From Flectonema sp. DT1601 (Eukaryota): a stretch of 64,000 nucleotides of DNA. Under the pieces are notes generated by a model that was given only the letters and a program-made list of their open reading frames with translations, was not told where the DNA came from and did no database searches. This document shows positions 1 through 64,000 of this stretch, piece by piece. A program made the position numbers and the translations under genes. Location: positions 186,001 through 250,000 of the forward strand of contig OZ025785.1 in the NCBI GenBank assembly GCA_964019425.1, written 5' to 3'. Numbering within the stretch: position 1 is the stretch's first letter; each line of letters starts with the position of its first letter.

Positions 1-792
1 CTCTTTCACGTTATCACGTGTAGTCAGCTGAGAGAGTTCAGTGATGGTAGCTAGACCAGAAATTGTTTCACTAAAAACAGATTGCGAGGATCCGTGACAT
101 AATTCCGCTGCGTGCAACTTACGTAAAACATCATAGCACTTCTCTGGAGATGGAACAACATGATGTGGAAGGATATGCTCCATTTGCACAAAAACATAAC
201 CTCCTTCGGTCCAATAATTATGATAACGAACACAGCCAGGATGCTGAGCAGAGAAATTAATCGCTTCTGAGACGGAGGTCGTTGAGGTTTGAGTTACTTT
301 GATTGTGTAGATGGCACCGTCAGTCTTACTGGTAGCAGAAACCCAAGTAGAATTATTAGCCTGCCATATCTGACATTGACTGCTAGTGTTGAAATCACGA
401 GTCAGACGAGTGTGTTGAAGGAACAACGGAACAGGATCGTTCGACACGAAAGGCTTCGACGACATGAACGGGTTTCCGTGATTGCTCGAGAGATAGTTGT
501 CAGCACACATTCCGTTTGAGAATTGACTTCTCGCTGAAAACAACGATTCAGAATCACATCCAACACCGGCACTAATCTGTCTCAACGGCGTAGTACATAT
601 CAAAGGTAATTGTCTGATCATCGAAACAGGTTCAGGAGTCATTAATAATTGCTTTACAGGTGTCGCTGGAGCTGTGAACATGTCATCAATAAAACCTTCA
701 CCCATGACTTGTCCTACGGGAGTTGATGGAGATTCCTCAACACAATAATTACCTTCCTCTTCGAAGGCTGGTACTTCAATTCTGAGACACAT
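1..792 (-). CDS. Wee1/Myt1-like protein kinase-fold protein, probably a pseudokinase; runs off the window edge
   Basis: Hand translation from the ATG at 792 is open for 264 codons to position 1 (absent from the ORF track). Contains DGAIYTIK and HPGCVRYHNYWTEGGYVFVQMEH, typical of Wee1-type N-lobes; the catalytic loop reads LCHGSS instead of HxD. Confidence 0.7.
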   Translation of the reverse strand, partial: MCLRIEVPAFEEEGNYCVEESPSTPVGQVMGEGFIDDMFTAPATPVKQLLMTPEPVSMIRQLPLICTTPLRQISAGVGCDSESLFSARSQFSNGMCADNYLSSNHGNPFMSSKPFVSNDPVPLFLQHTRLTRDFNTSSQCQIWQANNSTWVSATSKTDGAIYTIKVTQTSTTSVSEAINFSAQHPGCVRYHNYWTEGGYVFVQMEHILPHHVVPSPEKCYDVLRKLHAAELCHGSSQSVFSETISGLATITELSQLTTRDNVKE

Positions 793-882
793 GTCTTTTT
801 TTTTTTTTTTGTTTTTTTTTTTTGTTTTTTTTCTTTGAAAAAAAAAAATTATTATAAACTAAACGATAATAACCGAACAACA

Positions 883-916
<34 letters not shown>

Positions 917-1155
917 GCATCTCCAATCGCGAAGTTCTTGTTTTTCTAATTTTGTTTTTTTCCCGATGAGAGATGATTATTTGTAAATTTGTATCAAATT
1001 AAACATAGAAAAGATCAATAATGGTGTAGAAGTACGTCAGTCAATCCATTAAAGCTCAGCATCTGAATACCTGGTTGGGGGATGAGAGGTGATATAAAAA
1101 AAAATAAATAAATAAAAAATGTATTTTTTTTTTTTCGCAAGACTGGCGAAAATTA

Positions 1156-2484
1156 TTACAAAGCTTCCAACATCGGTCTTTCAAGTCCTCCGAGCTCACG
1201 AGTCTGTCGTTTGTTTCTTCGAGAGATGTTTTCGGCTTTCTTTGGTCTGAGAAATTCAACTTTGAGAGGTTTCTTTGATCTGAAAGGGTTCTTCCCATTA
1301 AACATCTGTTGAGCTCGATAAGATGAAACTCCGTCACTCATCTCAATGTGACAGGTGTCTGATTTTATCAACAGTTCTGGTTTACCGAAATCTCTTACAT
1401 AAATAACTTTACCAGCCTTACTAAATAACTCAAATAATTTTTGTTTTCTATCAGTGATAAACGGAACATCTCTGACAATCAGATTTCGTAAGCTAGCAAC
1501 CGATAGACGTTCCTCCGCAATGCTCTCAGGTGGAAATTGAGTCGTGGAAATCGATTCTAAGTCGCCTTCGACACAAACATGTTCAGAAATTACTTTGCAA
1601 ATTCTCAAATACGTTTCTTCATTAATTTCATCTTTTGATGATCCTCCTCCAGTCCATGCTTCCAGTACTTCTGATATCTTATTTCGTAATGAAGAATTAT
1701 CTGAATACCCCCGTCTAGCTATTACACCAAACGATCTTTTCTGAACTCGCAATGGATTTGAATTCCTTTTTAACGATTTCGATGCTTTAATCTTCCCATC
1801 TCTATAATTGATCGACATCGCTAATAAGTTTGATGCTTCTTTTCGAATTGGCAACAATCGACTAGACGATTTCACTGATGAAAGACTTCTACACAAAGCA
1901 GCAATACAAACATGTGAATACTGAAACAGCAATCCAGTGTATTGGAGATGAAGGAATATTTTTGATGCAATGTTTGATTGGATAAGTGGGTCTTTTGGTG
2001 AATATTTCATTATTTTCAGAGACAGTAATTCTGACAGAGGATGACAGGACTCTATGTACGACTCAGATGACAATATATTTGCGACAAGCAGAGACTTACC
2101 ACCCTCTGCTAAATATGAAAATAAATTCTCAACCGATTCCGTCGTTATTACTGATGAGTGTTTTTGATTTATTTTTTTAAACCACATCCAAACTGGATTA
2201 CAATTTTCACTAGTTCCAATAAGGAGTTTGAGGATAATAATTAAAACAGATTTAGTCATTATTCCATCATCACAATGTAATGAGTGGTATCCCATTTCTT
2301 TTAATAAAATCCATCTTTTAACGGAGCTTTTTTGATCAATTAGTGCGGTTTGAATCAAGTCGGTGTTGACATTAACCAAATTAGATTTCTTCAAACACAA
2401 AACAGGACTATATCTTGAAACTGATCTGAGTCTCTTAACTGCCGGGGATCCCACACCCGGTGACAGCAAGGAAATGTATTTCAT
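1156..2484 (-). CDS. 442-aa protein with a C-terminal RRM domain
   Basis: Long ORF; the C-terminal LIVRDVP...LFELFSKAGKV...CHIEM...AQQMFNG...PLKVEF follows the RRM pattern. Confidence 0.75.
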   Translation of the reverse strand: MKYISLLSPGVGSPAVKRLRSVSRYSPVLCLKKSNLVNVNTDLIQTALIDQKSSVKRWILLKEMGYHSLHCDDGIMTKSVLIIILKLLIGTSENCNPVWMWFKKINQKHSSVITTESVENLFSYLAEGGKSLLVANILSSESYIESCHPLSELLSLKIMKYSPKDPLIQSNIASKIFLHLQYTGLLFQYSHVCIAALCRSLSSVKSSSRLLPIRKEASNLLAMSINYRDGKIKASKSLKRNSNPLRVQKRSFGVIARRGYSDNSSLRNKISEVLEAWTGGGSSKDEINEETYLRICKVISEHVCVEGDLESISTTQFPPESIAEERLSVASLRNLIVRDVPFITDRKQKLFELFSKAGKVIYVRDFGKPELLIKSDTCHIEMSDGVSSYRAQQMFNGKNPFRSKKPLKVEFLRPKKAENISRRNKRQTRELGGLERPMLEAL

Positions 2485-2710
2485 AGCATTGAATTGTTTT
2501 AAATTTTTAATGTCTTTTTTAGAAAAAAAAACTTTGAATTTATGATTGATATATTGACATAAGGGACAAATAGAAACTCCTCATGAATCATTTTTAAAAT
2601 ATTTTTATCCTGTTGTTTGTGTACATGTGTAACAATTACTTGAAAATAGTTTTTTTTTTTTTTTTTTTTTTTTTTTTCCACAAGAACCGAACTCAACTCC
2701 CAACACTAAC

Positions 2711-2745
<35 letters not shown>

Positions 2746-3291
2746 AAAACTATGTCACAAGGCTAACCCAAAAAAAAGAGAATAAAAGTGGGAATGAAAA
2801 GCAAAGGTTAGAAACGGGGTAAATTGATAACTGTCGTCATCAACTTCAAAGGAACGGGTGGGTTCCCTTCATTTTTTTTTTTTTTTTATTTTTTTTTTTT
2901 TTTGCGTGGAGCCTTCCTTTCTTGTGTTGAGGTCTGTAAGAAGTAAGTTGCAATGGAACCACAATATGACGGTCTAGAGTGAGAGAGAAAAAAATTTCAC
3001 CTGGGCACAAACAAAACAAAATGTATAAAATAAAAAGAAAGGGAAAATATGAAAAGCTTGGCCACCTACACTTAGGCACTAAAAAAAAAAAAAAAAAATA
3101 TCATCACAAAGTACGAAAGAAATAAAAAAACAAGGCTACTCTTGTCAAATAAAACAGTTTTTTTTTTTTTTTTTTTTTTTTTCCTTCTCTCCTCCCACAC
3201 AGTTTGCGTATTGATATAATTTGATTGGTTAGCTCCTCAAACTTTAACCTACTCAGAATAAGTTAAAGAAATAAAAAAAGAGAGATCCCCA

Positions 3292-3732
3292 CTAGCTTTG
3301 ACGTCCCCTATGAACCGGATTGAAATTAACCGTAGCGTATGACGAATCCTCTTCGGGATATCGCTGTCGTGATCGAGAGTATTTATGAGGCTTTCTATCA
3401 GACCGAGAAAACTGCAGAGGTGAAGGCTCATTATATAGATCATGTTGCCATCTTGTCTTTATCCCTTCTCTGTCATAAACAGAAGCTGTAGGTTGATGAA
3501 TTCTAACGTCTTCTTCAGGTTCTACGGGATCTTGTCTTCTACGAGACATAGTTGGGAGTCCTCCCTCGACTTTATTAAAGTGAGCTTTCATCTTAACCTT
3601 CTCACCTCCATCAACTTTAAAATGATGAGATGGTGGTGGTGGTGGTTCTCTCTTCCGTGATGGAGCTCCAGCAATCCTCCCTCCTCCGCACATCGCTGCT
3701 GCTTCTTCAAGGATGCTACGTACTGCTGCCAT
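3292..3732 (-). CDS. Basic low-complexity protein with a WQHDLY (WxHD) motif; possibly the last exon of a spliced gene
   Basis: 146-aa ORF. WxHD motifs occur in ALYREF/Btz-type mRNP proteins. The ATG is directly preceded by AAACAG, an acceptor-like sequence. Confidence 0.6.
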   Translation of the reverse strand: MAAVRSILEEAAAMCGGGRIAGAPSRKREPPPPPSHHFKVDGGEKVKMKAHFNKVEGGLPTMSRRRQDPVEPEEDVRIHQPTASVYDREGIKTRWQHDLYNEPSPLQFSRSDRKPHKYSRSRQRYPEEDSSYATVNFNPVHRGRQS

Positions 3733-3836
3733 CTGTTTGTTTTTTTGTTTTTTGTTTTTTGAAAAAAAGCACGCAAAGTCAGACCATCCTCACAAACCAA
3801 ACAGCACCATTTCAACAGAGAATTAGAGTACAAGCA

Positions 3837-3911
3837 GCTTCAGACGTATTTATTATCTTCTAACAAGTACTATTCAGTCAATGTAGGTAAGTAAGATTAA
3901 ATCATCACACG
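3837..3911 (-). ncRNA. Terminal (tenth) C/D snoRNA copy with a variant D-box guide
   Basis: Same C, D' and C' boxes; D guide TAATAAATACGT-CTGA instead of TAATAAATATTG-CTGA. Confidence 0.75.
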
Positions 3912-5731
3912 AAGAACAGACACAAGACGACATCCAGAGAGTTGCTGCATACTACCAGAGATGAGCAACTCTCCACAACACAAGGACAGGACACTCAGAA
4001 CACAAAGAGCAGCCATCAAACAAATAACTTCACTGATAGTCAGCAATATTTATTATCTTCTAACAAGTACTATTCAGTCAATGTAGGTAAGTAAGATTAA
4101 ATCATCACACGAAGAACAGACACAAGACGACATCCAGAGAGTTGCTGCATACTACCAGAGATGAGCAACTCTCCACAACACAAGGACAGGACACTCAGAA
4201 CACACAGAGCAGCCATCAAACAGATAACTTCACTGATAGTCAGCAATATTTATTATCTTCTAACAAGTACTATTCAGTCAATGTAGGTAAGTAAGATTAA
4301 ATCATCACACGAAGAACAGACACAAGACGACATCCAGAGAGTTGCTGCATACTACCAGAGATGAGCAACTCTCCACAACACAAGGACAGGACACTCAGAA
4401 CACACAGAGCAGCCATCAAACAGATAACGTCACTGATAGTCAGCAATATTTATTATCTTCTAACAAGTACTATTCAGTCAATGTAGGTAAGTAAGATTAA
4501 ATCATCACACGAAGAACAGACACAAGACGACATCCAGAGAGTTGCTGCATACTACCAGAGATGAGCAACTCTCCACAACACAAGGACAGGACACTCAGAA
4601 CACACAGAGCAGCCATCAAACAGATAACTTCACTGATAGTCAGCAATATTTATTATCTTCTAACAAGTACTATTCAGTCAATGTAGGTAAGTAAGATTAA
4701 ATCATCACACGAAGAACAGACACAAGACGACATCCAGAGAGTTGCTGCATACTACCAGAGATGAGCAACTCTCCACAACACAAGGACAGGACACTCAGAA
4801 CACACAGAGCAGCCATCAAACAGATAACTTCACTGATAGTCAGCAATATTTATTATCTTCTAACAAGTACTATTCAGTCAATGTAGGTAAGTAAGATTAA
4901 ATCATCACACGAAGAACAGACACAAGACGACATCCAGAGAGTTGCTGCATACTACCAGAGATGAGCAACTCTCCACAACACAAGGACAGGACACTCAGAA
5001 CACACAGAGCAGCCATCAAACAGATAACTTCACTGATAGTCAGCAATATTTATTATCTTCTAACAAGTACTATTCAGTCAATGTAGGTAAGTAAGATTAA
5101 ATCATCACACGAAGAACAGACACAAGACGACATCCAGAGAGTTGCTGCATACTACCAGAGATGAGCAACTCTCCACAACACAAGGACAGGACACTCAGAA
5201 CACACAGAGCAGCCATCAAACAGATAACGTCACTGATAGTCAGCAATATTTATTATCTTCTAACAAGTACTATTCAGTCAATGTAGGTAAGTAAGATTAA
5301 ATCATCACACGAAGAACAGACACAAGACGACATCCAGAGAGTTGCTGCATACTACCAGAGATGAGCAACTCTCCACAACACAAGGACAGGACACTCAGAA
5401 CACACAGAGCAGCCATCAAACAGATAACTTCACTGATAGTCAGCAATATTTATTATCTTCTAACAAGTACTATTCAGTCAATGTAGGTAAGTAAGATTAA
5501 ATCATCACACGAAGAACAGACACAAGACGACATCCAGAGAGTTGCTGCATACTACCAGAGATGAGCAACTCTCCACAACACAAGGACAGGACACTCAGAA
5601 CACACAGAGCAGCCATCAAACAGATAACGTCACTGATAGTCAGCAATATTTATTATCTTCTAACAAGTACTATTCAGTCAATGTAGGTAAGTAAGATTAA
5701 ATCATCACACGAAGAACAGACACAAGACGAC
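3847..5731. repeat. Tandem array of a 200-bp unit, about 9.4 near-identical copies
   Basis: TATTATCTTCTAACAAGTAC recurs at 3851, 4051 ... 5651. Confidence 0.98.
4037..5711 (-). ncRNA. Nine tandem box C/D snoRNA copies (about 75 nt each, e.g. 4037-4111), SNORD34/U34/snR62-like
   Basis: Minus strand: GTGATGA (C) ... CTTACCTACATTG-A-CTGA (D') ... AGAAGA (C'-like) TAATAAATATTG CTGA (D). The D' guide is complementary to the conserved LSU rRNA CAAUGUAGGUAAG, and the fifth-nucleotide rule gives the same U as U34. Confidence 0.8.
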
Positions 5732-5765
5732 CCAAATACATTTAAAAAAAGAAAAAAAAACATAC

Positions 5766-5891
5766 TTGAGGTTGCAAATAAGGATAAGGCTGCATTCTAT
5801 TTGTTTTATTGTAATTGTTGGAATCAGACCTCAGGCCTCCTCTGGCTGGTTTTTTAGTGTTTGTTTGCTTCCTCCGCTGGGGAGGATCCAT
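5766..5891 (-). CDS. Candidate upstream exon (MDPPQRRKQ...RGG...NRMQPYPYLQPQ) joining in frame to 3292-3732
   Basis: Ends on a codon boundary at CAA|GTATGT (5765); acceptor CAG at 3735-3733. The joined RGG...R..PY...WQHDLY order resembles ALYREF N-termini. Confidence 0.4.
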
Positions 5892-7435
5892 CGCATCCGC
5901 ATACATGCAGACAGATCTGGTACCCCCTGAAGCATCTGAGGAAAAGATAATGATTATTTGATTATAATTTACTTTTATAAAAAAACTACGCTTTTGAGGT
6001 ACTTGACATTTCACTGTTGATGTTGTAACGACCTGTTTTAAAAAACAAAAAAAAAAAAAAAAGAAATAATAGTTGACGAAACACAACAAGTAAGAATTAC
6101 TACTGTGACAAAAGTACCCTCGTCACGATGAAAGAAAAGAGAAAAAGAAAAAAAAAAATCCTTGCCAATGACCTTCACATGGTAGAAAGAAAAGAAAATA
6201 ACGTAAAACACTAACCTCACTATACTTGAGGTGACCCATTCCTTCTACTGAAGGAAACAAAAAAAAAAAAAAAAAGAATTGTCAGGCAAAAAAAAAGAAA
6301 AAATGCTACCCACCCATGGTTTTACCTCCTACTCGTTGACTGGTTGCAGCTGTTTAGAGACCCTTATCTAACATAGTGTTGGTGCTTGGCCAGAGATGGT
6401 TCGATGACTGTTGTTGTTGTTGTTGTTGTTGTTTTTTTAATCCACCTCCTCTCCATACTAAAGTACAACATACCAACAACTGGTTTGCCTTCCTCTGATT
6501 GATATGCGTGTGAAAGAAGTACAGAGGAGTGAAAAACGGAACAAGTGGGGAGGCACAGACGTTGTAGATCTTTGCCTTGAAGCTGTTTGTGTTTTTTTAA
6601 TTTTTGTTTCAGATGTTCAAAAATACCACAATCTACGATCAACACATACTTGCTGATGTACAACTCCAAAGGGAATTCAAGCGATCCCAACTTGTTCTTC
6701 CACATCAAGTGCTCTACTGGTGACATATTTGCTTACCTGATTTTCTGTTTTGGAGGAAAATATTTTTAAGTACATTTATAATAAGGTAACTACTAAAACT
6801 AAAACCATGATAAAGGTTCTGCAATCATAATGGTCACGATGATGTGTTTTCATAGATTAATCCCGCTGTTTACCACCATCGCTGTGACGAGGCGCTTTAC
6901 CTGATCTCTCAGCGTTAACATTTATTCAAGACACAGTAGTCAAAAAGTCATGTGTTCCTACTGCAAAACGAAGTATTCTTGTTAAGGAAATAATCATCAA
7001 TTTCTTTTTTCTTTTCCAGTCCAAAATTCATGAGAAATATTTCCATTTTTTTTTTTTTTTTTTAGATAACTCGTTTGTCAAAAAAAAAAAAAAATACCAG
7101 ACTGCCGTTGTTGTGTTTTTTTTAATCCTCTTTAGAAATCTAAAAAAAAAAAAAAAAAAATAAGAGGAAAAGAAAAGAATAGAAAAATTACATGACACAA
7201 AAAAAAACTAAAAGAAAAAAAAACTCTGTTTTTTTGCTAACCATATTTTACACAGATATTTCTATTAATCTAAGAGAAAAAAAAGAAAAAAAAACTAACT
7301 AACTACTGTTTAATTGTGTAATGACGTGCTCCCCCTTCCTCCTCCCTCCCATCTGTAGCTACAACGGCGTTGGAGGTTCAGTATAAATAACCTGATTGTA
7401 GCGATAAGATTTAATCATCATTTAATATAATTATT

Positions 7436-10400
7436 TTAATAATAACATACCGGGAGAGTATGGTCCGATCTCACAGAGCTGGGAGCTGCCAGTGAAGGTG
7501 ATTCTTCCATAGCACGACTTCTCCTAAGTGTTTGTTCTACTCTCTCATCCATCTTTGATATGTAACTGAGAACGTCTATGGTGTTGTCACCACAACGACT
7601 ACCACCACCTCCAATGCTTATGTCTGATAGACCTAAATCTATTCTATCAACTAGTGAGGGTGATCTAGATCGTTTTGGGCTTACTCTCTTTGTAGGTGCT
7701 GGTTCATAATAAAATATCGGTTTAGTACCTTTTATAGCATCATTTCGACTTTCAGAAGTCAAAGAATCGACCCCACTCGCATATCGAATACTGTCATCTT
7801 TATCATGAAGGATCGAGTGTGTTGCGTTTTTTAAAAAATTCGTATAGTCGTGACTGTCGTCAATTTTTGATGATAACGCGTTCCTAACCTGCTGATGTTC
7901 AGATGAAAGAGTCGTGTATTCCCTTCTTAGTAAAAGATCGTTCGATGACAGCAGTTCATTTTGTTGAGATAAATCACTAATTCGTTTCTTTAAATTGTTA
8001 GTTTCTGACAAATCAAATGAACTACTTCTCTTTTCTAAATTCGATATTTTCGCTTCCATAATCGATATTAAAGTTTCTCTGCTATGTAATGAATCTGATA
8101 GCTGAGACACTTGTCTGTGATCTTGATTTCTACTACTTTGAAGTTGTTTAACTTCCATACTCGATCTCTCTGCTTGTTTCCGAAGTACAATATTCTGTTC
8201 CATCATACTGTTAACGTACTGTTTGGCTCTCACTTCTGGAGTAACAACTCTCACGACTCTACTAACAGATTCTCTCATTGACTGATATAGGCTTCCTTTT
8301 GAATAATATTTCACAGGTCTTTCTGACAGAATCTTTTCCATTAAACTAAAAACTCCTTCAACATCCTCTTGAGTTGTTGTTTTATAATCAGATGATGTAA
8401 TTTGAGAATTCTCCGGTGGGTATGGAAGTTTTAACCCAGGTTCGATTCCGGGTGAGGTAGAAATAATTGGAATGCGATCTCCGCGGGAGGTCTTCAAGTA
8501 GAGGAGTTTTGGACGGCGGAGGAGGAGTTTTTTCAATCGGATGGTGGCGAGGACGGCTGAAGCGAATTTCCGCATTGATTTTGGTATGATTTTAACAGTT
8601 GGGAAGTGCTGAGTTTCGTACACTCGACAAGCATTTTGTAGAGCATTCGACCAGGCTATCAGTGCGTTTCGTTGAAATACTACTTCTGAGTGACTCTCAT
8701 ACAGAGGCGACAACACTCTCGTTAATACAATTAGTCCTTTATGACATCTTATTAAGGATTGTGATTGTTCTTTATTTATTGTTGTTAGTTTACCAATCTC
8801 ATGTCTTGATTGCTTGATGTTGTCTTGTAATTCTTCGAACGACTGTTGTTGTTGAGAAGCTGTGTTTGTAACCAACTGCAGCTCACGATCTTTGGTAGAA
8901 ACTTCTCTTTGAAGCATTTCAATTTCTGATGTCTTTTTGTTGTAGTCATCTTGAGAGTCTTGTAGAAGAGATAATCGTTGTGTTGTTTCGTTTAATTGAT
9001 TGTCAGTAATGACAAGACGTCTCTGAAGGTCTTCAATCACAACTTTTTCCTTTGAGTTCTGTCTCTGTAGATCAGAATTCTTAATTGAAACACTTTCAAC
9101 AGATTGAGTTAAGACTCCAATCTGTTGTCTGGCTAGTTGGAGTTCTGATTTATGAGATGTGAGGTCAAGAGACATGTCAGAATTGTCAATTCTCGAACGT
9201 GATATGGTTTGTTCCATTCCTTGTATTTTCATAAATAACTGATCTCTGTCAGATGTATATTTCACAGATAGCTCACGAGTAACTCTTTCAATCTCTGCTC
9301 TCTTCTGATCCTCAGACAGAGCTACAGTTCGTCGCATATCTTCATGAGATTCTGTTAAGGTATTCCTAGCAGTACTTAGTGATGTTTCAAGGTCTTGGTT
9401 ACGTTGTTGAAGGTCTTTTGATTTTTTCAATTCTCTGTCAGAATGTTGAACTGATGACGTTATAAAATCATTAATCATAAATAAAATAGTTTCAAAAGAG
9501 AGAGACTCTCCATCTGGTTTGCGGGATTCAGTTCCGTGGATCTGAATTATCTTACTCGCAGATGATTGGAGTGAACTGTTTCTACTTTCCAAAGTGTTTT
9601 TCAAATGTTCCAATTCACTTTTAGTAACAGACATTGCTGCTTCCAACAAGTTGAAAGCGTCAGTTTTCTCTCTCAATTCTTTAGTCGTCCCTTCGTATCT
9701 GTTGTAGAGAAGTTCATTCTCTTGCAATGCAGTCTCTCTTGCTCTGTCCAACTGAGTCATTTCGTGGGCGGTGTTTGTGACAGTTGCTTGGGACTCACGT
9801 GCTTCTTTACGCAGACGGGTGACTTCAGAGCAAAGTGTTATCGTGTTTGATCTCACATCTGTTGCTGCTTGCAAGAGTAACGGAGATAAGTGGACATGTG
9901 TAAGCCCACTCTCAACTAAGGATACCAAATCAAGATGTTCTCCTGCAGTAATTGCATCCACAACAGCTCCGAGTGATCTGAATTCACATTCAGCTTCCGT
10001 ACCAATCTGAGCAACTTTCACTAATAGAGTTTCATTGTGTTCTCTGAGACGATTAGCTTCAGTATTAGACAGAGATAGTTTATCCTTTTCGTGCTTCAAT
10101 TCTAATTTTATTTGTTCGGTTGCTGAGTTTGCCTGTCTGACCTGACCCCGTAGTATTTCAACAGATGCTACTTCTGATGACAGTTCTTTAATAAGTTGTT
10201 CAAGACTTGTTATGTTACTCTGAAGTGTCACGTTGTCATGTTGGAGTAGTTCTCTATTTGTTCTTTCTGTTTCTAGTTGACTGATTAGAGCAGAAGCGTC
10301 TTTTTTAGTTAAATCTAGTTCTCGGCTGAAACGAGAAATTTCAAGTACTTGATTCCTCAGTGACGGTATGGTTTCATTTTCTTTTTCTAACTGAGTCAGG

Positions 10401-11185
10401 TTGTCATTCAAATGAGATACAGTGGTGTTCAATTGTTGAATAACTGATCCTTGTTCAGATTTGAAGTTGTGCAGCATTTCTGTTGTCGATCGCAGCTCAG
10501 TTATAATTTCATCTCTGCGAGAAATCTCCTTTTCGAGAAGTGCTATTTTAGTTTCCTTTTCTTTGTTGAGCGAAGTAATCTCTTGGAGTTGCTTGCTTAC
10601 AGATGTTATTTCCTGTTGAAAACTACCATTACGAGATCGTAGTTCAGATTCTTTCTCTCCTAAGAGAGTTTTTGATAAACCAGCTGCACGTTCGTATGAA
10701 AGAAGTTGTTGTTGCAATGAAGTGTTGGTAGCGACGTGTCTTTGAGCGTCTTCTAGTAGAGCGGCTATGTGTGATTCTAAGTCTTGGATCTTATCTTCGT
10801 AGGCCTTCCTCATGGTAATGTTATCTTTTTCAAACCGTGTACATCTATGATGAAGTGAAGCTTGAACGTCATCATTTTGTTTTAATATGGTTTGTATTGA
10901 TTCTTGAATCTTACCATTCTCTTGTCCTCTTATTCTCAGCTTCTCTTCCAATATACTAATGTCTGCTTTTCTATTAAAAGACTCTTCTTTATATCTGAGG
11001 AGATCATTAACTTGTTGTTGGAGTTCATATATTCGACCACCTTCTGTCGTGTTGCTCCTTCCTAACCTACTCAAGGCACTCTGCTGCATTCCTACGGCTG
11101 ACAAGTTCGATTCCTGCGTTGCTTGATTTTCTCGACTTAGAAGCTCAGTTAGTTCTGATTTGAGTATTCTTGGTGGAGAGGACAT
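7436..11185 (-). CDS. Large coiled-coil protein, CCDC171-like
   Basis: About 1249-aa intronless ORF (first ATG at 11185; the track start at 11206 is GTG), heptad-rich. LSPLY...FQRNAL and MRKFASAVLATIRLK resemble CCDC171 motifs as recalled; not searched. Confidence 0.75.
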   Translation of the reverse strand: MSSPPRILKSELTELLSRENQATQESNLSAVGMQQSALSRLGRSNTTEGGRIYELQQQVNDLLRYKEESFNRKADISILEEKLRIRGQENGKIQESIQTILKQNDDVQASLHHRCTRFEKDNITMRKAYEDKIQDLESHIAALLEDAQRHVATNTSLQQQLLSYERAAGLSKTLLGEKESELRSRNGSFQQEITSVSKQLQEITSLNKEKETKIALLEKEISRRDEIITELRSTTEMLHNFKSEQGSVIQQLNTTVSHLNDNLTQLEKENETIPSLRNQVLEISRFSRELDLTKKDASALISQLETERTNRELLQHDNVTLQSNITSLEQLIKELSSEVASVEILRGQVRQANSATEQIKLELKHEKDKLSLSNTEANRLREHNETLLVKVAQIGTEAECEFRSLGAVVDAITAGEHLDLVSLVESGLTHVHLSPLLLQAATDVRSNTITLCSEVTRLRKEARESQATVTNTAHEMTQLDRARETALQENELLYNRYEGTTKELREKTDAFNLLEAAMSVTKSELEHLKNTLESRNSSLQSSASKIIQIHGTESRKPDGESLSFETILFMINDFITSSVQHSDRELKKSKDLQQRNQDLETSLSTARNTLTESHEDMRRTVALSEDQKRAEIERVTRELSVKYTSDRDQLFMKIQGMEQTISRSRIDNSDMSLDLTSHKSELQLARQQIGVLTQSVESVSIKNSDLQRQNSKEKVVIEDLQRRLVITDNQLNETTQRLSLLQDSQDDYNKKTSEIEMLQREVSTKDRELQLVTNTASQQQQSFEELQDNIKQSRHEIGKLTTINKEQSQSLIRCHKGLIVLTRVLSPLYESHSEVVFQRNALIAWSNALQNACRVYETQHFPTVKIIPKSMRKFASAVLATIRLKKLLLRRPKLLYLKTSRGDRIPIISTSPGIEPGLKLPYPPENSQITSSDYKTTTQEDVEGVFSLMEKILSERPVKYYSKGSLYQSMRESVSRVVRVVTPEVRAKQYVNSMMEQNIVLRKQAERSSMEVKQLQSSRNQDHRQVSQLSDSLHSRETLISIMEAKISNLEKRSSSFDLSETNNLKKRISDLSQQNELLSSNDLLLRREYTTLSSEHQQVRNALSSKIDDSHDYTNFLKNATHSILHDKDDSIRYASGVDSLTSESRNDAIKGTKPIFYYEPAPTKRVSPKRSRSPSLVDRIDLGLSDISIGGGGSRCGDNTIDVLSYISKMDERVEQTLRRSRAMEESPSLAAPSSVRSDHTLPVCYY

Positions 11186-11964
11186 TTGATCTTTATCTCT
11201 CTTCACTTCACTCGCTCAACTCACTCAACTCACCCTCCTCCTCTTCCACTTCTCTTACCGATCCTTTATTGTTACTGAAGAAATGTGAAGATTTAATTAA
11301 TCGTTTTTGAGTCGAATATAATTTTTAATTAACTCTCAATTCTGAGAGCTACCTGAAAGTTAGTCAACTTGATTTCATTATAATTAGTTGGCAGTGTTTT
11401 CACAAAACGAGTATTCATTTGGTACACAAAAGGTTTGTTAATGTTATTTTAGATATCTGATGTATTTATTGCAAGACATCAATTAAATAAAAAAGTTAGG
11501 TTCTCAGGATAAAAAGGTCAGGCTTTGAATTCCAAAATTGGAGGCGAATATGCCGAGAGAGAGAGAGAAAGAGAAAAAAAACTCTCTCACACACAAAAGC
11601 CTTGCAAAACTACTAATTCATGTGGGTCATAATTTTATTATTTGATATATAGGTAGTTTGTTAAAAAAAGGAGAGTTTGAGGTTTCTTTTTTTAATATTG
11701 TATCAAGAAAAGTTAACTAAAAAATAAAACTATTAGTTATGATACACGTTGACTAAAGGTAATGTTAGTATCGGTAAACACTCTGCATGTGACGTAAAGA
11801 CTTCACACTATAATTATAATGCAAGGTCCCTACGTTAGAGGAGGAGGGGGGATGTATGTTCGATTTTGTAAAAATTACAACTGTGTTGTATCATAAAAAC
11901 ATAAAGATAATTTAACATTAGTTTTAAATACAGTGACTAAGGGTGATGCGCAACTTAGCCTTTT

Positions 11965-12102
11965 AAAGTAACTATTAGGTTTCGAGAGTAATCCATATAC
12001 CCTCTTACCTCTATTCTCTCTCATCAGTATGGTGTAGAAGTAAGTCAATCAAATGTTGAGACTGAGTCATTCCAGTTTGCAGGACTGGAATGTAGTTACT
12101 TT
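11965..12102 (-). ncRNA. Predicted rearranged hammerhead ribozyme, family A copy 1
   Basis: CCATA CTGATGA GAGAG..TAGAGGTAAG AGGGTA^TATGG ATTA CTCTC GAAACCT; predicted cut between 11998 and 11997. Confidence 0.7.
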
Positions 12103-12571
12103 AAGTTTCACGTTCATAATAAAAAAAACATATTATTTACTGTTACTAGTTCGTAAAAAGGAAGGGGGTTGAGGAATATCAAAAGAAACTTATATAAAAA
12201 AACCCCCCATTCACCCTCTACAACAATAATCTACTAAAGATAAATTGATTATAATGATGTTTTGTTAGATATGTAAAGGATGTTAACGGCTACTGGTCGA
12301 TGTTGAAAAAAGGAAGAAAAAGGAGATCAAATTAAAATAATTCAAAAGAAGAAGAAGAGAAGAGAAGGAAATCATCACAAGACAATCAGTTAAAATTAAC
12401 TGGGGTTGGTATTTATTTTTTTAAAAAAAACTGATCGCTGTTGTACAACATTACAAAACTTCCTTCCTCCACAGTACTTCCACGTCCATTGAAAACATGT
12501 GGACAGGAGCTGGGAGTTCGGATGGCCTTCAGTCTTTCAGTGTCGGGGTATTCAACATTCGAAATAAAATA

Positions 12572-13667
12572 CCGTAATTATAAATATCATGGTGAAAAAA
12601 AAGTCTCCAAATCTCCAAAAAATGGCCAAATCCACCATCTTTATTATATCCAAAGTTTTTTTAGTACAATCATTCACAGAAAACACTTAGCAAAATTCGG
12701 ATTCCAGAAAAAAAAAATTTTTTTGACCTTTTTTTTTTTGACTTTCTAATACTAATTATCGACATTTTGAACTGGCTAAAGTTCTACAGGCTGGTCTTAT
12801 GTACCAACCTGGTGGGGGCTTGATAACTATGTCTTGAATGTTGAGGTTGCTTCCAGATACATATCAGGACAACATATCCACAAATAACGTTGTCAGTTGC
12901 ACACCAGTCTTAATGAATGACGTCAAAATTCCTAAAAGCAGCAAGGAGTGCAGCTTTGGTAGTGCTGGTGATGCAGTCCAGACGAGGCCAACTACAACTA
13001 AGGAGTTCCCTTCTCCAATCGTTGTAATAGCCAGTAGCCAGTGTGACCCCACCGTGGTATGAGGTGCGGTATTAAGAAACATGAACTCATGTTCACAACT
13101 ACTCCTTTTGGACCCTTCCCTTTCGCAGCGCGCTTTAAAGTTTCTATTAGCTTTTTGCTTTGATTTTTTCAACTTTTCCTCCCGCTTGCGCATCTGCTCT
13201 GTCATCCACTCTGCAAGAAAGCTTGATGCTTCTTTGAAGTTGGCCATGACAGTTAGATCCAGCGGCCGGAGATGAGAAGTCCATCCGCCTTGTACCAGTA
13301 TAACCGTGATATTGGCTTCTTCAAATCGACGAAGGGCTTCCTCAGTTATCTGCCCCTAAACTGAAGTCAACTTCCCATAGCAGCGAGACGTTTGTGCTCT
13401 TTTACCCGCTGCTCTTTCTTTATCAACCCAGCTCCACCTTGCTTACTGACGTCTTCAGGGGTTCAAAAGGATCCCGTTTTTTCGAAAATTTGTGCATAGT
13501 GTGAAAAATTTCATACTCAAAAAACTACCATTTTACAGTCAAAATGTGTACTTTCATACTTTTTTATAAAAATCCACCAAGTTTTTTTCCGAGAATCCAC
13601 CATCTTTTTTATATCCAAAGTTGTTATACTCCAATTTTTTTATACACCGTGATATTTATAATTACAG
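12572..13667. mobile_element. Non-autonomous Tc1/mariner (pogo-like) TIR element, 1096 bp, TA target duplication
   Basis: 23-bp TIRs CCGTAATTATAAATATCATGGTG / CACCGTGATATTTATAATTACAG (2 mismatches), flanked by TA; the empty site GAAATAAAATATTT is seen in other spacer copies (e.g. 25661). Confidence 0.9.
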
Positions 13668-14290
13668 TATTTAAAAAAAAAAAAAACTAAAATAAAAAAC
13701 ACACACTCAATTATTTGGTAATCAGCAAAATACTGAAAACAAATACCACCGCTGACCAGCTTCAATGGGTGCCAAAAATCCCACAGGTACGGACTTGATG
13801 GGAAAAAACTCCCCTCACCAGTCAGTAACTTGTATCGTATGTTTTCGTATCTTTGCTCACATTAGTTTGGTACACAAAAGGTTTCTAAAACTCTGTTGTG
13901 TATTCGCAAGAATGGTTAGGGAAGGAAATAAAAAGTTTTTCAAAAAAAAAAAAAAAAAAAAAAAATTGAACTTCAAGAATTCGCACAAAGAGGATTATTT
14001 CATTAGTTCACTCAAAGAAAGATGAAATAAACAAAACCCCCACGACAAAGGATAGGACGGAGTTCAGTCATATTTACTTCGAAATCATTCACACTTAACT
14101 TTTGGGGTTATCTCGGGGAGAGGGAAAAACAACTAAAGCAACGGGCAAGGTTGTGGGTGTTTTCTGTTTACACTTTCTTCTATTCGTAGTATTTTTTATT
14201 CTTTTTTTTTTTTTTTTCATTTCACACTAGTCTTCAGAAAAGGATACTTTTTAGTGTTTTGTCCATCAGAACCATTACACGGAATTGTAT

Positions 14291-17200
14291 TCAGAGAGGA
14301 TTGCCTTGTCCCTTATAATCCTTATGCAGGTGGGGATACTTTGTTTTTGCAGAAGAGTAATTGATATTTTCATTTACAGTTGCTTCTAATTTCGCACAAT
14401 TAAGTTTCAAGGGACCGAATCTAAAAGTGTTCTCAATGAGTTCTGTTCCTGTGAAGTACACACAGCCAATGGGTTTATATCCTATTCCTTCTTCCCAGCT
14501 GCTTATGTCTTCATGTTCATAAAAAGTTGTGTTAAAAACGACGAAATATCGGATCCCGTTCCTTCTAAGAAACTCGACACACTCCGATTTAAGGATTCTT
14601 TTTTTGACGTCCTTCCACTTCTTAGGCGACGGCATAAATTTGTCCTGCATGAGAGCCACCAATAGATCATCCCCACAGTAAAACGGAACAATACGTTCAA
14701 CTCCCTTTTCGGTTTGCTTCTCTGATGCGACAGTGTAACCGTCCTCCAAGTATTCCAGAATAGTCTCGTCGTGATCCTCATTATATTGTGTATTGCTCGT
14801 AGCAGTGGCTTTAGCGAGCCCTTCATCTTCTGATTTCCCCAGGTTCTTGACATTCTTCACTAACGATGTCTCCGTCTCCAGTATATTTATTTTGAGTTTC
14901 TTTGTTTTAAAACTCTCATCACTGGTGGATCCCTCCTCAATGCTCTTGAACATTGCCCCTGCAAAAAATTCCTTCACCGTAACTTCCTTTCCATTTCCCA
15001 CAAGAATCTTTCTAATACACTCAAAGTTCATTGTTACGGTTTCCATGTTCTTCTCTTGTCCTGGAACACATAAGACGTCACCCTCGTAAGCATCTCGTAG
15101 ATGATTCTTTAGTAACTTAATGAGATTATTATTACCATTGATGTCATCATTGTTGTCATCATTAGCCCACAGTCTTAACAACTGAGGTGCCAAATACTGT
15201 AGGCCGTCTGCATCCTGAATTAATCCCTTCTCCTTCCAAGCCTTCCAAAGTTTTAAATCATCACCTGACACGCTACCAGTGAACCAACGACATACATTCT
15301 TATAATTGAGGAAGTTATTTATTATATTTAACTTTACTCTCGAGTATGACTCCTTAATCTTATAACTAAAAACACTTTCAGAATCATTCGTGTCGAGTAA
15401 TGAGAGGAGTCCCGGGTTACCTCCACACGACAGAAATGATTGCCAAAGAGACTTCGATTCACGAATGACTTTCATCTTTTCATCAGCAATCGCAAGGATC
15501 GAATTTTCCGGACTGAGATTGCACAACGGAATACAAAAAATGGATCTATCTGTCTTCAAATAGTTAGAGTCGAGTCCTGTGAAGACGAACATGACAGGCT
15601 TGTTGGGGTTCTCTTTCTTCCTTGAGTTATTTTGAATGGTCATGAGTTCAGAGATAAGGGATCGCACATTTCCTTTCTGTCCATCGTGTGGGATGAGATC
15701 ATCGACGAAGATGATCAAACCTTTACATTCCTTGAGATCGAATAGCTGTTCTATTATCTCTTTCAGGGGAGGTGGAGACTGAGCAGTTTCCTTACTTATC
15801 CCATTGGAAGACAGCAGTTGGGTAGTAAACTGTTCGATTTGTTCATCTTTATCATTAGACAGTTTGACTGGATCAGAATAAGTGACGACAACAGAAATGA
15901 ATTCTTTACTAACCTCAGCTGACATGTTTTTAATGAATGTTGTCTTCCCAGCCCCAGGGATACCAATCGCTGCCAGAAGGTTGGATTGCTCCTCAACTCC
16001 AGCATTAAAGAAGTCTTTTTTATATTTATTAAATACTTCGATGCTCTTTTCACGCCCAAGAAATGGTTTAAATGGTCCCTTGATTCCAATATTTGAATTC
16101 CCAGTCTCTTCCAATTCGATGCAGTCTCTTAATTTATTGATATTTACTAAAAGTTTGTCACTTGAATTTTCTTTTTTAAATCTTCCGATATGTGTTATAA
16201 TTCGGATGGTATCATTTACTAATATCCACATGCTCATTGGTAATTCCTTCTCTTCTATTGTTCTGATGCACCCGATGATTTCATTTGATAATTCGTTGTT
16301 GATTCTAGATCGATCTTCATTTAAGTACGATTCACAGGTAGCGATGCTTTCGATGGTACTTTCCAATGATTTGTCGATCTCAAAGTCCTCCTTATTTATT
16401 AATTTGCGGATGTAATCTTCTACTTTCTTGACGATTTCTGTGGGTTTAATAGAACTTTTTCCTAACCAGCCGATGATCTTTTCTAAACTTTTGATTTTAT
16501 CTCTGACCTTTAAGCTCTCTTCTAAGTTTGTAATGTTTGCTTTCAATTCTTCAATTTTTGCTTTCTTAGAATCGCCTTCTAATTCTTTGATGGTATCTCT
16601 ACATATCTCGTAGCTCATTGGTAATTCCACGGGGCTGCTTACTATTTGTTTGATACACTTGTTCAATTCAGTAATGATATTACTTAATATTAATTGATCC
16701 TTCCAGTCATTGGGGAGGTCTTTGAGGATCTCTTTAAAAGTTTCGTTATTTCCGTTTCCGATTTCTTTGTCTTTTAAGCTCTCTTCTAAGTTTGTAATGT
16801 TTACTTTCAATTCTTCAATTTTTGCTTTCTTAGAATCGCCTTCTGATTTTTTGATGTCCATTAAAATCCTGATGATATCCTTAAATATCTCGTAGCTCTT
16901 TGGTAATTCCACGGGGCTGCTTACTATTTCTTCGATGCACTTGTTCAATCTCAGATTGATTTTACTTAATATTAATTGATCCTTCCAGTCATTGGGGAGG
17001 TCTTTGAGGATCTTTTTAAAAGTTTCGTTATTTCCATTTCCGATATATCCTTTGCTTTTTAAGATCTCTTTTAAGTCTTTTAAGTTTGTAATGTTTGCTT
17101 CCTCCAAGTCAAGGTCCTCGACGATCTTTTTAAGAGTGTCGTCATTTAATTTTCCGAAAATCTTTTTGACTCTTAAGCTCCCTTCTAATTTATGTAGCTC

Positions 17201-17989
17201 TGCTTCCAAAACACTAATTTTTATTTCCATAAGAGGGCAGCCTACTAAAGGCTGGACGGTTTTCTTGAATAGCTCATCACTATTTGGTAATTCCATGGGG
17301 CTATTTTCTATTTCGACGATGCAATTCTCCAATTTGCGAAAGCTCTTTTTTGTTAGTGACTGATTCTTCAAGTCATTGATGTACTGTTTAAGATTAGGGA
17401 TGTCATTCGTGGTTTCCAGTTCACTGATGACATTTTGAAAAGACTTGTTCTTTTTCAAGTCCTTTATGCTATTTCTTGACTCCTCGATGATGTTAACCTT
17501 TTTATCATCTGGTAAGATATCATTAAAATTAATATTAATCTTCATCCATGGAAATTCTCCTATCGTCGCTGGAGTATATGTCTGCTTAAAGTACAGGAAT
17601 TCTTTATTACTTTCGAGTAACTTCACCTTTTCCCCCGAAGATTCAACACATCCGGTATTACCATCATTCGATTCGCTGCATGGGATGGAAGTAAACTTCT
17701 CCTGGTCTTTTTCCAGCTTCTTCTTCTTCTCATCGATCTGTTTCTTACATACCAGGAGACATCCTAACGTTACTTTTTTAGACTTTTCATCCTTATCAGC
17801 CTGACTTGTCGCAGATTCGTTACTTATTAACTCTACAATGTCCTCAATAGTTTTGTGTTCTTCATTACCTTCGGATGATTGTTTTTCAATTACTCCGTTG
17901 ATTTCATTAAATGCCTTCTGTAGTTTCTTAATTTCCTTTTCGATAAAGGATTCCTTCTCAGAAGATGTTTCAGGCAAGACTCCAGACAT
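14291..17989 (-). CDS. Crinkler/RHS-like NTPase-nuclease protein, array copy 1 (1232 aa)
   Basis: Walker A GIPGAGKT, Walker B IIFVDD, sensor strand MFVFTG, STAND-like GGNP, C-terminal EKGVERIVP...LMQDK (PD-(D/E)XK-like). Confidence 0.85.
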   Translation of the reverse strand: MSGVLPETSSEKESFIEKEIKKLQKAFNEINGVIEKQSSEGNEEHKTIEDIVELISNESATSQADKDEKSKKVTLGCLLVCKKQIDEKKKKLEKDQEKFTSIPCSESNDGNTGCVESSGEKVKLLESNKEFLYFKQTYTPATIGEFPWMKININFNDILPDDKKVNIIEESRNSIKDLKKNKSFQNVISELETTNDIPNLKQYINDLKNQSLTKKSFRKLENCIVEIENSPMELPNSDELFKKTVQPLVGCPLMEIKISVLEAELHKLEGSLRVKKIFGKLNDDTLKKIVEDLDLEEANITNLKDLKEILKSKGYIGNGNNETFKKILKDLPNDWKDQLILSKINLRLNKCIEEIVSSPVELPKSYEIFKDIIRILMDIKKSEGDSKKAKIEELKVNITNLEESLKDKEIGNGNNETFKEILKDLPNDWKDQLILSNIITELNKCIKQIVSSPVELPMSYEICRDTIKELEGDSKKAKIEELKANITNLEESLKVRDKIKSLEKIIGWLGKSSIKPTEIVKKVEDYIRKLINKEDFEIDKSLESTIESIATCESYLNEDRSRINNELSNEIIGCIRTIEEKELPMSMWILVNDTIRIITHIGRFKKENSSDKLLVNINKLRDCIELEETGNSNIGIKGPFKPFLGREKSIEVFNKYKKDFFNAGVEEQSNLLAAIGIPGAGKTTFIKNMSAEVSKEFISVVVTYSDPVKLSNDKDEQIEQFTTQLLSSNGISKETAQSPPPLKEIIEQLFDLKECKGLIIFVDDLIPHDGQKGNVRSLISELMTIQNNSRKKENPNKPVMFVFTGLDSNYLKTDRSIFCIPLCNLSPENSILAIADEKMKVIRESKSLWQSFLSCGGNPGLLSLLDTNDSESVFSYKIKESYSRVKLNIINNFLNYKNVCRWFTGSVSGDDLKLWKAWKEKGLIQDADGLQYLAPQLLRLWANDDNNDDINGNNNLIKLLKNHLRDAYEGDVLCVPGQEKNMETVTMNFECIRKILVGNGKEVTVKEFFAGAMFKSIEEGSTSDESFKTKKLKINILETETSLVKNVKNLGKSEDEGLAKATATSNTQYNEDHDETILEYLEDGYTVASEKQTEKGVERIVPFYCGDDLLVALMQDKFMPSPKKWKDVKKRILKSECVEFLRRNGIRYFVVFNTTFYEHEDISSWEEGIGYKPIGCVYFTGTELIENTFRFGPLKLNCAKLEATVNENINYSSAKTKYPHLHKDYKGQGNPL

Positions 17990-20111
17990 TGTTATATTTT
18001 ATTAGGTTACTTGTTATTGTAATCAAACTTTGAGGAATTCTTAAATTGCATAAAAACTGAAACACTGTTTTATCAACTCCGAGTTGCTTAAGTGAGAACA
18101 GTTGGTGCGTTCACTCTCACAACTCTTCAGGTTACTTTCTTTTATTTGTCCCTGATGAAGATTTTAGACAGAGTGGGTATTGCTGAAAGATAAGTGTAAT
18201 AATAATATTAATGTATTCATAGGAAACTCACTCACTCAACTCACCCTCCTCCTCTTCCACTTCTCTTACCGATCCTTTATTGTTACTGAAGAAATGTGAA
18301 GATTTAATTAATCGTTTTTGAGTCGAATATAATTTTTAATTAACTCTCAATTCTGAGAGCTACCTGAAAGTTAGTCAACTTGATTTCATAATAATTAGTT
18401 GGCAGTGTTTTCACAAAACGAGTATTCATTTGGTACACAAAAGGTTTGTTAATGTTATTTTAGATATCTGATGTATTTATTGCAAGACATCAATTAAATA
18501 AAAAGTTAGGTTTTCAGGATAAAAAGGTCAGGCTTTGAATTCCAAAATTGGAGGCGAATATGCCGAGAGAGAGAGAGAAAGAGAAAAAAACTCTCTTACA
18601 CACAAAAACCTTGCAAAACTACTAATTCATGTGGGTCATAATTTTATTATTTGATATATAGGTAGTTTGTTAAAAAAAGGAGAGTTTGAGGTTTTTTTTT
18701 TTTTTAATATTGTATCAAAAAAAGTTAACTAAAAAATAAAACTATTAGTTATGATACACGTTGACTAAAGGTAATGTTAGTATCGGTAAACACTCTGCAT
18801 GTGACGTAAAGACTTCACACTATAATTATAATGCAAGGTCCCTACGTTAAAGGAGGAGGGGGGTAATTTGATACGATACGAAAAGATTTATCTGGGAAGA
18901 ATACTGCAGGTCTTTGCACAAAAGAATAAAAGTACTGTCACCATGAAACAGGAGGGGGTTGAGGAATATCAAAAAGAATTATTCAAAAAAAAACCCATTC
19001 ACCCTCTACAACAATAATCTACTAAAGATAAATTGATTATAATGATGTTTTGTTAGATATGTAAAGGATGTTAACGGCTACTGGTCGATGTTGAAAAAAG
19101 TAAGAAAAAGGAGATCAAATTAAAATAATTCAAAAGAAGAAGAAGAGAAGAGAAGGAAATCATCACAAGACAATCAGTTAAAATTAACTGGGGTCGGTAT
19201 TTATTTTTTTTAAAAAAAACTGATCGTTGTTGTACAACATTACAAAACTTCCTTCCTCCACAGTACTTCCACGTCCATTGAAAACATGTGGACAGGAGCA
19301 GGGAGTTCGGATGGCCTTCAGTCTTTCAGTGTCGGGGTATTCAACATTCGGAATAAAGTATTTAAAAAAAAAAAAAAAAACTAAAATAAAATAAAATAAA
19401 AAACACTCAATTATTTGGTAATCAGCAAAATACTGAAAACAAATACCACCGCTGACCAGCTTCAAAGGGTGCCAAAAATCCCACAGGTACGGACTTGATG
19501 GGAAAAAACTCCCCTCACCAGTCAGTAACTTGTATCGTATGTTTTCGTATCTTTGCTCACATTAGTTTGGTACACAAAAGGTTTCTAAAACTCTGTTGTG
19601 TATTCGCAAGAATGGTTAGGGAAGGAAATAAAAAGTTTTTCAAAAAAAAAAAAAGGAAAAGGAAAAGAATTGAACTTCAAGAATTCGCACAAAGAGGATT
19701 ATTTCATTAGTTCACTCAAAGAAAGATGAAATAAACAAAACCCCCACGACAAAGGATAGGACGGAGTTCAGTCATATTTACTTCGAAATCATTCACACTT
19801 AACTTTTGGGGTTATCTCGGGGAGAGGGAAAAACAACTAAAGCAACGGGCAAGGTTATGGGTGTTTTCTGTTTACACTTTCTTCTATTCGTAGTATTTTT
19901 TATTCTTTTTTTTTTTTTCATTTCACACTCAAAATTGAAATCCCTCGAGTTGACATAATTTGTGTCACCAATTCGACGGGACATTATTATCATCGCAGTG
20001 AGACGACTGTTTTTACTTCACAACAATCTTTTTAATGAACAGATAGAAATGATTTGAGATCCAGAGGAGGGATGTCTTCAGACGAGTACATCACAGCGTG
20101 ATATTCGTAGC

Positions 20112-20634
20112 CTACCAGAAGGGAATCGCGAAGTAGTAGTCTTTCAGTGAGTAGTCACCAAGAATGTCTTTTATTGTGTTATAATTGGATATGTCTTTGA
20201 CAGTATCGTAACCTTTATATTCCTCATCACTTCCAATAAAGAGGAAAAAATGTGTACGTGATCCTCTATGTGAAACTATAAGAAATGGTATACGTTTAAG
20301 GTTCTGTTTTGAGACCTTGAGTAAGATATCTTGTAGATCTTCATCTGTAGTTACATGTGTAGACTCGAGGTTCAGGTAGATCCGAAGTGTTTCATAAATG
20401 ACAAGTTGATGGAACCATCCATCTTCTTCGAATTTGAACATCTTTAAAAACTTCTATTTCCTTCAAACCATCCGTGTTAAGTACTGTCTGATAGAGTTGA
20501 CGTTGAATTAGAAACATTTTTGATATCTCAATTCTCTTCTCCTTAAGATGGTCAGCTATAAAGTTAATAACAGCCCATCCACACTCACCTCCACTTAGAC
20601 CTTCACCTGAAGTTTTATGAAGAGTTGTTGGGAA
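20112..20634 (-). pseudogene. Disrupted Josephin/papain-like cysteine protease tail of copy 2
   Basis: In frame after the TGA: FPTTLHKTSGEGLSGGECGWAVINFIADHL; after a +1 shift: DGWFHQLVIYETL...THFFLF...YDT (candidate Cys/His/Asp triad). Confidence 0.65.
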
Positions 20635-23600
20635 TCATTCATCTGATGCTGACGGATCTGCTTCTGAGTAAGAGAGACCATTATGAGAACCAACTGAAAT
20701 CCGATTAGTCTTCAGAAAAGAATACTTTTTAGTGTTTTGTCCATCAGAACCATTACACGGAATTGTATTCAGAGAGGGATTGCCTTGTCCCTTATAATCC
20801 TTATGCAGGTGGGGATACTTTGTTTTTGCAGGAGAGTAATTGATATTTCCATTTACAGTTTCTTCTAATTTCGCACAATTAAGTTTCAAGGGACCGAATC
20901 TAAAAGTGTTCTCAATGAGTTCTGTTCCTGTGAAGTACACACAGCCAATGAGTTTTTTTAATTTTCTGGATTTACTTACTTTGAATTTTCCTCCTTCCCA
21001 GCTGCTTATGTCTTGATGTTCATAAAAAGTTGTGTTAAAAACGACGAAATATGGGATCTCGTTCCTTTCAAGAAACTCGACACACTCCGATTCGAGAATG
21101 TTACTTTTGACCGTCGGCCACGAATCAGGCGACGGCATAAATTTGTCCTGCATAAGAGCCACCAATAGATCATCCCCACAGTAAAACGGAACAATACGTT
21201 CTACTCCCTTTTCGCATTGCTTCTTTGATGCGACAGTGTAACCATCCTTCAAGTAGTTTAGCATAGTCTTGTCGTGATCCTTATTATATAATTCATTGTT
21301 CTCAACAGTAGTTTCAGCGAGCCTTTTTTGCGATTTCCCCAGGTTCTTGACATTCTTCACTAATGATGTCTCCGTCTCCAGTATATTTATTTTGAGTTTC
21401 TTTTCTTCAAAACTCTCATCACTGGTGGATCCCTCCTTTAAGCTCTTGAACTTTGCCCCTGCAAAAAATTCCTTCACTGTAACTACCTCTTTATTAACTA
21501 AAAGAATCTTTCTAATACACTCAAAGTTCATTGTTACGGTTTCCATGTTCTTCTCTTGTCCTGGAACACATAAGACGTCACCCTCGTAAGCATCTCGTAG
21601 ATGATTCTTTAGTAACTTAATGAGATTATTATTACCATCGATGTCATCATTGTTGTCATCATTAGCCCACAGTCTTAACAACTGAGGTACCAAATACTGT
21701 AGGCCGTCTGCATCCTGAATTAATCCCTTCTCCTTCCAAAGTTCTAAATCATCACCTGACACGCTACCAGTGAACCAACGACATACATTCTTATAATTGA
21801 GGAAGTTATTTATTATATTTAACTTTACTCTCGAGTATGACTTCTTAATCTTATAACTAAAAACACTCTCAGAATCATTCGTGTCGAGTAATGAGAGGAG
21901 TCCCGGGTTACCTCCACACGACAGAAATGATTGCCAAAGAGACTTCGATTCACGAATAACTTTCATCTTTTCATCAGCAATCGCAAGGATCGAATTTTCC
22001 GGACTGAGATTGTACAACGGAATACTTGAGATGGATCCGTCTGTCGTCAAATAGTCAGAATCGAGTCCTGTGAAGACGAACATGACACGCTTGTTGGAGT
22101 TCTTCCTTGAGTCATCTTGAATGGTCATGAGTGCAGAGATAAGGGACTGCACATATTGGGATTGCACATTTCCTTTCTGTCCATCATCGTGTGGGATGAG
22201 ATCATCGACGAAGATGATCATACCCTTGCGGTTCTCGTATTTCTTGAGATCGAATAGCTGTTCTATTATCTCTACCAGGGAAGGTGGAGACTGAGCAGTT
22301 TCGTCACTTATCCCATTGGAAGACAGCAGTTGGGTAGTAAACTGTTTGATTTGTTCATCTTTATCATTAGACAGTTCGACTGGTTCAGAATAAGTGACGA
22401 CAACAGAAATGAATTCTTCTTCATTAACCTCAGCTGACATGTTTTTAATGAATGTTGTCTTCCCAGCCCCAGGGATACCAATCGCTGCCAGGGGTTTGAA
22501 TCCGCCGCCCTCTTTATTTTTATTTAGAAACTGGTCCTCATCTTCTCCAAAAAAGAATGCCTCTTTATATTTATTAAATACTTCGATGCTCTTTTCACGC
22601 CCAAGAAATGGTTTAAATGGTTCACTTGCCCATCTGAGAGAATTTAACTTTTGTTTGGAATCCTTGATTTTTGAACCTTCGATCGCTTTTTCTAATTCGA
22701 TGCTCTCTCCTAATTTAGCGACATTTCCTTCTAATTTATCATTCTGAAGTTTAGTACAACCCCTTTTTAATCCTGTGATGTCTGTTATAATTGACATAGT
22801 ACCATTAATTAATATCCACATGCTCATTGGTAATTCCTTCTCTTTTATTGTTTTGATGCACGGTAATAATTTGGTGATTTCATTTGATATTCGTCGATTA
22901 TTAATTAAGCGATTGATGTATGCTTTTTGGTCCGTGTCTAATTGTCCGGAATAAAAATTAAAAACTTCGTTATTTTCCCAACCTTCGACTCCATTTTGTA
23001 GTTCATTGATGCACTCTGTTGGTTCAATACAACTTTTTCTTATGTTTTCGATCTCTTCTAAACTTTTTAAACATAGTTCGGTGGTATCGTTTTTTAGTTT
23101 CTTTTTTGAGTCCTCAATTTTGTTTTCTAATTCCGTATTATTTGGTACCACGTCTTCTGATGATGCGATGGCCACCAAAAATAGAAAAGTCTTAAACATT
23201 TCGAAGATAGTACTTATTGTGCTGATTTGCGTATTAATTGTGGAAATGATATCACCTAACGCAGATTTGGATTTTCCAAGGCTGCCTAAACTTTTGATGG
23301 CTGTTTCGATATTATTTTCAAAAGGCTTATTATTAATTAATTTATTAATTAAATTTTTTAGTTTTTTACCAATGGTCAAGTTTAGTTGAGTAGCAGCCCT
23401 ACGATCTTTGGCCTTTATTTGTAATTCATTCCAGCTGCTTGTTAACGATTCTACATGCTCGGTTTTTGTTACGTTGATGCTCGTTACTAATTTGATGATT
23501 TCATTTAATACTAATTGATCTTTAATCAAGCAATTGATGACCGGTTCATAGGTATCGATGCACTTCGTGGTAGTTTCCAATTGGAACTTTTCATCATCTG

Positions 23601-24081
23601 TTAAGATATCATTAAAATTAAAATTAATATCAATCTTCTTCTTCCAATTATGTTTCCCTGCCAATGAATTATATTCCTCCTTAAAGGTCAGTAATTTACT
23701 ATTACTTTCGAGTAATGCCGCCTCCCCCTCCTCCAAAGATTTAACACACTCGTAATAATCTTTATTATTATTCAATTCGCTGCATGGGATGGAAGTAAAC
23801 ATCGTTTGGTCTTTTTCCAGCTTCGTCTTCTTCTCATCGATCTGTTTCTTACATACCAGGAGACATCCTAACGTTACTTTATTAGCTTCAGCCTGACTTG
23901 TCTCAGATCCGTTATTTATTAACTCTACAATGTCCTCAATAGTTTCGTGTTTTTCATTACCTTCGGATGATTGTTTTTTAATTACTCCGTTGATTTCATC
24001 AATTGCCTTCTGTAGTTTATTAATTTCCTTTTTGATAAAGGATTCCCTCTCAGAAGATGTTTCAGGCAAGACTCCAGACAT
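20635..24081 (-). CDS. Crinkler/RHS-like NTPase-nuclease protein, array copy 2 (1148 aa)
   Basis: Same NTPase and nuclease-like motifs as copy 1; different N-terminal region. Confidence 0.85.
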   Translation of the reverse strand: MSGVLPETSSERESFIKKEINKLQKAIDEINGVIKKQSSEGNEKHETIEDIVELINNGSETSQAEANKVTLGCLLVCKKQIDEKKTKLEKDQTMFTSIPCSELNNNKDYYECVKSLEEGEAALLESNSKLLTFKEEYNSLAGKHNWKKKIDINFNFNDILTDDEKFQLETTTKCIDTYEPVINCLIKDQLVLNEIIKLVTSINVTKTEHVESLTSSWNELQIKAKDRRAATQLNLTIGKKLKNLINKLINNKPFENNIETAIKSLGSLGKSKSALGDIISTINTQISTISTIFEMFKTFLFLVAIASSEDVVPNNTELENKIEDSKKKLKNDTTELCLKSLEEIENIRKSCIEPTECINELQNGVEGWENNEVFNFYSGQLDTDQKAYINRLINNRRISNEITKLLPCIKTIKEKELPMSMWILINGTMSIITDITGLKRGCTKLQNDKLEGNVAKLGESIELEKAIEGSKIKDSKQKLNSLRWASEPFKPFLGREKSIEVFNKYKEAFFFGEDEDQFLNKNKEGGGFKPLAAIGIPGAGKTTFIKNMSAEVNEEEFISVVVTYSEPVELSNDKDEQIKQFTTQLLSSNGISDETAQSPPSLVEIIEQLFDLKKYENRKGMIIFVDDLIPHDDGQKGNVQSQYVQSLISALMTIQDDSRKNSNKRVMFVFTGLDSDYLTTDGSISSIPLYNLSPENSILAIADEKMKVIRESKSLWQSFLSCGGNPGLLSLLDTNDSESVFSYKIKKSYSRVKLNIINNFLNYKNVCRWFTGSVSGDDLELWKEKGLIQDADGLQYLVPQLLRLWANDDNNDDIDGNNNLIKLLKNHLRDAYEGDVLCVPGQEKNMETVTMNFECIRKILLVNKEVVTVKEFFAGAKFKSLKEGSTSDESFEEKKLKINILETETSLVKNVKNLGKSQKRLAETTVENNELYNKDHDKTMLNYLKDGYTVASKKQCEKGVERIVPFYCGDDLLVALMQDKFMPSPDSWPTVKSNILESECVEFLERNEIPYFVVFNTTFYEHQDISSWEGGKFKVSKSRKLKKLIGCVYFTGTELIENTFRFGPLKLNCAKLEETVNGNINYSPAKTKYPHLHKDYKGQGNPSLNTIPCNGSDGQNTKKYSFLKTNRISVGSHNGLSYSEADPSASDE

Positions 24082-25066
24082 TGTTATATTTTATTAGGTT
24101 ACTTGTTATTGTAATCAAACTTCGAGGAATTCTTAAATTGCATAAAAACTGAAACACCGTTTTATCAACTCCGAGTTGCTTAAGTGAGAACAGTTGGTGA
24201 GTTCACTCTCACAACCCTTCAGGTTACTTTCTTTCATTTGTCCCTGATGAAGATTTTAGACAGAGTGGGTATTGCTGAAAGATAAGTGTAATAATAATAT
24301 TAATGTATTCATAGGAAACTCACTCACTCAACTCACCCTCCTCTTCTTCCACTTCTCTTACCGATCCTTTATTGTTACTGAAGAAATGTGAAGATTTAAT
24401 TAATCGTTTTTTGAGTCGAATATAATTTTTAATTAACTCTCAATTCTGAGAGCTACCTGAAAGTTAGTCAACTCGATTTCATTATAATTAGTTGGCAGTG
24501 TTTTCACAAAACGAGTATTCATTTGGTACACAAAAGGTTTGTTAATGTTATTTTAGATATCTGATGTATTTATTGCAAGACATCAATTAAATAAAAAAGT
24601 TAGGTTCTCAGGATAAAAAGGTCAGGCTTTGAATTCCAAAATTGGAGGCGAATATGCCGAGAGAGAGAGAGAAAGAGAAAAAAACTCTCTCACACACAAA
24701 AGCCTTGCAAAACTACTAATTCATGTGGGTCATAATTTTATTATTTGATATATAGGTAGTTTGTTAAAAAAAGGAGAGTTTGAGGTTTTTTTTTTAATAT
24801 TGTATCAAAAAAAGTTAACTAAAAAATAAAACTATTAGTTATGATACACGTTGACTAAAGGTAATGTTAGTATCGGTAAACACTCTGCATGTGACGTAAA
24901 GACTTCACACTATAATTATAATGCAAGGTCCCTACGTTAAAGGAGGAGGGGGGATGTATGTTCGATTTTGTAAAAATTACAACTGTGTTGTATCATAAAA
25001 ACATAAAGATAATTTAACATTAGTTTTAAATACAGTGACTAAGGGTGATGCGCAACTTAGCATATT

Positions 25067-25202
25067 AAAGTAACTATAGGTTTCGAGAGTAATCCATATA
25101 CCTCTTACCTCTATTCTCTCTCATCAGTATGGTGTAGAAGTAAGTCAGTCAAATGTTGAGACTGAGTCATTCCAGTTTGCAGGACTGGAATGTAGTTACT
25201 TT
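25067..25202 (-). ncRNA. Predicted rearranged hammerhead ribozyme, family A copy 2 (best preserved)
   Basis: Stem I CCATA/TATGG, stem II GAGAG/CTCTC, stem III ACCT/AGGT, pseudoknot CTTACTTCTA/TAGAGGTAAG, intact CTGATGA, GAAA and GTA; predicted cut between 25099 and 25098. Confidence 0.75.
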
Positions 25203-26432
25203 AAGTTTCACGTTCATAATAAAAAAAACATATTATTTACTGTTACTAGTTCGTGAAAAGGAAGGGGGTTGAGGAATATCAAAAGAAATTTATAAAAAAA
25301 AAACCCATTCACCCTCTACAACAATAATCTACTAAAGATAAATTGATTATAATGATGTTTTGTTAGATATGTAAAGGATGTTAACGGCTACTGGTCGATG
25401 TTGAAAAAGGTAAGAAAAAGGAGATCAAATTAAAATAATTCAAAAGCAGAAGAAGAGAAGAGAAGGAAATCATCACAAGACAATCAGTTAAAATTAACTG
25501 GGGTTGGTATTTATTTTTTTTTAAAAAAAACTGATCGTTGTTGTACAACATTACAAAACTTCCCTCCTCCACAGTACTTCCACGTCCATTGAAAACATGT
25601 GGACAGGAGCAGGGAGTTCGGATGGCCTTCAGTCTTTCAGTGTCGGAGTATTCAACATTCGAAATAAAATATTTAAAAAAAACAAAAAAACTAAAATAAA
25701 AAACACACACTCAATTATTTGGTAATCAGCAAAATACTGAAAATAAATACCACCGCTGACCAGCTTCAAAGGGTACCAAAAATCCCACAGGTACGGACTT
25801 GATGGGAAAAAACTCCCCTCACCAGTCAGTAACTTGTATCGTATGTTTTCGTATCTTTGCTCACATTAGTTTGGTACACAAAAGGTTTCTAAAACTCTGT
25901 TGTGTATTCGCAAGAATGGTTAGGGAAGGAAATAAAAAAATTTTCAAAAAAAAAAAAAAAATTGAACTTCAAGAATTCGCACAAAGAGGATTATTTCATT
26001 AGTTCACTCAAAGAAAGATGAAATAAACAAAACCCCCACGACAAAGGATAGGACGGAGTTCAGTCATATTTACTTCCAAATCATTCACACTTAACTTTTG
26101 GAGTTATCTCGGGGAGAGGGAAAAACAACTAAAGCAACGGGCAAGGTTGTGGGTGTTTTCTGTTTACACTTTCTTCTATTCGTAGTATTTTTTATTCTTT
26201 TTTTTTTTTTCATTTCACACTCAAAATTGAAATCCCTCGAGTTGACATAATTTGTGTCACAAATTCGACGGGACATTATTATCATCGCAGTGAGACGACT
26301 GTTTTTACTTCACAACAATCTTTTGAATGAGCAAGTAGAAATGATTTGAGATCCAGAGGAGGGATGTCTTCAGACGAGTACATCACAGCGTGATATTCGT
26401 AGTCTTTCAGTGAGTACTTAACAAGAATGCCA

Positions 26433-29400
26433 TTATAATCCGTTATAATCCTTATGCAGGTGGGGATACACTTTTTTTACAGGAGAGTATTCGGTTTTTC
26501 CTTTTACAGTTACTTTTAATTTCGCACAATTAAGTTTCAAGGGACCGAATCTAGAAGTGCTCTCGACGAGTGCTGTTCCTGTGAAGTGCACACAGCCAAT
26601 GGGTTTATGTCCTATTCCTCCTTCCCCCCAGCTGCTTATGTCTTCATGTTCATAAAAAGTTGTGTTAAAAACGACGAAATATTGGATCCCTTTCCTTTTA
26701 AGAAACTCGACACACGGCGATTTGAGGATGTTATCTTTTGCTGCTGACCAGTAGTCAGTGGTAGACACAAATTTGTCCTGCATAAGAGCCACCAATAGAT
26801 CATCCCCACAGTAAAACGGAACAATACGTTCTACTCCCTTTTCGTTTTGCTTCTCTGATGCGACAGTGTAACCATCCTTCAAGTAGTTTAGAATCTTCTT
26901 GTCGTGCTTCCCATTATAACCTTTGTTTTTCTGCCTAGTTTTAGAGCTATTTTCCGTCTCAGTTTTAGAGCTATCCACATCTTCTGATTGTCCCAGATTT
27001 TCGGCAAACTTCACTAACGATGTCTTCTCGGACTCCGGTATTATTATTTTGAGTTTTTCCTTTTCAAATTTCTCATCAGAAAACATTGCCCCTGCAAAAA
27101 AGTCCTTCACTGTAACTACCTCTTTATTAACTAAAAGAATCTTTCTAATACACTCAAAGTTCATTGTTACGGTTTCCATGTTCTTCTCTTGTCCTGGAAC
27201 ACATAAGACGTCACCCTCGTAAGCATCTCGTAGATGATTCTTTAGTAACTTAATGAGATTATTATTACCATTGATGTCATCATTGTTGTCATCATTAGCC
27301 CACAGTCTTAACAACTGAGGTACCAAATACTGTAGGCCGTCTGCATCCTGAATTAATCCCTTCTCCTTCCAAAGTTCTAAATCATCACCCGACACGCTAC
27401 CAGTGAACCAACGACATACATTCTCATAATTGAGGAAGTTATTTATTATATTTAACTTTACTCTCGAGTATGACTCCTTAATCTTATAACTAAAAACACT
27501 CTCAGAATCATTCGTGTCGAGTAATGAGAGGAGTCCCGGGTTACCTCCACACGACAGAAATGATTGCCAAAGAGACTTCGATTCACGAATGACTTTCATC
27601 TTTTTTTTCATCTCTGCATTCATCTTTTTATTGATCTCTTTAATCTCTTTATTCATCTTTTTTTTCATCTTTTTATTGATCTCTTTAATCTTCTTATTCA
27701 TCTCTTCATTCATCTCTTTAATCTTTTCTTTCATCTCTTTATTCATCTTTTCTTTCATCTTTTTATTCATCCCTTCAATCTCTTCCTTCGTCTTTTCTTT
27801 CATCTCTTTAATCTTTTCTTTCATCTTTTTATTCATCCCTTCAATCTCTTCCTTCGTCTTTTCCTTCATCTCTTTAATCTTTTCTTTCATCTCTTTATTC
27901 ATCTTTTCATCAGCAATCGCAAGGATCGAATTTTCCGGACTGAGATTGTACAACGGAATACTTGAGATGGATCTGATGGATCCGTCTGTCGTCAAATAGT
28001 CAGAATCGAGTCCTGTGAAGACGAACATGACACGCTTGTTGGAGTTCTTCCTTGAGTCATCTTGAATGGTCATGAGTGCAGAGATAAGGGACCGCACATT
28101 TCCTATCTGTTTATCATCGTGTGGGATGAGATCATCGACGAAGATGATCATACCTTTACATTCCTTACATTCCTTGAGATCGAATATCTGTTCTATAATA
28201 TCTTTCAGGGGAGGTGGAGACTGAGCTGTTTCGTCACTTATCCCATTGGAAGACAGCAGTTGGGTAGTAAAGTGTTCGATATGTTCATCTTCCTTATCAG
28301 TAGACAGTTTGACTGGATCAGAATAAGTGACGACAACAGAAATGAATTCTTCTTCATTAACCTCAGCTGACATGTTTTTAATGAATGTTGTCTTCCCAGC
28401 CCCAGGGATACCAATCGCTGCCAGGGGTTTGAATCCGCCGCTCAATCCTCCCTCTTCATTTTTATTTAAAAACTCTTTAAGCATGTTCTCATCGTTTCCA
28501 AAGAATGCCTTTTTATATTTATTAAATACTTCGATGCTCTTTTCACGCCCAAGAAATGGTTTAAATAGTTCACTTACCCATCTGAGAGAATTTAACTTTT
28601 GTTTGTGACCCTTGATTTTAGTTTTTAACCTCTCGGTCTTTTCTTCTAATTTGATGCAGTTTTTTAAGTCAGTGATATTTTCTGTTAATTTACCAACATT
28701 TATTTTTAGATGTCGGTTGTTTTTTAATTCTTTGATGTGTGCTATAATTCGGATGGTATCATTAATTAATATCCACATGCTCATTGGTAATTCCTTCTCT
28801 TCTATTGTTCTGATGCACCCGATGATTTCATTTGATAATTCCTTGTTGATTCTAGATTGATTATTTAAGTACGATTCACAGGTAGCGATGCTTTCGATGG
28901 TACTTTCCAATAATTCGTCGATCTCAAAGTCCTCCTTATTTATTAATTTGCAGATGTAATCTTCTATTTTCTTGACGATTTCTGTGGGTTTAATAGAACT
29001 TTTTCCTAACCAGCCGATGATCCTTTCTAAACTTTCGATTTTACCTTTGACCTTTAAGCTCTCTTCTAAGTCCTTAATGTTTGCTTTTACTTCTTCAATT
29101 TTTGCTTCCCTAGAATCGCCTTCTAATCCTTTGATGTCCATTAAAATATTCCCAAATATCTCGTAGCTCATTGGTAATTCCACGGGGCTATTTCTTATTT
29201 CTTCGATGCACTTGTCCAATTTAGGAATGATTTCATTTGGTAGTGATAGATCCTTCCAGTCATTGGGGAGGTCTTCGAGGATCTTTTCAAAAGTCTCGTT
29301 ATTTCCTTTTCCGAAATTTTCTTTGATTCTTAAGCTCTCTTCTAAGCCCTTAATGTTTTCTTCCAATTCTTTTATTTCTGCTTCCCCAAGATCGCCTTCT

Positions 29401-30158
29401 TTCATTAAAAGCAGGATGATCTTCCTAAACTTCTCGTCGATATTTGGTAATTCCACGGGGCTGTTTTCTATTTCTTCGATGCACTTGTTCAATGTAGGAA
29501 TGATTTTCCTAAATATTAAGTGATCCTTGAAGTCATTGATGTACTGTTTAAGATTATTATTAGGGATGTCATTCTCTTTTTCCAATTCACTGATGACATT
29601 TTGAAAAGACTTGTTCCTTTTCAAGTCCTGGATGCTCTTTCTTGACTCCTCGATGATGTTAACCTTTTCATCATCATTAAAATTAATATCAATCTTCATC
29701 CATTGAAGATCTCTTATCACCGCTGGAATATAGTTATGCTTAAAGTCCAGTAATTTTTTATCACGATTACTTTTGAGTAACTCCACCTCCCCCTCCTCCA
29801 AAGATTTAACACATGCATAATAACCTTCATTATCATTCAATTCGCTGCATGGGATGGAAGTAAACTTCTTCTGGTCTTCTTCCAGCTTCTTCTTCTTCTC
29901 ATCGATCTGTTTCTTACATACCAGGAGACATCCTAACGTTACTTTATTAAACTTCTTATCCTTATCAGCCTGAATTGTCGCAGATTCGTTACTTATTAAC
30001 TCTACAATGTCCTCAATAGTTTTATGTTCTTCATTACCTTCGGATGATTGTTTTTCAATTACTCCGTTGATTTCATTAATTGCCTTCTGTAGTTTATTAA
30101 TTTCCTGTTCGATAAAGGATTCCTTCCCAGAAGATGTTTCAGGCGAGACTCCAGACAT
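26433..30158 (-). CDS. Crinkler/RHS-like NTPase-nuclease protein, array copy 3 (1241 aa, K/E/M repeat insert)
   Basis: Same motifs; about 100-aa KEMKEK repeat between IADEKM and KVIRES. Confidence 0.85.
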   Translation of the reverse strand: MSGVSPETSSGKESFIEQEINKLQKAINEINGVIEKQSSEGNEEHKTIEDIVELISNESATIQADKDKKFNKVTLGCLLVCKKQIDEKKKKLEEDQKKFTSIPCSELNDNEGYYACVKSLEEGEVELLKSNRDKKLLDFKHNYIPAVIRDLQWMKIDINFNDDEKVNIIEESRKSIQDLKRNKSFQNVISELEKENDIPNNNLKQYINDFKDHLIFRKIIPTLNKCIEEIENSPVELPNIDEKFRKIILLLMKEGDLGEAEIKELEENIKGLEESLRIKENFGKGNNETFEKILEDLPNDWKDLSLPNEIIPKLDKCIEEIRNSPVELPMSYEIFGNILMDIKGLEGDSREAKIEEVKANIKDLEESLKVKGKIESLERIIGWLGKSSIKPTEIVKKIEDYICKLINKEDFEIDELLESTIESIATCESYLNNQSRINKELSNEIIGCIRTIEEKELPMSMWILINDTIRIIAHIKELKNNRHLKINVGKLTENITDLKNCIKLEEKTERLKTKIKGHKQKLNSLRWVSELFKPFLGREKSIEVFNKYKKAFFGNDENMLKEFLNKNEEGGLSGGFKPLAAIGIPGAGKTTFIKNMSAEVNEEEFISVVVTYSDPVKLSTDKEDEHIEHFTTQLLSSNGISDETAQSPPPLKDIIEQIFDLKECKECKGMIIFVDDLIPHDDKQIGNVRSLISALMTIQDDSRKNSNKRVMFVFTGLDSDYLTTDGSIRSISSIPLYNLSPENSILAIADEKMNKEMKEKIKEMKEKTKEEIEGMNKKMKEKIKEMKEKTKEEIEGMNKKMKEKMNKEMKEKIKEMNEEMNKKIKEINKKMKKKMNKEIKEINKKMNAEMKKKMKVIRESKSLWQSFLSCGGNPGLLSLLDTNDSESVFSYKIKESYSRVKLNIINNFLNYENVCRWFTGSVSGDDLELWKEKGLIQDADGLQYLVPQLLRLWANDDNNDDINGNNNLIKLLKNHLRDAYEGDVLCVPGQEKNMETVTMNFECIRKILLVNKEVVTVKDFFAGAMFSDEKFEKEKLKIIIPESEKTSLVKFAENLGQSEDVDSSKTETENSSKTRQKNKGYNGKHDKKILNYLKDGYTVASEKQNEKGVERIVPFYCGDDLLVALMQDKFVSTTDYWSAAKDNILKSPCVEFLKRKGIQYFVVFNTTFYEHEDISSWGEGGIGHKPIGCVHFTGTALVESTSRFGPLKLNCAKLKVTVKGKTEYSPVKKVYPHLHKDYNGL

Positions 30159-31803
30159 TGTTATATTTTATTAGGTTACTTGTTATTAATCAAACTTTGA
30201 GGAATTCTTAAATTGCATAAAAACTGAAACACCGTTTTATCAACTCCGAGTTGCTTAAGTGAGAACAGTTGGTGCGTTCACTCTCACAACCCTTCAGGTT
30301 ACTTTCTTTCATTTGTCCCTGATGAAGATTTTAGACAGAGTGGGTATTGCTGAAAGATAAGTGTAATAATAATATTATTGTATTCATAGGAAACTCACTC
30401 ACTCAACTCACCCTCCTCCTCTTCCACTTCTCTTACCGATCCTTTATTGTTACTGAAGAAATGTGAAGATTTAATTAATCGTTTTTTGAGTCGAATATAA
30501 TTTTTAATTAACTCTCAATTCTGAGAGCTACCTGAAAGTTAGTCAACTTGATTTCATTATAATTAGTTGGCAGTGTTTTCACAAAACGAGTATTCATTTG
30601 GTACACAAAAGGTTTGTTAATGTTATTTTAGATATCTGATGTATTTATTGCAAGACATCAATTAAATAAAAAAGTTAGGTTCTCAGGATAAAAAGGTCAG
30701 GCTTTGAATTCCAAAATTGGAGGCGAATATGCCGAGAGAGAGAGAAAGAGAAAAAAAACTCTCTCACACACAAAAGCCTTGCAAAACTACTAATTCATGT
30801 GGGTCATAATTTTATTATTTGATATATAGGTAGTTTGTTAAAAAAAGGAGAGTTTGAGGTTTTTTTTTTTTAATATTGTATCAAAAAAAGTTAACTAAAA
30901 AATAAAACTATTAGTTATGATACACGTTGACTAAAGGTAATGTTAGTATCGGTAAACACTCTGCATGTGACGTAAAGACTTCACACTATAATTATAATGC
31001 AAGGTCCCTACGTTAAAGGAGGAGGGGGAACTTGGTAATTTGATACGATACGAAAAGATTTATCTGGGAAGAATACTGCAGGTCTTTGTACAAAAGAATA
31101 AAAGTACTGTCACCATGAAACAGGAGGGGGGGTTGAGGAATATCAAAAAGAATTATTCAAAAAAAAACCCATTCACCCTCTACAACAATAATCTACTAAA
31201 GATAAATTGATTATAATGATGTTTTGTTAGATATGTAAAGGATGTTAACGGCTACTGGTCGATGTTGAAAAAAGTAAGAAAAAGGAGATCAAATTAAAAT
31301 AATTCAAAAGAAGAAGAAGAGAAGAGAAGAAAATCATCAAAAGACAATCAGTTAAAATTAACTGGGGTTGGTATTTATTTTTTTTAAAAAAAACTGATCG
31401 TTGTTGTACAACATTACAAAACTTCCTTCCTCCACAGTACTTCCACGTCCATTGAAAACATGTGGACAGGAGCAGGGAGTTCGGATGGCCTTCAGTCTTT
31501 CAGTGTCGGGGTATTCAACATTCGAAATAAAATATTTAAAAAAAACAAAAAAACTAAAATAAAAAACACTCAATTATTTGGTAATCAGCAAAATACTGAA
31601 AACAAATACCACCGCTGACCAGCTTCAAAGGGTGCCAAAAATCCCACAGGTACGGACTTGATGGGAAAAAACTCCCCTCACCAGTCAGTAACTTGTATCG
31701 CATGTTTTCGTATCTTTGCTCACATTAGTTTGGTACACAAAAGGTTTCTAAAACTCTGTTGTGTATTCGCAAGAATGGTTAGGGAAGGAAATAAAAAGTT
31801 TTT

Positions 31804-31842
<39 letters not shown>

Positions 31843-32278
31843 ACTTCAAGAATTCGCACAAAGAGGATTATTTCATTAGTTCACTCAAAGAAAGGTGAAA
31901 TAAACAAAACCCCCACGACAAAGGATTGGACGGAGTTCAGTCATATTTACTTCCAAATCATTCACACTGAGCTTTTGGGGTTATCTCGGGGAGAGGGAAA
32001 AACAACTAAAGCAACGGGCAAGGTTGTGGGTGTTTTCTGTTTACACTTTCTTCTATTCGTAGTATTTTTTATTCCTTTTTTTTTTCATTTCACACTCAAA
32101 ATTGAAATCCCTCGAGTTGACATAATTTGTGTCACCAATTCGACGGGACATTATTATCATCGCAGTGAGACGACTGTTTTTACTTCACAACAATCTTTTT
32201 AATGAACAGGTAGAAATGATTTGAGATCCAGAGGAGGGATGTCTTCAGACGAGTACATCACAGCGTGATATTCGTAGC

Positions 32279-32951
32279 CTACCAGAAGGGAATCGCGAAG
32301 TAGTAGTCTTTCAGTGAGTAGTCACCAAGAATGTCATTTATTGTGTTATAATTGGATATGTCTTTGACAGGATCGTAACCTTCATATTCCTCATCACTTC
32401 CAATAAAGAGAAAATAATGTGTACGTGGTGCTCTAAGTGAAACTATAAGAAATGGTATACGCTTGTTTGAGACCTCTTGTTCTATAACGTCTAGTTCGTC
32501 AATAGTTACATGTGTAGACCTGAAGGACAGGTAGATTCCTAATTGATTCATAAATGACATGTTGATGGAACCATCCATCTTCTTCGAATTTGAACATCTT
32601 TAAAAACTTCTATTTCCTTCAAACCATCCGTGTTAAGTACAGTCTGATAGCGTTGACGTTGAATTAGAAACATTTTTGATATCTCAATTCTCTTCCTCCC
32701 CTCAAGATGGTCAGCTATAAAGTTAATAACAGCCCATCCACACTCACCTCCACTTAGACCTTTACCTGAAGTTTTATGAAGAGTTGTTGGGAATCGGTTA
32801 TCTGATGCTAATCTGATCTATTTCTGTTATGATTAGAGAGACCATTATGAGAACCAACTGAAATCGGATTAGTCTTCAGAAAAGGATACTTTTTAGTGTT
32901 TTGTCCATCAGAACCATTACACGGAATTGTATTCAGAGAGGGATTGTCTTG
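32279..32951 (-). pseudogene. Disrupted Josephin-like protease tail of copy 4
   Basis: Homologous to 20112-20634 (DNRFPTTLHKTSGKGLSGGECGW...THYFLF...YDP); separated from the gene by a TGA and frameshifts. Confidence 0.65.
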
Positions 32952-35900
32952 TCAGTTATAATCCTTATGCAGGTGGGGATACTTTGTTTTTGCAGAAGAG
33001 TATTTGATTTTTCCATTTACAGTTTCTTCTAATTTCCCACAATTAAGTTTCAAGGGACCGAATCTAAAAGTGTTCTCAATGAGTTCTGTTCCTGTGAAGT
33101 ACACACAGCCAATGGGTTCATATCCTATTCCTTCCCACCTGTTTATTTCTTCGGTTTTCAATTCATGAGCAGTTGTGTTAAAAACGACGAAATATGAGAT
33201 CTTTTTCCTTTCAAGAAACTCGACACACTCCGATTCAAGGATGTTATTTTTAGCCTTTAACCAGTCAGCTGCAGAGAACTTCTGCACAAATTTGTCCTGC
33301 ATAAGAGCCACCAATAGTTTATCCCCACAGGAAAACGGAACAATACGTTCTACTCCCTTTTCGTTTTGCTTCTCTGATGCGACAGTGTAACCATCCTTCA
33401 AGTCTTGTAGAATAGTCTCGCCGTGCTTCTTATTATATAGTCTGTTGATCACCTTAGTTTCAGAGCTATCCACATCTTCTGATTTTCCCAGATTTTCGGC
33501 AAACTTCACTAACGATGTCTTCTCGGACCCCGGTATTATTATTTTGAGTTTTTTATTCTTAAAATCATTAGATTCTTCAAATTTCATACCAGAAAACTTT
33601 GCCCCTGCAAAAAAGTCCTCCACTGTAACTTCCTTTCCATTTCCCACAAGAATCTTTCTAATACACTCAAAGTTCATTGTTACGGTTTCCATGTTCTTCT
33701 CTTGTCCTGGAACACATAAGACGTCACCCTCGTAAGCATCTCGTAGATGATTCTTTAGTAACTTAATGAGATTATTATTACCATCGATGTCATCATTGTT
33801 GTCATCATTAGCCCACAGTCTTAACAACTGAGGTACCAAATACTGTAGGCCGTCTGCATCCTGAATTAATCCCTTCTCCTTCCAAAGTTCTAAATCATCA
33901 CCTGACACGCTACCAGTGAACCAACGACATACATTCTTATAATTGAGGAAGTTATTTATTATATTTAACTTTACTCTCGAGTATGACTTCTTAATCTTAT
34001 AACTAAAAACACTCTCAGAATCATTCGTGTCGAGTAATGAGAGGAGTCCCGGGTTACCTCCACACGACAGAAATGATTGCCAAAGAGACTTCGATTCACG
34101 AATAACTTTCATCTTTTCATCAGCAATCGCAAGGATCGAATTTTCCGGACTGAGATTGTACAACGGAATACTTGAGATGGATCCGTCTGTCGTCAAATAG
34201 TCAGAATCGAGTCCTGTGAAGACGAACATGACACGCTTGTTGGAGTTCTTCCTTGAGTCATCTTGAATGGTCATGAGTGCAGAGATAAGGGACTGCACAT
34301 ATTGGGATTGCACATTTCCTTTCTGTCCATCATCGTGTGGGATGAGATCATCGACGAAGATGATCATACCCTTGCGGTTCTCGTATTTCTTGAGATCGAA
34401 TAGCTGTTCTATTATCTCTACCAGGGAAGGTGGAGACTGAGCAGTTTCGTCACTTATCCCATTGGAAGACAGCAGTTGGGTAGTAAACTGTTTGATTTGT
34501 TCATCTTTATCATTAGACAGTTCGACTGGTTCAGAATAAGTGACGACAACAGAAATGAATTCTTCTTCATTAACCTCAGCTGACATGTTTTTAATGAATG
34601 TTGTCTTCCCAGCCCCAGGGATACCAATCGCTGCCAGGGGTTTGAATCCGCCGCCCTCTTTATTTTTATTTAGAAACTGGTCCTCATCTTCTCCAAAAAA
34701 GAATGCCTCTTTATATTTATTAAATACTTCGATGCTCTTTTCACGCCCAAGAAATGGTTTAAATGGTTCACTTGCCCATCTGAGAGAATTTAACTTTTGT
34801 TTGGAATCCTTGATTTTTGAACCTTCGATCGCTTTTTCTAATTCGATGCTCTCTCCTAATTTAGCGACATTTCCTTCTAATTTATCATTCTGAAGTTTAG
34901 TACAACCCCTTTTTAATCCTGTGATGTCTGTTATAATTGACATAGTACCATTAATTAATATCCACATGCTCATTGGTAATTCCTTCTCTTTTATTGTTTT
35001 GATGCACGGTAATAATTTGGTGATTTCATTTGATATTCGTCGATTATTAATTAAGCGATTGATGTATGCTTTTTGGTCCGTGTCTAATTGTCCGGAATAA
35101 AAATTAAAAACTTCGTTATTTTCCCAACCTTCGACTCCATTTTGTAGTTCATTGATGCACTCTGTTGGTTCAATACAACTTTTTCTTATGTTTTCGATCT
35201 CTTCTAAACTTTTTAAACATAGTTCGGTGGTATCGTTTTTTAGTTTCTTTTTTGAGTCCTCAATTTTGTTTTCTAATTCCGTATTATTTGGTACCACGTC
35301 TTCTGATGATGCGATGGCCACCAAAAATAGAAAAGTCTTAAACATTTCGAAGATAGTACTTATTGTGCTGATTTGCGTATTAATTGTGGAAATGATATCA
35401 CCTAACGCAGATTTGGATTTTCCAAGGCTGCCTAAACTTTTGATGGCTGTTTCGATATTATTTTCAAAAGGCTTATTATTAATTAATTTATTAATTAAAT
35501 TTTTTAGTTTTTTACCAATGGTCAAGTTTAGTTGAGTAGCAGCCCTACGATCTTTGGCCTTTATTTGTAATTCATTCCAGCTGCTTGTTAACGATTCTAC
35601 ATGCTCGGTTTTTGTTACGTTGATGCTCGTTACTAATTTGATGATTTCATTTAATACTAATTGATCTTTAATCAAGCAATTGATGACCGGTTCATAGGTA
35701 TCGATGCACTTCGTGGTAGTTTCCAATTGGAACTTTTCATCATCTGTTAAGATATCATTAAAATTAAAATTAATATCAATCTTCTTCTTCCAATTATGTT
35801 TCCCTGCCAATGAATTATATTCCTCCTTAAAGGTCAGTAATTTACTATTACTTTCGAGTAATGCCGCCTCCCCCTCCTCCAAAGATTTAACACACTCGTA

Positions 35901-36227
35901 ATAATCTTTATTATTATTCAATTCGCTGCATGGGATGGAAGTAAACATCGTTTGGTCTTTTTCCAGCTTCGTCTTCTTCTCATCGATCTGTTTCTTACAT
36001 ACCAGGAGACATCCTAACGTTACTTTATTAGCTTCAGCCTGACTTGTCTCAGATCCGTTATTTATTAACTCTACAATGTCCTCAATAGTTTCGTGTTTTT
36101 CATTACCTTCGGATGATTGTTTTTTAATTACTCCGTTGATTTCATCAATTGCCTTCTGTAGTTTATTAATTTCCTTTTTGATAAAGGATTCCCTCTCAGA
36201 AGATGTTTCAGGCAAGACTCCAGACAT
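32952..36227 (-). CDS. Crinkler/RHS-like NTPase-nuclease protein, array copy 4 (1091 aa; chimera of copies 2 and 6)
   Basis: Identical to copy 2 up to CIRKIL and identical to copy 6 afterwards. Confidence 0.85.
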   Translation of the reverse strand: MSGVLPETSSERESFIKKEINKLQKAIDEINGVIKKQSSEGNEKHETIEDIVELINNGSETSQAEANKVTLGCLLVCKKQIDEKKTKLEKDQTMFTSIPCSELNNNKDYYECVKSLEEGEAALLESNSKLLTFKEEYNSLAGKHNWKKKIDINFNFNDILTDDEKFQLETTTKCIDTYEPVINCLIKDQLVLNEIIKLVTSINVTKTEHVESLTSSWNELQIKAKDRRAATQLNLTIGKKLKNLINKLINNKPFENNIETAIKSLGSLGKSKSALGDIISTINTQISTISTIFEMFKTFLFLVAIASSEDVVPNNTELENKIEDSKKKLKNDTTELCLKSLEEIENIRKSCIEPTECINELQNGVEGWENNEVFNFYSGQLDTDQKAYINRLINNRRISNEITKLLPCIKTIKEKELPMSMWILINGTMSIITDITGLKRGCTKLQNDKLEGNVAKLGESIELEKAIEGSKIKDSKQKLNSLRWASEPFKPFLGREKSIEVFNKYKEAFFFGEDEDQFLNKNKEGGGFKPLAAIGIPGAGKTTFIKNMSAEVNEEEFISVVVTYSEPVELSNDKDEQIKQFTTQLLSSNGISDETAQSPPSLVEIIEQLFDLKKYENRKGMIIFVDDLIPHDDGQKGNVQSQYVQSLISALMTIQDDSRKNSNKRVMFVFTGLDSDYLTTDGSISSIPLYNLSPENSILAIADEKMKVIRESKSLWQSFLSCGGNPGLLSLLDTNDSESVFSYKIKKSYSRVKLNIINNFLNYKNVCRWFTGSVSGDDLELWKEKGLIQDADGLQYLVPQLLRLWANDDNNDDIDGNNNLIKLLKNHLRDAYEGDVLCVPGQEKNMETVTMNFECIRKILVGNGKEVTVEDFFAGAKFSGMKFEESNDFKNKKLKIIIPGSEKTSLVKFAENLGKSEDVDSSETKVINRLYNKKHGETILQDLKDGYTVASEKQNEKGVERIVPFSCGDKLLVALMQDKFVQKFSAADWLKAKNNILESECVEFLERKKISYFVVFNTTAHELKTEEINRWEGIGYEPIGCVYFTGTELIENTFRFGPLKLNCGKLEETVNGKIKYSSAKTKYPHLHKDYN

Positions 36228-37212
36228 TGTTATATTTTATTAGGTTACTTGTTATTGTAATCAAACTTCGAGGAATTCTTAAATTGCATAAAAACTGAAA
36301 CACCGTTTTATCAACTCCGAGTTGCTTAAGTGAGAACAGTTGGTGAGTTCACTCTCACAACCCTTCAGGTTACTTTCTTTCATTTGTCCCTGATGAAGAT
36401 TTTAGACAGAGTGGGTATTGCTGAAAGATAAGTGTAATAATAATATTAATGTATTCATAGGAAACTCACTCACTCAACTCACCCTCCTCTTCTTCCACTT
36501 CTCTTACCGATCCTTTATTGTTACTGAAGAAATGTGAAGATTTAATTAATCGTTTTTTGAGTCGAATATAATTTTTAATTAACTCTCAATTCTGAGAGCT
36601 ACCTGAAAGTTAGTCAACTCGATTTCATTATAATTAGTTGGCAGTGTTTTCACAAAACGAGTATTCATTTGGTACACAAAAGGTTTGTTAATGTTATTTT
36701 AGATATCTGATGTATTTATTGCAAGACATCAATTAAATAAAAAAGTTAGGTTCTCAGGATAAAAAGGTCAGGCTTTGAATTCCAAAATTGGAGGCGAATA
36801 TGCCGAGAGAGAGAGAGAAAGAGAAAAAAACTCTCTCACACACAAAAGCCTTGCAAAACTACTAATTCATGTGGGTCATAATTTTATTATTTGATATATA
36901 GGTAGTTTGTTAAAAAAAGGAGAGTTTGAGGTTTTTTTTTTAATATTGTATCAAAAAAAGTTAACTAAAAAATAAAACTATTAGTTATGATACACGTTGA
37001 CTAAAGGTAATGTTAGTATCGGTAAACACTCTGCATGTGACGTAAAGACTTCACACTATAATTATAATGCAAGGTCCCTACGTTAAAGGAGGAGGGGGGA
37101 TGTATGTTCGATTTTGTAAAAATTACAACTGTGTTGTATCATAAAAACATAAAGATAATTTAACATTAGTTTTAAATACAGTGACTAAGGGTGATGCGCA
37201 ACTTAGCATATT

Positions 37213-37348
37213 AAAGTAACTATAGGTTTCGAGAGTAATCCATATACCTCTTACCTCTATTCTCTCTCATCAGTATGGTGTAGAAGTAAGTCAGTCAAAT
37301 GTTGAGACTGAGTCATTCCAGTTTGCAGGACTGGAATGTAGTTACTTT
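37213..37348 (-). ncRNA. Predicted rearranged hammerhead ribozyme, family A copy 3
   Basis: Identical to 25067-25202 (within the duplication). Confidence 0.75.
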
Positions 37349-38578
37349 AAGTTTCACGTTCATAATAAAAAAAACATATTATTTACTGTTACTAGTTCGT
37401 GAAAAGGAAGGGGGTTGAGGAATATCAAAAGAAATTTATAAAAAAAAAACCCATTCACCCTCTACAACAATAATCTACTAAAGATAAATTGATTATAATG
37501 ATGTTTTGTTAGATATGTAAAGGATGTTAACGGCTACTGGTCGATGTTGAAAAAGGTAAGAAAAAGGAGATCAAATTAAAATAATTCAAAAGCAGAAGAA
37601 GAGAAGAGAAGGAAATCATCACAAGACAATCAGTTAAAATTAACTGGGGTTGGTATTTATTTTTTTTTAAAAAAAACTGATCGTTGTTGTACAACATTAC
37701 AAAACTTCCCTCCTCCACAGTACTTCCACGTCCATTGAAAACATGTGGACAGGAGCAGGGAGTTCGGATGGCCTTCAGTCTTTCAGTGTCGGAGTATTCA
37801 ACATTCGAAATAAAATATTTAAAAAAAACAAAAAAACTAAAATAAAAAACACACACTCAATTATTTGGTAATCAGCAAAATACTGAAAATAAATACCACC
37901 GCTGACCAGCTTCAAAGGGTACCAAAAATCCCACAGGTACGGACTTGATGGGAAAAAACTCCCCTCACCAGTCAGTAACTTGTATCGTATGTTTTCGTAT
38001 CTTTGCTCACATTAGTTTGGTACACAAAAGGTTTCTAAAACTCTGTTGTGTATTCGCAAGAATGGTTAGGGAAGGAAATAAAAAAATTTTCAAAAAAAAA
38101 AAAAAAATTGAACTTCAAGAATTCGCACAAAGAGGATTATTTCATTAGTTCACTCAAAGAAAGATGAAATAAACAAAACCCCCACGACAAAGGATAGGAC
38201 GGAGTTCAGTCATATTTACTTCCAAATCATTCACACTTAACTTTTGGAGTTATCTCGGGGAGAGGGAAAAACAACTAAAGCAACGGGCAAGGTTGTGGGT
38301 GTTTTCTGTTTACACTTTCTTCTATTCGTAGTATTTTTTATTCTTTTTTTTTTTTTCATTTCACACTCAAAATTGAAATCCCTCGAGTTGACATAATTTG
38401 TGTCACAAATTCGACGGGACATTATTATCATCGCAGTGAGACGACTGTTTTTACTTCACAACAATCTTTTGAATGAGCAAGTAGAAATGATTTGAGATCC
38501 AGAGGAGGGATGTCTTCAGACGAGTACATCACAGCGTGATATTCGTAGTCTTTCAGTGAGTACTTAACAAGAATGCCA

Positions 38579-41500
38579 TTATAATCCGTTATAATCCTTA
38601 TGCAGGTGGGGATACACTTTTTTTACAGGAGAGTATTCGGTTTTTCCTTTTACAGTTACTTTTAATTTCGCACAATTAAGTTTCAAGGGACCGAATCTAG
38701 AAGTGCTCTCGACGAGTGCTGTTCCTGTGAAGTGCACACAGCCAATGGGTTTATGTCCTATTCCTCCTTCCCCCCAGCTGCTTATGTCTTCATGTTCATA
38801 AAAAGTTGTGTTAAAAACGACGAAATATTGGATCCCTTTCCTTTTAAGAAACTCGACACACGGCGATTTGAGGATGTTATCTTTTGCTGCTGACCAGTAG
38901 TCAGTGGTAGACACAAATTTGTCCTGCATAAGAGCCACCAATAGATCATCCCCACAGTAAAACGGAACAATACGTTCTACTCCCTTTTCGTTTTGCTTCT
39001 CTGATGCGACAGTGTAACCATCCTTCAAGTAGTTTAGAATCTTCTTGTCGTGCTTCCCATTATAACCTTTGTTTTTCTGCCTAGTTTTAGAGCTATTTTC
39101 CGTCTCAGTTTTAGAGCTATCCACATCTTCTGATTGTCCCAGATTTTCGGCAAACTTCACTAACGATGTCTTCTCGGACTCCGGTATTATTATTTTGAGT
39201 TTTTCCTTTTCAAATTTCTCATCAGAAAACATTGCCCCTGCAAAAAAGTCCTTCACTGTAACTACCTCTTTATTAACTAAAAGAATCTTTCTAATACACT
39301 CAAAGTTCATTGTTACGGTTTCCATGTTCTTCTCTTGTCCTGGAACACATAAGACGTCACCCTCGTAAGCATCTCGTAGATGATTCTTTAGTAACTTAAT
39401 GAGATTATTATTACCATTGATGTCATCATTGTTGTCATCATTAGCCCACAGTCTTAACAACTGAGGTACCAAATACTGTAGGCCGTCTGCATCCTGAATT
39501 AATCCCTTCTCCTTCCAAAGTTCTAAATCATCACCCGACACGCTACCAGTGAACCAACGACATACATTCTCATAATTGAGGAAGTTATTTATTATATTTA
39601 ACTTTACTCTCGAGTATGACTCCTTAATCTTATAACTAAAAACACTCTCAGAATCATTCGTGTCGAGTAATGAGAGGAGTCCCGGGTTACCTCCACACGA
39701 CAGAAATGATTGCCAAAGAGACTTCGATTCACGAATGACTTTCATCTTTTTTTTCATCTCTGCATTCATCTTTTTATTGATCTCTTTAATCTCTTTATTC
39801 ATCTTTTTTTTCATCTTTTTATTGATCTCTTTAATCTTCTTATTCATCTCTTCATTCATCTCTTTAATCTTTTCTTTCATCTCTTTATTCATCTTTTCTT
39901 TCATCTTTTTATTCATCCCTTCAATCTCTTCCTTCGTCTTTTCTTTCATCTCTTTAATCTTTTCTTTCATCTTTTTATTCATCCCTTCAATCTCTTCCTT
40001 CGTCTTTTCCTTCATCTCTTTAATCTTTTCTTTCATCTCTTTATTCATCTTTTCATCAGCAATCGCAAGGATCGAATTTTCCGGACTGAGATTGTACAAC
40101 GGAATACTTGAGATGGATCTGATGGATCCGTCTGTCGTCAAATAGTCAGAATCGAGTCCTGTGAAGACGAACATGACACGCTTGTTGGAGTTCTTCCTTG
40201 AGTCATCTTGAATGGTCATGAGTGCAGAGATAAGGGACCGCACATTTCCTATCTGTTTATCATCGTGTGGGATGAGATCATCGACGAAGATGATCATACC
40301 TTTACATTCCTTACATTCCTTGAGATCGAATATCTGTTCTATAATATCTTTCAGGGGAGGTGGAGACTGAGCTGTTTCGTCACTTATCCCATTGGAAGAC
40401 AGCAGTTGGGTAGTAAAGTGTTCGATATGTTCATCTTCCTTATCAGTAGACAGTTTGACTGGATCAGAATAAGTGACGACAACAGAAATGAATTCTTCTT
40501 CATTAACCTCAGCTGACATGTTTTTAATGAATGTTGTCTTCCCAGCCCCAGGGATACCAATCGCTGCCAGGGGTTTGAATCCGCCGCTCAATCCTCCCTC
40601 TTCATTTTTATTTAAAAACTCTTTAAGCATGTTCTCATCGTTTCCAAAGAATGCCTTTTTATATTTATTAAATACTTCGATGCTCTTTTCACGCCCAAGA
40701 AATGGTTTAAATAGTTCACTTACCCATCTGAGAGAATTTAACTTTTGTTTGTGACCCTTGATTTTAGTTTTTAACCTCTCGGTCTTTTCTTCTAATTTGA
40801 TGCAGTTTTTTAAGTCAGTGATATTTTCTGTTAATTTACCAACATTTATTTTTAGATGTCGGTTGTTTTTTAATTCTTTGATGTGTGCTATAATTCGGAT
40901 GGTATCATTAATTAATATCCACATGCTCATTGGTAATTCCTTCTCTTCTATTGTTCTGATGCACCCGATGATTTCATTTGATAATTCCTTGTTGATTCTA
41001 GATTGATTATTTAAGTACGATTCACAGGTAGCGATGCTTTCGATGGTACTTTCCAATAATTCGTCGATCTCAAAGTCCTCCTTATTTATTAATTTGCAGA
41101 TGTAATCTTCTATTTTCTTGACGATTTCTGTGGGTTTAATAGAACTTTTTCCTAACCAGCCGATGATCCTTTCTAAACTTTCGATTTTACCTTTGACCTT
41201 TAAGCTCTCTTCTAAGTCCTTAATGTTTGCTTTTACTTCTTCAATTTTTGCTTCCCTAGAATCGCCTTCTAATCCTTTGATGTCCATTAAAATATTCCCA
41301 AATATCTCGTAGCTCATTGGTAATTCCACGGGGCTATTTCTTATTTCTTCGATGCACTTGTCCAATTTAGGAATGATTTCATTTGGTAGTGATAGATCCT
41401 TCCAGTCATTGGGGAGGTCTTCGAGGATCTTTTCAAAAGTCTCGTTATTTCCTTTTCCGAAATTTTCTTTGATTCTTAAGCTCTCTTCTAAGCCCTTAAT

Positions 41501-42304
41501 GTTTTCTTCCAATTCTTTTATTTCTGCTTCCCCAAGATCGCCTTCTTTCATTAAAAGCAGGATGATCTTCCTAAACTTCTCGTCGATATTTGGTAATTCC
41601 ACGGGGCTGTTTTCTATTTCTTCGATGCACTTGTTCAATGTAGGAATGATTTTCCTAAATATTAAGTGATCCTTGAAGTCATTGATGTACTGTTTAAGAT
41701 TATTATTAGGGATGTCATTCTCTTTTTCCAATTCACTGATGACATTTTGAAAAGACTTGTTCCTTTTCAAGTCCTGGATGCTCTTTCTTGACTCCTCGAT
41801 GATGTTAACCTTTTCATCATCATTAAAATTAATATCAATCTTCATCCATTGAAGATCTCTTATCACCGCTGGAATATAGTTATGCTTAAAGTCCAGTAAT
41901 TTTTTATCACGATTACTTTTGAGTAACTCCACCTCCCCCTCCTCCAAAGATTTAACACATGCATAATAACCTTCATTATCATTCAATTCGCTGCATGGGA
42001 TGGAAGTAAACTTCTTCTGGTCTTCTTCCAGCTTCTTCTTCTTCTCATCGATCTGTTTCTTACATACCAGGAGACATCCTAACGTTACTTTATTAAACTT
42101 CTTATCCTTATCAGCCTGAATTGTCGCAGATTCGTTACTTATTAACTCTACAATGTCCTCAATAGTTTTATGTTCTTCATTACCTTCGGATGATTGTTTT
42201 TCAATTACTCCGTTGATTTCATTAATTGCCTTCTGTAGTTTATTAATTTCCTGTTCGATAAAGGATTCCTTCCCAGAAGATGTTTCAGGCGAGACTCCAG
42301 ACAT
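38579..42304 (-). CDS. Crinkler/RHS-like NTPase-nuclease protein, array copy 5 (identical to copy 3)
   Basis: Translation identical to 26433-30158. Confidence 0.85.
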   Translation of the reverse strand: MSGVSPETSSGKESFIEQEINKLQKAINEINGVIEKQSSEGNEEHKTIEDIVELISNESATIQADKDKKFNKVTLGCLLVCKKQIDEKKKKLEEDQKKFTSIPCSELNDNEGYYACVKSLEEGEVELLKSNRDKKLLDFKHNYIPAVIRDLQWMKIDINFNDDEKVNIIEESRKSIQDLKRNKSFQNVISELEKENDIPNNNLKQYINDFKDHLIFRKIIPTLNKCIEEIENSPVELPNIDEKFRKIILLLMKEGDLGEAEIKELEENIKGLEESLRIKENFGKGNNETFEKILEDLPNDWKDLSLPNEIIPKLDKCIEEIRNSPVELPMSYEIFGNILMDIKGLEGDSREAKIEEVKANIKDLEESLKVKGKIESLERIIGWLGKSSIKPTEIVKKIEDYICKLINKEDFEIDELLESTIESIATCESYLNNQSRINKELSNEIIGCIRTIEEKELPMSMWILINDTIRIIAHIKELKNNRHLKINVGKLTENITDLKNCIKLEEKTERLKTKIKGHKQKLNSLRWVSELFKPFLGREKSIEVFNKYKKAFFGNDENMLKEFLNKNEEGGLSGGFKPLAAIGIPGAGKTTFIKNMSAEVNEEEFISVVVTYSDPVKLSTDKEDEHIEHFTTQLLSSNGISDETAQSPPPLKDIIEQIFDLKECKECKGMIIFVDDLIPHDDKQIGNVRSLISALMTIQDDSRKNSNKRVMFVFTGLDSDYLTTDGSIRSISSIPLYNLSPENSILAIADEKMNKEMKEKIKEMKEKTKEEIEGMNKKMKEKIKEMKEKTKEEIEGMNKKMKEKMNKEMKEKIKEMNEEMNKKIKEINKKMKKKMNKEIKEINKKMNAEMKKKMKVIRESKSLWQSFLSCGGNPGLLSLLDTNDSESVFSYKIKESYSRVKLNIINNFLNYENVCRWFTGSVSGDDLELWKEKGLIQDADGLQYLVPQLLRLWANDDNNDDINGNNNLIKLLKNHLRDAYEGDVLCVPGQEKNMETVTMNFECIRKILLVNKEVVTVKDFFAGAMFSDEKFEKEKLKIIIPESEKTSLVKFAENLGQSEDVDSSKTETENSSKTRQKNKGYNGKHDKKILNYLKDGYTVASEKQNEKGVERIVPFYCGDDLLVALMQDKFVSTTDYWSAAKDNILKSPCVEFLKRKGIQYFVVFNTTFYEHEDISSWGEGGIGHKPIGCVHFTGTALVESTSRFGPLKLNCAKLKVTVKGKTEYSPVKKVYPHLHKDYNGL

Positions 42305-43949
42305 TGTTATATTTTATTAGGTTACTTGTTATTAATCAAACTTTGAGGAATTCTTAAATTGCATAAAAACTGAAACACCGTTTTATCAACTCCGAGTTGC
42401 TTAAGTGAGAACAGTTGGTGCGTTCACTCTCACAACCCTTCAGGTTACTTTCTTTCATTTGTCCCTGATGAAGATTTTAGACAGAGTGGGTATTGCTGAA
42501 AGATAAGTGTAATAATAATATTATTGTATTCATAGGAAACTCACTCACTCAACTCACCCTCCTCCTCTTCCACTTCTCTTACCGATCCTTTATTGTTACT
42601 GAAGAAATGTGAAGATTTAATTAATCGTTTTTTGAGTCGAATATAATTTTTAATTAACTCTCAATTCTGAGAGCTACCTGAAAGTTAGTCAACTTGATTT
42701 CATTATAATTAGTTGGCAGTGTTTTCACAAAACGAGTATTCATTTGGTACACAAAAGGTTTGTTAATGTTATTTTAGATATCTGATGTATTTATTGCAAG
42801 ACATCAATTAAATAAAAAAGTTAGGTTCTCAGGATAAAAAGGTCAGGCTTTGAATTCCAAAATTGGAGGCGAATATGCCGAGAGAGAGAGAAAGAGAAAA
42901 AAAACTCTCTCACACACAAAAGCCTTGCAAAACTACTAATTCATGTGGGTCATAATTTTATTATTTGATATATAGGTAGTTTGTTAAAAAAAGGAGAGTT
43001 TGAGGTTTTTTTTTTTTAATATTGTATCAAAAAAAGTTAACTAAAAAATAAAACTATTAGTTATGATACACGTTGACTAAAGGTAATGTTAGTATCGGTA
43101 AACACTCTGCATGTGACGTAAAGACTTCACACTATAATTATAATGCAAGGTCCCTACGTTAAAGGAGGAGGGGGAACTTGGTAATTTGATACGATACGAA
43201 AAGATTTATCTGGGAAGAATACTGCAGGTCTTTGTACAAAAGAATAAAAGTACTGTCACCATGAAACAGGAGGGGGGGTTGAGGAATATCAAAAAGAATT
43301 ATTCAAAAAAAAACCCATTCACCCTCTACAACAATAATCTACTAAAGATAAATTGATTATAATGATGTTTTGTTAGATATGTAAAGGATGTTAACGGCTA
43401 CTGGTCGATGTTGAAAAAAGTAAGAAAAAGGAGATCAAATTAAAATAATTCAAAAGAAGAAGAAGAGAAGAGAAGAAAATCATCAAAAGACAATCAGTTA
43501 AAATTAACTGGGGTTGGTATTTATTTTTTTTAAAAAAAACTGATCGTTGTTGTACAACATTACAAAACTTCCTTCCTCCACAGTACTTCCACGTCCATTG
43601 AAAACATGTGGACAGGAGCAGGGAGTTCGGATGGCCTTCAGTCTTTCAGTGTCGGGGTATTCAACATTCGAAATAAAATATTTAAAAAAAACAAAAAAAC
43701 TAAAATAAAAAACACTCAATTATTTGGTAATCAGCAAAATACTGAAAACAAATACCACCGCTGACCAGCTTCAAAGGGTGCCAAAAATCCCACAGGTACG
43801 GACTTGATGGGAAAAAACTCCCCTCACCAGTCAGTAACTTGTATCGCATGTTTTCGTATCTTTGCTCACATTAGTTTGGTACACAAAAGGTTTCTAAAAC
43901 TCTGTTGTGTATTCGCAAGAATGGTTAGGGAAGGAAATAAAAAGTTTTT

Positions 43950-43988
<39 letters not shown>

Positions 43989-44424
43989 ACTTCAAGAATT
44001 CGCACAAAGAGGATTATTTCATTAGTTCACTCAAAGAAAGGTGAAATAAACAAAACCCCCACGACAAAGGATTGGACGGAGTTCAGTCATATTTACTTCC
44101 AAATCATTCACACTGAGCTTTTGGGGTTATCTCGGGGAGAGGGAAAAACAACTAAAGCAACGGGCAAGGTTGTGGGTGTTTTCTGTTTACACTTTCTTCT
44201 ATTCGTAGTATTTTTTATTCCTTTTTTTTTTCATTTCACACTCAAAATTGAAATCCCTCGAGTTGACATAATTTGTGTCACCAATTCGACGGGACATTAT
44301 TATCATCGCAGTGAGACGACTGTTTTTACTTCACAACAATCTTTTTAATGAACAGGTAGAAATGATTTGAGATCCAGAGGAGGGATGTCTTCAGACGAGT
44401 ACATCACAGCGTGATATTCGTAGC

Positions 44425-45097
44425 CTACCAGAAGGGAATCGCGAAGTAGTAGTCTTTCAGTGAGTAGTCACCAAGAATGTCATTTATTGTGTTATAATTG
44501 GATATGTCTTTGACAGGATCGTAACCTTCATATTCCTCATCACTTCCAATAAAGAGAAAATAATGTGTACGTGGTGCTCTAAGTGAAACTATAAGAAATG
44601 GTATACGCTTGTTTGAGACCTCTTGTTCTATAACGTCTAGTTCGTCAATAGTTACATGTGTAGACCTGAAGGACAGGTAGATTCCTAATTGATTCATAAA
44701 TGACATGTTGATGGAACCATCCATCTTCTTCGAATTTGAACATCTTTAAAAACTTCTATTTCCTTCAAACCATCCGTGTTAAGTACAGTCTGATAGCGTT
44801 GACGTTGAATTAGAAACATTTTTGATATCTCAATTCTCTTCCTCCCCTCAAGATGGTCAGCTATAAAGTTAATAACAGCCCATCCACACTCACCTCCACT
44901 TAGACCTTTACCTGAAGTTTTATGAAGAGTTGTTGGGAATCGGTTATCTGATGCTAATCTGATCTATTTCTGTTATGATTAGAGAGACCATTATGAGAAC
45001 CAACTGAAATCGGATTAGTCTTCAGAAAAGGATACTTTTTAGTGTTTTGTCCATCAGAACCATTACACGGAATTGTATTCAGAGAGGGATTGTCTTG
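44425..45097 (-). pseudogene. Disrupted Josephin-like protease tail of copy 6
   Basis: Identical to 32279-32951. Confidence 0.65.
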
Positions 45098-48000
45098 TCA
45101 GTTATAATCCTTATGCAGGTGGGGATACTTTGTTTTTGCAGAAGAGTATTTGATTTTTCCATTTACAGTTTCTTCTAATTTCCCACAATTAAGTTTCAAG
45201 GGACCGAATCTAAAAGTGTTCTCAATGAGTTCTGTTCCTGTGAAGTACACACAGCCAATGGGTTCATATCCTATTCCTTCCCACCTGTTTATTTCTTCGG
45301 TTTTCAATTCATGAGCAGTTGTGTTAAAAACGACGAAATATGAGATCTTTTTCCTTTCAAGAAACTCGACACACTCCGATTCAAGGATGTTATTTTTAGC
45401 CTTTAACCAGTCAGCTGCAGAGAACTTCTGCACAAATTTGTCCTGCATAAGAGCCACCAATAGTTTATCCCCACAGGAAAACGGAACAATACGTTCTACT
45501 CCCTTTTCGTTTTGCTTCTCTGATGCGACAGTGTAACCATCCTTCAAGTCTTGTAGAATAGTCTCGCCGTGCTTCTTATTATATAGTCTGTTGATCACCT
45601 TAGTTTCAGAGCTATCCACATCTTCTGATTTTCCCAGATTTTCGGCAAACTTCACTAACGATGTCTTCTCGGACCCCGGTATTATTATTTTGAGTTTTTT
45701 ATTCTTAAAATCATTAGATTCTTCAAATTTCATACCAGAAAACTTTGCCCCTGCAAAAAAGTCCTCCACTGTAACTTCCTTTCCATTTCCCACAAGAATC
45801 TTTCTAATACACTCAAAGTTCATTGTTACGGTTTCCATGTTCTTCTCTTGTCCTGGAACACATAAGACGTCACCCTCGTAAGCATCTCGTAGATGATTCT
45901 TTAGTAACTTAATGAGATTATTATTACCATCGATGTCATCATTGTTGTCATCATTAGCCCACAGTCTTAACAACTGAGGTACCAAATACTGTAGGCCGTC
46001 TGCATCCTGAATTAATCCCTTCTCCTTCCAAGCCTTCCAAAGTTTTAAATCATCTTCTGACACGCTACCAGTGAACCAACGACATACATTCTCATAATTG
46101 AGGAAGTTATTTATTATATTTAACTTTACTCTCGAGTATGACTCCTTAATCTTATAACTAAAAACACTCTCAGAATCATTCGTGTCGAGTAATGAGAGGA
46201 GTCCCGGGTTACCTCCACACGACAGAAATGATTGCCAAAGAGACTTCGATTTACGAATGACTTTCATCTTTTCATCAGCAATCGCAAGGATCGAATTTTC
46301 CGGACTGAGATTGCACAACGGAATACAAAAGATGGGTCTGCCTGCCTTCAAATAGTTAGAGTCGAGTCCTGTGAAGACGAACATGACAGGCTTGTTGGGG
46401 TTCTCTTTCTTCCTTGAGTTATTTTGAATGGTCATGAGTTCAGAGATAAGGGACTGCACATTACCTTTCTGTCCATCGTGTGGGATGAGATCATCGACGA
46501 AGATGATCATACCCTTACATTTCTTACATTCCTTACATTTCTTGAGATCGAATAGCTGTTCTATTATCTCTTCCAGGGAAGGTGGAGACTGAGCAGTTTC
46601 CTTACTTATCCCATTGGAAGACAGCAGTTGGGTAGTAAACTGTTTGATATGTTCATCTTTATCATTAGACAGTTCGACTTGATCAGAATAAGTGACGACA
46701 ACAGAAATGAATTCTTCTTCATTAACCTCAGCTGACATGTTTTTAATGAATGTTGTCTTCCCAGCCCCAGGGATACCAATCGCTGCCAGGGGTTTGAATC
46801 CGCTCAATTCTCCCTCTTTATTTTTATTTAAAAACTGGCCCTCATCTTTTCCAAAAAAGAATGCCTCTTTATATTTATTAAATACTTTGATGCTCTTTTC
46901 ACGCCCAAAAAATGGTTCACTTACCCATCCGAGAGAATTTAACTTTTGTTTGTGACCCTTGACATTAGTTTTTAAATCTTCGATCTTTTTTTCTAATTCG
47001 ATGCTCCTTTCTAATTTATTAACATTTTGTTTAAATTGGTAATTCCAATCACCAGTACAACCCTCTTGTGATCCTTTGATGTGTGTTATAATTCGGATAG
47101 TATCATTAATTAATATCCACATGCTCATTGGTAATTCCTTCTCTTCTATTGCTTTGATGCACTCTATTAACTTATCTCTGATTTCATCAGATACTTTTAT
47201 TGATTTGATGTACTCCTCGTTAAGGTTCTTAAGGATGCCTTCGGTGGTGGTATTCAATTGGTTGATGATATTTACAAAGGTCTCGTTATTTTTTATATTC
47301 CTGACGCTTTCTTCTAATTTCTTGATGCTCTCTGTGGGTTTAATAGAACTTTTTTCTAACCAGCCGATGATCGTTTCTAATTTTTTGATATAAACTTTGA
47401 CTTTTATGCTCTTCTTTAAGCTCTTAATGTTTTCTTTTAATTCTTTAATTTTTGTTTTCTTAATATCGCTTTCTAAGTTGTTGATGCTAGAGATATTGTC
47501 AGATATCTCTTTGTTCGTTTCACACCCGCATAATTTGGGGATGATTTCATTTAATATTAGTCGATCTTTAATTAAGGCGATGGAGTGTTCATTATTGATG
47601 ACTTTCGTATCTTTCAATTGTTTGATGATGTCTTTAAAGGGTTCGTTATTTCTTTGTAATTTCCTGACCCCCTCTTGTAGTTTCTTGATGCTCTCTGTTG
47701 GTTTAATAGAACTTGTCTTTAACCAGTCGATGATCGTTTCTAAACTTTTAACATTATATTCAACTTCCACACTCTCTTTTAATTTCTTGATTTCTGCTTT
47801 TAATTCTTCAATACATGTTTTCCTGACATCGCTTTCTGCATTGTTATCTTCCACTAACCCATTAATCCGGGTGATCTCCTCAGATATCTTTTTCCTCGCA
47901 TTGGTGATGCAGTTTTCTAATCCGGTGATGATTTCTTGAGGTAAGGCGTCGGAGTGTTTATTGGAGTCTATCTTGTCTTTCAATTGATTGATGATCTCCT

Positions 48001-49591
48001 TAAAGGTCTCGTTATTTTCTAATTTCCTGACCCCCTTTTGTAGTTTCTCGATGCTCTCTTTTGGTTTAATAGGACTTGTCTCTAACCAGCCGATGATCAT
48101 TCCTAAACTTTTGATATAACCTGCGACTTCTGCTTTTGATTCTTCAATTTGTATTTTCCTAGGAACGCCTTCTAATTTGATAGCCTCTAAAATCGGGGAG
48201 ATCTTCTCAGATATCGCTTCGCTCGTTTTGCATTCCTTTAATTCGGTGATGATATTATTTAATATTAGTTGATTTTTAATTAAGGCAATGGAGTGTTCAT
48301 TATTGATGAGTTCAGTATTTCCCAATTCCTCGATGTTCCTTTTAAAGGTCTTGTTCTTTTTTAATTTTTCGATGCTGTTTGCTGATTTAATAGATACGTT
48401 TAACTTGCCGATGCTTGTTCCTAATTTATTGATCTGATCCAGGCTCTTTTGTAAGCTACCAAGTATTGCTTTTAAGTTTTTACTACTTATTTCTGGTTCC
48501 TTGATGTCCTTTAATTTCAGGATGATCTGTTCAGAGGTATCTTTGAGATATTTACTTAATATTGATTTCTTGATCTGTTTAGAGATGTCTTTCGTGGTAG
48601 TCGATACATCGATGATATCTGGCTTCTTGTTTTTTAATTTGTCAACGATCGTTTTTAAACTTTTGATAATATTTTTGATTTCTAAGTTCCCTTTTAAGTC
48701 CTCAATTACTTTTAATTTTGATTCTTCACTTTTTGGTTCCGCATCGTTTAATTTTTTGATGTCCATTAAAATCCTGATGGTATCCTTAAATATCTCGTAG
48801 CTCATTGGTAATTCCACGGGGCTGCTTTCTATTTCGACGATGCACCTGTTCAATCCAGGAATGATTTCTTTTGGTAGTGAAAAAGTCTTCAAGTCCTTGG
48901 GGAGGTCTTTGACGATCTCTTTAAAAGTCTCGTTATTTCCTTTTTCCATATGATCTTCGACTTTTAAGCTCTTTTCTAAGCTTGTAATTTTTGCTCCCAA
49001 GTCTTTAATTTTTGGTTCCCCAGTATTGCATTCTAATCCTTTGATGGATATTAAAAGCAGGATGATATCCTTAAACATCTCATCACTATTTGGTAATTCC
49101 ACGGGGCTATTTTCTATTTCTTCGATGCACTCATTCAATTTAGGAATGATTTTACTAAATATTAAGTGATCCTTGAAGTCATTGATGTACTGTTTAAGAT
49201 TAGGGATGTCTTTCTCTTCTTCCAGGCCACTGATGACATTTTGAAAAGACACGTTCTTTTTCAAGTCCTTTATGCTCTTTCTTGAGTCCTTGATGATTTT
49301 AAACTTTTTATCATTTGGTAAGATATCATTAGAATTAATATTAATCTTCTCCAATGGATTATATTCATTCTTAAGGGTCAGTAATTTACCATTACTTTTG
49401 AGTAACATCTCCTCCTCCTCCTCCAAAGATTTAACATATTCATAATAACCTTTATTATCATTCAATTCGCTGCAAGTCAACTTCTTCAGGTCTTCTTCAT
49501 TCAGCTTCTTTTTCTTCTCATCGTTCTGTGGTTTATTAATTTTCTTTTCGATGCAGGATTCCCTCTCAGAAGATGTTTCAGCTCCAGACAT
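45098..49591 (-). CDS. Crinkler/RHS-like NTPase-nuclease protein, array copy 6 (1497 aa, expanded N-terminal repeats)
   Basis: Same motifs; three II(G/D)WL..S.IKP.ESI.KL modules in the N-terminal half. Confidence 0.85.
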   Translation of the reverse strand: MSGAETSSERESCIEKKINKPQNDEKKKKLNEEDLKKLTCSELNDNKGYYEYVKSLEEEEEMLLKSNGKLLTLKNEYNPLEKININSNDILPNDKKFKIIKDSRKSIKDLKKNVSFQNVISGLEEEKDIPNLKQYINDFKDHLIFSKIIPKLNECIEEIENSPVELPNSDEMFKDIILLLISIKGLECNTGEPKIKDLGAKITSLEKSLKVEDHMEKGNNETFKEIVKDLPKDLKTFSLPKEIIPGLNRCIVEIESSPVELPMSYEIFKDTIRILMDIKKLNDAEPKSEESKLKVIEDLKGNLEIKNIIKSLKTIVDKLKNKKPDIIDVSTTTKDISKQIKKSILSKYLKDTSEQIILKLKDIKEPEISSKNLKAILGSLQKSLDQINKLGTSIGKLNVSIKSANSIEKLKKNKTFKRNIEELGNTELINNEHSIALIKNQLILNNIITELKECKTSEAISEKISPILEAIKLEGVPRKIQIEESKAEVAGYIKSLGMIIGWLETSPIKPKESIEKLQKGVRKLENNETFKEIINQLKDKIDSNKHSDALPQEIITGLENCITNARKKISEEITRINGLVEDNNAESDVRKTCIEELKAEIKKLKESVEVEYNVKSLETIIDWLKTSSIKPTESIKKLQEGVRKLQRNNEPFKDIIKQLKDTKVINNEHSIALIKDRLILNEIIPKLCGCETNKEISDNISSINNLESDIKKTKIKELKENIKSLKKSIKVKVYIKKLETIIGWLEKSSIKPTESIKKLEESVRNIKNNETFVNIINQLNTTTEGILKNLNEEYIKSIKVSDEIRDKLIECIKAIEEKELPMSMWILINDTIRIITHIKGSQEGCTGDWNYQFKQNVNKLERSIELEKKIEDLKTNVKGHKQKLNSLGWVSEPFFGREKSIKVFNKYKEAFFFGKDEGQFLNKNKEGELSGFKPLAAIGIPGAGKTTFIKNMSAEVNEEEFISVVVTYSDQVELSNDKDEHIKQFTTQLLSSNGISKETAQSPPSLEEIIEQLFDLKKCKECKKCKGMIIFVDDLIPHDGQKGNVQSLISELMTIQNNSRKKENPNKPVMFVFTGLDSNYLKAGRPIFCIPLCNLSPENSILAIADEKMKVIRKSKSLWQSFLSCGGNPGLLSLLDTNDSESVFSYKIKESYSRVKLNIINNFLNYENVCRWFTGSVSEDDLKLWKAWKEKGLIQDADGLQYLVPQLLRLWANDDNNDDIDGNNNLIKLLKNHLRDAYEGDVLCVPGQEKNMETVTMNFECIRKILVGNGKEVTVEDFFAGAKFSGMKFEESNDFKNKKLKIIIPGSEKTSLVKFAENLGKSEDVDSSETKVINRLYNKKHGETILQDLKDGYTVASEKQNEKGVERIVPFSCGDKLLVALMQDKFVQKFSAADWLKAKNNILESECVEFLERKKISYFVVFNTTAHELKTEEINRWEGIGYEPIGCVYFTGTELIENTFRFGPLKLNCGKLEETVNGKIKYSSAKTKYPHLHKDYN

Positions 49592-50019
49592 TGTTATATT
49601 TTATTAGGTTACTTGTTATTGTAATCAAACTTTGAGGAATTCTTAAATTGCATAAAAACTGAAACACCGTTTTGTCAACTCCGAGTTGCTTAAGTGAGAA
49701 GACCAAACAGTTGGTCCAATAAAATAGTTGAAGTGATCTGAAGCTACTTCACCTCACTCACCCTCCTCCACTTCTACTTCTCTTACCGATCCTTTATTGT
49801 TACTGAAGAAATGTGAAGATTTAATTAATCGTTTTTGAGTCGAATATAATTTTTAATTAACTCTCAATTCTGAGAGCTACCTGAAAGTTAGTCAACTTGA
49901 TTTCATTATAATTAGTTGGCAGTGTTTTCACAAAACGAGTATTCCTTTGGTACACAAAAGGTTTGTTAATGTTATTTTAGATATCTGATGTATTTATTGT
50001 AGGAGATCAAGACATTATG

Positions 50020-50470
50020 TGACCAAACACACATCTTCTTTCTTAAAGCACCACATTTTGTAGTATTGTCTACTCAAATGGAGTGGTCATTCCATTAAGA
50101 GCTTGTCCCAGGGCATCAGTCTCAAGAACAAAATTGATAGGCCATGACGAGTCAACAATAACAAGTTCCCCTGTATCCCAAACAACAACTCCTCCCCATC
50201 CTTGCAATGAAGCATAAACGAAAAACATCTGCAGCCTTTCCTTTCTTTTCTTTAGGGATTATCTCTCTTTCAATCTGAACAGAAGAAATCCAAGAAATAA
50301 AGCTCTTTCTCAACAGAGTGTGGGATCTTCAAAACATCCTGTACCAGAAAAATACAAATAGAAACCAAGCTGTCTAAGGCAGCAAAGTTATCGGTCACAG
50401 CAAGAGAGACTGCCACACAACCATTCCCGCTTCCTCTCCTTTCCACATTGCCTCTTCTGCATCAAGAAAA
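50020..50470 (-). mobile_element. Degenerate DIRS/VIPER/TATE-type retroelement RNase H remnant
   Basis: Hand translation FVYASLQGWGGVV...SSWPINFVLE..AL..AL, then VDNTT in a shifted frame, matching the DAS..GWG / IN.LE / DNT pattern; upstream boundary approximate. Confidence 0.65.
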
Positions 50471-50599
50471 GGTCACCTAACAATCAACAATGTTCACTGG
50501 CCACTAAGGCTGTCTATGCTTCGGAATCTTCCCGCTTTTTAATGAAAAGAAAAGAAAAGAATGCAAAGTAGCGGAATATGAAAATGACAGTAAGCAAGC

Positions 50600-50870
50600 A
50601 TCTTAGTCAGGTTGACTGATGAAGAGGAGATGCTAAAAAAAGATAAACTGCTTAACAGATAGAAATATTGATCAGCTGTGACTGATGAAGATGAGATACT
50701 AAGACTGTTTTAGAGTTAAGATTACTGATCAGTTGTGTTCACTAAAAAAAGATATATTTAAAACACAATTGGTCAGCAGTGACCGATGAGGAAGGGAAGC
50801 TAAAATAAAAAACTGCTCAGAGAAGCGATTGTTATCAGAGATAAAGTCTTGTCAGTTTTGGTCATGACCA
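50600..50870. repeat. Degenerate tandem repeat of about 60-75 bp
   Basis: Recurring TCAG..GTGAC(T/C)GATGA(A/G)G..GAGAT.CTAA units. Confidence 0.5.
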
Positions 50871-51824
50871 GGACAGGGTGAGATACAGAAGCAACTTAAG
50901 AAAGAAGAAAGCGGCTACACATAGCAGAAGCCTTGAGCAACAGAATCATTGAGAAACAGGCAATAACAATCGCTGTCTGCGATAATTTTCATTTAATGTA
51001 TTCTTATTTTAGTGTGAATTTTTCACGATATCAATTTTTTCTCTTTATCAGACTCTGCCCACTTTTTCTTACTCCAAAGTACGAATTTGAAAGAAGAAGT
51101 GCCGATGTCCCGTCGAACCGAATCGGGCCTGGCACAACCCCTACGCAGAAGTAATCTGCACCCCTTCACACTGTAGATACTTCTTTGTTGTGGATACAAT
51201 TCCAGTGTTTGTCTTTACTTGCGTTCTTAACTTTTACTTCTTTCTCAGGTGCATTTTGTGATGGAAAGTGAATTATCTCGAGCGAATATCCTGTAACTGT
51301 GTGGTTTGATTTTATTGTAATTATAATAATGACATCGAAATTGGATTCCGCTGTCTACATGCTGCGCATCGGCAGCAAAGAAAAGAAAGAAAGCAAACTG
51401 TTTAATCCCGATTGGGAACATACTTCGTCGCAACTGACGCCCAGTTAAGTTGGGAAATCAGGAACGTCAGCCGCTCGGTATGGTATCGAGAACCATACCG
51501 ATTGAGCTATGACGGCTCTGTTTCCCTGATATTCATTTTCTACTTCTTTCCGTTCCGCTCCTATCGGGAACGGAAAGGAAAAACACTCCCGGCACTCTAA
51601 AGGTTGTATTTTAGATAAATTAGTAGTATCGACCCAACGGCTATTGTGGCATGCGTTATCGCTATGTTTAGGATGTTATTTTATTGTTGGTACATTTATA
51701 ATTAATGCCCTGAATGTAATCGTGTGTTTCTTTCAATTGGTGCTAGAACTACACATTTGAATGGGGATAATTGTAGAACAGAAAAGCCGTCGCACATGTT
51801 GTTCTTTGTGTATGTTTTCTTCAG

Positions 51825-52502
51825 GTGCGAGTAGTTTTTTTGTTCTTGCTTTTCAGGGAGGGCCTTAGCCAAAAGCTAACAGTCCAAATCTCACCTGGCA
51901 ACTTAACTCATAAGTCGGCACTCATGACAACCTCATCACAAGAGGAAGATACTGATTTCATAACTTCACCTGTATCTAGTCAGAGTAAGACAAGTTTAAG
52001 TGCTTCTACCCCCCTTCATTTGAATAGACTCCGGTTCCAATCGTTTGGACAAGAGTGGATGGAAATACAAAAGACAGCAGAAGAAGAACTCCCTGCTTTT
52101 ATCTCTGATCTTCCTAACTCCTCTAATGCTGCACAGAGCCTTCAAGATTTAAACTTGAAAATTTACGAGATTTGTAGTGCGCATTTCCCAGAGGTTAAAG
52201 GAAATGGAAAGGGAAAAAAAATACTCTCACGTGAAGAGAGCATCCTTGAACAAGAAAAGAAAGAATGCCGACTAGTTTTGAAAGAACTACGTCGAGATTT
52301 AAGGACAAACGGGCACTCTTATCAAAACACATTAGAGTGGAAAGAGGCCCGAAAAAGGATGAAGAGAACCTTTCACATGTATGAGAGAATCAAACAGAAG
52401 AATAATTTCAAAAAAATACAAAGCGAATTTCAGAACAACCCTTTCGAAGCAATTAAAAATGAATTAAAAAAAGACGACCCACCTGGGGATCCAGTTAAAT
52501 AA
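51825..52502 (+). pseudogene. Probable fragment of a non-LTR retrotransposon ORF (region preceding the RT)
   Basis: Helical K/R/E-rich segment ending FQNNPFEAIKNEL, resembling the F..NP...K pre-RT motif; no RT follows. Confidence 0.4.
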
Positions 52503-53871
52503 CTAAGCGGTTCGTAAGCTAACATTAATATATAGCTATCGGATACAAAAGTTTTGTTTATATACCGTTCGGGAGGTCTTATTTTACTTCGACTGTCACA
52601 CGGGGATCTATCAAAGAAGGCTGAAGCCATTCGTTGCCGTTTAGAGTTAGCAGCGCTTCGCGAATAAAAGATTTAGCTTCATTCAACATAAGGAACAGGG
52701 TTTCCCTTTTTTGATATGTACAAGTTCTTTCTCCATCAAGTATCCCTGACACAGTAATCTCTACAGGAATATACTTTGTTGCTACCACTCCCTCTATGTC
52801 TTCTTGTGTAGTGTGGTTGGCAATAAGCAATGGAAGTTTACTGTGAAGTTCATCATGGACACAACGCTGCGCGGTGAATACGTAGAGGAGAGAGAATAAA
52901 ACTGTGAGCTGCAACATTTGATGATGAGGGCATTGTTTCATGTACAACCTTGAAATCGAAATACAATTCTAATCGAATATTCATATTTTGCAAAATATCA
53001 CTACCTAAAAAAAAAAAAAAAGAAAAAAGAAATTTCAGAATAGAACCTATAAGAGAACTAAAACTGAATAAAATGAACACAAAATATCAACACGCTGTGT
53101 GGATATACCGACAGCTAAAGAATAATGGACGAGTCGCATTAGCTTAGAATACATACCCGCACCTCTTTAGGGATGTGATGGTTTGATAACGTAGTATAAG
53201 GTTACACTGAAAAATAGTTATTACAGCATACTTGTCCAAAAAAAGCTTTTAAAAAAAAGAAATCTAGTTAGCCATCAATGTATTGCACCTGAGAGAGAAA
53301 ATGATGATAAAGTAATGAATAACACGCACACAAACTGAGATCAACAACAGAGGCACATGCTGAACGGACATTCAAAGTGAAATCCCGCCTACTGACAAAG
53401 CAGCGATCAAGAATGGTTCACAAACATGTTGATGCTATGTTGCAAGTAGTGTTCAACATGTTTAAGGTGTGTGCTGCTGACCCAATAAGGAAGAAGACAA
53501 AAAAAAAGCGGAAGGCCCTGCTGTGAAGAAGGTTAAAGACGAATTTTCCCAAGTTTAATAATTCCTTTCTACCCTCTTCTAATAACTGATGCCACATGTC
53601 TTTCTAGCTTGTTTTTACTGCTTCTGTGGTATAATTGATTTAGTGAATTTATAGATATCTCCTCCCTTTAGTGACACTTTTTTAATCCAGATGGGGAAAA
53701 TGTGTGTTAGGTAAGTATGTAAGGTAAGTAAATTTTGTGCTTGCCGATGCATTCATAAAAAAATTGCTTGTATCTGCTTGTTCAAAGTATGCCTTTGATG
53801 GGCCAAGTTGGGACTGTTTGTCTCTTCTTAGTTCTGTTAACATTTTTTTTTCTTTCCTTCTTTCTTTCTTA

Positions 53872-54434
53872 CTACTCAAACCCTGCAAGATGTGTGCTGG
53901 GCCAGCCCACAATAACAATGGCCGCTTTCTGTGTCTTATTGGTGCTGTTATCTGGTTCAGGAGCCTTGAATTTCATTTTTTTAATTGGGAGAACATAGAT
54001 GATGACATGGTAAGTGATGGTAATTGATAAGCCTTGTATATGTGAAATCAAGCCTTTAATATCTGCTTTGTTGAACTTCAAGGGACCGTGTGTTGTTTCA
54101 GAAACTGTTGTTTGTAGCATATACAGAACACTTTTCTTACTCTTCTTAGCTAGGAAGAAGAAATCCAACCCGTGAAAATTGGACTTATTAGGCTGGTAAA
54201 GCACCCCAACTTCAGGGACACAGCTGCTGCTTAATGTCTCGTAGCCGTGCTTTTCGAGTCTGATAGTCTTCCGGCCCATTTGAAGAGTGCCTCCTGCCGC
54301 AAAATATGACCGAAACTTCAGCTCAAAGATGCATCCCAGGTAGCCCTTGTTCTCAATCCTCTCGATGAAGGTTTTGTTACACATCTCTTTCTTCCCTCTG
54401 CTGCTGTTTTACATACATTAAAGATTTTCTCACT
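53872..54434 (-). pseudogene. 5'-truncated Crinkler/RHS family 2 gene (nuclease half)
   Basis: GCIFE...LYQPNKSNFHGLDFF...LQTTV (CR-REase pattern); paralogous to 60760-61245. Confidence 0.75.
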
Positions 54435-54435
54435 C

Positions 54436-54601
54436 ATCTGTCTCATCCTTAAAGTACCCAGCAACCTTCTTATGCTTCTTCAGAGAACATTGGTTGGTCC
54501 ACTGGATAGTTGCAGGTGTCAAGTTCATCCTTAATACCTTCCAGTGACTTATGTAGGTCATCGGTCTTGATGTGTAGGATGAAGCTGTCTGTGTCAGCGT
54601 A
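54436..54601 (-). pseudogene. Polinton/Maverick-type protein-primed family B DNA polymerase fragment
   Basis: YADTDSFILHIKTDDL...LDTCNYPVDQPMFS, then after a frameshift KKVAGYFKDE. Confidence 0.85.
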
Positions 54602-54891
54602 AGTCTTCTGTAGATAACTTCTCATCAACCGCTGGGTCATAAGTATACATGTAATCGGTTTCATACTTCCAGTTCAGCTCTGGAGAGACATCAAGATGGA
54701 TCCCATATGAAGATACCAGATGGCGACCACCTACAATCACGCTTTAGTCTGCGATCATCACGAAGGGTTTCTTCACAGTGTTGTTAGTTAGAATATGAGT
54801 TTATTATAAAAAAGTGCACTAAAATAAAATATAAAAAAGAAAAATTATAAAAACACATTGTTCTGCTGTTCCATAATACACTGCGGAATAC

Positions 54892-54960
54892 GTAGTTTCA
54901 GGCCTTAATCTTATACTACTTGTCCCTCTTTAGGTCTTCATCAGTAAGTTCTAAGGGACA
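54892..54960 (-). ncRNA. Predicted rearranged hammerhead ribozyme, family B, at the 3' end of the Penelope-like element
   Basis: TGTCCCT..CTTA CTGATGA AGACCT..AGGGACA A GTAGTA^TAAG ATTA AGGCCT GAAACTAC; one A-C mismatch in stem II; predicted cut between 54914 and 54913. Confidence 0.7.
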
Positions 54961-55069
54961 TTCCAGTTAATTAATAAATCAGATTTATCAATCGGTCTAT
55001 TTCAAAGGAACTGATTTCTTAAAGTCCATCGGAGCTCGCCAGGACGGGCTAGCATATATTTGCTTTTGA

Positions 55070-56142
55070 TCAGCGTTCTATCTCTTCTACATCTGTTCGT
55101 TTTATTACGAGTGCGAGTTCTCCTTCATCGGAGCTGTAGTCGTCTTTCTTGCGCTTTTCCTTAGTGTTGGTGAGGAGTAGAATTCCTTCATTCGAGGGTG
55201 CCATGGTACAGTCGTTATCATTATTATTACCCTGCAGAGTTTTCTTAAAATCATGTGAAAACAATATTCTGGGCGTTTAAAATGTCTGTCAAAATGGTCG
55301 AATGATAATCGCCGGTCGGTCGCTCCTTGCTCGTTGCTGCCAGGTTCTACTTTTTGATGTTCTTCGTAGAATGTTTGTTGTAGTTCTTGCAAATAGCTGA
55401 AATTTATTCGGTCAAGATAAAGATGGTCTGCAACAAAATTCAGCGATGCCCATCCACACTCACCTCTAATTAGACCTTCCCCTGAAGATTGATGTGATTG
55501 TATTGGGAATCGTTTGTCTAAGGTGTGAAGTGTGGAACTTTTATGATTAATGGTGTCTTTTTCGTCGCTTACAGGGATACCATGATTAAACTTTTCGGAA
55601 GTAATATTTAGTCGTCTTCGAATTGCAGCTGCAACATTGCCATCGTCAATATATAAGTTGATAAAGCTGTGACAAGCTACTGCGAGGTTCTTAAACTTGT
55701 ATCCTCGGTTGAGTAGTCTGTATGTTACGAACTCGAACTCTTGTAGAAGATCTGTCTGATTATTACAGATTCTGAGTGCTCGTAGGAGAATGGTGGTGAA
55801 GATACCAGTACCCATCGATTCTTGAGCAGCCGAGTGCTGGTGAGTGAATCTTGTTGGTATTATGTGCCATCCACGCGCTTTGTCGTTAACGCTAAGACGT
55901 ATCCATCTGTTGTTTGATTTTGTGGTTTCGATTCGGATTCTAATTCCAATGTATGAAACATCATCAATACCATTAGAGGTCTCGGTGTAGTTCATGGAGT
56001 ATAATTCTGCTGGTGGTGGGTTGCAGTTCCATGTAAGGAAATCGTCTACGTAACGGCAAGAGTAGTCATGTTTGCGTGCTAAATCTAACTCTCCTTTCGC
56101 TACAAGGTCATCCATAAATTTAGATTCGATTCTGTAACAGTG
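55070..56142 (-). mobile_element. Penelope-like retroelement remnant: RT C-terminal half, thumb and Josephin-like domain
   Basis: RYVDD, VSYIGIRI, VNDK, S...GIF...LLRALRICN...LLNRGY (PLE RT/thumb pattern), followed by SGEGLIRGECGWASLNFVADHL. Confidence 0.8.
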
Positions 56143-56334
56143 AATTCGATAGAGTGGGAAGTAACGGACTGGGAGCTTTTGGCTCCTGCCCTATTCCCGA
56201 TGTAAACTTTCTTTTTATTTTTTTTTTTTTTTTTAACAGGCCCAGAGGGCGACAATGACTGTTGCTGACCAAGGAATAATATTCAAATGAATTTTCGTTT
56301 CAAAGAAACGAACAGAATTAAGAGAGAGGCAGAG

Positions 56335-56365
<31 letters not shown>

Positions 56366-56544
56366 AAAAAATATGAAGAGGAAATAATCAAACATGAAAA
56401 AAATAAAAAAAAAAAAATAAAATATAAATAAAAAACGTTGTATGAAAAAGGAAAAAAAAAAAAAAAAAAAAAAAAGACCAGAAAAGGAAAGAGAAAATGA
56501 AAAGGTATAATATTATTGTGGGGATATGAGGATAGCAGGGAGAT

Positions 56545-56576
<32 letters not shown>

Positions 56577-56976
56577 ATTTATTATTTAAAAAAAGGAAAC
56601 AATCAGTTTAGCGTCTCGATCGGGACGGAAAATAGAAATTAATCGACATAGTCGATCGATAGAAAAAAAAACAATGATAACATTGTTTATTCATTTTTTT
56701 TTTTTTTTTTTTTTTTTAAATCCTTTTAATTATTTTAAAGAAAAAACAATCAGTTTAGCGTCTTGACCAGGACGGAAAATAGAAAGTGATCGACATAGTC
56801 GATCGATAAAAAAACAATGATAACATTGTTTATTCTTTTTTTTTTTTTTTTTTAAATTCTTATTATTTATTTTTTAAAGAAAAAAAAACGGAAAATAAAA
56901 ATTAGTCGACAAAGTCGAACGATAAAAAAAAAAAAAAACAATGATAACATTGTTTATTCTTTTTTTTTTTTTATAT

Positions 56977-58237
56977 GAGAGGATGCCAAAAGTAGGGTAC
57001 CATTTTGTACCACGGGTAACTGCCGGCCTCTAAATCTTGGTCTGAGCACTTTTTTGGCCCACTCTGTATATTAGAAAACTCAATTCCGGGTCTGGGATAC
57101 AACTTTACTTGTCACCAGTTCAAAAATTCTGCAATTTTTAGGGGAAATTGACTGTATTACTGTGTTATGCAGTACACACACGGGGGGCAGGCGAAGCTAA
57201 GAGGACTGATGGACTGATATTGATCATTCGTGTGCATTCTGCACCTACACTAACTTACTAATAATGTTGTACACACTTATGTTTTTTAAGGGGTTACACT
57301 GCTACTTGAATCAGAGCTTTCGGGTTCAGAACGACGGTCTGGACAATTTCGGAGATCATGAGTAAGAGAGCTGCACTGGCTGCATTGGCGCTTCTTTCTA
57401 ACAGGCTTCTCGGGGGCACTTTTCCGTTTGCAGGCTCGTTGTTGGATGGTGTGCTCCCTGTCAACCTTTCAAAAAAGGCTTCTTTTCTTGCTCGTTTATT
57501 CTTCAGGGAATCGATATGCTGACTGTGCTCTATCTCTGCAAACTTGTTGTTGTCCGCGGTTGTGTCAAGGGGTGTAGATCCAATAGTGCTCTTCTCAGCT
57601 CTAGTAAGGGGAAGCTTATCTGATATTTTGGGCTTGTGGTTCAGTAGCAAAGTAGCCTTACCTCCGTCAAGTGCAAATTGCGGGTTTTCGTCAGAGAAAG
57701 CTGTGATATATATCTGACCTGAAGTATCCTTTCGGTAGGTGGGGATGCTGGTTACGGCCGGGATGCGGAGGTTCTGCACACTCACTTCTTGCTCTTCAAA
57801 GAAGAGGAATACAAGTGTTGTGTCGCTGAGCGTTCGGAGTACGCCTGCCACCTCGGTGAGGGTACGCACCGGTGCCCACTCTCGATGAGGTCTGGATGAC
57901 ATTTGATATGCTGCCGAAATGCCTGTCACAGTGGCTCTCGTTCTAGAGTATCCTTAATTGTCATTGTTATTTGTGAAGCTGTGATTCAAGCGAGTGACAC
58001 TCTCCTACTACTACCTTACAAATTGGTCTCAACTGTGCACAAGCATCTTACAGTGTAATACAGTCAATTTCCCCTAAAAATTGCAGAATTTTTGAACTGG
58101 TGACAAGTAAAGTTGTATCCCAGACCCGGAATTGAGTTTTCTAATATACAGAGTGGGCCAAAAAAGTGCTCAGACCAAGATTTAGAGGCCAGCAGTTACC
58201 CGTGGTACAAAATAGGCCCTACTTTTGGCACGTCCTC
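56977..58237. mobile_element. Non-autonomous Sola-like DNA transposon, 1261 bp, about 185-bp TIRs, ATAT target duplication
   Basis: Long near-perfect inverted repeats (56977-57160 / 58055-58237), GAG...CTC termini, ATAT on both flanks. Confidence 0.85.
57294..57929 (-). pseudogene. Internal ORF of the TIR element, possibly a transposase C-terminal remnant
   Basis: 211-codon open frame inside the TIRs; no catalytic motif recognised. Confidence 0.35.
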
Positions 58238-58907
58238 ATATTCTTTTTTTATTAATTTTGAAAAAAAAAAAAACAATCAGTTTAGCGTCTTGACCAGGAC
58301 GGAAAATAGAAAGTAATCGACATAGTCGATCGATAAAAAAACAATGATAACATTGTTTAATCTTTTTTTTTTTAATTTTTTTTTTATTTATTTTTTAAAG
58401 AAAAAAAAAACGGAAAATAGAAATTAGTCGACAAAGTCGAACGATAAAAAAAACAATGATAACATTGTTTATTCTTTTTTTTTTTATTTTTTTTATATTT
58501 TTTTTTTTTAATTAATTTTGAAAAAAAAAAACAATCAGTTTAGCGTCTTGACCAGGACGGAAAATAGAAAGCGATCGACATAGTCGATCGATAAGAAAAC
58601 AATGATAACATTGTTTATTCTTTTTATTATTTTAAATTCTTTTTATTTATTTTTTAAAGAAAAAAAACGGAAAATAGAAATTAGTCGACAAAGTCGAACG
58701 ATAAAAAAAACAATGATAACATTGTTTATTCTTTTTTTTTATTTTAAATTCTTTTTATTTATTTTTTAACAGGAGTTAAGATCACTTACATGAGTTAACA
58801 CAACACAGATACGAGAGTCGCAAACTGAGGTAACACTACCAATTCAACAAAAAATAATCAGGATCGGACACAAGGAGGAGAGTTCATTCTACCTCTCATT
58901 GTCCTTG

Positions 58908-59008
58908 CTGGTATCTTAAGTGTCTTGGTATCTCTTGTGTGTCGGTATCTCGGAAGTGCTGGTATCTCGTTTGTGCGTTGGTATCTCTTGCGTGTTGGTA
59001 TCTCTTGC
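58908..59008. repeat. Short tandem repeat, six GGTATCT(C/T) units at 16-20-bp spacing
   Basis: Read directly from the sequence. Confidence 0.85.
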
Positions 59009-59288
59009 ACATAAAAAAAAAAAATATTGAGTTAACATGATCAGTATTATTTAACATTAAAGACAGACCGGAACTATTTGAAAATAAAATGTAGATGGGA
59101 AACAGTGAAAATTAAAATGAATGATAAAATTAAATGAGATTTATGACATAACAGACCAGATAGAGAGTAATAAAGGGAAAAGGAAAACGGGAAGGGTTCA
59201 TTCACTTAGTTAAAGTTAAGACCGATTAGTCAGTTTAAGGTCTTGACTAGGACCAACAAAAAAAAAAAAAATAAATAAATAAATAAAT

Positions 59289-59478
59289 AACGATCAAGCT
59301 GAGCTGATCTTGTTTTTATTAAAATAAGGGGAGCGGGAGGGATGGGAGGAATAAAGGAAAAAAAAAGAAAAGGTCGATCAATTGGGTCTGATCGTCGAGA
59401 AGAAGAAGACAATTATTTTAAAGGTCGATCGGCATAGCCGATCGTTGAGAAAAAATAACCAGATATAAATACAATCAG

Positions 59479-59510
<32 letters not shown>

Positions 59511-59701
59511 TTAACGATCAAGCTGAGCTGATCTTGTTTTTATTAAAATAAGGGGAGAGGGAGGGATGGAAGGAATAAAGGAAAAAAAAAAAAAGGTCGA
59601 TCAATTGGATCTGATCGTCGAGAAGAAGAAAACAATTATTTTAAAAAAATGATCGGTATAGCCGATCGTTGAGAAAAGAACAGATATAAATACAATCGGT
59701 T
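59289..59701. repeat. Two copies of a CGATC-rich unit, 224-bp period
   Basis: AACGATCAAGCTGAGCTGATCTTG at 59289 and 59513. Confidence 0.9.
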
Positions 59702-60422
59702 TTGGTGATCGACGAGTGGAGCGATCACTTGACAAGAAGGAAAAAAGAAAGGACCGATTAATTGGGGCTTTGGTTGTATTCCCAAGGCATGTTTTTTTTT
59801 TTTTTTATTATTCATTTACATTATTTTTTTTTTTTTTTTTAAATTAATAATCACATTTTGTTCAAAAATATTTCATATTAGAGTAAAAGAAAAAGAAAAA
59901 AAAAGAGATAAGAGAAAAAAAAAAAAAAAAAAACCATTGCTGGCCCCCTCACCACTCATAGAGGATGAGGAGGCCAGTAAGGCGTCACTCAAAAACTATG
60001 CCAAGCCTTGGGAACTTGGATTGGGGTTTAGACCATTTATAATTAACAATTAACAATTAACCTGATTAACGTTATGATCTGACGGACATAAACATATCGA
60101 TAAAATAATACAAACAAAAACGAACAATAAATAATAAATAAGCTAAAAAACTAAATAAACAAAGTGATGTGAAAGTAAGGAAAAAGAGAATTACAAGGGG
60201 GTGGAGTCACCGTGAACGTCATCAGCAGAACATCTCCTTCGATTGTAACGATATCTTGATGGAGGGGTTCGTTTTTTCAGAGTTGAACGCTCAGACTTTC
60301 TCGGCGGAGTTTCATTTTCCTCATGTTCTTCTGTGTCTGGCGGACTCAAACCTTCTGCCCATGAAGCTAATTGGAACTTCAGGGCCGCAATTTGAGACCG
60401 TGCCAAGGCGAGTTGAGCATTT

Positions 60423-60488
60423 AAAGAGATTAGCTATATCGCTACTTGCGTTGCCGCCCATGGGAATGCCAACTACTTGTCTCCATAG
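60423..60488 (-). pseudogene. Isolated Penelope-like RT motif B' fragment
   Basis: Hand translation LWRQVVGIPMGGNASSDIANLF. Confidence 0.8.
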
Positions 60489-60759
60489 GTTTAAGCTGAC
60501 AGACTGAAGAACCTGTCAACCAAGAAAGTTCTCTACTTTTCTTTGAACTAAATATTGAAACTAAAATTACACTTGTTCAGTTCACTTCTGCTTCTTTTTG
60601 GTGTCAAATGAGAGTTCCGTGTCTTGTTTCTGTTCATTTTTTTTCTTTTTTTGCAGCTTCTCCAGGTTTGTGAACGAATAAGCAGTCTAAATCTTGCTAA
60701 ACCCTGTAAGAGGTGTGCTGGGCCAGCCCATAACAGTGGTGGCCTCATTCTGCGACTTA

Positions 60760-62441
60760 TTACTGCCTTTTTCTGTTTTTCGGAACCTTGAAATTCGCAT
60801 TTTCAAGTGGGAGAACATAGATCATGGTATAAGAGGCAATTGTGAATTTCTGCTTTGTGATACATGAAACCAAGCCTTTAATATCTGCGTGGTCGAACTT
60901 CAAGGGACTGTGTGATTTGTCAGCAACTGTTGTTTGTAGCATATTGAGAACGATCTTCTTATTATTCTTATTCTTAGCTAGGAAGAAGAAATCCAACCCA
61001 TGAAAATTGGACTTATTAGGCTGGTAAAGCACCCCGAGTTCAAGATTACAACTACTGCTGAATGTCTCATAGCCCAGCCTTTTGAGTTTGATGGTCTTTT
61101 TGGTTCCCACTGTAAGTTCGCGTCCTTCGGCAAAATATCTCTTGAACTTCAGTTCAAAGATGCATCCCAAGTAGCCCTTATTCTCAATCCTCTCGATAAA
61201 AGTTTGTTCTCCTAATCTTTTCGATTGCTTGCGGCAGTGCAGCATCGATCAAAAACAGACTTACTGATGAATCCTTGAGGGTGGCCACTCTCATCGAGGT
61301 CTACTAATCCATCCACAAACATAGTAGTTGTCTTCGGGGTCACTCCGGTCATTACGTTGTTTATGAAATCAACAGTCACGCTGCGAAGTGCTTCGTCGAT
61401 CATTCCTTCAGAATATATAGGGTTGCAAATCAGTAGTCGCAACACACCTCCATAGGTTTCGAAGCGTTTTTCCAGCTCGTTGTCGTTCGATAACACCTTA
61501 CATTTTACAAGAAACTTAGCTTCTTCGAAGGTCCACAGCACAAGGCAAGTCATTGGTGGGGAAACCTTATAGATTTCACTTCCAGTCTGAAATCGCCCAG
61601 GTGAACCTGTCAGGATGAGGGCTTCCATCCCATATAAAGACTTGTCGATCGACTTCAGTTCTTTGGGTGCCTCTAACAGCCCAAGTCCTTTTTTCTTTTG
61701 ACCTTCATCAAGGATAGTCTCGTATTTTGCCCGAGTGACACCGAATTCACCGTCCTTCACCTGGGTGATTGTATAGACCCAGTTAGCATTCGAGAAATAC
61801 ACCACATCAAACTTCTTCAGCCAATCATCTTTCCTATTCACCCACAACCACAACAGGTAGAAACGAAAGGTTGTCTTCCCAATACCAGGTGTACCCCCCA
61901 CACGGTGGACACGTTTAGTTTTGGATTGCGTTAAAAGATCACTGTCTTTTTCTGATATGTACTTCAGTGTTGTCTTGTAGCAGTCACGCTCCGCAATTAG
62001 TTCCGCTTCATCATAATGCTCAGTGATTCCCTTATCCTTGAGCTTCCTTCTCAGATCGATGACGCCGTCTTTGTTCTTCTTGGCATCCTTCATAGCTCCC
62101 AACAGCTTCTTCATCTTCTTGCAGGCTTTCACTGTGACTTCATCGTTTGTGGGCGTTGATGATCTGGGGTTTGTCAAGTGGTTGAGCCTTTCTTGCGCTT
62201 TCTTTATTTCGATTTTCTTACTGTTGAGTACAGTTTCCTGCCTTCGAATCTCAGCTCTCAACCTCTTTTTCTTCCCCTCCTGGTCTGATTCAGGTTTAGA
62301 TCTCGTGTTGGAAGTGTCAGTGCTACTGCTGGAGCGTCGCTTGCTTTTTGTTTTCTTCTCCACCGTCACTTCAACTTCCGCCTCAGGGTCACTACTGTCT
62401 ACTGGGTTCACCTTCTTCCTGCTGTAATTCTTTCCCGGCAT
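60760..62441 (-). CDS. Crinkler/RHS family 2 gene: NTPase (61212-62441) and restriction-like nuclease (60760-61245) in different frames
   Basis: GTPGIGKT, ILTGSP, LWTFEE, YGGVLR (RHS/CR-NTPase); GCIFE, LYQPNKSNFHGLDFF, LQTTV (CR-REase); -1 frame change near 61218. Confidence 0.75.
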
Positions 62442-62642
62442 AGTTCTGTTTCCTGTGCTGGAGAAAACATTTCAATGAAAAAGTAACATAAGCAGGGGGG
62501 GACTTGGATAAATAAATCAAGGTTAACGGGGGGTTGAATGTTTGAATTTGTAAAATACAACTGTTTTGTATTGCGTAACATAGCGATGGTTTAACATCTG
62601 TTAAGGATACAGTGACTATGGTGATGCTTAACTTAGCCTTTT

Positions 62643-62780
62643 AAAGTAACTATTAGGTTTCGAGAGTAATCCATATACCTCTTACCTCTATTCTCTCATC
62701 ATCAGTATGTTTTAGAAGTAAGTCAATCAATTATTTAGACTGAAGCACTCCAGTTTGCAGGACTGGAGTGTAGTTACTTT
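62643..62780 (-). ncRNA. Predicted rearranged hammerhead ribozyme, family A diverged copy
   Basis: Same architecture, with a compensatory change in the 5' hairpin (CACTCCAGT/ACTGGAGTG versus CATTCCAGT/ACTGGAATG); an extra T after CTGATGA may inactivate it. Confidence 0.6.
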
Positions 62781-62884
62781 TGTTTCTTTTATTAAAATAT
62801 AAAAAAACTTTATATCATTATTACTAGTTCGTAGCGCACTACTAGTGGAGCACTCTTCTACAATAAATGTAGAAAGTGTGATAA

Positions 62885-63760
62885 CTAATTGTCAAAGTCT
62901 GATTCATCTTCGAAGTCGTGAAGCTCTGGTGTTGATGAGCGTTGCGGGCTGTTCGTCTTGTCCGTCTCGCTTTTTTGTTCCAGCGTGGCTTCATCGTCCT
63001 GTTTGTTTCTCTTTTTCTGATTACATTTTCTGAGAAGTGGCCTTAAAGGACTTTGTGAGTTCAGCCTCTTAATAATCTTCGACTTCTGTTTACTTTTGAT
63101 CGTTGTAGTCATCCATTCCTTGACTTCTTCTAAAGTTATCTTTTGTAATGTTTTCGTTTCAATTTTATCTTCTTCCTTGTTTCTCTTGCCTTTGTTCAGA
63201 TATTTATTGAATTGAATTATTTGTATCGGACTTTGAGAATTTAATCTTTTGTTTTTAACTTTCGTCGGCGTTTCCTCTACAGACGGATTTTTGACATGAA
63301 CCGTTTGTGTTATTAACTTGCCGCTTTTCTTGATAGATCGCATATTGGTTGTCTCTCTGTCCTTGATTACCGAGATAACTTTATTATTCTCATTAATCTT
63401 TTCATTTGTAACTTCATATCTCGTCTTATCATCTTCATCTATATAAGTCGGATAGTCCTTTGAAGCTTTGAACAATGAACATTTGGTTAAATGATGAATA
63501 ATCGATTTTTTAGTCTTCCCACAGTATCGATATATTCTCTTGATGATATCTGTGTCTACATATGTCGGTTCTATAGATCCTTGTGGCGGTGTGATAGGTG
63601 GCGTAATGCATGAGTTCTTGTTCTTCTTTGATGTCTCATCCGTATTGCCATTATCAGATGTGTTGGCGCAGGTATCATTTTTCGTAGTGGTTTTAATCGC
63701 ATTGATTATTTGATCTGTCGTCGGTTTCTGTGTTTTAGAAGTGTCAGTAATCTTGATCAT
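62885..63760 (-). CDS. K/T-rich low-complexity ORF of unknown function, probably the decayed end of a longer ORF
   Basis: 291 aa with KRLNSQSP twice; the upstream sequence looks coding but is frameshifted. Confidence 0.35.
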   Translation of the reverse strand: MIKITDTSKTQKPTTDQIINAIKTTTKNDTCANTSDNGNTDETSKKNKNSCITPPITPPQGSIEPTYVDTDIIKRIYRYCGKTKKSIIHHLTKCSLFKASKDYPTYIDEDDKTRYEVTNEKINENNKVISVIKDRETTNMRSIKKSGKLITQTVHVKNPSVEETPTKVKNKRLNSQSPIQIIQFNKYLNKGKRNKEEDKIETKTLQKITLEEVKEWMTTTIKSKQKSKIIKRLNSQSPLRPLLRKCNQKKRNKQDDEATLEQKSETDKTNSPQRSSTPELHDFEDESDFDN

Positions 63761-64000
63761 CTTTTTATCATTCTTGCCTTTTTTAACTTTCTTACGAGAG
63801 ATCTTCTTGATTTTCTTGCTGCGTTTCGTATTGCCGAGATCCGCTCATCCAGTATCGTTATTGTATTGGCTCTTGTTACCGTGTGCATAGCTTCCTCTTT
63901 GTACATACGTGTAATTGTTACAGGTGTGGTAGCATTAGTTGCAACTATTACAGGTGTTGTTGTTCTAAGTGGAGTGAGATAGTATGTTGTAACTATCTTA

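Follow-up and report, generated by a model that had tools for sequence, protein, structure and literature searches.

In the nomenclature of Eckert, Friedrich, Weinberg and Weinberg (2023; PMC10085705), hammerhead ribozymes are composed of three sequence blocks, C, S and G, and the classical types (I, II and III) have the orders CGS, GSC and SCG. The same study described a type CSG from soil metagenome DNA, represented by two unique sequences (five in total) that stand, in the part of the paper available to us, without organism or genomic context. CSG-1 and CSG-2 both cleave in vitro at the predicted site, with rates of 0.004 and 0.026 per min, respectively, and do so during transcription, but the discoverers rated the evidence for biological relevance of this type as weaker (PMC10085705). 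For another rearranged class, type SGC, all four helices were confirmed via compensatory mutants (PMC10085705).

A second body of work concerns Penelope-like elements (PLEs). Elements of the Naiad and Chlamys groups dominate many invertebrate and algal genomes and are partly defined by hammerhead absence; Craig, Yushenova, Rodriguez and Arkhipova (2021; PMC8557442) reported, in the sections available, that Naiad and most Chlamys elements are without canonical hammerheads. Eight Naiads were nevertheless flagged there as carrying a 'half core', with the second half of the core located 35–50 nt away (PMC8557442).

The 64,000-nt window, i.e., the whole stretch of DNA analyzed here, contains on its minus strand at 25065–25204 what is almost certainly a real hammerhead domain of type CSG (family B), with a 12-bp stem closing it. 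Read from 25204 to 25065, the 5′ strand of the closing stem (25193–25204; partner 25065–25076; pair probabilities 0.67–1.0) is followed by two hairpins obtained by folding, i.e., hairpin 1 (9 bp, 25168–25192) and hairpin 2 (6 bp, 25145–25165), the first strand of an extra helix, a stem I strand, CUGAUGA, a stem II strand and AA. The second half of the chain continues with the extra-helix partner, a stem III strand, GUA, the other stem I strand, AUUA, the other stem II strand, GAAA, the other stem III strand and the closing partner. Block C thereby occupies 25116–25132 (stem I strand 25132–25128, CUGAUGA 25127–25121, stem II strand 25120–25116), block S 25094–25103 (stem III strand, GUA 25101–25099, stem I strand 25098–25094) and block G 25078–25089 (stem II strand 25089–25085, GAAA 25084–25081, stem III strand 25080–25078), and the 4-nt linker AUUA leads from stem I to stem II at 25090–25093. 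The extra helix, present in the pairing table and in the pair probabilities, has 10 bp including one G-U (25144–25135/25113–25104). Stem I (25132–25128/25098–25094) and stem II (25120–25116/25089–25085) have 5 bp each, and stem III has 3 bp past the A15.1-U16.1 pair, i.e., 3(+1). Hammerhead numbering places the predicted cut in block S at 25099/25098, and judging from the sequence, the predicted RNA would very probably cleave there, after GUA.

The minus strand folds with a z of −5.45 across the 25 kb domain versus −4.18 for the plus strand. In nested folding, the closing stem, the extra helix and stem III reach pair probabilities of 0.67–1.0, and both loops stay available to stems I and II, the crossing helices, which are both short and have duplex energies of −3.2 and −4.9 kcal/mol, respectively. 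A first-pass annotation of this DNA had proposed an intact minus-strand core (CUGAUGA, GAAA and GUA), helices I, II and III, a 10-bp extra helix with a G-U pair, two hairpins and a closing stem; all of these are located on the minus strand, and the closing stem extends to the 12 bp given above. The same annotation listed further copies at 11965, 37213 and 62643, all of which are real according to self-comparison of the window.

Across the five copies now recognized in the window, the defining hammerhead elements are all present, i.e., the core CUGAnGA and GAAA, the NUH triplet and the A15.1-U16.1 pair. Blocks C, S and G are each uninterrupted and follow one another in that order, and the extra helix (10 bp in family B, 8 bp in family A) and the I-II linker of 4–5 nt are likewise as in type CSG. 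The annotation had read the fold as pseudoknotted, not circularly permuted and outside types I, II and III; the order is indeed none of these and equals type CSG as published (PMC10085705), and its doubt about novelty was justified by that publication. The topology is already known, and the retroelement setting is new: in a literature search with most subscription journals outside its reach, no paper was found that ties type CSG to Naiad or Chlamys tails or to an assembled eukaryotic genome.

Compared with CSG-1 and CSG-2, the 25 kb copy has the same C-S-G order and an intact core, and was likewise found in DNA. A helix with its strands immediately 5′ of stem I and immediately 3′ of stem II is common to them, as is the 4-nt I-II linker, with the letters AUUA in both; the annotation had considered so short a connection plausible, and it suits the known hammerhead geometry (PMC10085705). 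The extra helix is longer here (10 bp, compared with 7–8 bp), stem III is shorter, and the closing stem and the two hairpins are additions. Furthermore, the window copies are multi-copy in an assembled eukaryotic genome, fall into two families and lie in retroelement 3′ UTRs, in contrast to the published pair. The published CSG search pattern requires 4 or more pairs in stem III and a II-to-III gap no longer than 10 nt (PMC10085705), and it would miss the 25 kb copy because stem III has 3 pairs and the gap is 12 nt.

Type-SGC hammerheads (HRIMA-1, PMC10085705) share with the window fold the circular block order, the extra helix and the I-II linker, but their chain opens elsewhere, and they derive from metatranscriptome circular RNAs, not from retroelements. 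The type I hammerheads in the pseudo-LTRs of canonical PLEs and in non-LTR retrozymes (PMC11167929; bioRxiv 10.64898/2026.07.22.740005) are, in the available text, likewise close to the end of the element and have the orientation of the reverse transcriptase (RT) frame, and an extra U after CUGAUGA is common among them, as in the 62.7 kb copy. These are, however, three-way junctions of order C-G-S, whereas in the window fold a pair of crossing helices joins two hairpin loops. Non-LTR retrozymes are recognized by tandem units of 150–400 nt, each with a type I hammerhead; the copies in the window are single and of type CSG.

A strict Watson-Crick descriptor with the order CSG recovered two of the five copies and had no match in 30 shuffles, and its versions with the other five block orders had no match in the window. 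Types I, II and III (CGS, GSC and SCG with nested stems) are among these unmatched orders. Relaxing the descriptor recovered four copies (scores 24, 24, 24 and 21); the one missed, at 62.7 kb, is lost owing to a single extra U after the core. The relaxed form matched four times in 300 shuffles, once with a score of 21 and never with 24, and on the basis of these descriptor-versus-shuffle results a chance origin of the folds is dismissed. Rfam gave no match at gathering score in the whole window, as the annotation had anticipated in stating that standard models miss the fold, and the six weak matches at E ≤ 10 include no hammerhead. Beyond the window, a CSG pattern scan yielded at least 142 loci (24 viral and at least 118 from metagenomes), and none of 142 passed the pairing test; AUUA and a stem I of 5 nt were obligatory in the pattern, and its outcome is not evidence of absence. 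The same reading applies to a second CSG pattern, for which viral sequences gave no loci.

All copies are on the minus strand. The copy at 37211–37350 is identical to that at 25 kb over 181 nt and lies inside a segmental duplication with a 12,146-bp period. At 11963–12104, a near-identical copy (97%) has one G-U in stem III and two 1-nt insertions outside the core. The 62643–62780 copy is 90% identical over 161 nt, with an extra U after CUGAUGA, a stem I of 4 bp and a double change of U-A to C-G in hairpin 1. The fifth copy, absent from the annotation's list, is a diverged fold at 54884–54965 that defines family A (CUGAUGA 54944–54938, predicted cut 54914/54913, GAAA 54899–54896), with an 8-bp extra helix of other letters and a 5-bp closing stem. 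The distance from CUGAUGA to GAAA is 36–38 nt in the window copies. The three copies at 12, 25 and 37 kb belong to segmental duplications and probably stem from a single insertion, so that the five copies probably represent three independent insertions.

Between families A and B, seven of the 12 pairs in stems I–III are changed on both sides, four are the same and one is a mismatch; these changes were read from a core-anchored table, the diverged copy being out of register in the MAFFT alignment, and with two independent families as their base they do not amount to a statistical covariation test. The family A stems are weaker, with duplex energies of +0.3 kcal/mol for stem I and −1.9 kcal/mol for stem II, the latter having an A-C mismatch and an A-U in place of G-C at its base. 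The 25 and 62.7 kb copies differ in 3 of 68 core columns compared with 45 of 170 flanking columns (Fisher p = 5.5e-5); over the whole domain, 14 of 142 columns differ, and a second test against the flanks gave p = 2.4e-4. In both families the fold begins 104 nt past a stop codon. A further family B variant is contained in record 13 of run X3 (over 25128–25165), where hairpin 1, compared by eye, has two double changes and one mismatch. A 24-nt match to hairpin 2, the extra-helix strand and the stem I strand is also present at 1021–1044 (minus strand); it is without a core and was rejected as a sixth copy.

The family A ribozyme directly adjoins a Chlamys-type reverse transcriptase remnant at 55070–56190 (minus strand), which is 5′-truncated and internally deleted, and retains the YVDD motif, the thumb and a peptidase-like C-terminal domain. 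The stop codon of the family is at 55072–55070, and the spacing of 104 nt is counted from there. The remnant is 72–73% identical to a 59-member protein cluster from long contigs (40 members read, 15 listed), the full-length members of which have 1279–1350 aa and are composed of an N-terminal GIY-YIG domain without CxxC, followed by CxC, DK, RT and the C-terminal peptidase-like domain. The window itself holds the 3′ part of the RT only; the GIY-YIG domain is seen in P0008 and P0014 with conserved R, H and E, and the corresponding Pfam E-values are 0.14–0.15 in these two proteins and 3.5e-5 to 4.8e-4 in four relatives. CxC takes the form CNC and DK the form VDKG, and residues 230–345 contain one Cys; compared by eye with the published description, the endonuclease is without a CCHH motif. 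For the C-terminal domain, Pfam Peptidase_C39 scored E 0.1–0.2, a structure model had a pLDDT of 37, and searches of PDB and Atlas gave no match; from the likeness of its motifs, the domain is a candidate Josephin-like domain of the Chlamys-1_cBra type. Proteins related to the family A RT at E ≤ 0.001 number 1926. Viral contigs gave no relative of the RT, and a single match at E = 1e-3 in prokaryote genomes is taken as chance. Since the full-length relatives fit the description of Craig et al., we assign family A to a Chlamys-type element with high confidence. The features that the window elements and their relatives share with Chlamys are N-terminal GIY-YIG, CxC, DK and RT, a putative peptidase-like C-terminal extension resembling that of Chlamys-1_cBra, and, at the level of the element, (C)n targets, 5′ truncation and partial tandems (PMC8557442).

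Six of the 13 best RT relatives scanned (P0039, P0041, P0042, P0044, P0047 and P0048) carry a C-terminal ubiquitin hydrolase (UCH) domain, and one carries a calpain-like domain; proteases are common cargo of this PLE branch. A 22-codon piece of the same RT motif B is found at 60423–60500 (minus strand), apart from the remnant at 55–56 kb. Inverted and tandem repeats of 110–260 bp surround a 219-codon frame (57294–57953) at 56547–58769, and this segment looks like a DNA transposon truncating the RT remnant.

Family B is represented at 25 kb by a 307-bp piece (24948–25254, minus strand) that ends in a C run and matches 62528–62833 at 82%, with no other match nearby. At 62528–64000, the family B element runs past the window end. 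In contigs of runs X1 and X3 the cassette continues past 25251–25254 with letters like those from window position 62833 onward, and the 307-bp piece is therefore a 5′-truncated 3′ end. In run X2, the last 116 nt occur in a head-to-tail arrangement that includes an extension of 14 nt and resembles a pseudo-LTR. The 62.7 kb fold lies in a 3′ UTR, its 104 nt being counted from the stop of a T/K-rich frame, of which the 3′ part is seen at 62885–64000 (minus strand); this frame is repeated and belongs to a cluster of 10 proteins of up to 753 aa. Its first 17 residues are identical at 12 positions to the end of decayed peptidase-like remnants in the tandem units (20044–20655, also 32205–32799 and 44351–44945, and a short piece at 26333–26383; minus strand), and in family A the peptidase-like domain follows the RT. 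From this 12/17 match, the family B frame is probably the C-terminal tail of a second Chlamys-type protein. Like Chlamys elements, family B displays 5′ truncation, partial tandems and a (C)n target, and the ends of the family's elements lie in C runs.

Three sister repeat units have an unrelated piece of ~80 bp at the cassette's place (18864–18943, 31029–31115 and 43175–43261, minus strand), between the same C-rich flanks. These pieces may represent the tail of a different element that targets (C)n, and the three cassette-free units were rejected as true empty sites. A contig of RNA run X3 over 25000–25251 was likewise set aside as evidence of expression or habitat, as contigs are silent on strand, ends and transcription and the share of the run was small.

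The Naiad 'half core' gap of 35–50 nt (PMC8557442) compares with a gap of 36–38 nt in the window, where the fold is a full CSG hammerhead. By eye, and not by computation, an intact CSG fold is recognizable at the end, within the 3′ UTR, of all eight nematode Naiad consensus sequences inspected in the available supplement of PMC8557442; these are the consecutive entries Ppac, Parc, Nbra-1, Nbra-2, Nbra-3, Hcon, Hpol and Asuum, among which Ppac and Parc are near-identical. The nematode folds, also read by eye, have an extra helix of 9–16 bp, a stem I of 5–6 bp, a stem II of 4–5 bp, a stem III of 5–11 bp and a I-II linker of 2–5 nt, and their letters are largely different. A conserved role for the letters AUUA as a general feature was rejected on account of these linkers, which vary in length and have other letters. 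In several other Naiads read by eye in the same supplement (coral, box jelly, ostracod-region and mollusc-region entries), the order is S-G-C, i.e., the same circular order, with the chain opened inside an extra helix after A9, the stem II partner located upstream and CUGAUGA running into the extra helix. Among the CUGANGA matches listed for published Chlamys consensus sequences, which cover some core spellings, there was no CSG fold.

The type-CSG fold is thus likely an overlooked ribozyme of the Chlamys/Naiad group. A wider proposal, which we put forward tentatively and hold to be somewhat less probable than its opposite, is that non-circularly permuted hammerheads are standard across the Naiad/Chlamys branch from protists to animals, that they cut tandem transcripts into monomers whose ends remain paired and are re-ligated to circles used in retrotransposition, and that the soil CSG sequences are tails of such elements. 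If this were true, type CSG would be the form in nematodes and in the window, and other animals would have the same circular order opened inside the extra helix.

Our preferred reading of the 25 kb locus, which we consider probable as far as sequence can carry it, is that a CSG fold lies in the truncated tail of a likely Chlamys-type element and that the predicted RNA cuts after GUA, likely trimming tandem transcripts to units. Two hairpins would form first, i.e., the extra helix, whose loop comprises the stem I strand, CUGAUGA and the stem II strand, and stem III, whose loop comprises the cut site, the stem I strand, AUUA, the stem II strand and GAA. The loops would then pair via stems I and II to give an ordinary hammerhead core with the cut after GUA, and the extra helix together with the short linker would stand in for the loop I/loop II contact. 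After the cut, the products would be held by four helices including the closing stem, and re-ligation may be favored. In a partial tandem, the ribozyme would occur twice in a read-through transcript, and the cuts would release a monomer that may circularize; this step follows what has been proposed for the hammerheads of canonical Penelope elements and for retrozymes, and for a role of the ribozyme in transcript processing the balance is even.

Cleavage might instead be restricted to dimers or to pairs of tandem copies, stems I and II then being intermolecular and the single-molecule double pseudoknot absent. Minimal Penelope hammerheads cleave as dimers, the stems concerned are short and are given a probability of 0 by nested folding, an outcome that crossing helices would be expected to show, and run X2 has a head-to-tail arrangement. 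The cleavage of CSG-1 and CSG-2, which have the same layout, during transcription, the confirmation of all four helices of type SGC by compensatory mutants and the fit of the short I-II linker to known geometry (PMC10085705) nevertheless make this dimer-only scheme highly improbable. That the window copies are decayed, inactive remnants, with selection acting on their ancestors only, would agree with their location in truncated or broken elements throughout and with the weak stems of family A, but the 25 and 37 kb copies show no deviation in core or pairing, and we regard decay as very unlikely.

Family B could be a retroelement of its own, either non-autonomous or unrelated (retrozyme-like or of another class), that shares the ribozyme design and is not a Chlamys tail, as neither the 753-aa T/K-rich frame nor its cluster contains an RT domain and no longer relative of the frame was found. 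Its frame, however, begins with the motif that ends the peptidase-like remnants, a domain located behind the RT in family A, and the 104-nt spacing and the C-run ends are common to both families, which renders a separate origin unlikely. Finally, a real and active CSG ribozyme could be a passenger of the retroelement, with no role in retrotransposition or with the sole effect of setting RNA ends or stability. For the canonical PLE hammerhead, the available text of PMC11167929 reports that catalytic mutants had no effect on insertion in vitro and that read ends did not coincide with the cut site. Craig et al. (PMC8557442) raise the possibility that hammerheads are PLE parasites; moreover, none of the insertion boundaries in the window and run contigs examined falls at the predicted cut site. 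On the other hand, the position is kept in two diverged window families and in eight nematode families (PMC8557442, supplement), and the core is more conserved than the flanks, so that we rate the passenger explanation as decidedly unlikely.

Type CSG is represented in print by two similar sequences, given without organism or role in the part of PMC10085705 available. If the folds described here cut, this gap and the missing hammerhead of the Naiad/Chlamys group would be closed together: type CSG would acquire a host context and numerous diverged members, and the ribozyme would be a trait common to almost all Penelope-like elements, which would speak for a function and make it testable. The analysis also shows that standard and CSG-specific search patterns miss such folds and gives the reason, and it supplies structural studies with a compact ribozyme built from two hairpins.

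The surroundings of the 12, 25 and 37 kb copies are dominated by a tandem array of ~6-kb units (11219–50010, minus strand), each with an intron-free gene of 1090–1500 aa encoding a coiled-coil and a P-loop NTPase in a Crinkler-like architecture; the three copies lie within this array, and the 25 kb copy is a passenger duplicated with it. Every unit carries a copy of the region upstream of the host gene at 7436–11206, and in several units decayed Chlamys peptidase-like remnants directly follow the stop. The array genes match eukaryotic clusters of the NTPase/Crinkler-like kind, and an origin of the DNA from a prokaryote or phage was rejected, since long genes without introns, segmental duplications and a PLE indicate a eukaryote. 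Within 17112–47193, an 18-kb stretch is repeated with a period of 12,146 bp, its ribozyme cassettes being identical, and this repeat is a very recent duplication or an assembly effect. Outside the array, a tandem repeat with a 200-bp unit occupies 3847–5731 in 9.4 copies that are 99% alike, with a fold z of −1.0 and no hammerhead core in the repeat. A second Crinkler-like family is found at 60760–62441 and 53872–54384 (minus strand), each directly downstream of a CSG-bearing element tail; its NTPase and nuclease-like parts are in different frames, and a C-terminal fragment is separate.

Follow-up and report, generated by a model that had tools for sequence, protein, structure and literature searches.

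A probable type-CSG hammerhead ribozyme past the stop codon of a degraded Penelope-like element

A reverse transcriptase (RT) and a GIY-YIG nuclease in one ORF are the mark of Penelope-like elements (PLEs). For minimal type I hammerheads in PLE repeats, Lunse et al. 2017 is reportedly a source beside Cervera and de la Pena. The window analysed here, by which we mean the whole stretch of 64,000 nucleotides, carries on its minus strand a motif, called B in the following, that has the parts of a hammerhead in a rearranged order and stands shortly after a broken PLE ORF. Is B a self-cleaving ribozyme, and does it belong to the element that precedes it?

Motif B comprises all conserved hammerhead core letters, the three stems I to III as well as an extra helix of 8 bp, and it extends from 54960 to 54892 of the minus strand. 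The sequence-only reading had proposed a rearranged strand order together with pairings for the three stems and a pseudoknot. Reading each segment base by base placed every one of them on the minus strand, gave the block order C, S, G, and confirmed all listed pairings, stem II with one mismatch. The segments are as follows.

54880-54967, minus: whole ribozyme domain B, a type-CSG hammerhead with flanking closing helix (segments verified; the MFE fold recovers closing helix, extra helix and stem III)
54960-54953, minus: 5' strand of the extra helix, UGUCCCUU, which joins the stem I and stem II sides and pairs with GAGGGACA (8 bp, the last one G-U)
Between extra-helix 5' strand and stem I 3' strand, minus: spacer AGAA
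54932-54948, minus: block C (stem I 3' strand, core, stem II 5' strand)
54948-54945, minus: stem I 3' strand CUUA
54944-54938, minus: core CUGAUGA
54937-54932, minus: stem II 5' strand AGACCU
Between stem II 5' strand and extra-helix 3' strand, minus: spacer AAA
54928-54921, minus: 3' strand of the extra helix, GAGGGACA, between the stem II and stem III strands
Between extra-helix 3' strand and stem III 3' strand, minus: a lone A
54910-54919, minus: block S (stem III 3' strand, H17, stem I 5' strand), predicted cut 54914/54913
54919-54915, minus: stem III 3' strand GUAGU
54914, minus: H17, an A
54913-54910, minus: stem I 5' strand UAAG
Between stem I 5' strand and stem II 3' strand, minus: linker AUUA
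54892-54905, minus: block G (stem II 3' strand, GAA, stem III 5' strand)
54905-54900, minus: stem II 3' strand AGGCCU
54899-54897, minus: GAA
54896-54892, minus: stem III 5' strand ACUAC

The core consists of CUGAUGA, GAA, the A15.1-U16.1 pair and an H17 that is A and not G, and hammerhead numbering predicts the cut between A54914 and U54913. All positions pair in stem I (4/4) and stem III (5/5), stem II pairs at 5/6 positions with an A/C mismatch at the third, and the extra helix has 7 bp, or 8 bp if the terminal G-U is counted. A closing helix surrounds the motif, in which ACU and GGAAU (54967-54960) pair with AUUCC (54889-54885) and AGU (54882-54880) across a 2-nt bulge. The two core halves, CUGAnGA and GAAA, are 38 nt apart. 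The pseudoknot-free MFE fold of the region recovered closing helix, extra helix and stem III together, with an energy no better than that of shuffled sequences (z = -1.11; an equal or lower energy was reached by 24 of 200 shuffles). Such a non-significant value is expected, because two of the five helices are pseudoknots that the folding program cannot score.

The same topology has been described before. Eckert, Friedrich, Weinberg and Weinberg divided the hammerhead into blocks C, G and S and reported non-circular permutations of them (Eckert et al. 2023, PMC10085705). Their type CSG comprises two similar unique sequences from a pattern search of soil metagenome DNA, with the host unknown. 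The published alignment runs from a helix strand through stem I, CUGAUGA and stem II to the second helix strand, and continues with stem III, the cut, stem I, an A/U-rich linker, stem II, GAA and stem III (Eckert et al. 2023). Therefore, the fold of B is the published type-CSG permutation, and the suggestion that it was undescribed had to be given up. B is a new member of this type, unrelated in sequence to the published pair.

Motif B and the published ribozymes CSG-1 and CSG-2 agree in the 5'-to-3' order of all eight strands, the conserved core, the helix that ties stems I and II together and the A/U-rich linker between stem I and stem II strands (4-5 nt; 5 nt in the published pair), and all are known from DNA (Eckert et al. 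2023). Beyond the core, however, B has no sequence likeness to CSG-1 and CSG-2, as judged by eye on the published alignment. B and a second family of the window, family A, have spacers of 2-4 nt flanking the extra helix (4 and 3 nt in B), whereas the alignment of the published pair has none; their stem I has 4-5 bp instead of 6 bp, and both possess an outer closing helix. The published pair comes from soil metagenomes with no host or neighbour, while B stands in the tail of a eukaryotic retroelement. Type-SGC hammerheads (HRIMA-1 and variants) resemble B as a non-circular permutation with two pseudoknots, a short A/U-rich linker between blocks S and G and a helix that links stem I to stem II, but their order is S-G-C and not C-S-G, and they are described almost only from metatranscriptomes, with hairpin ribozymes on presumed circular RNAs (Eckert et al. 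2023).

Models of canonical hammerheads did not detect these motifs. No match was obtained in the whole window at Rfam gathering scores, and a scan of 54700-55150 at E <= 10 returned no hammerhead family, only chance-level miRNA and scaRNA matches. Gathering-score scans covered 20 of the 73 related loci treated below and found no canonical hammerhead there. When all six block orders were searched, CSG was the only one found. Annotation pipelines built on Rfam models or on three-way-junction descriptors would overlook all such motifs.

What precedes B is the 3' part of an RT ORF, of which a second piece lies further upstream.

55070-56145, minus: 3' part of the PLE ORF (RT motif C, DKA, C-terminal extension), from tblastn of P0002 and P0003 and from ORFs
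60423-60488, minus: detached RT piece with RT motif B, GIPMGGNASSDIANL, corresponding to P0002 residues 113-134

The UGA stop of this ORF is located at 55072-55070 on the minus strand and is separated by 109 nt from 54960, close to the 110 nt given before, and on the same strand as B; CUGAUGA follows 126 nt past the stop codon. Compared with the window ORF, the P0002 protein of another contig has 97% identity and P0003 has 72%. With P0002, tblastn against the window gave 96.7% identity over 273 aa and 82% over 74 aa; residues 133-405 map to 56145-55327, about 83 residues are absent near 55327-55294, and the frame changes there. P0002 and P0003 contain RT motifs A, B and C and the DKA motif; of these, motif C (RYVDD) and DKA are present in the window ORF, and RT motif B in the detached piece. 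No N-terminal half, and so neither GIY-YIG nor CxC, was found by tblastn upstream of RT motif B in the window. The 4.3 kb that separate the RT pieces are repeat-rich DNA. An intron was considered as the cause of this break and rejected, as the interrupting DNA has no GT..AG ends and the ORF continues into unrelated residues.

The class of this RT is given by its longer relatives. GIY-YIG stands N-terminal to the RT in P0005, P0009 and the metagenomic ORFs of L004 and L007, and all five aligned long relatives have a CxC motif between GIY-YIG and RT. An N-terminal GIY-YIG with CxC is the mark of the Naiad/Chlamys group of PLEs, and DKA replaces DKG in Naiads (Craig et al. 2021, PMC8557442). The upstream element is thus assigned, on the basis of its relatives, to the PLE group with N-terminal endonuclease (Naiad/Chlamys type), and not to the PLEs with minimal type I motifs. 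Pfam RVT_1 matched the relatives weakly, below the curated cut-off, and the 361-aa ORF of the window gave only a sub-threshold Longin match, which we take as chance. Among solved structures P0003 alone had no match up to E = 10, and the alignment profile had weak matches to the GIY-YIG domain of I-TevI (E 0.25-0.32) and none to an RT. Since structure searches returned no RT, the RT class rests on domain order and motifs. In the ESM Atlas the best scores for P0003 were 0.81, which serve as leads only and point to clusters with HTH_animal and RVT_1. In the viral contigs searched, no relative of the RT was found. Pfam UCH occurs among the relatives as well: the PLE-type ORF of L021 (24-4058) ends in a full ubiquitin C-terminal hydrolase domain (E = 2.6e-26), and the Pfam annotation of P0007 and P0008 lists the same family.

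The window copy of the PLE, together with B, is probably a relic, with a broken ORF and a mismatch in stem II. One substitution in the 69 nt of B fits the protein divergence of about 3% from P0002. Partial tandem copies or pseudo-LTRs were searched as direct repeats of the B region in the window, and none was found. Direct repeats do stand at the ends of two related contigs, 127 nt in L007 and 159 nt in L011, as would be expected of tandem copies.

How does B compare with the hammerheads known from PLEs? The minimal type I hammerheads of canonical PLEs have their core near the 3' end or in the repeats and on the strand of the element, as B does, and they share the presumed role in processing of the element RNA (Cervera and de la Pena 2014, PMC4209133). 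They are, however, three-way junctions free of knots, their stem III is very short, and they are thought to act as dimers. B, in contrast, would be a monomeric, pseudoknotted C-S-G form with a stem III of 5 bp, unmatched by the Rfam models. Also comparable to B are the eight 'HHR_half_core' cases of Naiad elements, which are likewise PLEs with N-terminal endonuclease and have CUGAnGA in the 3' UTR; in these, GAAA stands at 35-50 nt from CUGAnGA in an arrangement that fits no stem-loop descriptor (Craig et al. 2021), and the spacing of 38 nt in B falls into this range. Craig, Yushenova, Rodriguez and Arkhipova (2021, PMC8557442) left these cases unexplained and concluded that the N-terminal-endonuclease clade is without canonical hammerheads. 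In the literature searched on hammerheads and on PLEs and Naiad, we found no published link between a permuted hammerhead and Penelope-like elements.

Whether the fold recurs behind related RTs was addressed by scanning metagenome contigs with an alignment of the RTs, which yielded 73 loci with 221 kb in total. A strict CSG descriptor matched L023 and L025, in both cases downstream of the RT and on its strand, and nothing on the opposite strand. Across 200 shuffle sets of the loci it matched twice in total, and no set contained two matches. Allowing a 1-nt bulge after A9 added L042, which brings type CSG to 3 of the 73 loci. The stems of L023, L025 and L042 differ from one another and from families A and B at nearly every position with the pairs kept. 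Together, A, B, L023, L025 and L042 form five sequence-unrelated type-CSG families that keep all catalytic letters. For B this covariation is of the cross-family kind only, as B is known from one copy. The idea of a PLE lineage that uses the rearranged fold gains support from the three loci. In the MFE fold of L025 (3429-3555), the core region of GAAAC is taken up by a strand upstream of it; this pairing competes with the ribozyme fold and may be an off state or due to chance.

A second arrangement was more frequent. The split-core descriptor requires the stem II strand first, followed by S, G, the stem I strand and CUGAnGA, and it matched 15 of the 73 loci on the RT strand (L003, L004, L006, L007, L008, L011, L013, L020, L021, L027, L028, L035, L036, L040 and L068), none on the opposite strand and none in the window. 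All 18 permuted motifs (3 CSG and 15 split-core) are consequently on the RT strand. In the split-core loci there is no pairing directly after CUGAnGA, and the partner of stem II is located upstream of block S. In 12 of the 15, the counterpart of B's extra helix has at least 7 bp. L004 and L007 possess yet another helix, which closes the gap after A9 by pairing the stretch that follows CUGAUGA with the one ahead of the detached strand of stem II; L011 has it too, with covariation. By eye, the 15 loci fall into about nine sequence families. L001 and L024 appear split-core-like with a short stem III, also by eye only. A looser descriptor (3-bp stems, mismatches) returned L007 at 2381, L061 and L063; these matches were unconvincing, occurred on both strands and were left out of the counts. 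Sixteen of the 73 loci, L001 and L024 among them, extend 1 kb or more beyond the RT match and still gave no match to a descriptor. In loci with an intact ORF, the distance from stop codon to CUGAnGA ranges from about 120 to 640 nt (118 in L027, 145 in L004, 176 in L028, 391 in L020, 519 in L003, 625 in L008 and 636 in L021).

Both forms appear to be circular permutations of each other, since their eight strands follow in the same cyclic order. The putative opening point lies between stem III and the extra helix in type CSG, and between A9 and stem II in the split-core form. We placed the forms on a maximum-likelihood tree built from the best single RT match per locus (59 rows; root arbitrary), which left out 23 of 74 DNA rows with a match below 180 aa or with a stop, including four split-core loci. 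The window copy groups with P0002 and P0003 (support 100/99) and adjoins a split-core clade; L023, L025 and L042 stand together (97/88) and adjoin another split-core clade. The CSG label requires two changes on this tree, and none of 200 bootstrap trees allowed one change. Because the root is arbitrary, we claim no direction for the change between CSG and split-core. One branch of 17 RT rows has no descriptor match, though many of those contigs are short.

Family A is the second occurrence of the fold in the window. Its CUGAUGA starts at 62705, 37273, 25127 and 12027 of the minus strand, with the strand order of B.

25065-25204, minus: domain of the family A ribozyme, with closing helix, two hairpins and type-CSG core; the copy with its core at 37273 is identical
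24948-25254, minus: family A unit of about 307 nt, without ORF and with a C tract at its end, located in the spacer of every second unit of the tandem gene array
About 37400-37094 and 12155-11850, minus: further copies of the same family A insertion
62528-62832, minus: independent family A unit, 82% identical; the similarity covers the unit and stops at its ends

The fold of family A comprises a 12-bp closing helix, two hairpins, the extra helix and stem III, and its MFE of -44.1 kcal/mol was reached by none of 200 shuffles (z = -5.05). Between the two independent copies, one hairpin pair is changed on both sides; in the copy at 62705, CUGAUGA is followed by one additional U, and the fifth stem I pair is lost. 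Every helix of family A differs in sequence from its counterpart in B with the pairs kept, so that the covariation between both families, which had been pointed out earlier, holds. The view that B stands at the 3' end of a Penelope-like coding remnant was right, but family A is located in an ORF-less unit and not at a PLE 3' end.

The surroundings of both families are rich in repeats. From 11215 to 49529 the window is a tandem array of 6.07-kb units with a higher-order period of 12.15 kb; what distinguishes its two variants of the unit is the family A insertion. Each array unit has a minus-strand ORF of 1150-1245 aa with weak AAA/STAND NTPase matches. Just past the ends of these ORFs (20470-20643, 32626-32802 and 44772-44948, minus), 52-59 aa are about 50% identical to residues 397-454 of P0003. 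This part of the P0003 C-terminal extension includes the GECGW motif, and the likeness of the array to it may be a shared domain or a captured fragment. A further tandem repeat with a period of 200 nt and copies more than 99% identical occupies 3847-5731. Closer to B, the 4.3 kb that split the RT (56146-60422) consist largely of repeats of 110-350 nt, among them the direct pair 56547-56973/58238-58769 and the inverted pair 56973-57160/58241-58055. Two stretches, 53878-54378 and 60699-61208, are copies of one repeat (79% identical) whose ORF of 160-180 aa matched nothing in Pfam; the former lies about 0.5 kb downstream of B, and the latter immediately upstream of the detached piece of the RT. 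A minus-strand ORF at 54470-54673 was suspected to be a DNA polymerase B fragment, an idea that was dropped when Pfam gave no match.

Taken together, the region 54967-54880 of the minus strand is likely a type-CSG hammerhead, with all core letters and four helices, that stands 109 nt past the stop of a degraded PLE and is predicted to cleave itself at A54914/U54913. The occurrence of the same fold in the ORF-less unit of family A, at two independent sites, suggests another origin for B, namely that it is a true type-CSG domain of a separate short non-autonomous element beside the RT remnant and not part of the PLE 3' UTR. In agreement with this, the B region is a mosaic of fragments, with the 4.3-kb interruption of the RT and the shared repeat after B, and B is known from one copy. 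A separate element is nevertheless unlikely. It leaves aside that the fold recurs in 3 of the 73 related loci, each time downstream of the RT and on its strand, and that 15 of 73 have a permuted relative of it. Moreover, the distance of 126 nt from stop codon to CUGAnGA falls in the near part of the range seen in loci with intact ORFs, and between the stop codon and B there is neither a target site nor a boundary with a C tract like that of family A.

Alternatively, B might have the knotted topology of a hammerhead without its activity, as an inactive look-alike whose structure serves, for example, protein binding or RT priming. The mismatch, the short stem I and the spacers of B, which are absent from the assayed examples, would be compatible with this, and the published CSG ribozymes are slow, with k_obs of 0.004 and 0.026 per min; their authors rate the biological support for the type as weaker, with few covariation events (Eckert et al. 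2023). CSG-1 and CSG-2 both cleaved in vitro at the expected site, however, and a core mutant did not (Eckert et al. 2023). The catalytic letters are kept in five independent families while the stems covary, which fits selection on catalysis and would not result from selection on the helices alone. We therefore regard an inactive structure as improbable, more so than a separate element.

The role of chance was addressed with a descriptor that demanded CUGAnGA, GAAA, an H that is not G and the block order C-S-G, with at least 4 contiguous pairs in stems I and III and 5-6 positions with at most one mismatch in stem II. In the window it matched B and three copies of family A only, and 500 dinucleotide-preserving shuffles of the window gave four matches in total on both strands. 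None of these 500 shuffled windows combined a match with an extra helix of at least 6 bp (8 bp in B, 10 bp in family A). A stricter version that allowed no mismatch matched once in 200 window shuffles. On the 73 loci plus the window, a tolerant descriptor found eight real matches compared to five in 100 shuffle sets (about 570 kb each, both strands). A chance match in AT-rich DNA, which the non-significant pseudoknot-free MFE and the shortness of the words CUGAnGA and GAAA might suggest, is very improbable in view of these controls and of the position of all real matches in related loci on the RT strand.

For the PLE hammerhead as the preferred reading of B, we propose the following course, which applies to intact members of the family. 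Their RNA would fold while it is being transcribed, and stems I and II would arise as pseudoknots that span the extra helix and stem III, both of them nested. The knotted hammerhead would then cut after GUA, between 54914 and 54913. Of the two products, the 5' one with the ORF would end in a 2',3'-cyclic phosphate some 156 nt past the stop codon, and the 3' one would start with the last 22 nt of the ribozyme. Its role is likely the one proposed for canonical PLE hammerheads, in which read-through or tandem transcripts would be trimmed to unit length (Cervera and de la Pena 2014; Craig et al. 2021). The ribozyme would also set where the RNA that is reverse-transcribed begins and ends.

A wider reading joins these observations, and we put it forward tentatively, as plausible while somewhat short of probable. 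PLEs with N-terminal endonuclease would carry hammerheads after all, in the type-CSG form (B, L023, L025 and L042) and in the split-core form (15 loci), and the two would have interconverted via tandem PLE copies, with at least two switches on the RT tree. The soil CSG ribozymes of 2023 could then be tails that such elements have in small eukaryotes, and the unit of family A and others without ORF may be their non-autonomous riders.

Type CSG was known from two near-identical soil sequences that were reported without host or neighbour (Eckert et al. 2023), and five unrelated families now add covariation to it. New is that a type-CSG motif has a defined setting, as it stands in a retrotransposon's 3' tail, which suggests a likely biological role for the permutation. 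The report of Naiad and Chlamys PLEs without canonical hammerheads put the importance of the ribozyme for PLE mobility in doubt (Craig et al. 2021). If these PLEs do carry knotted hammerheads that descriptors missed, the ribozyme may be a general feature of PLEs. The apparent link of the two knotted forms by circular permutation would furthermore offer a concrete route for the origin of RNA permutations.
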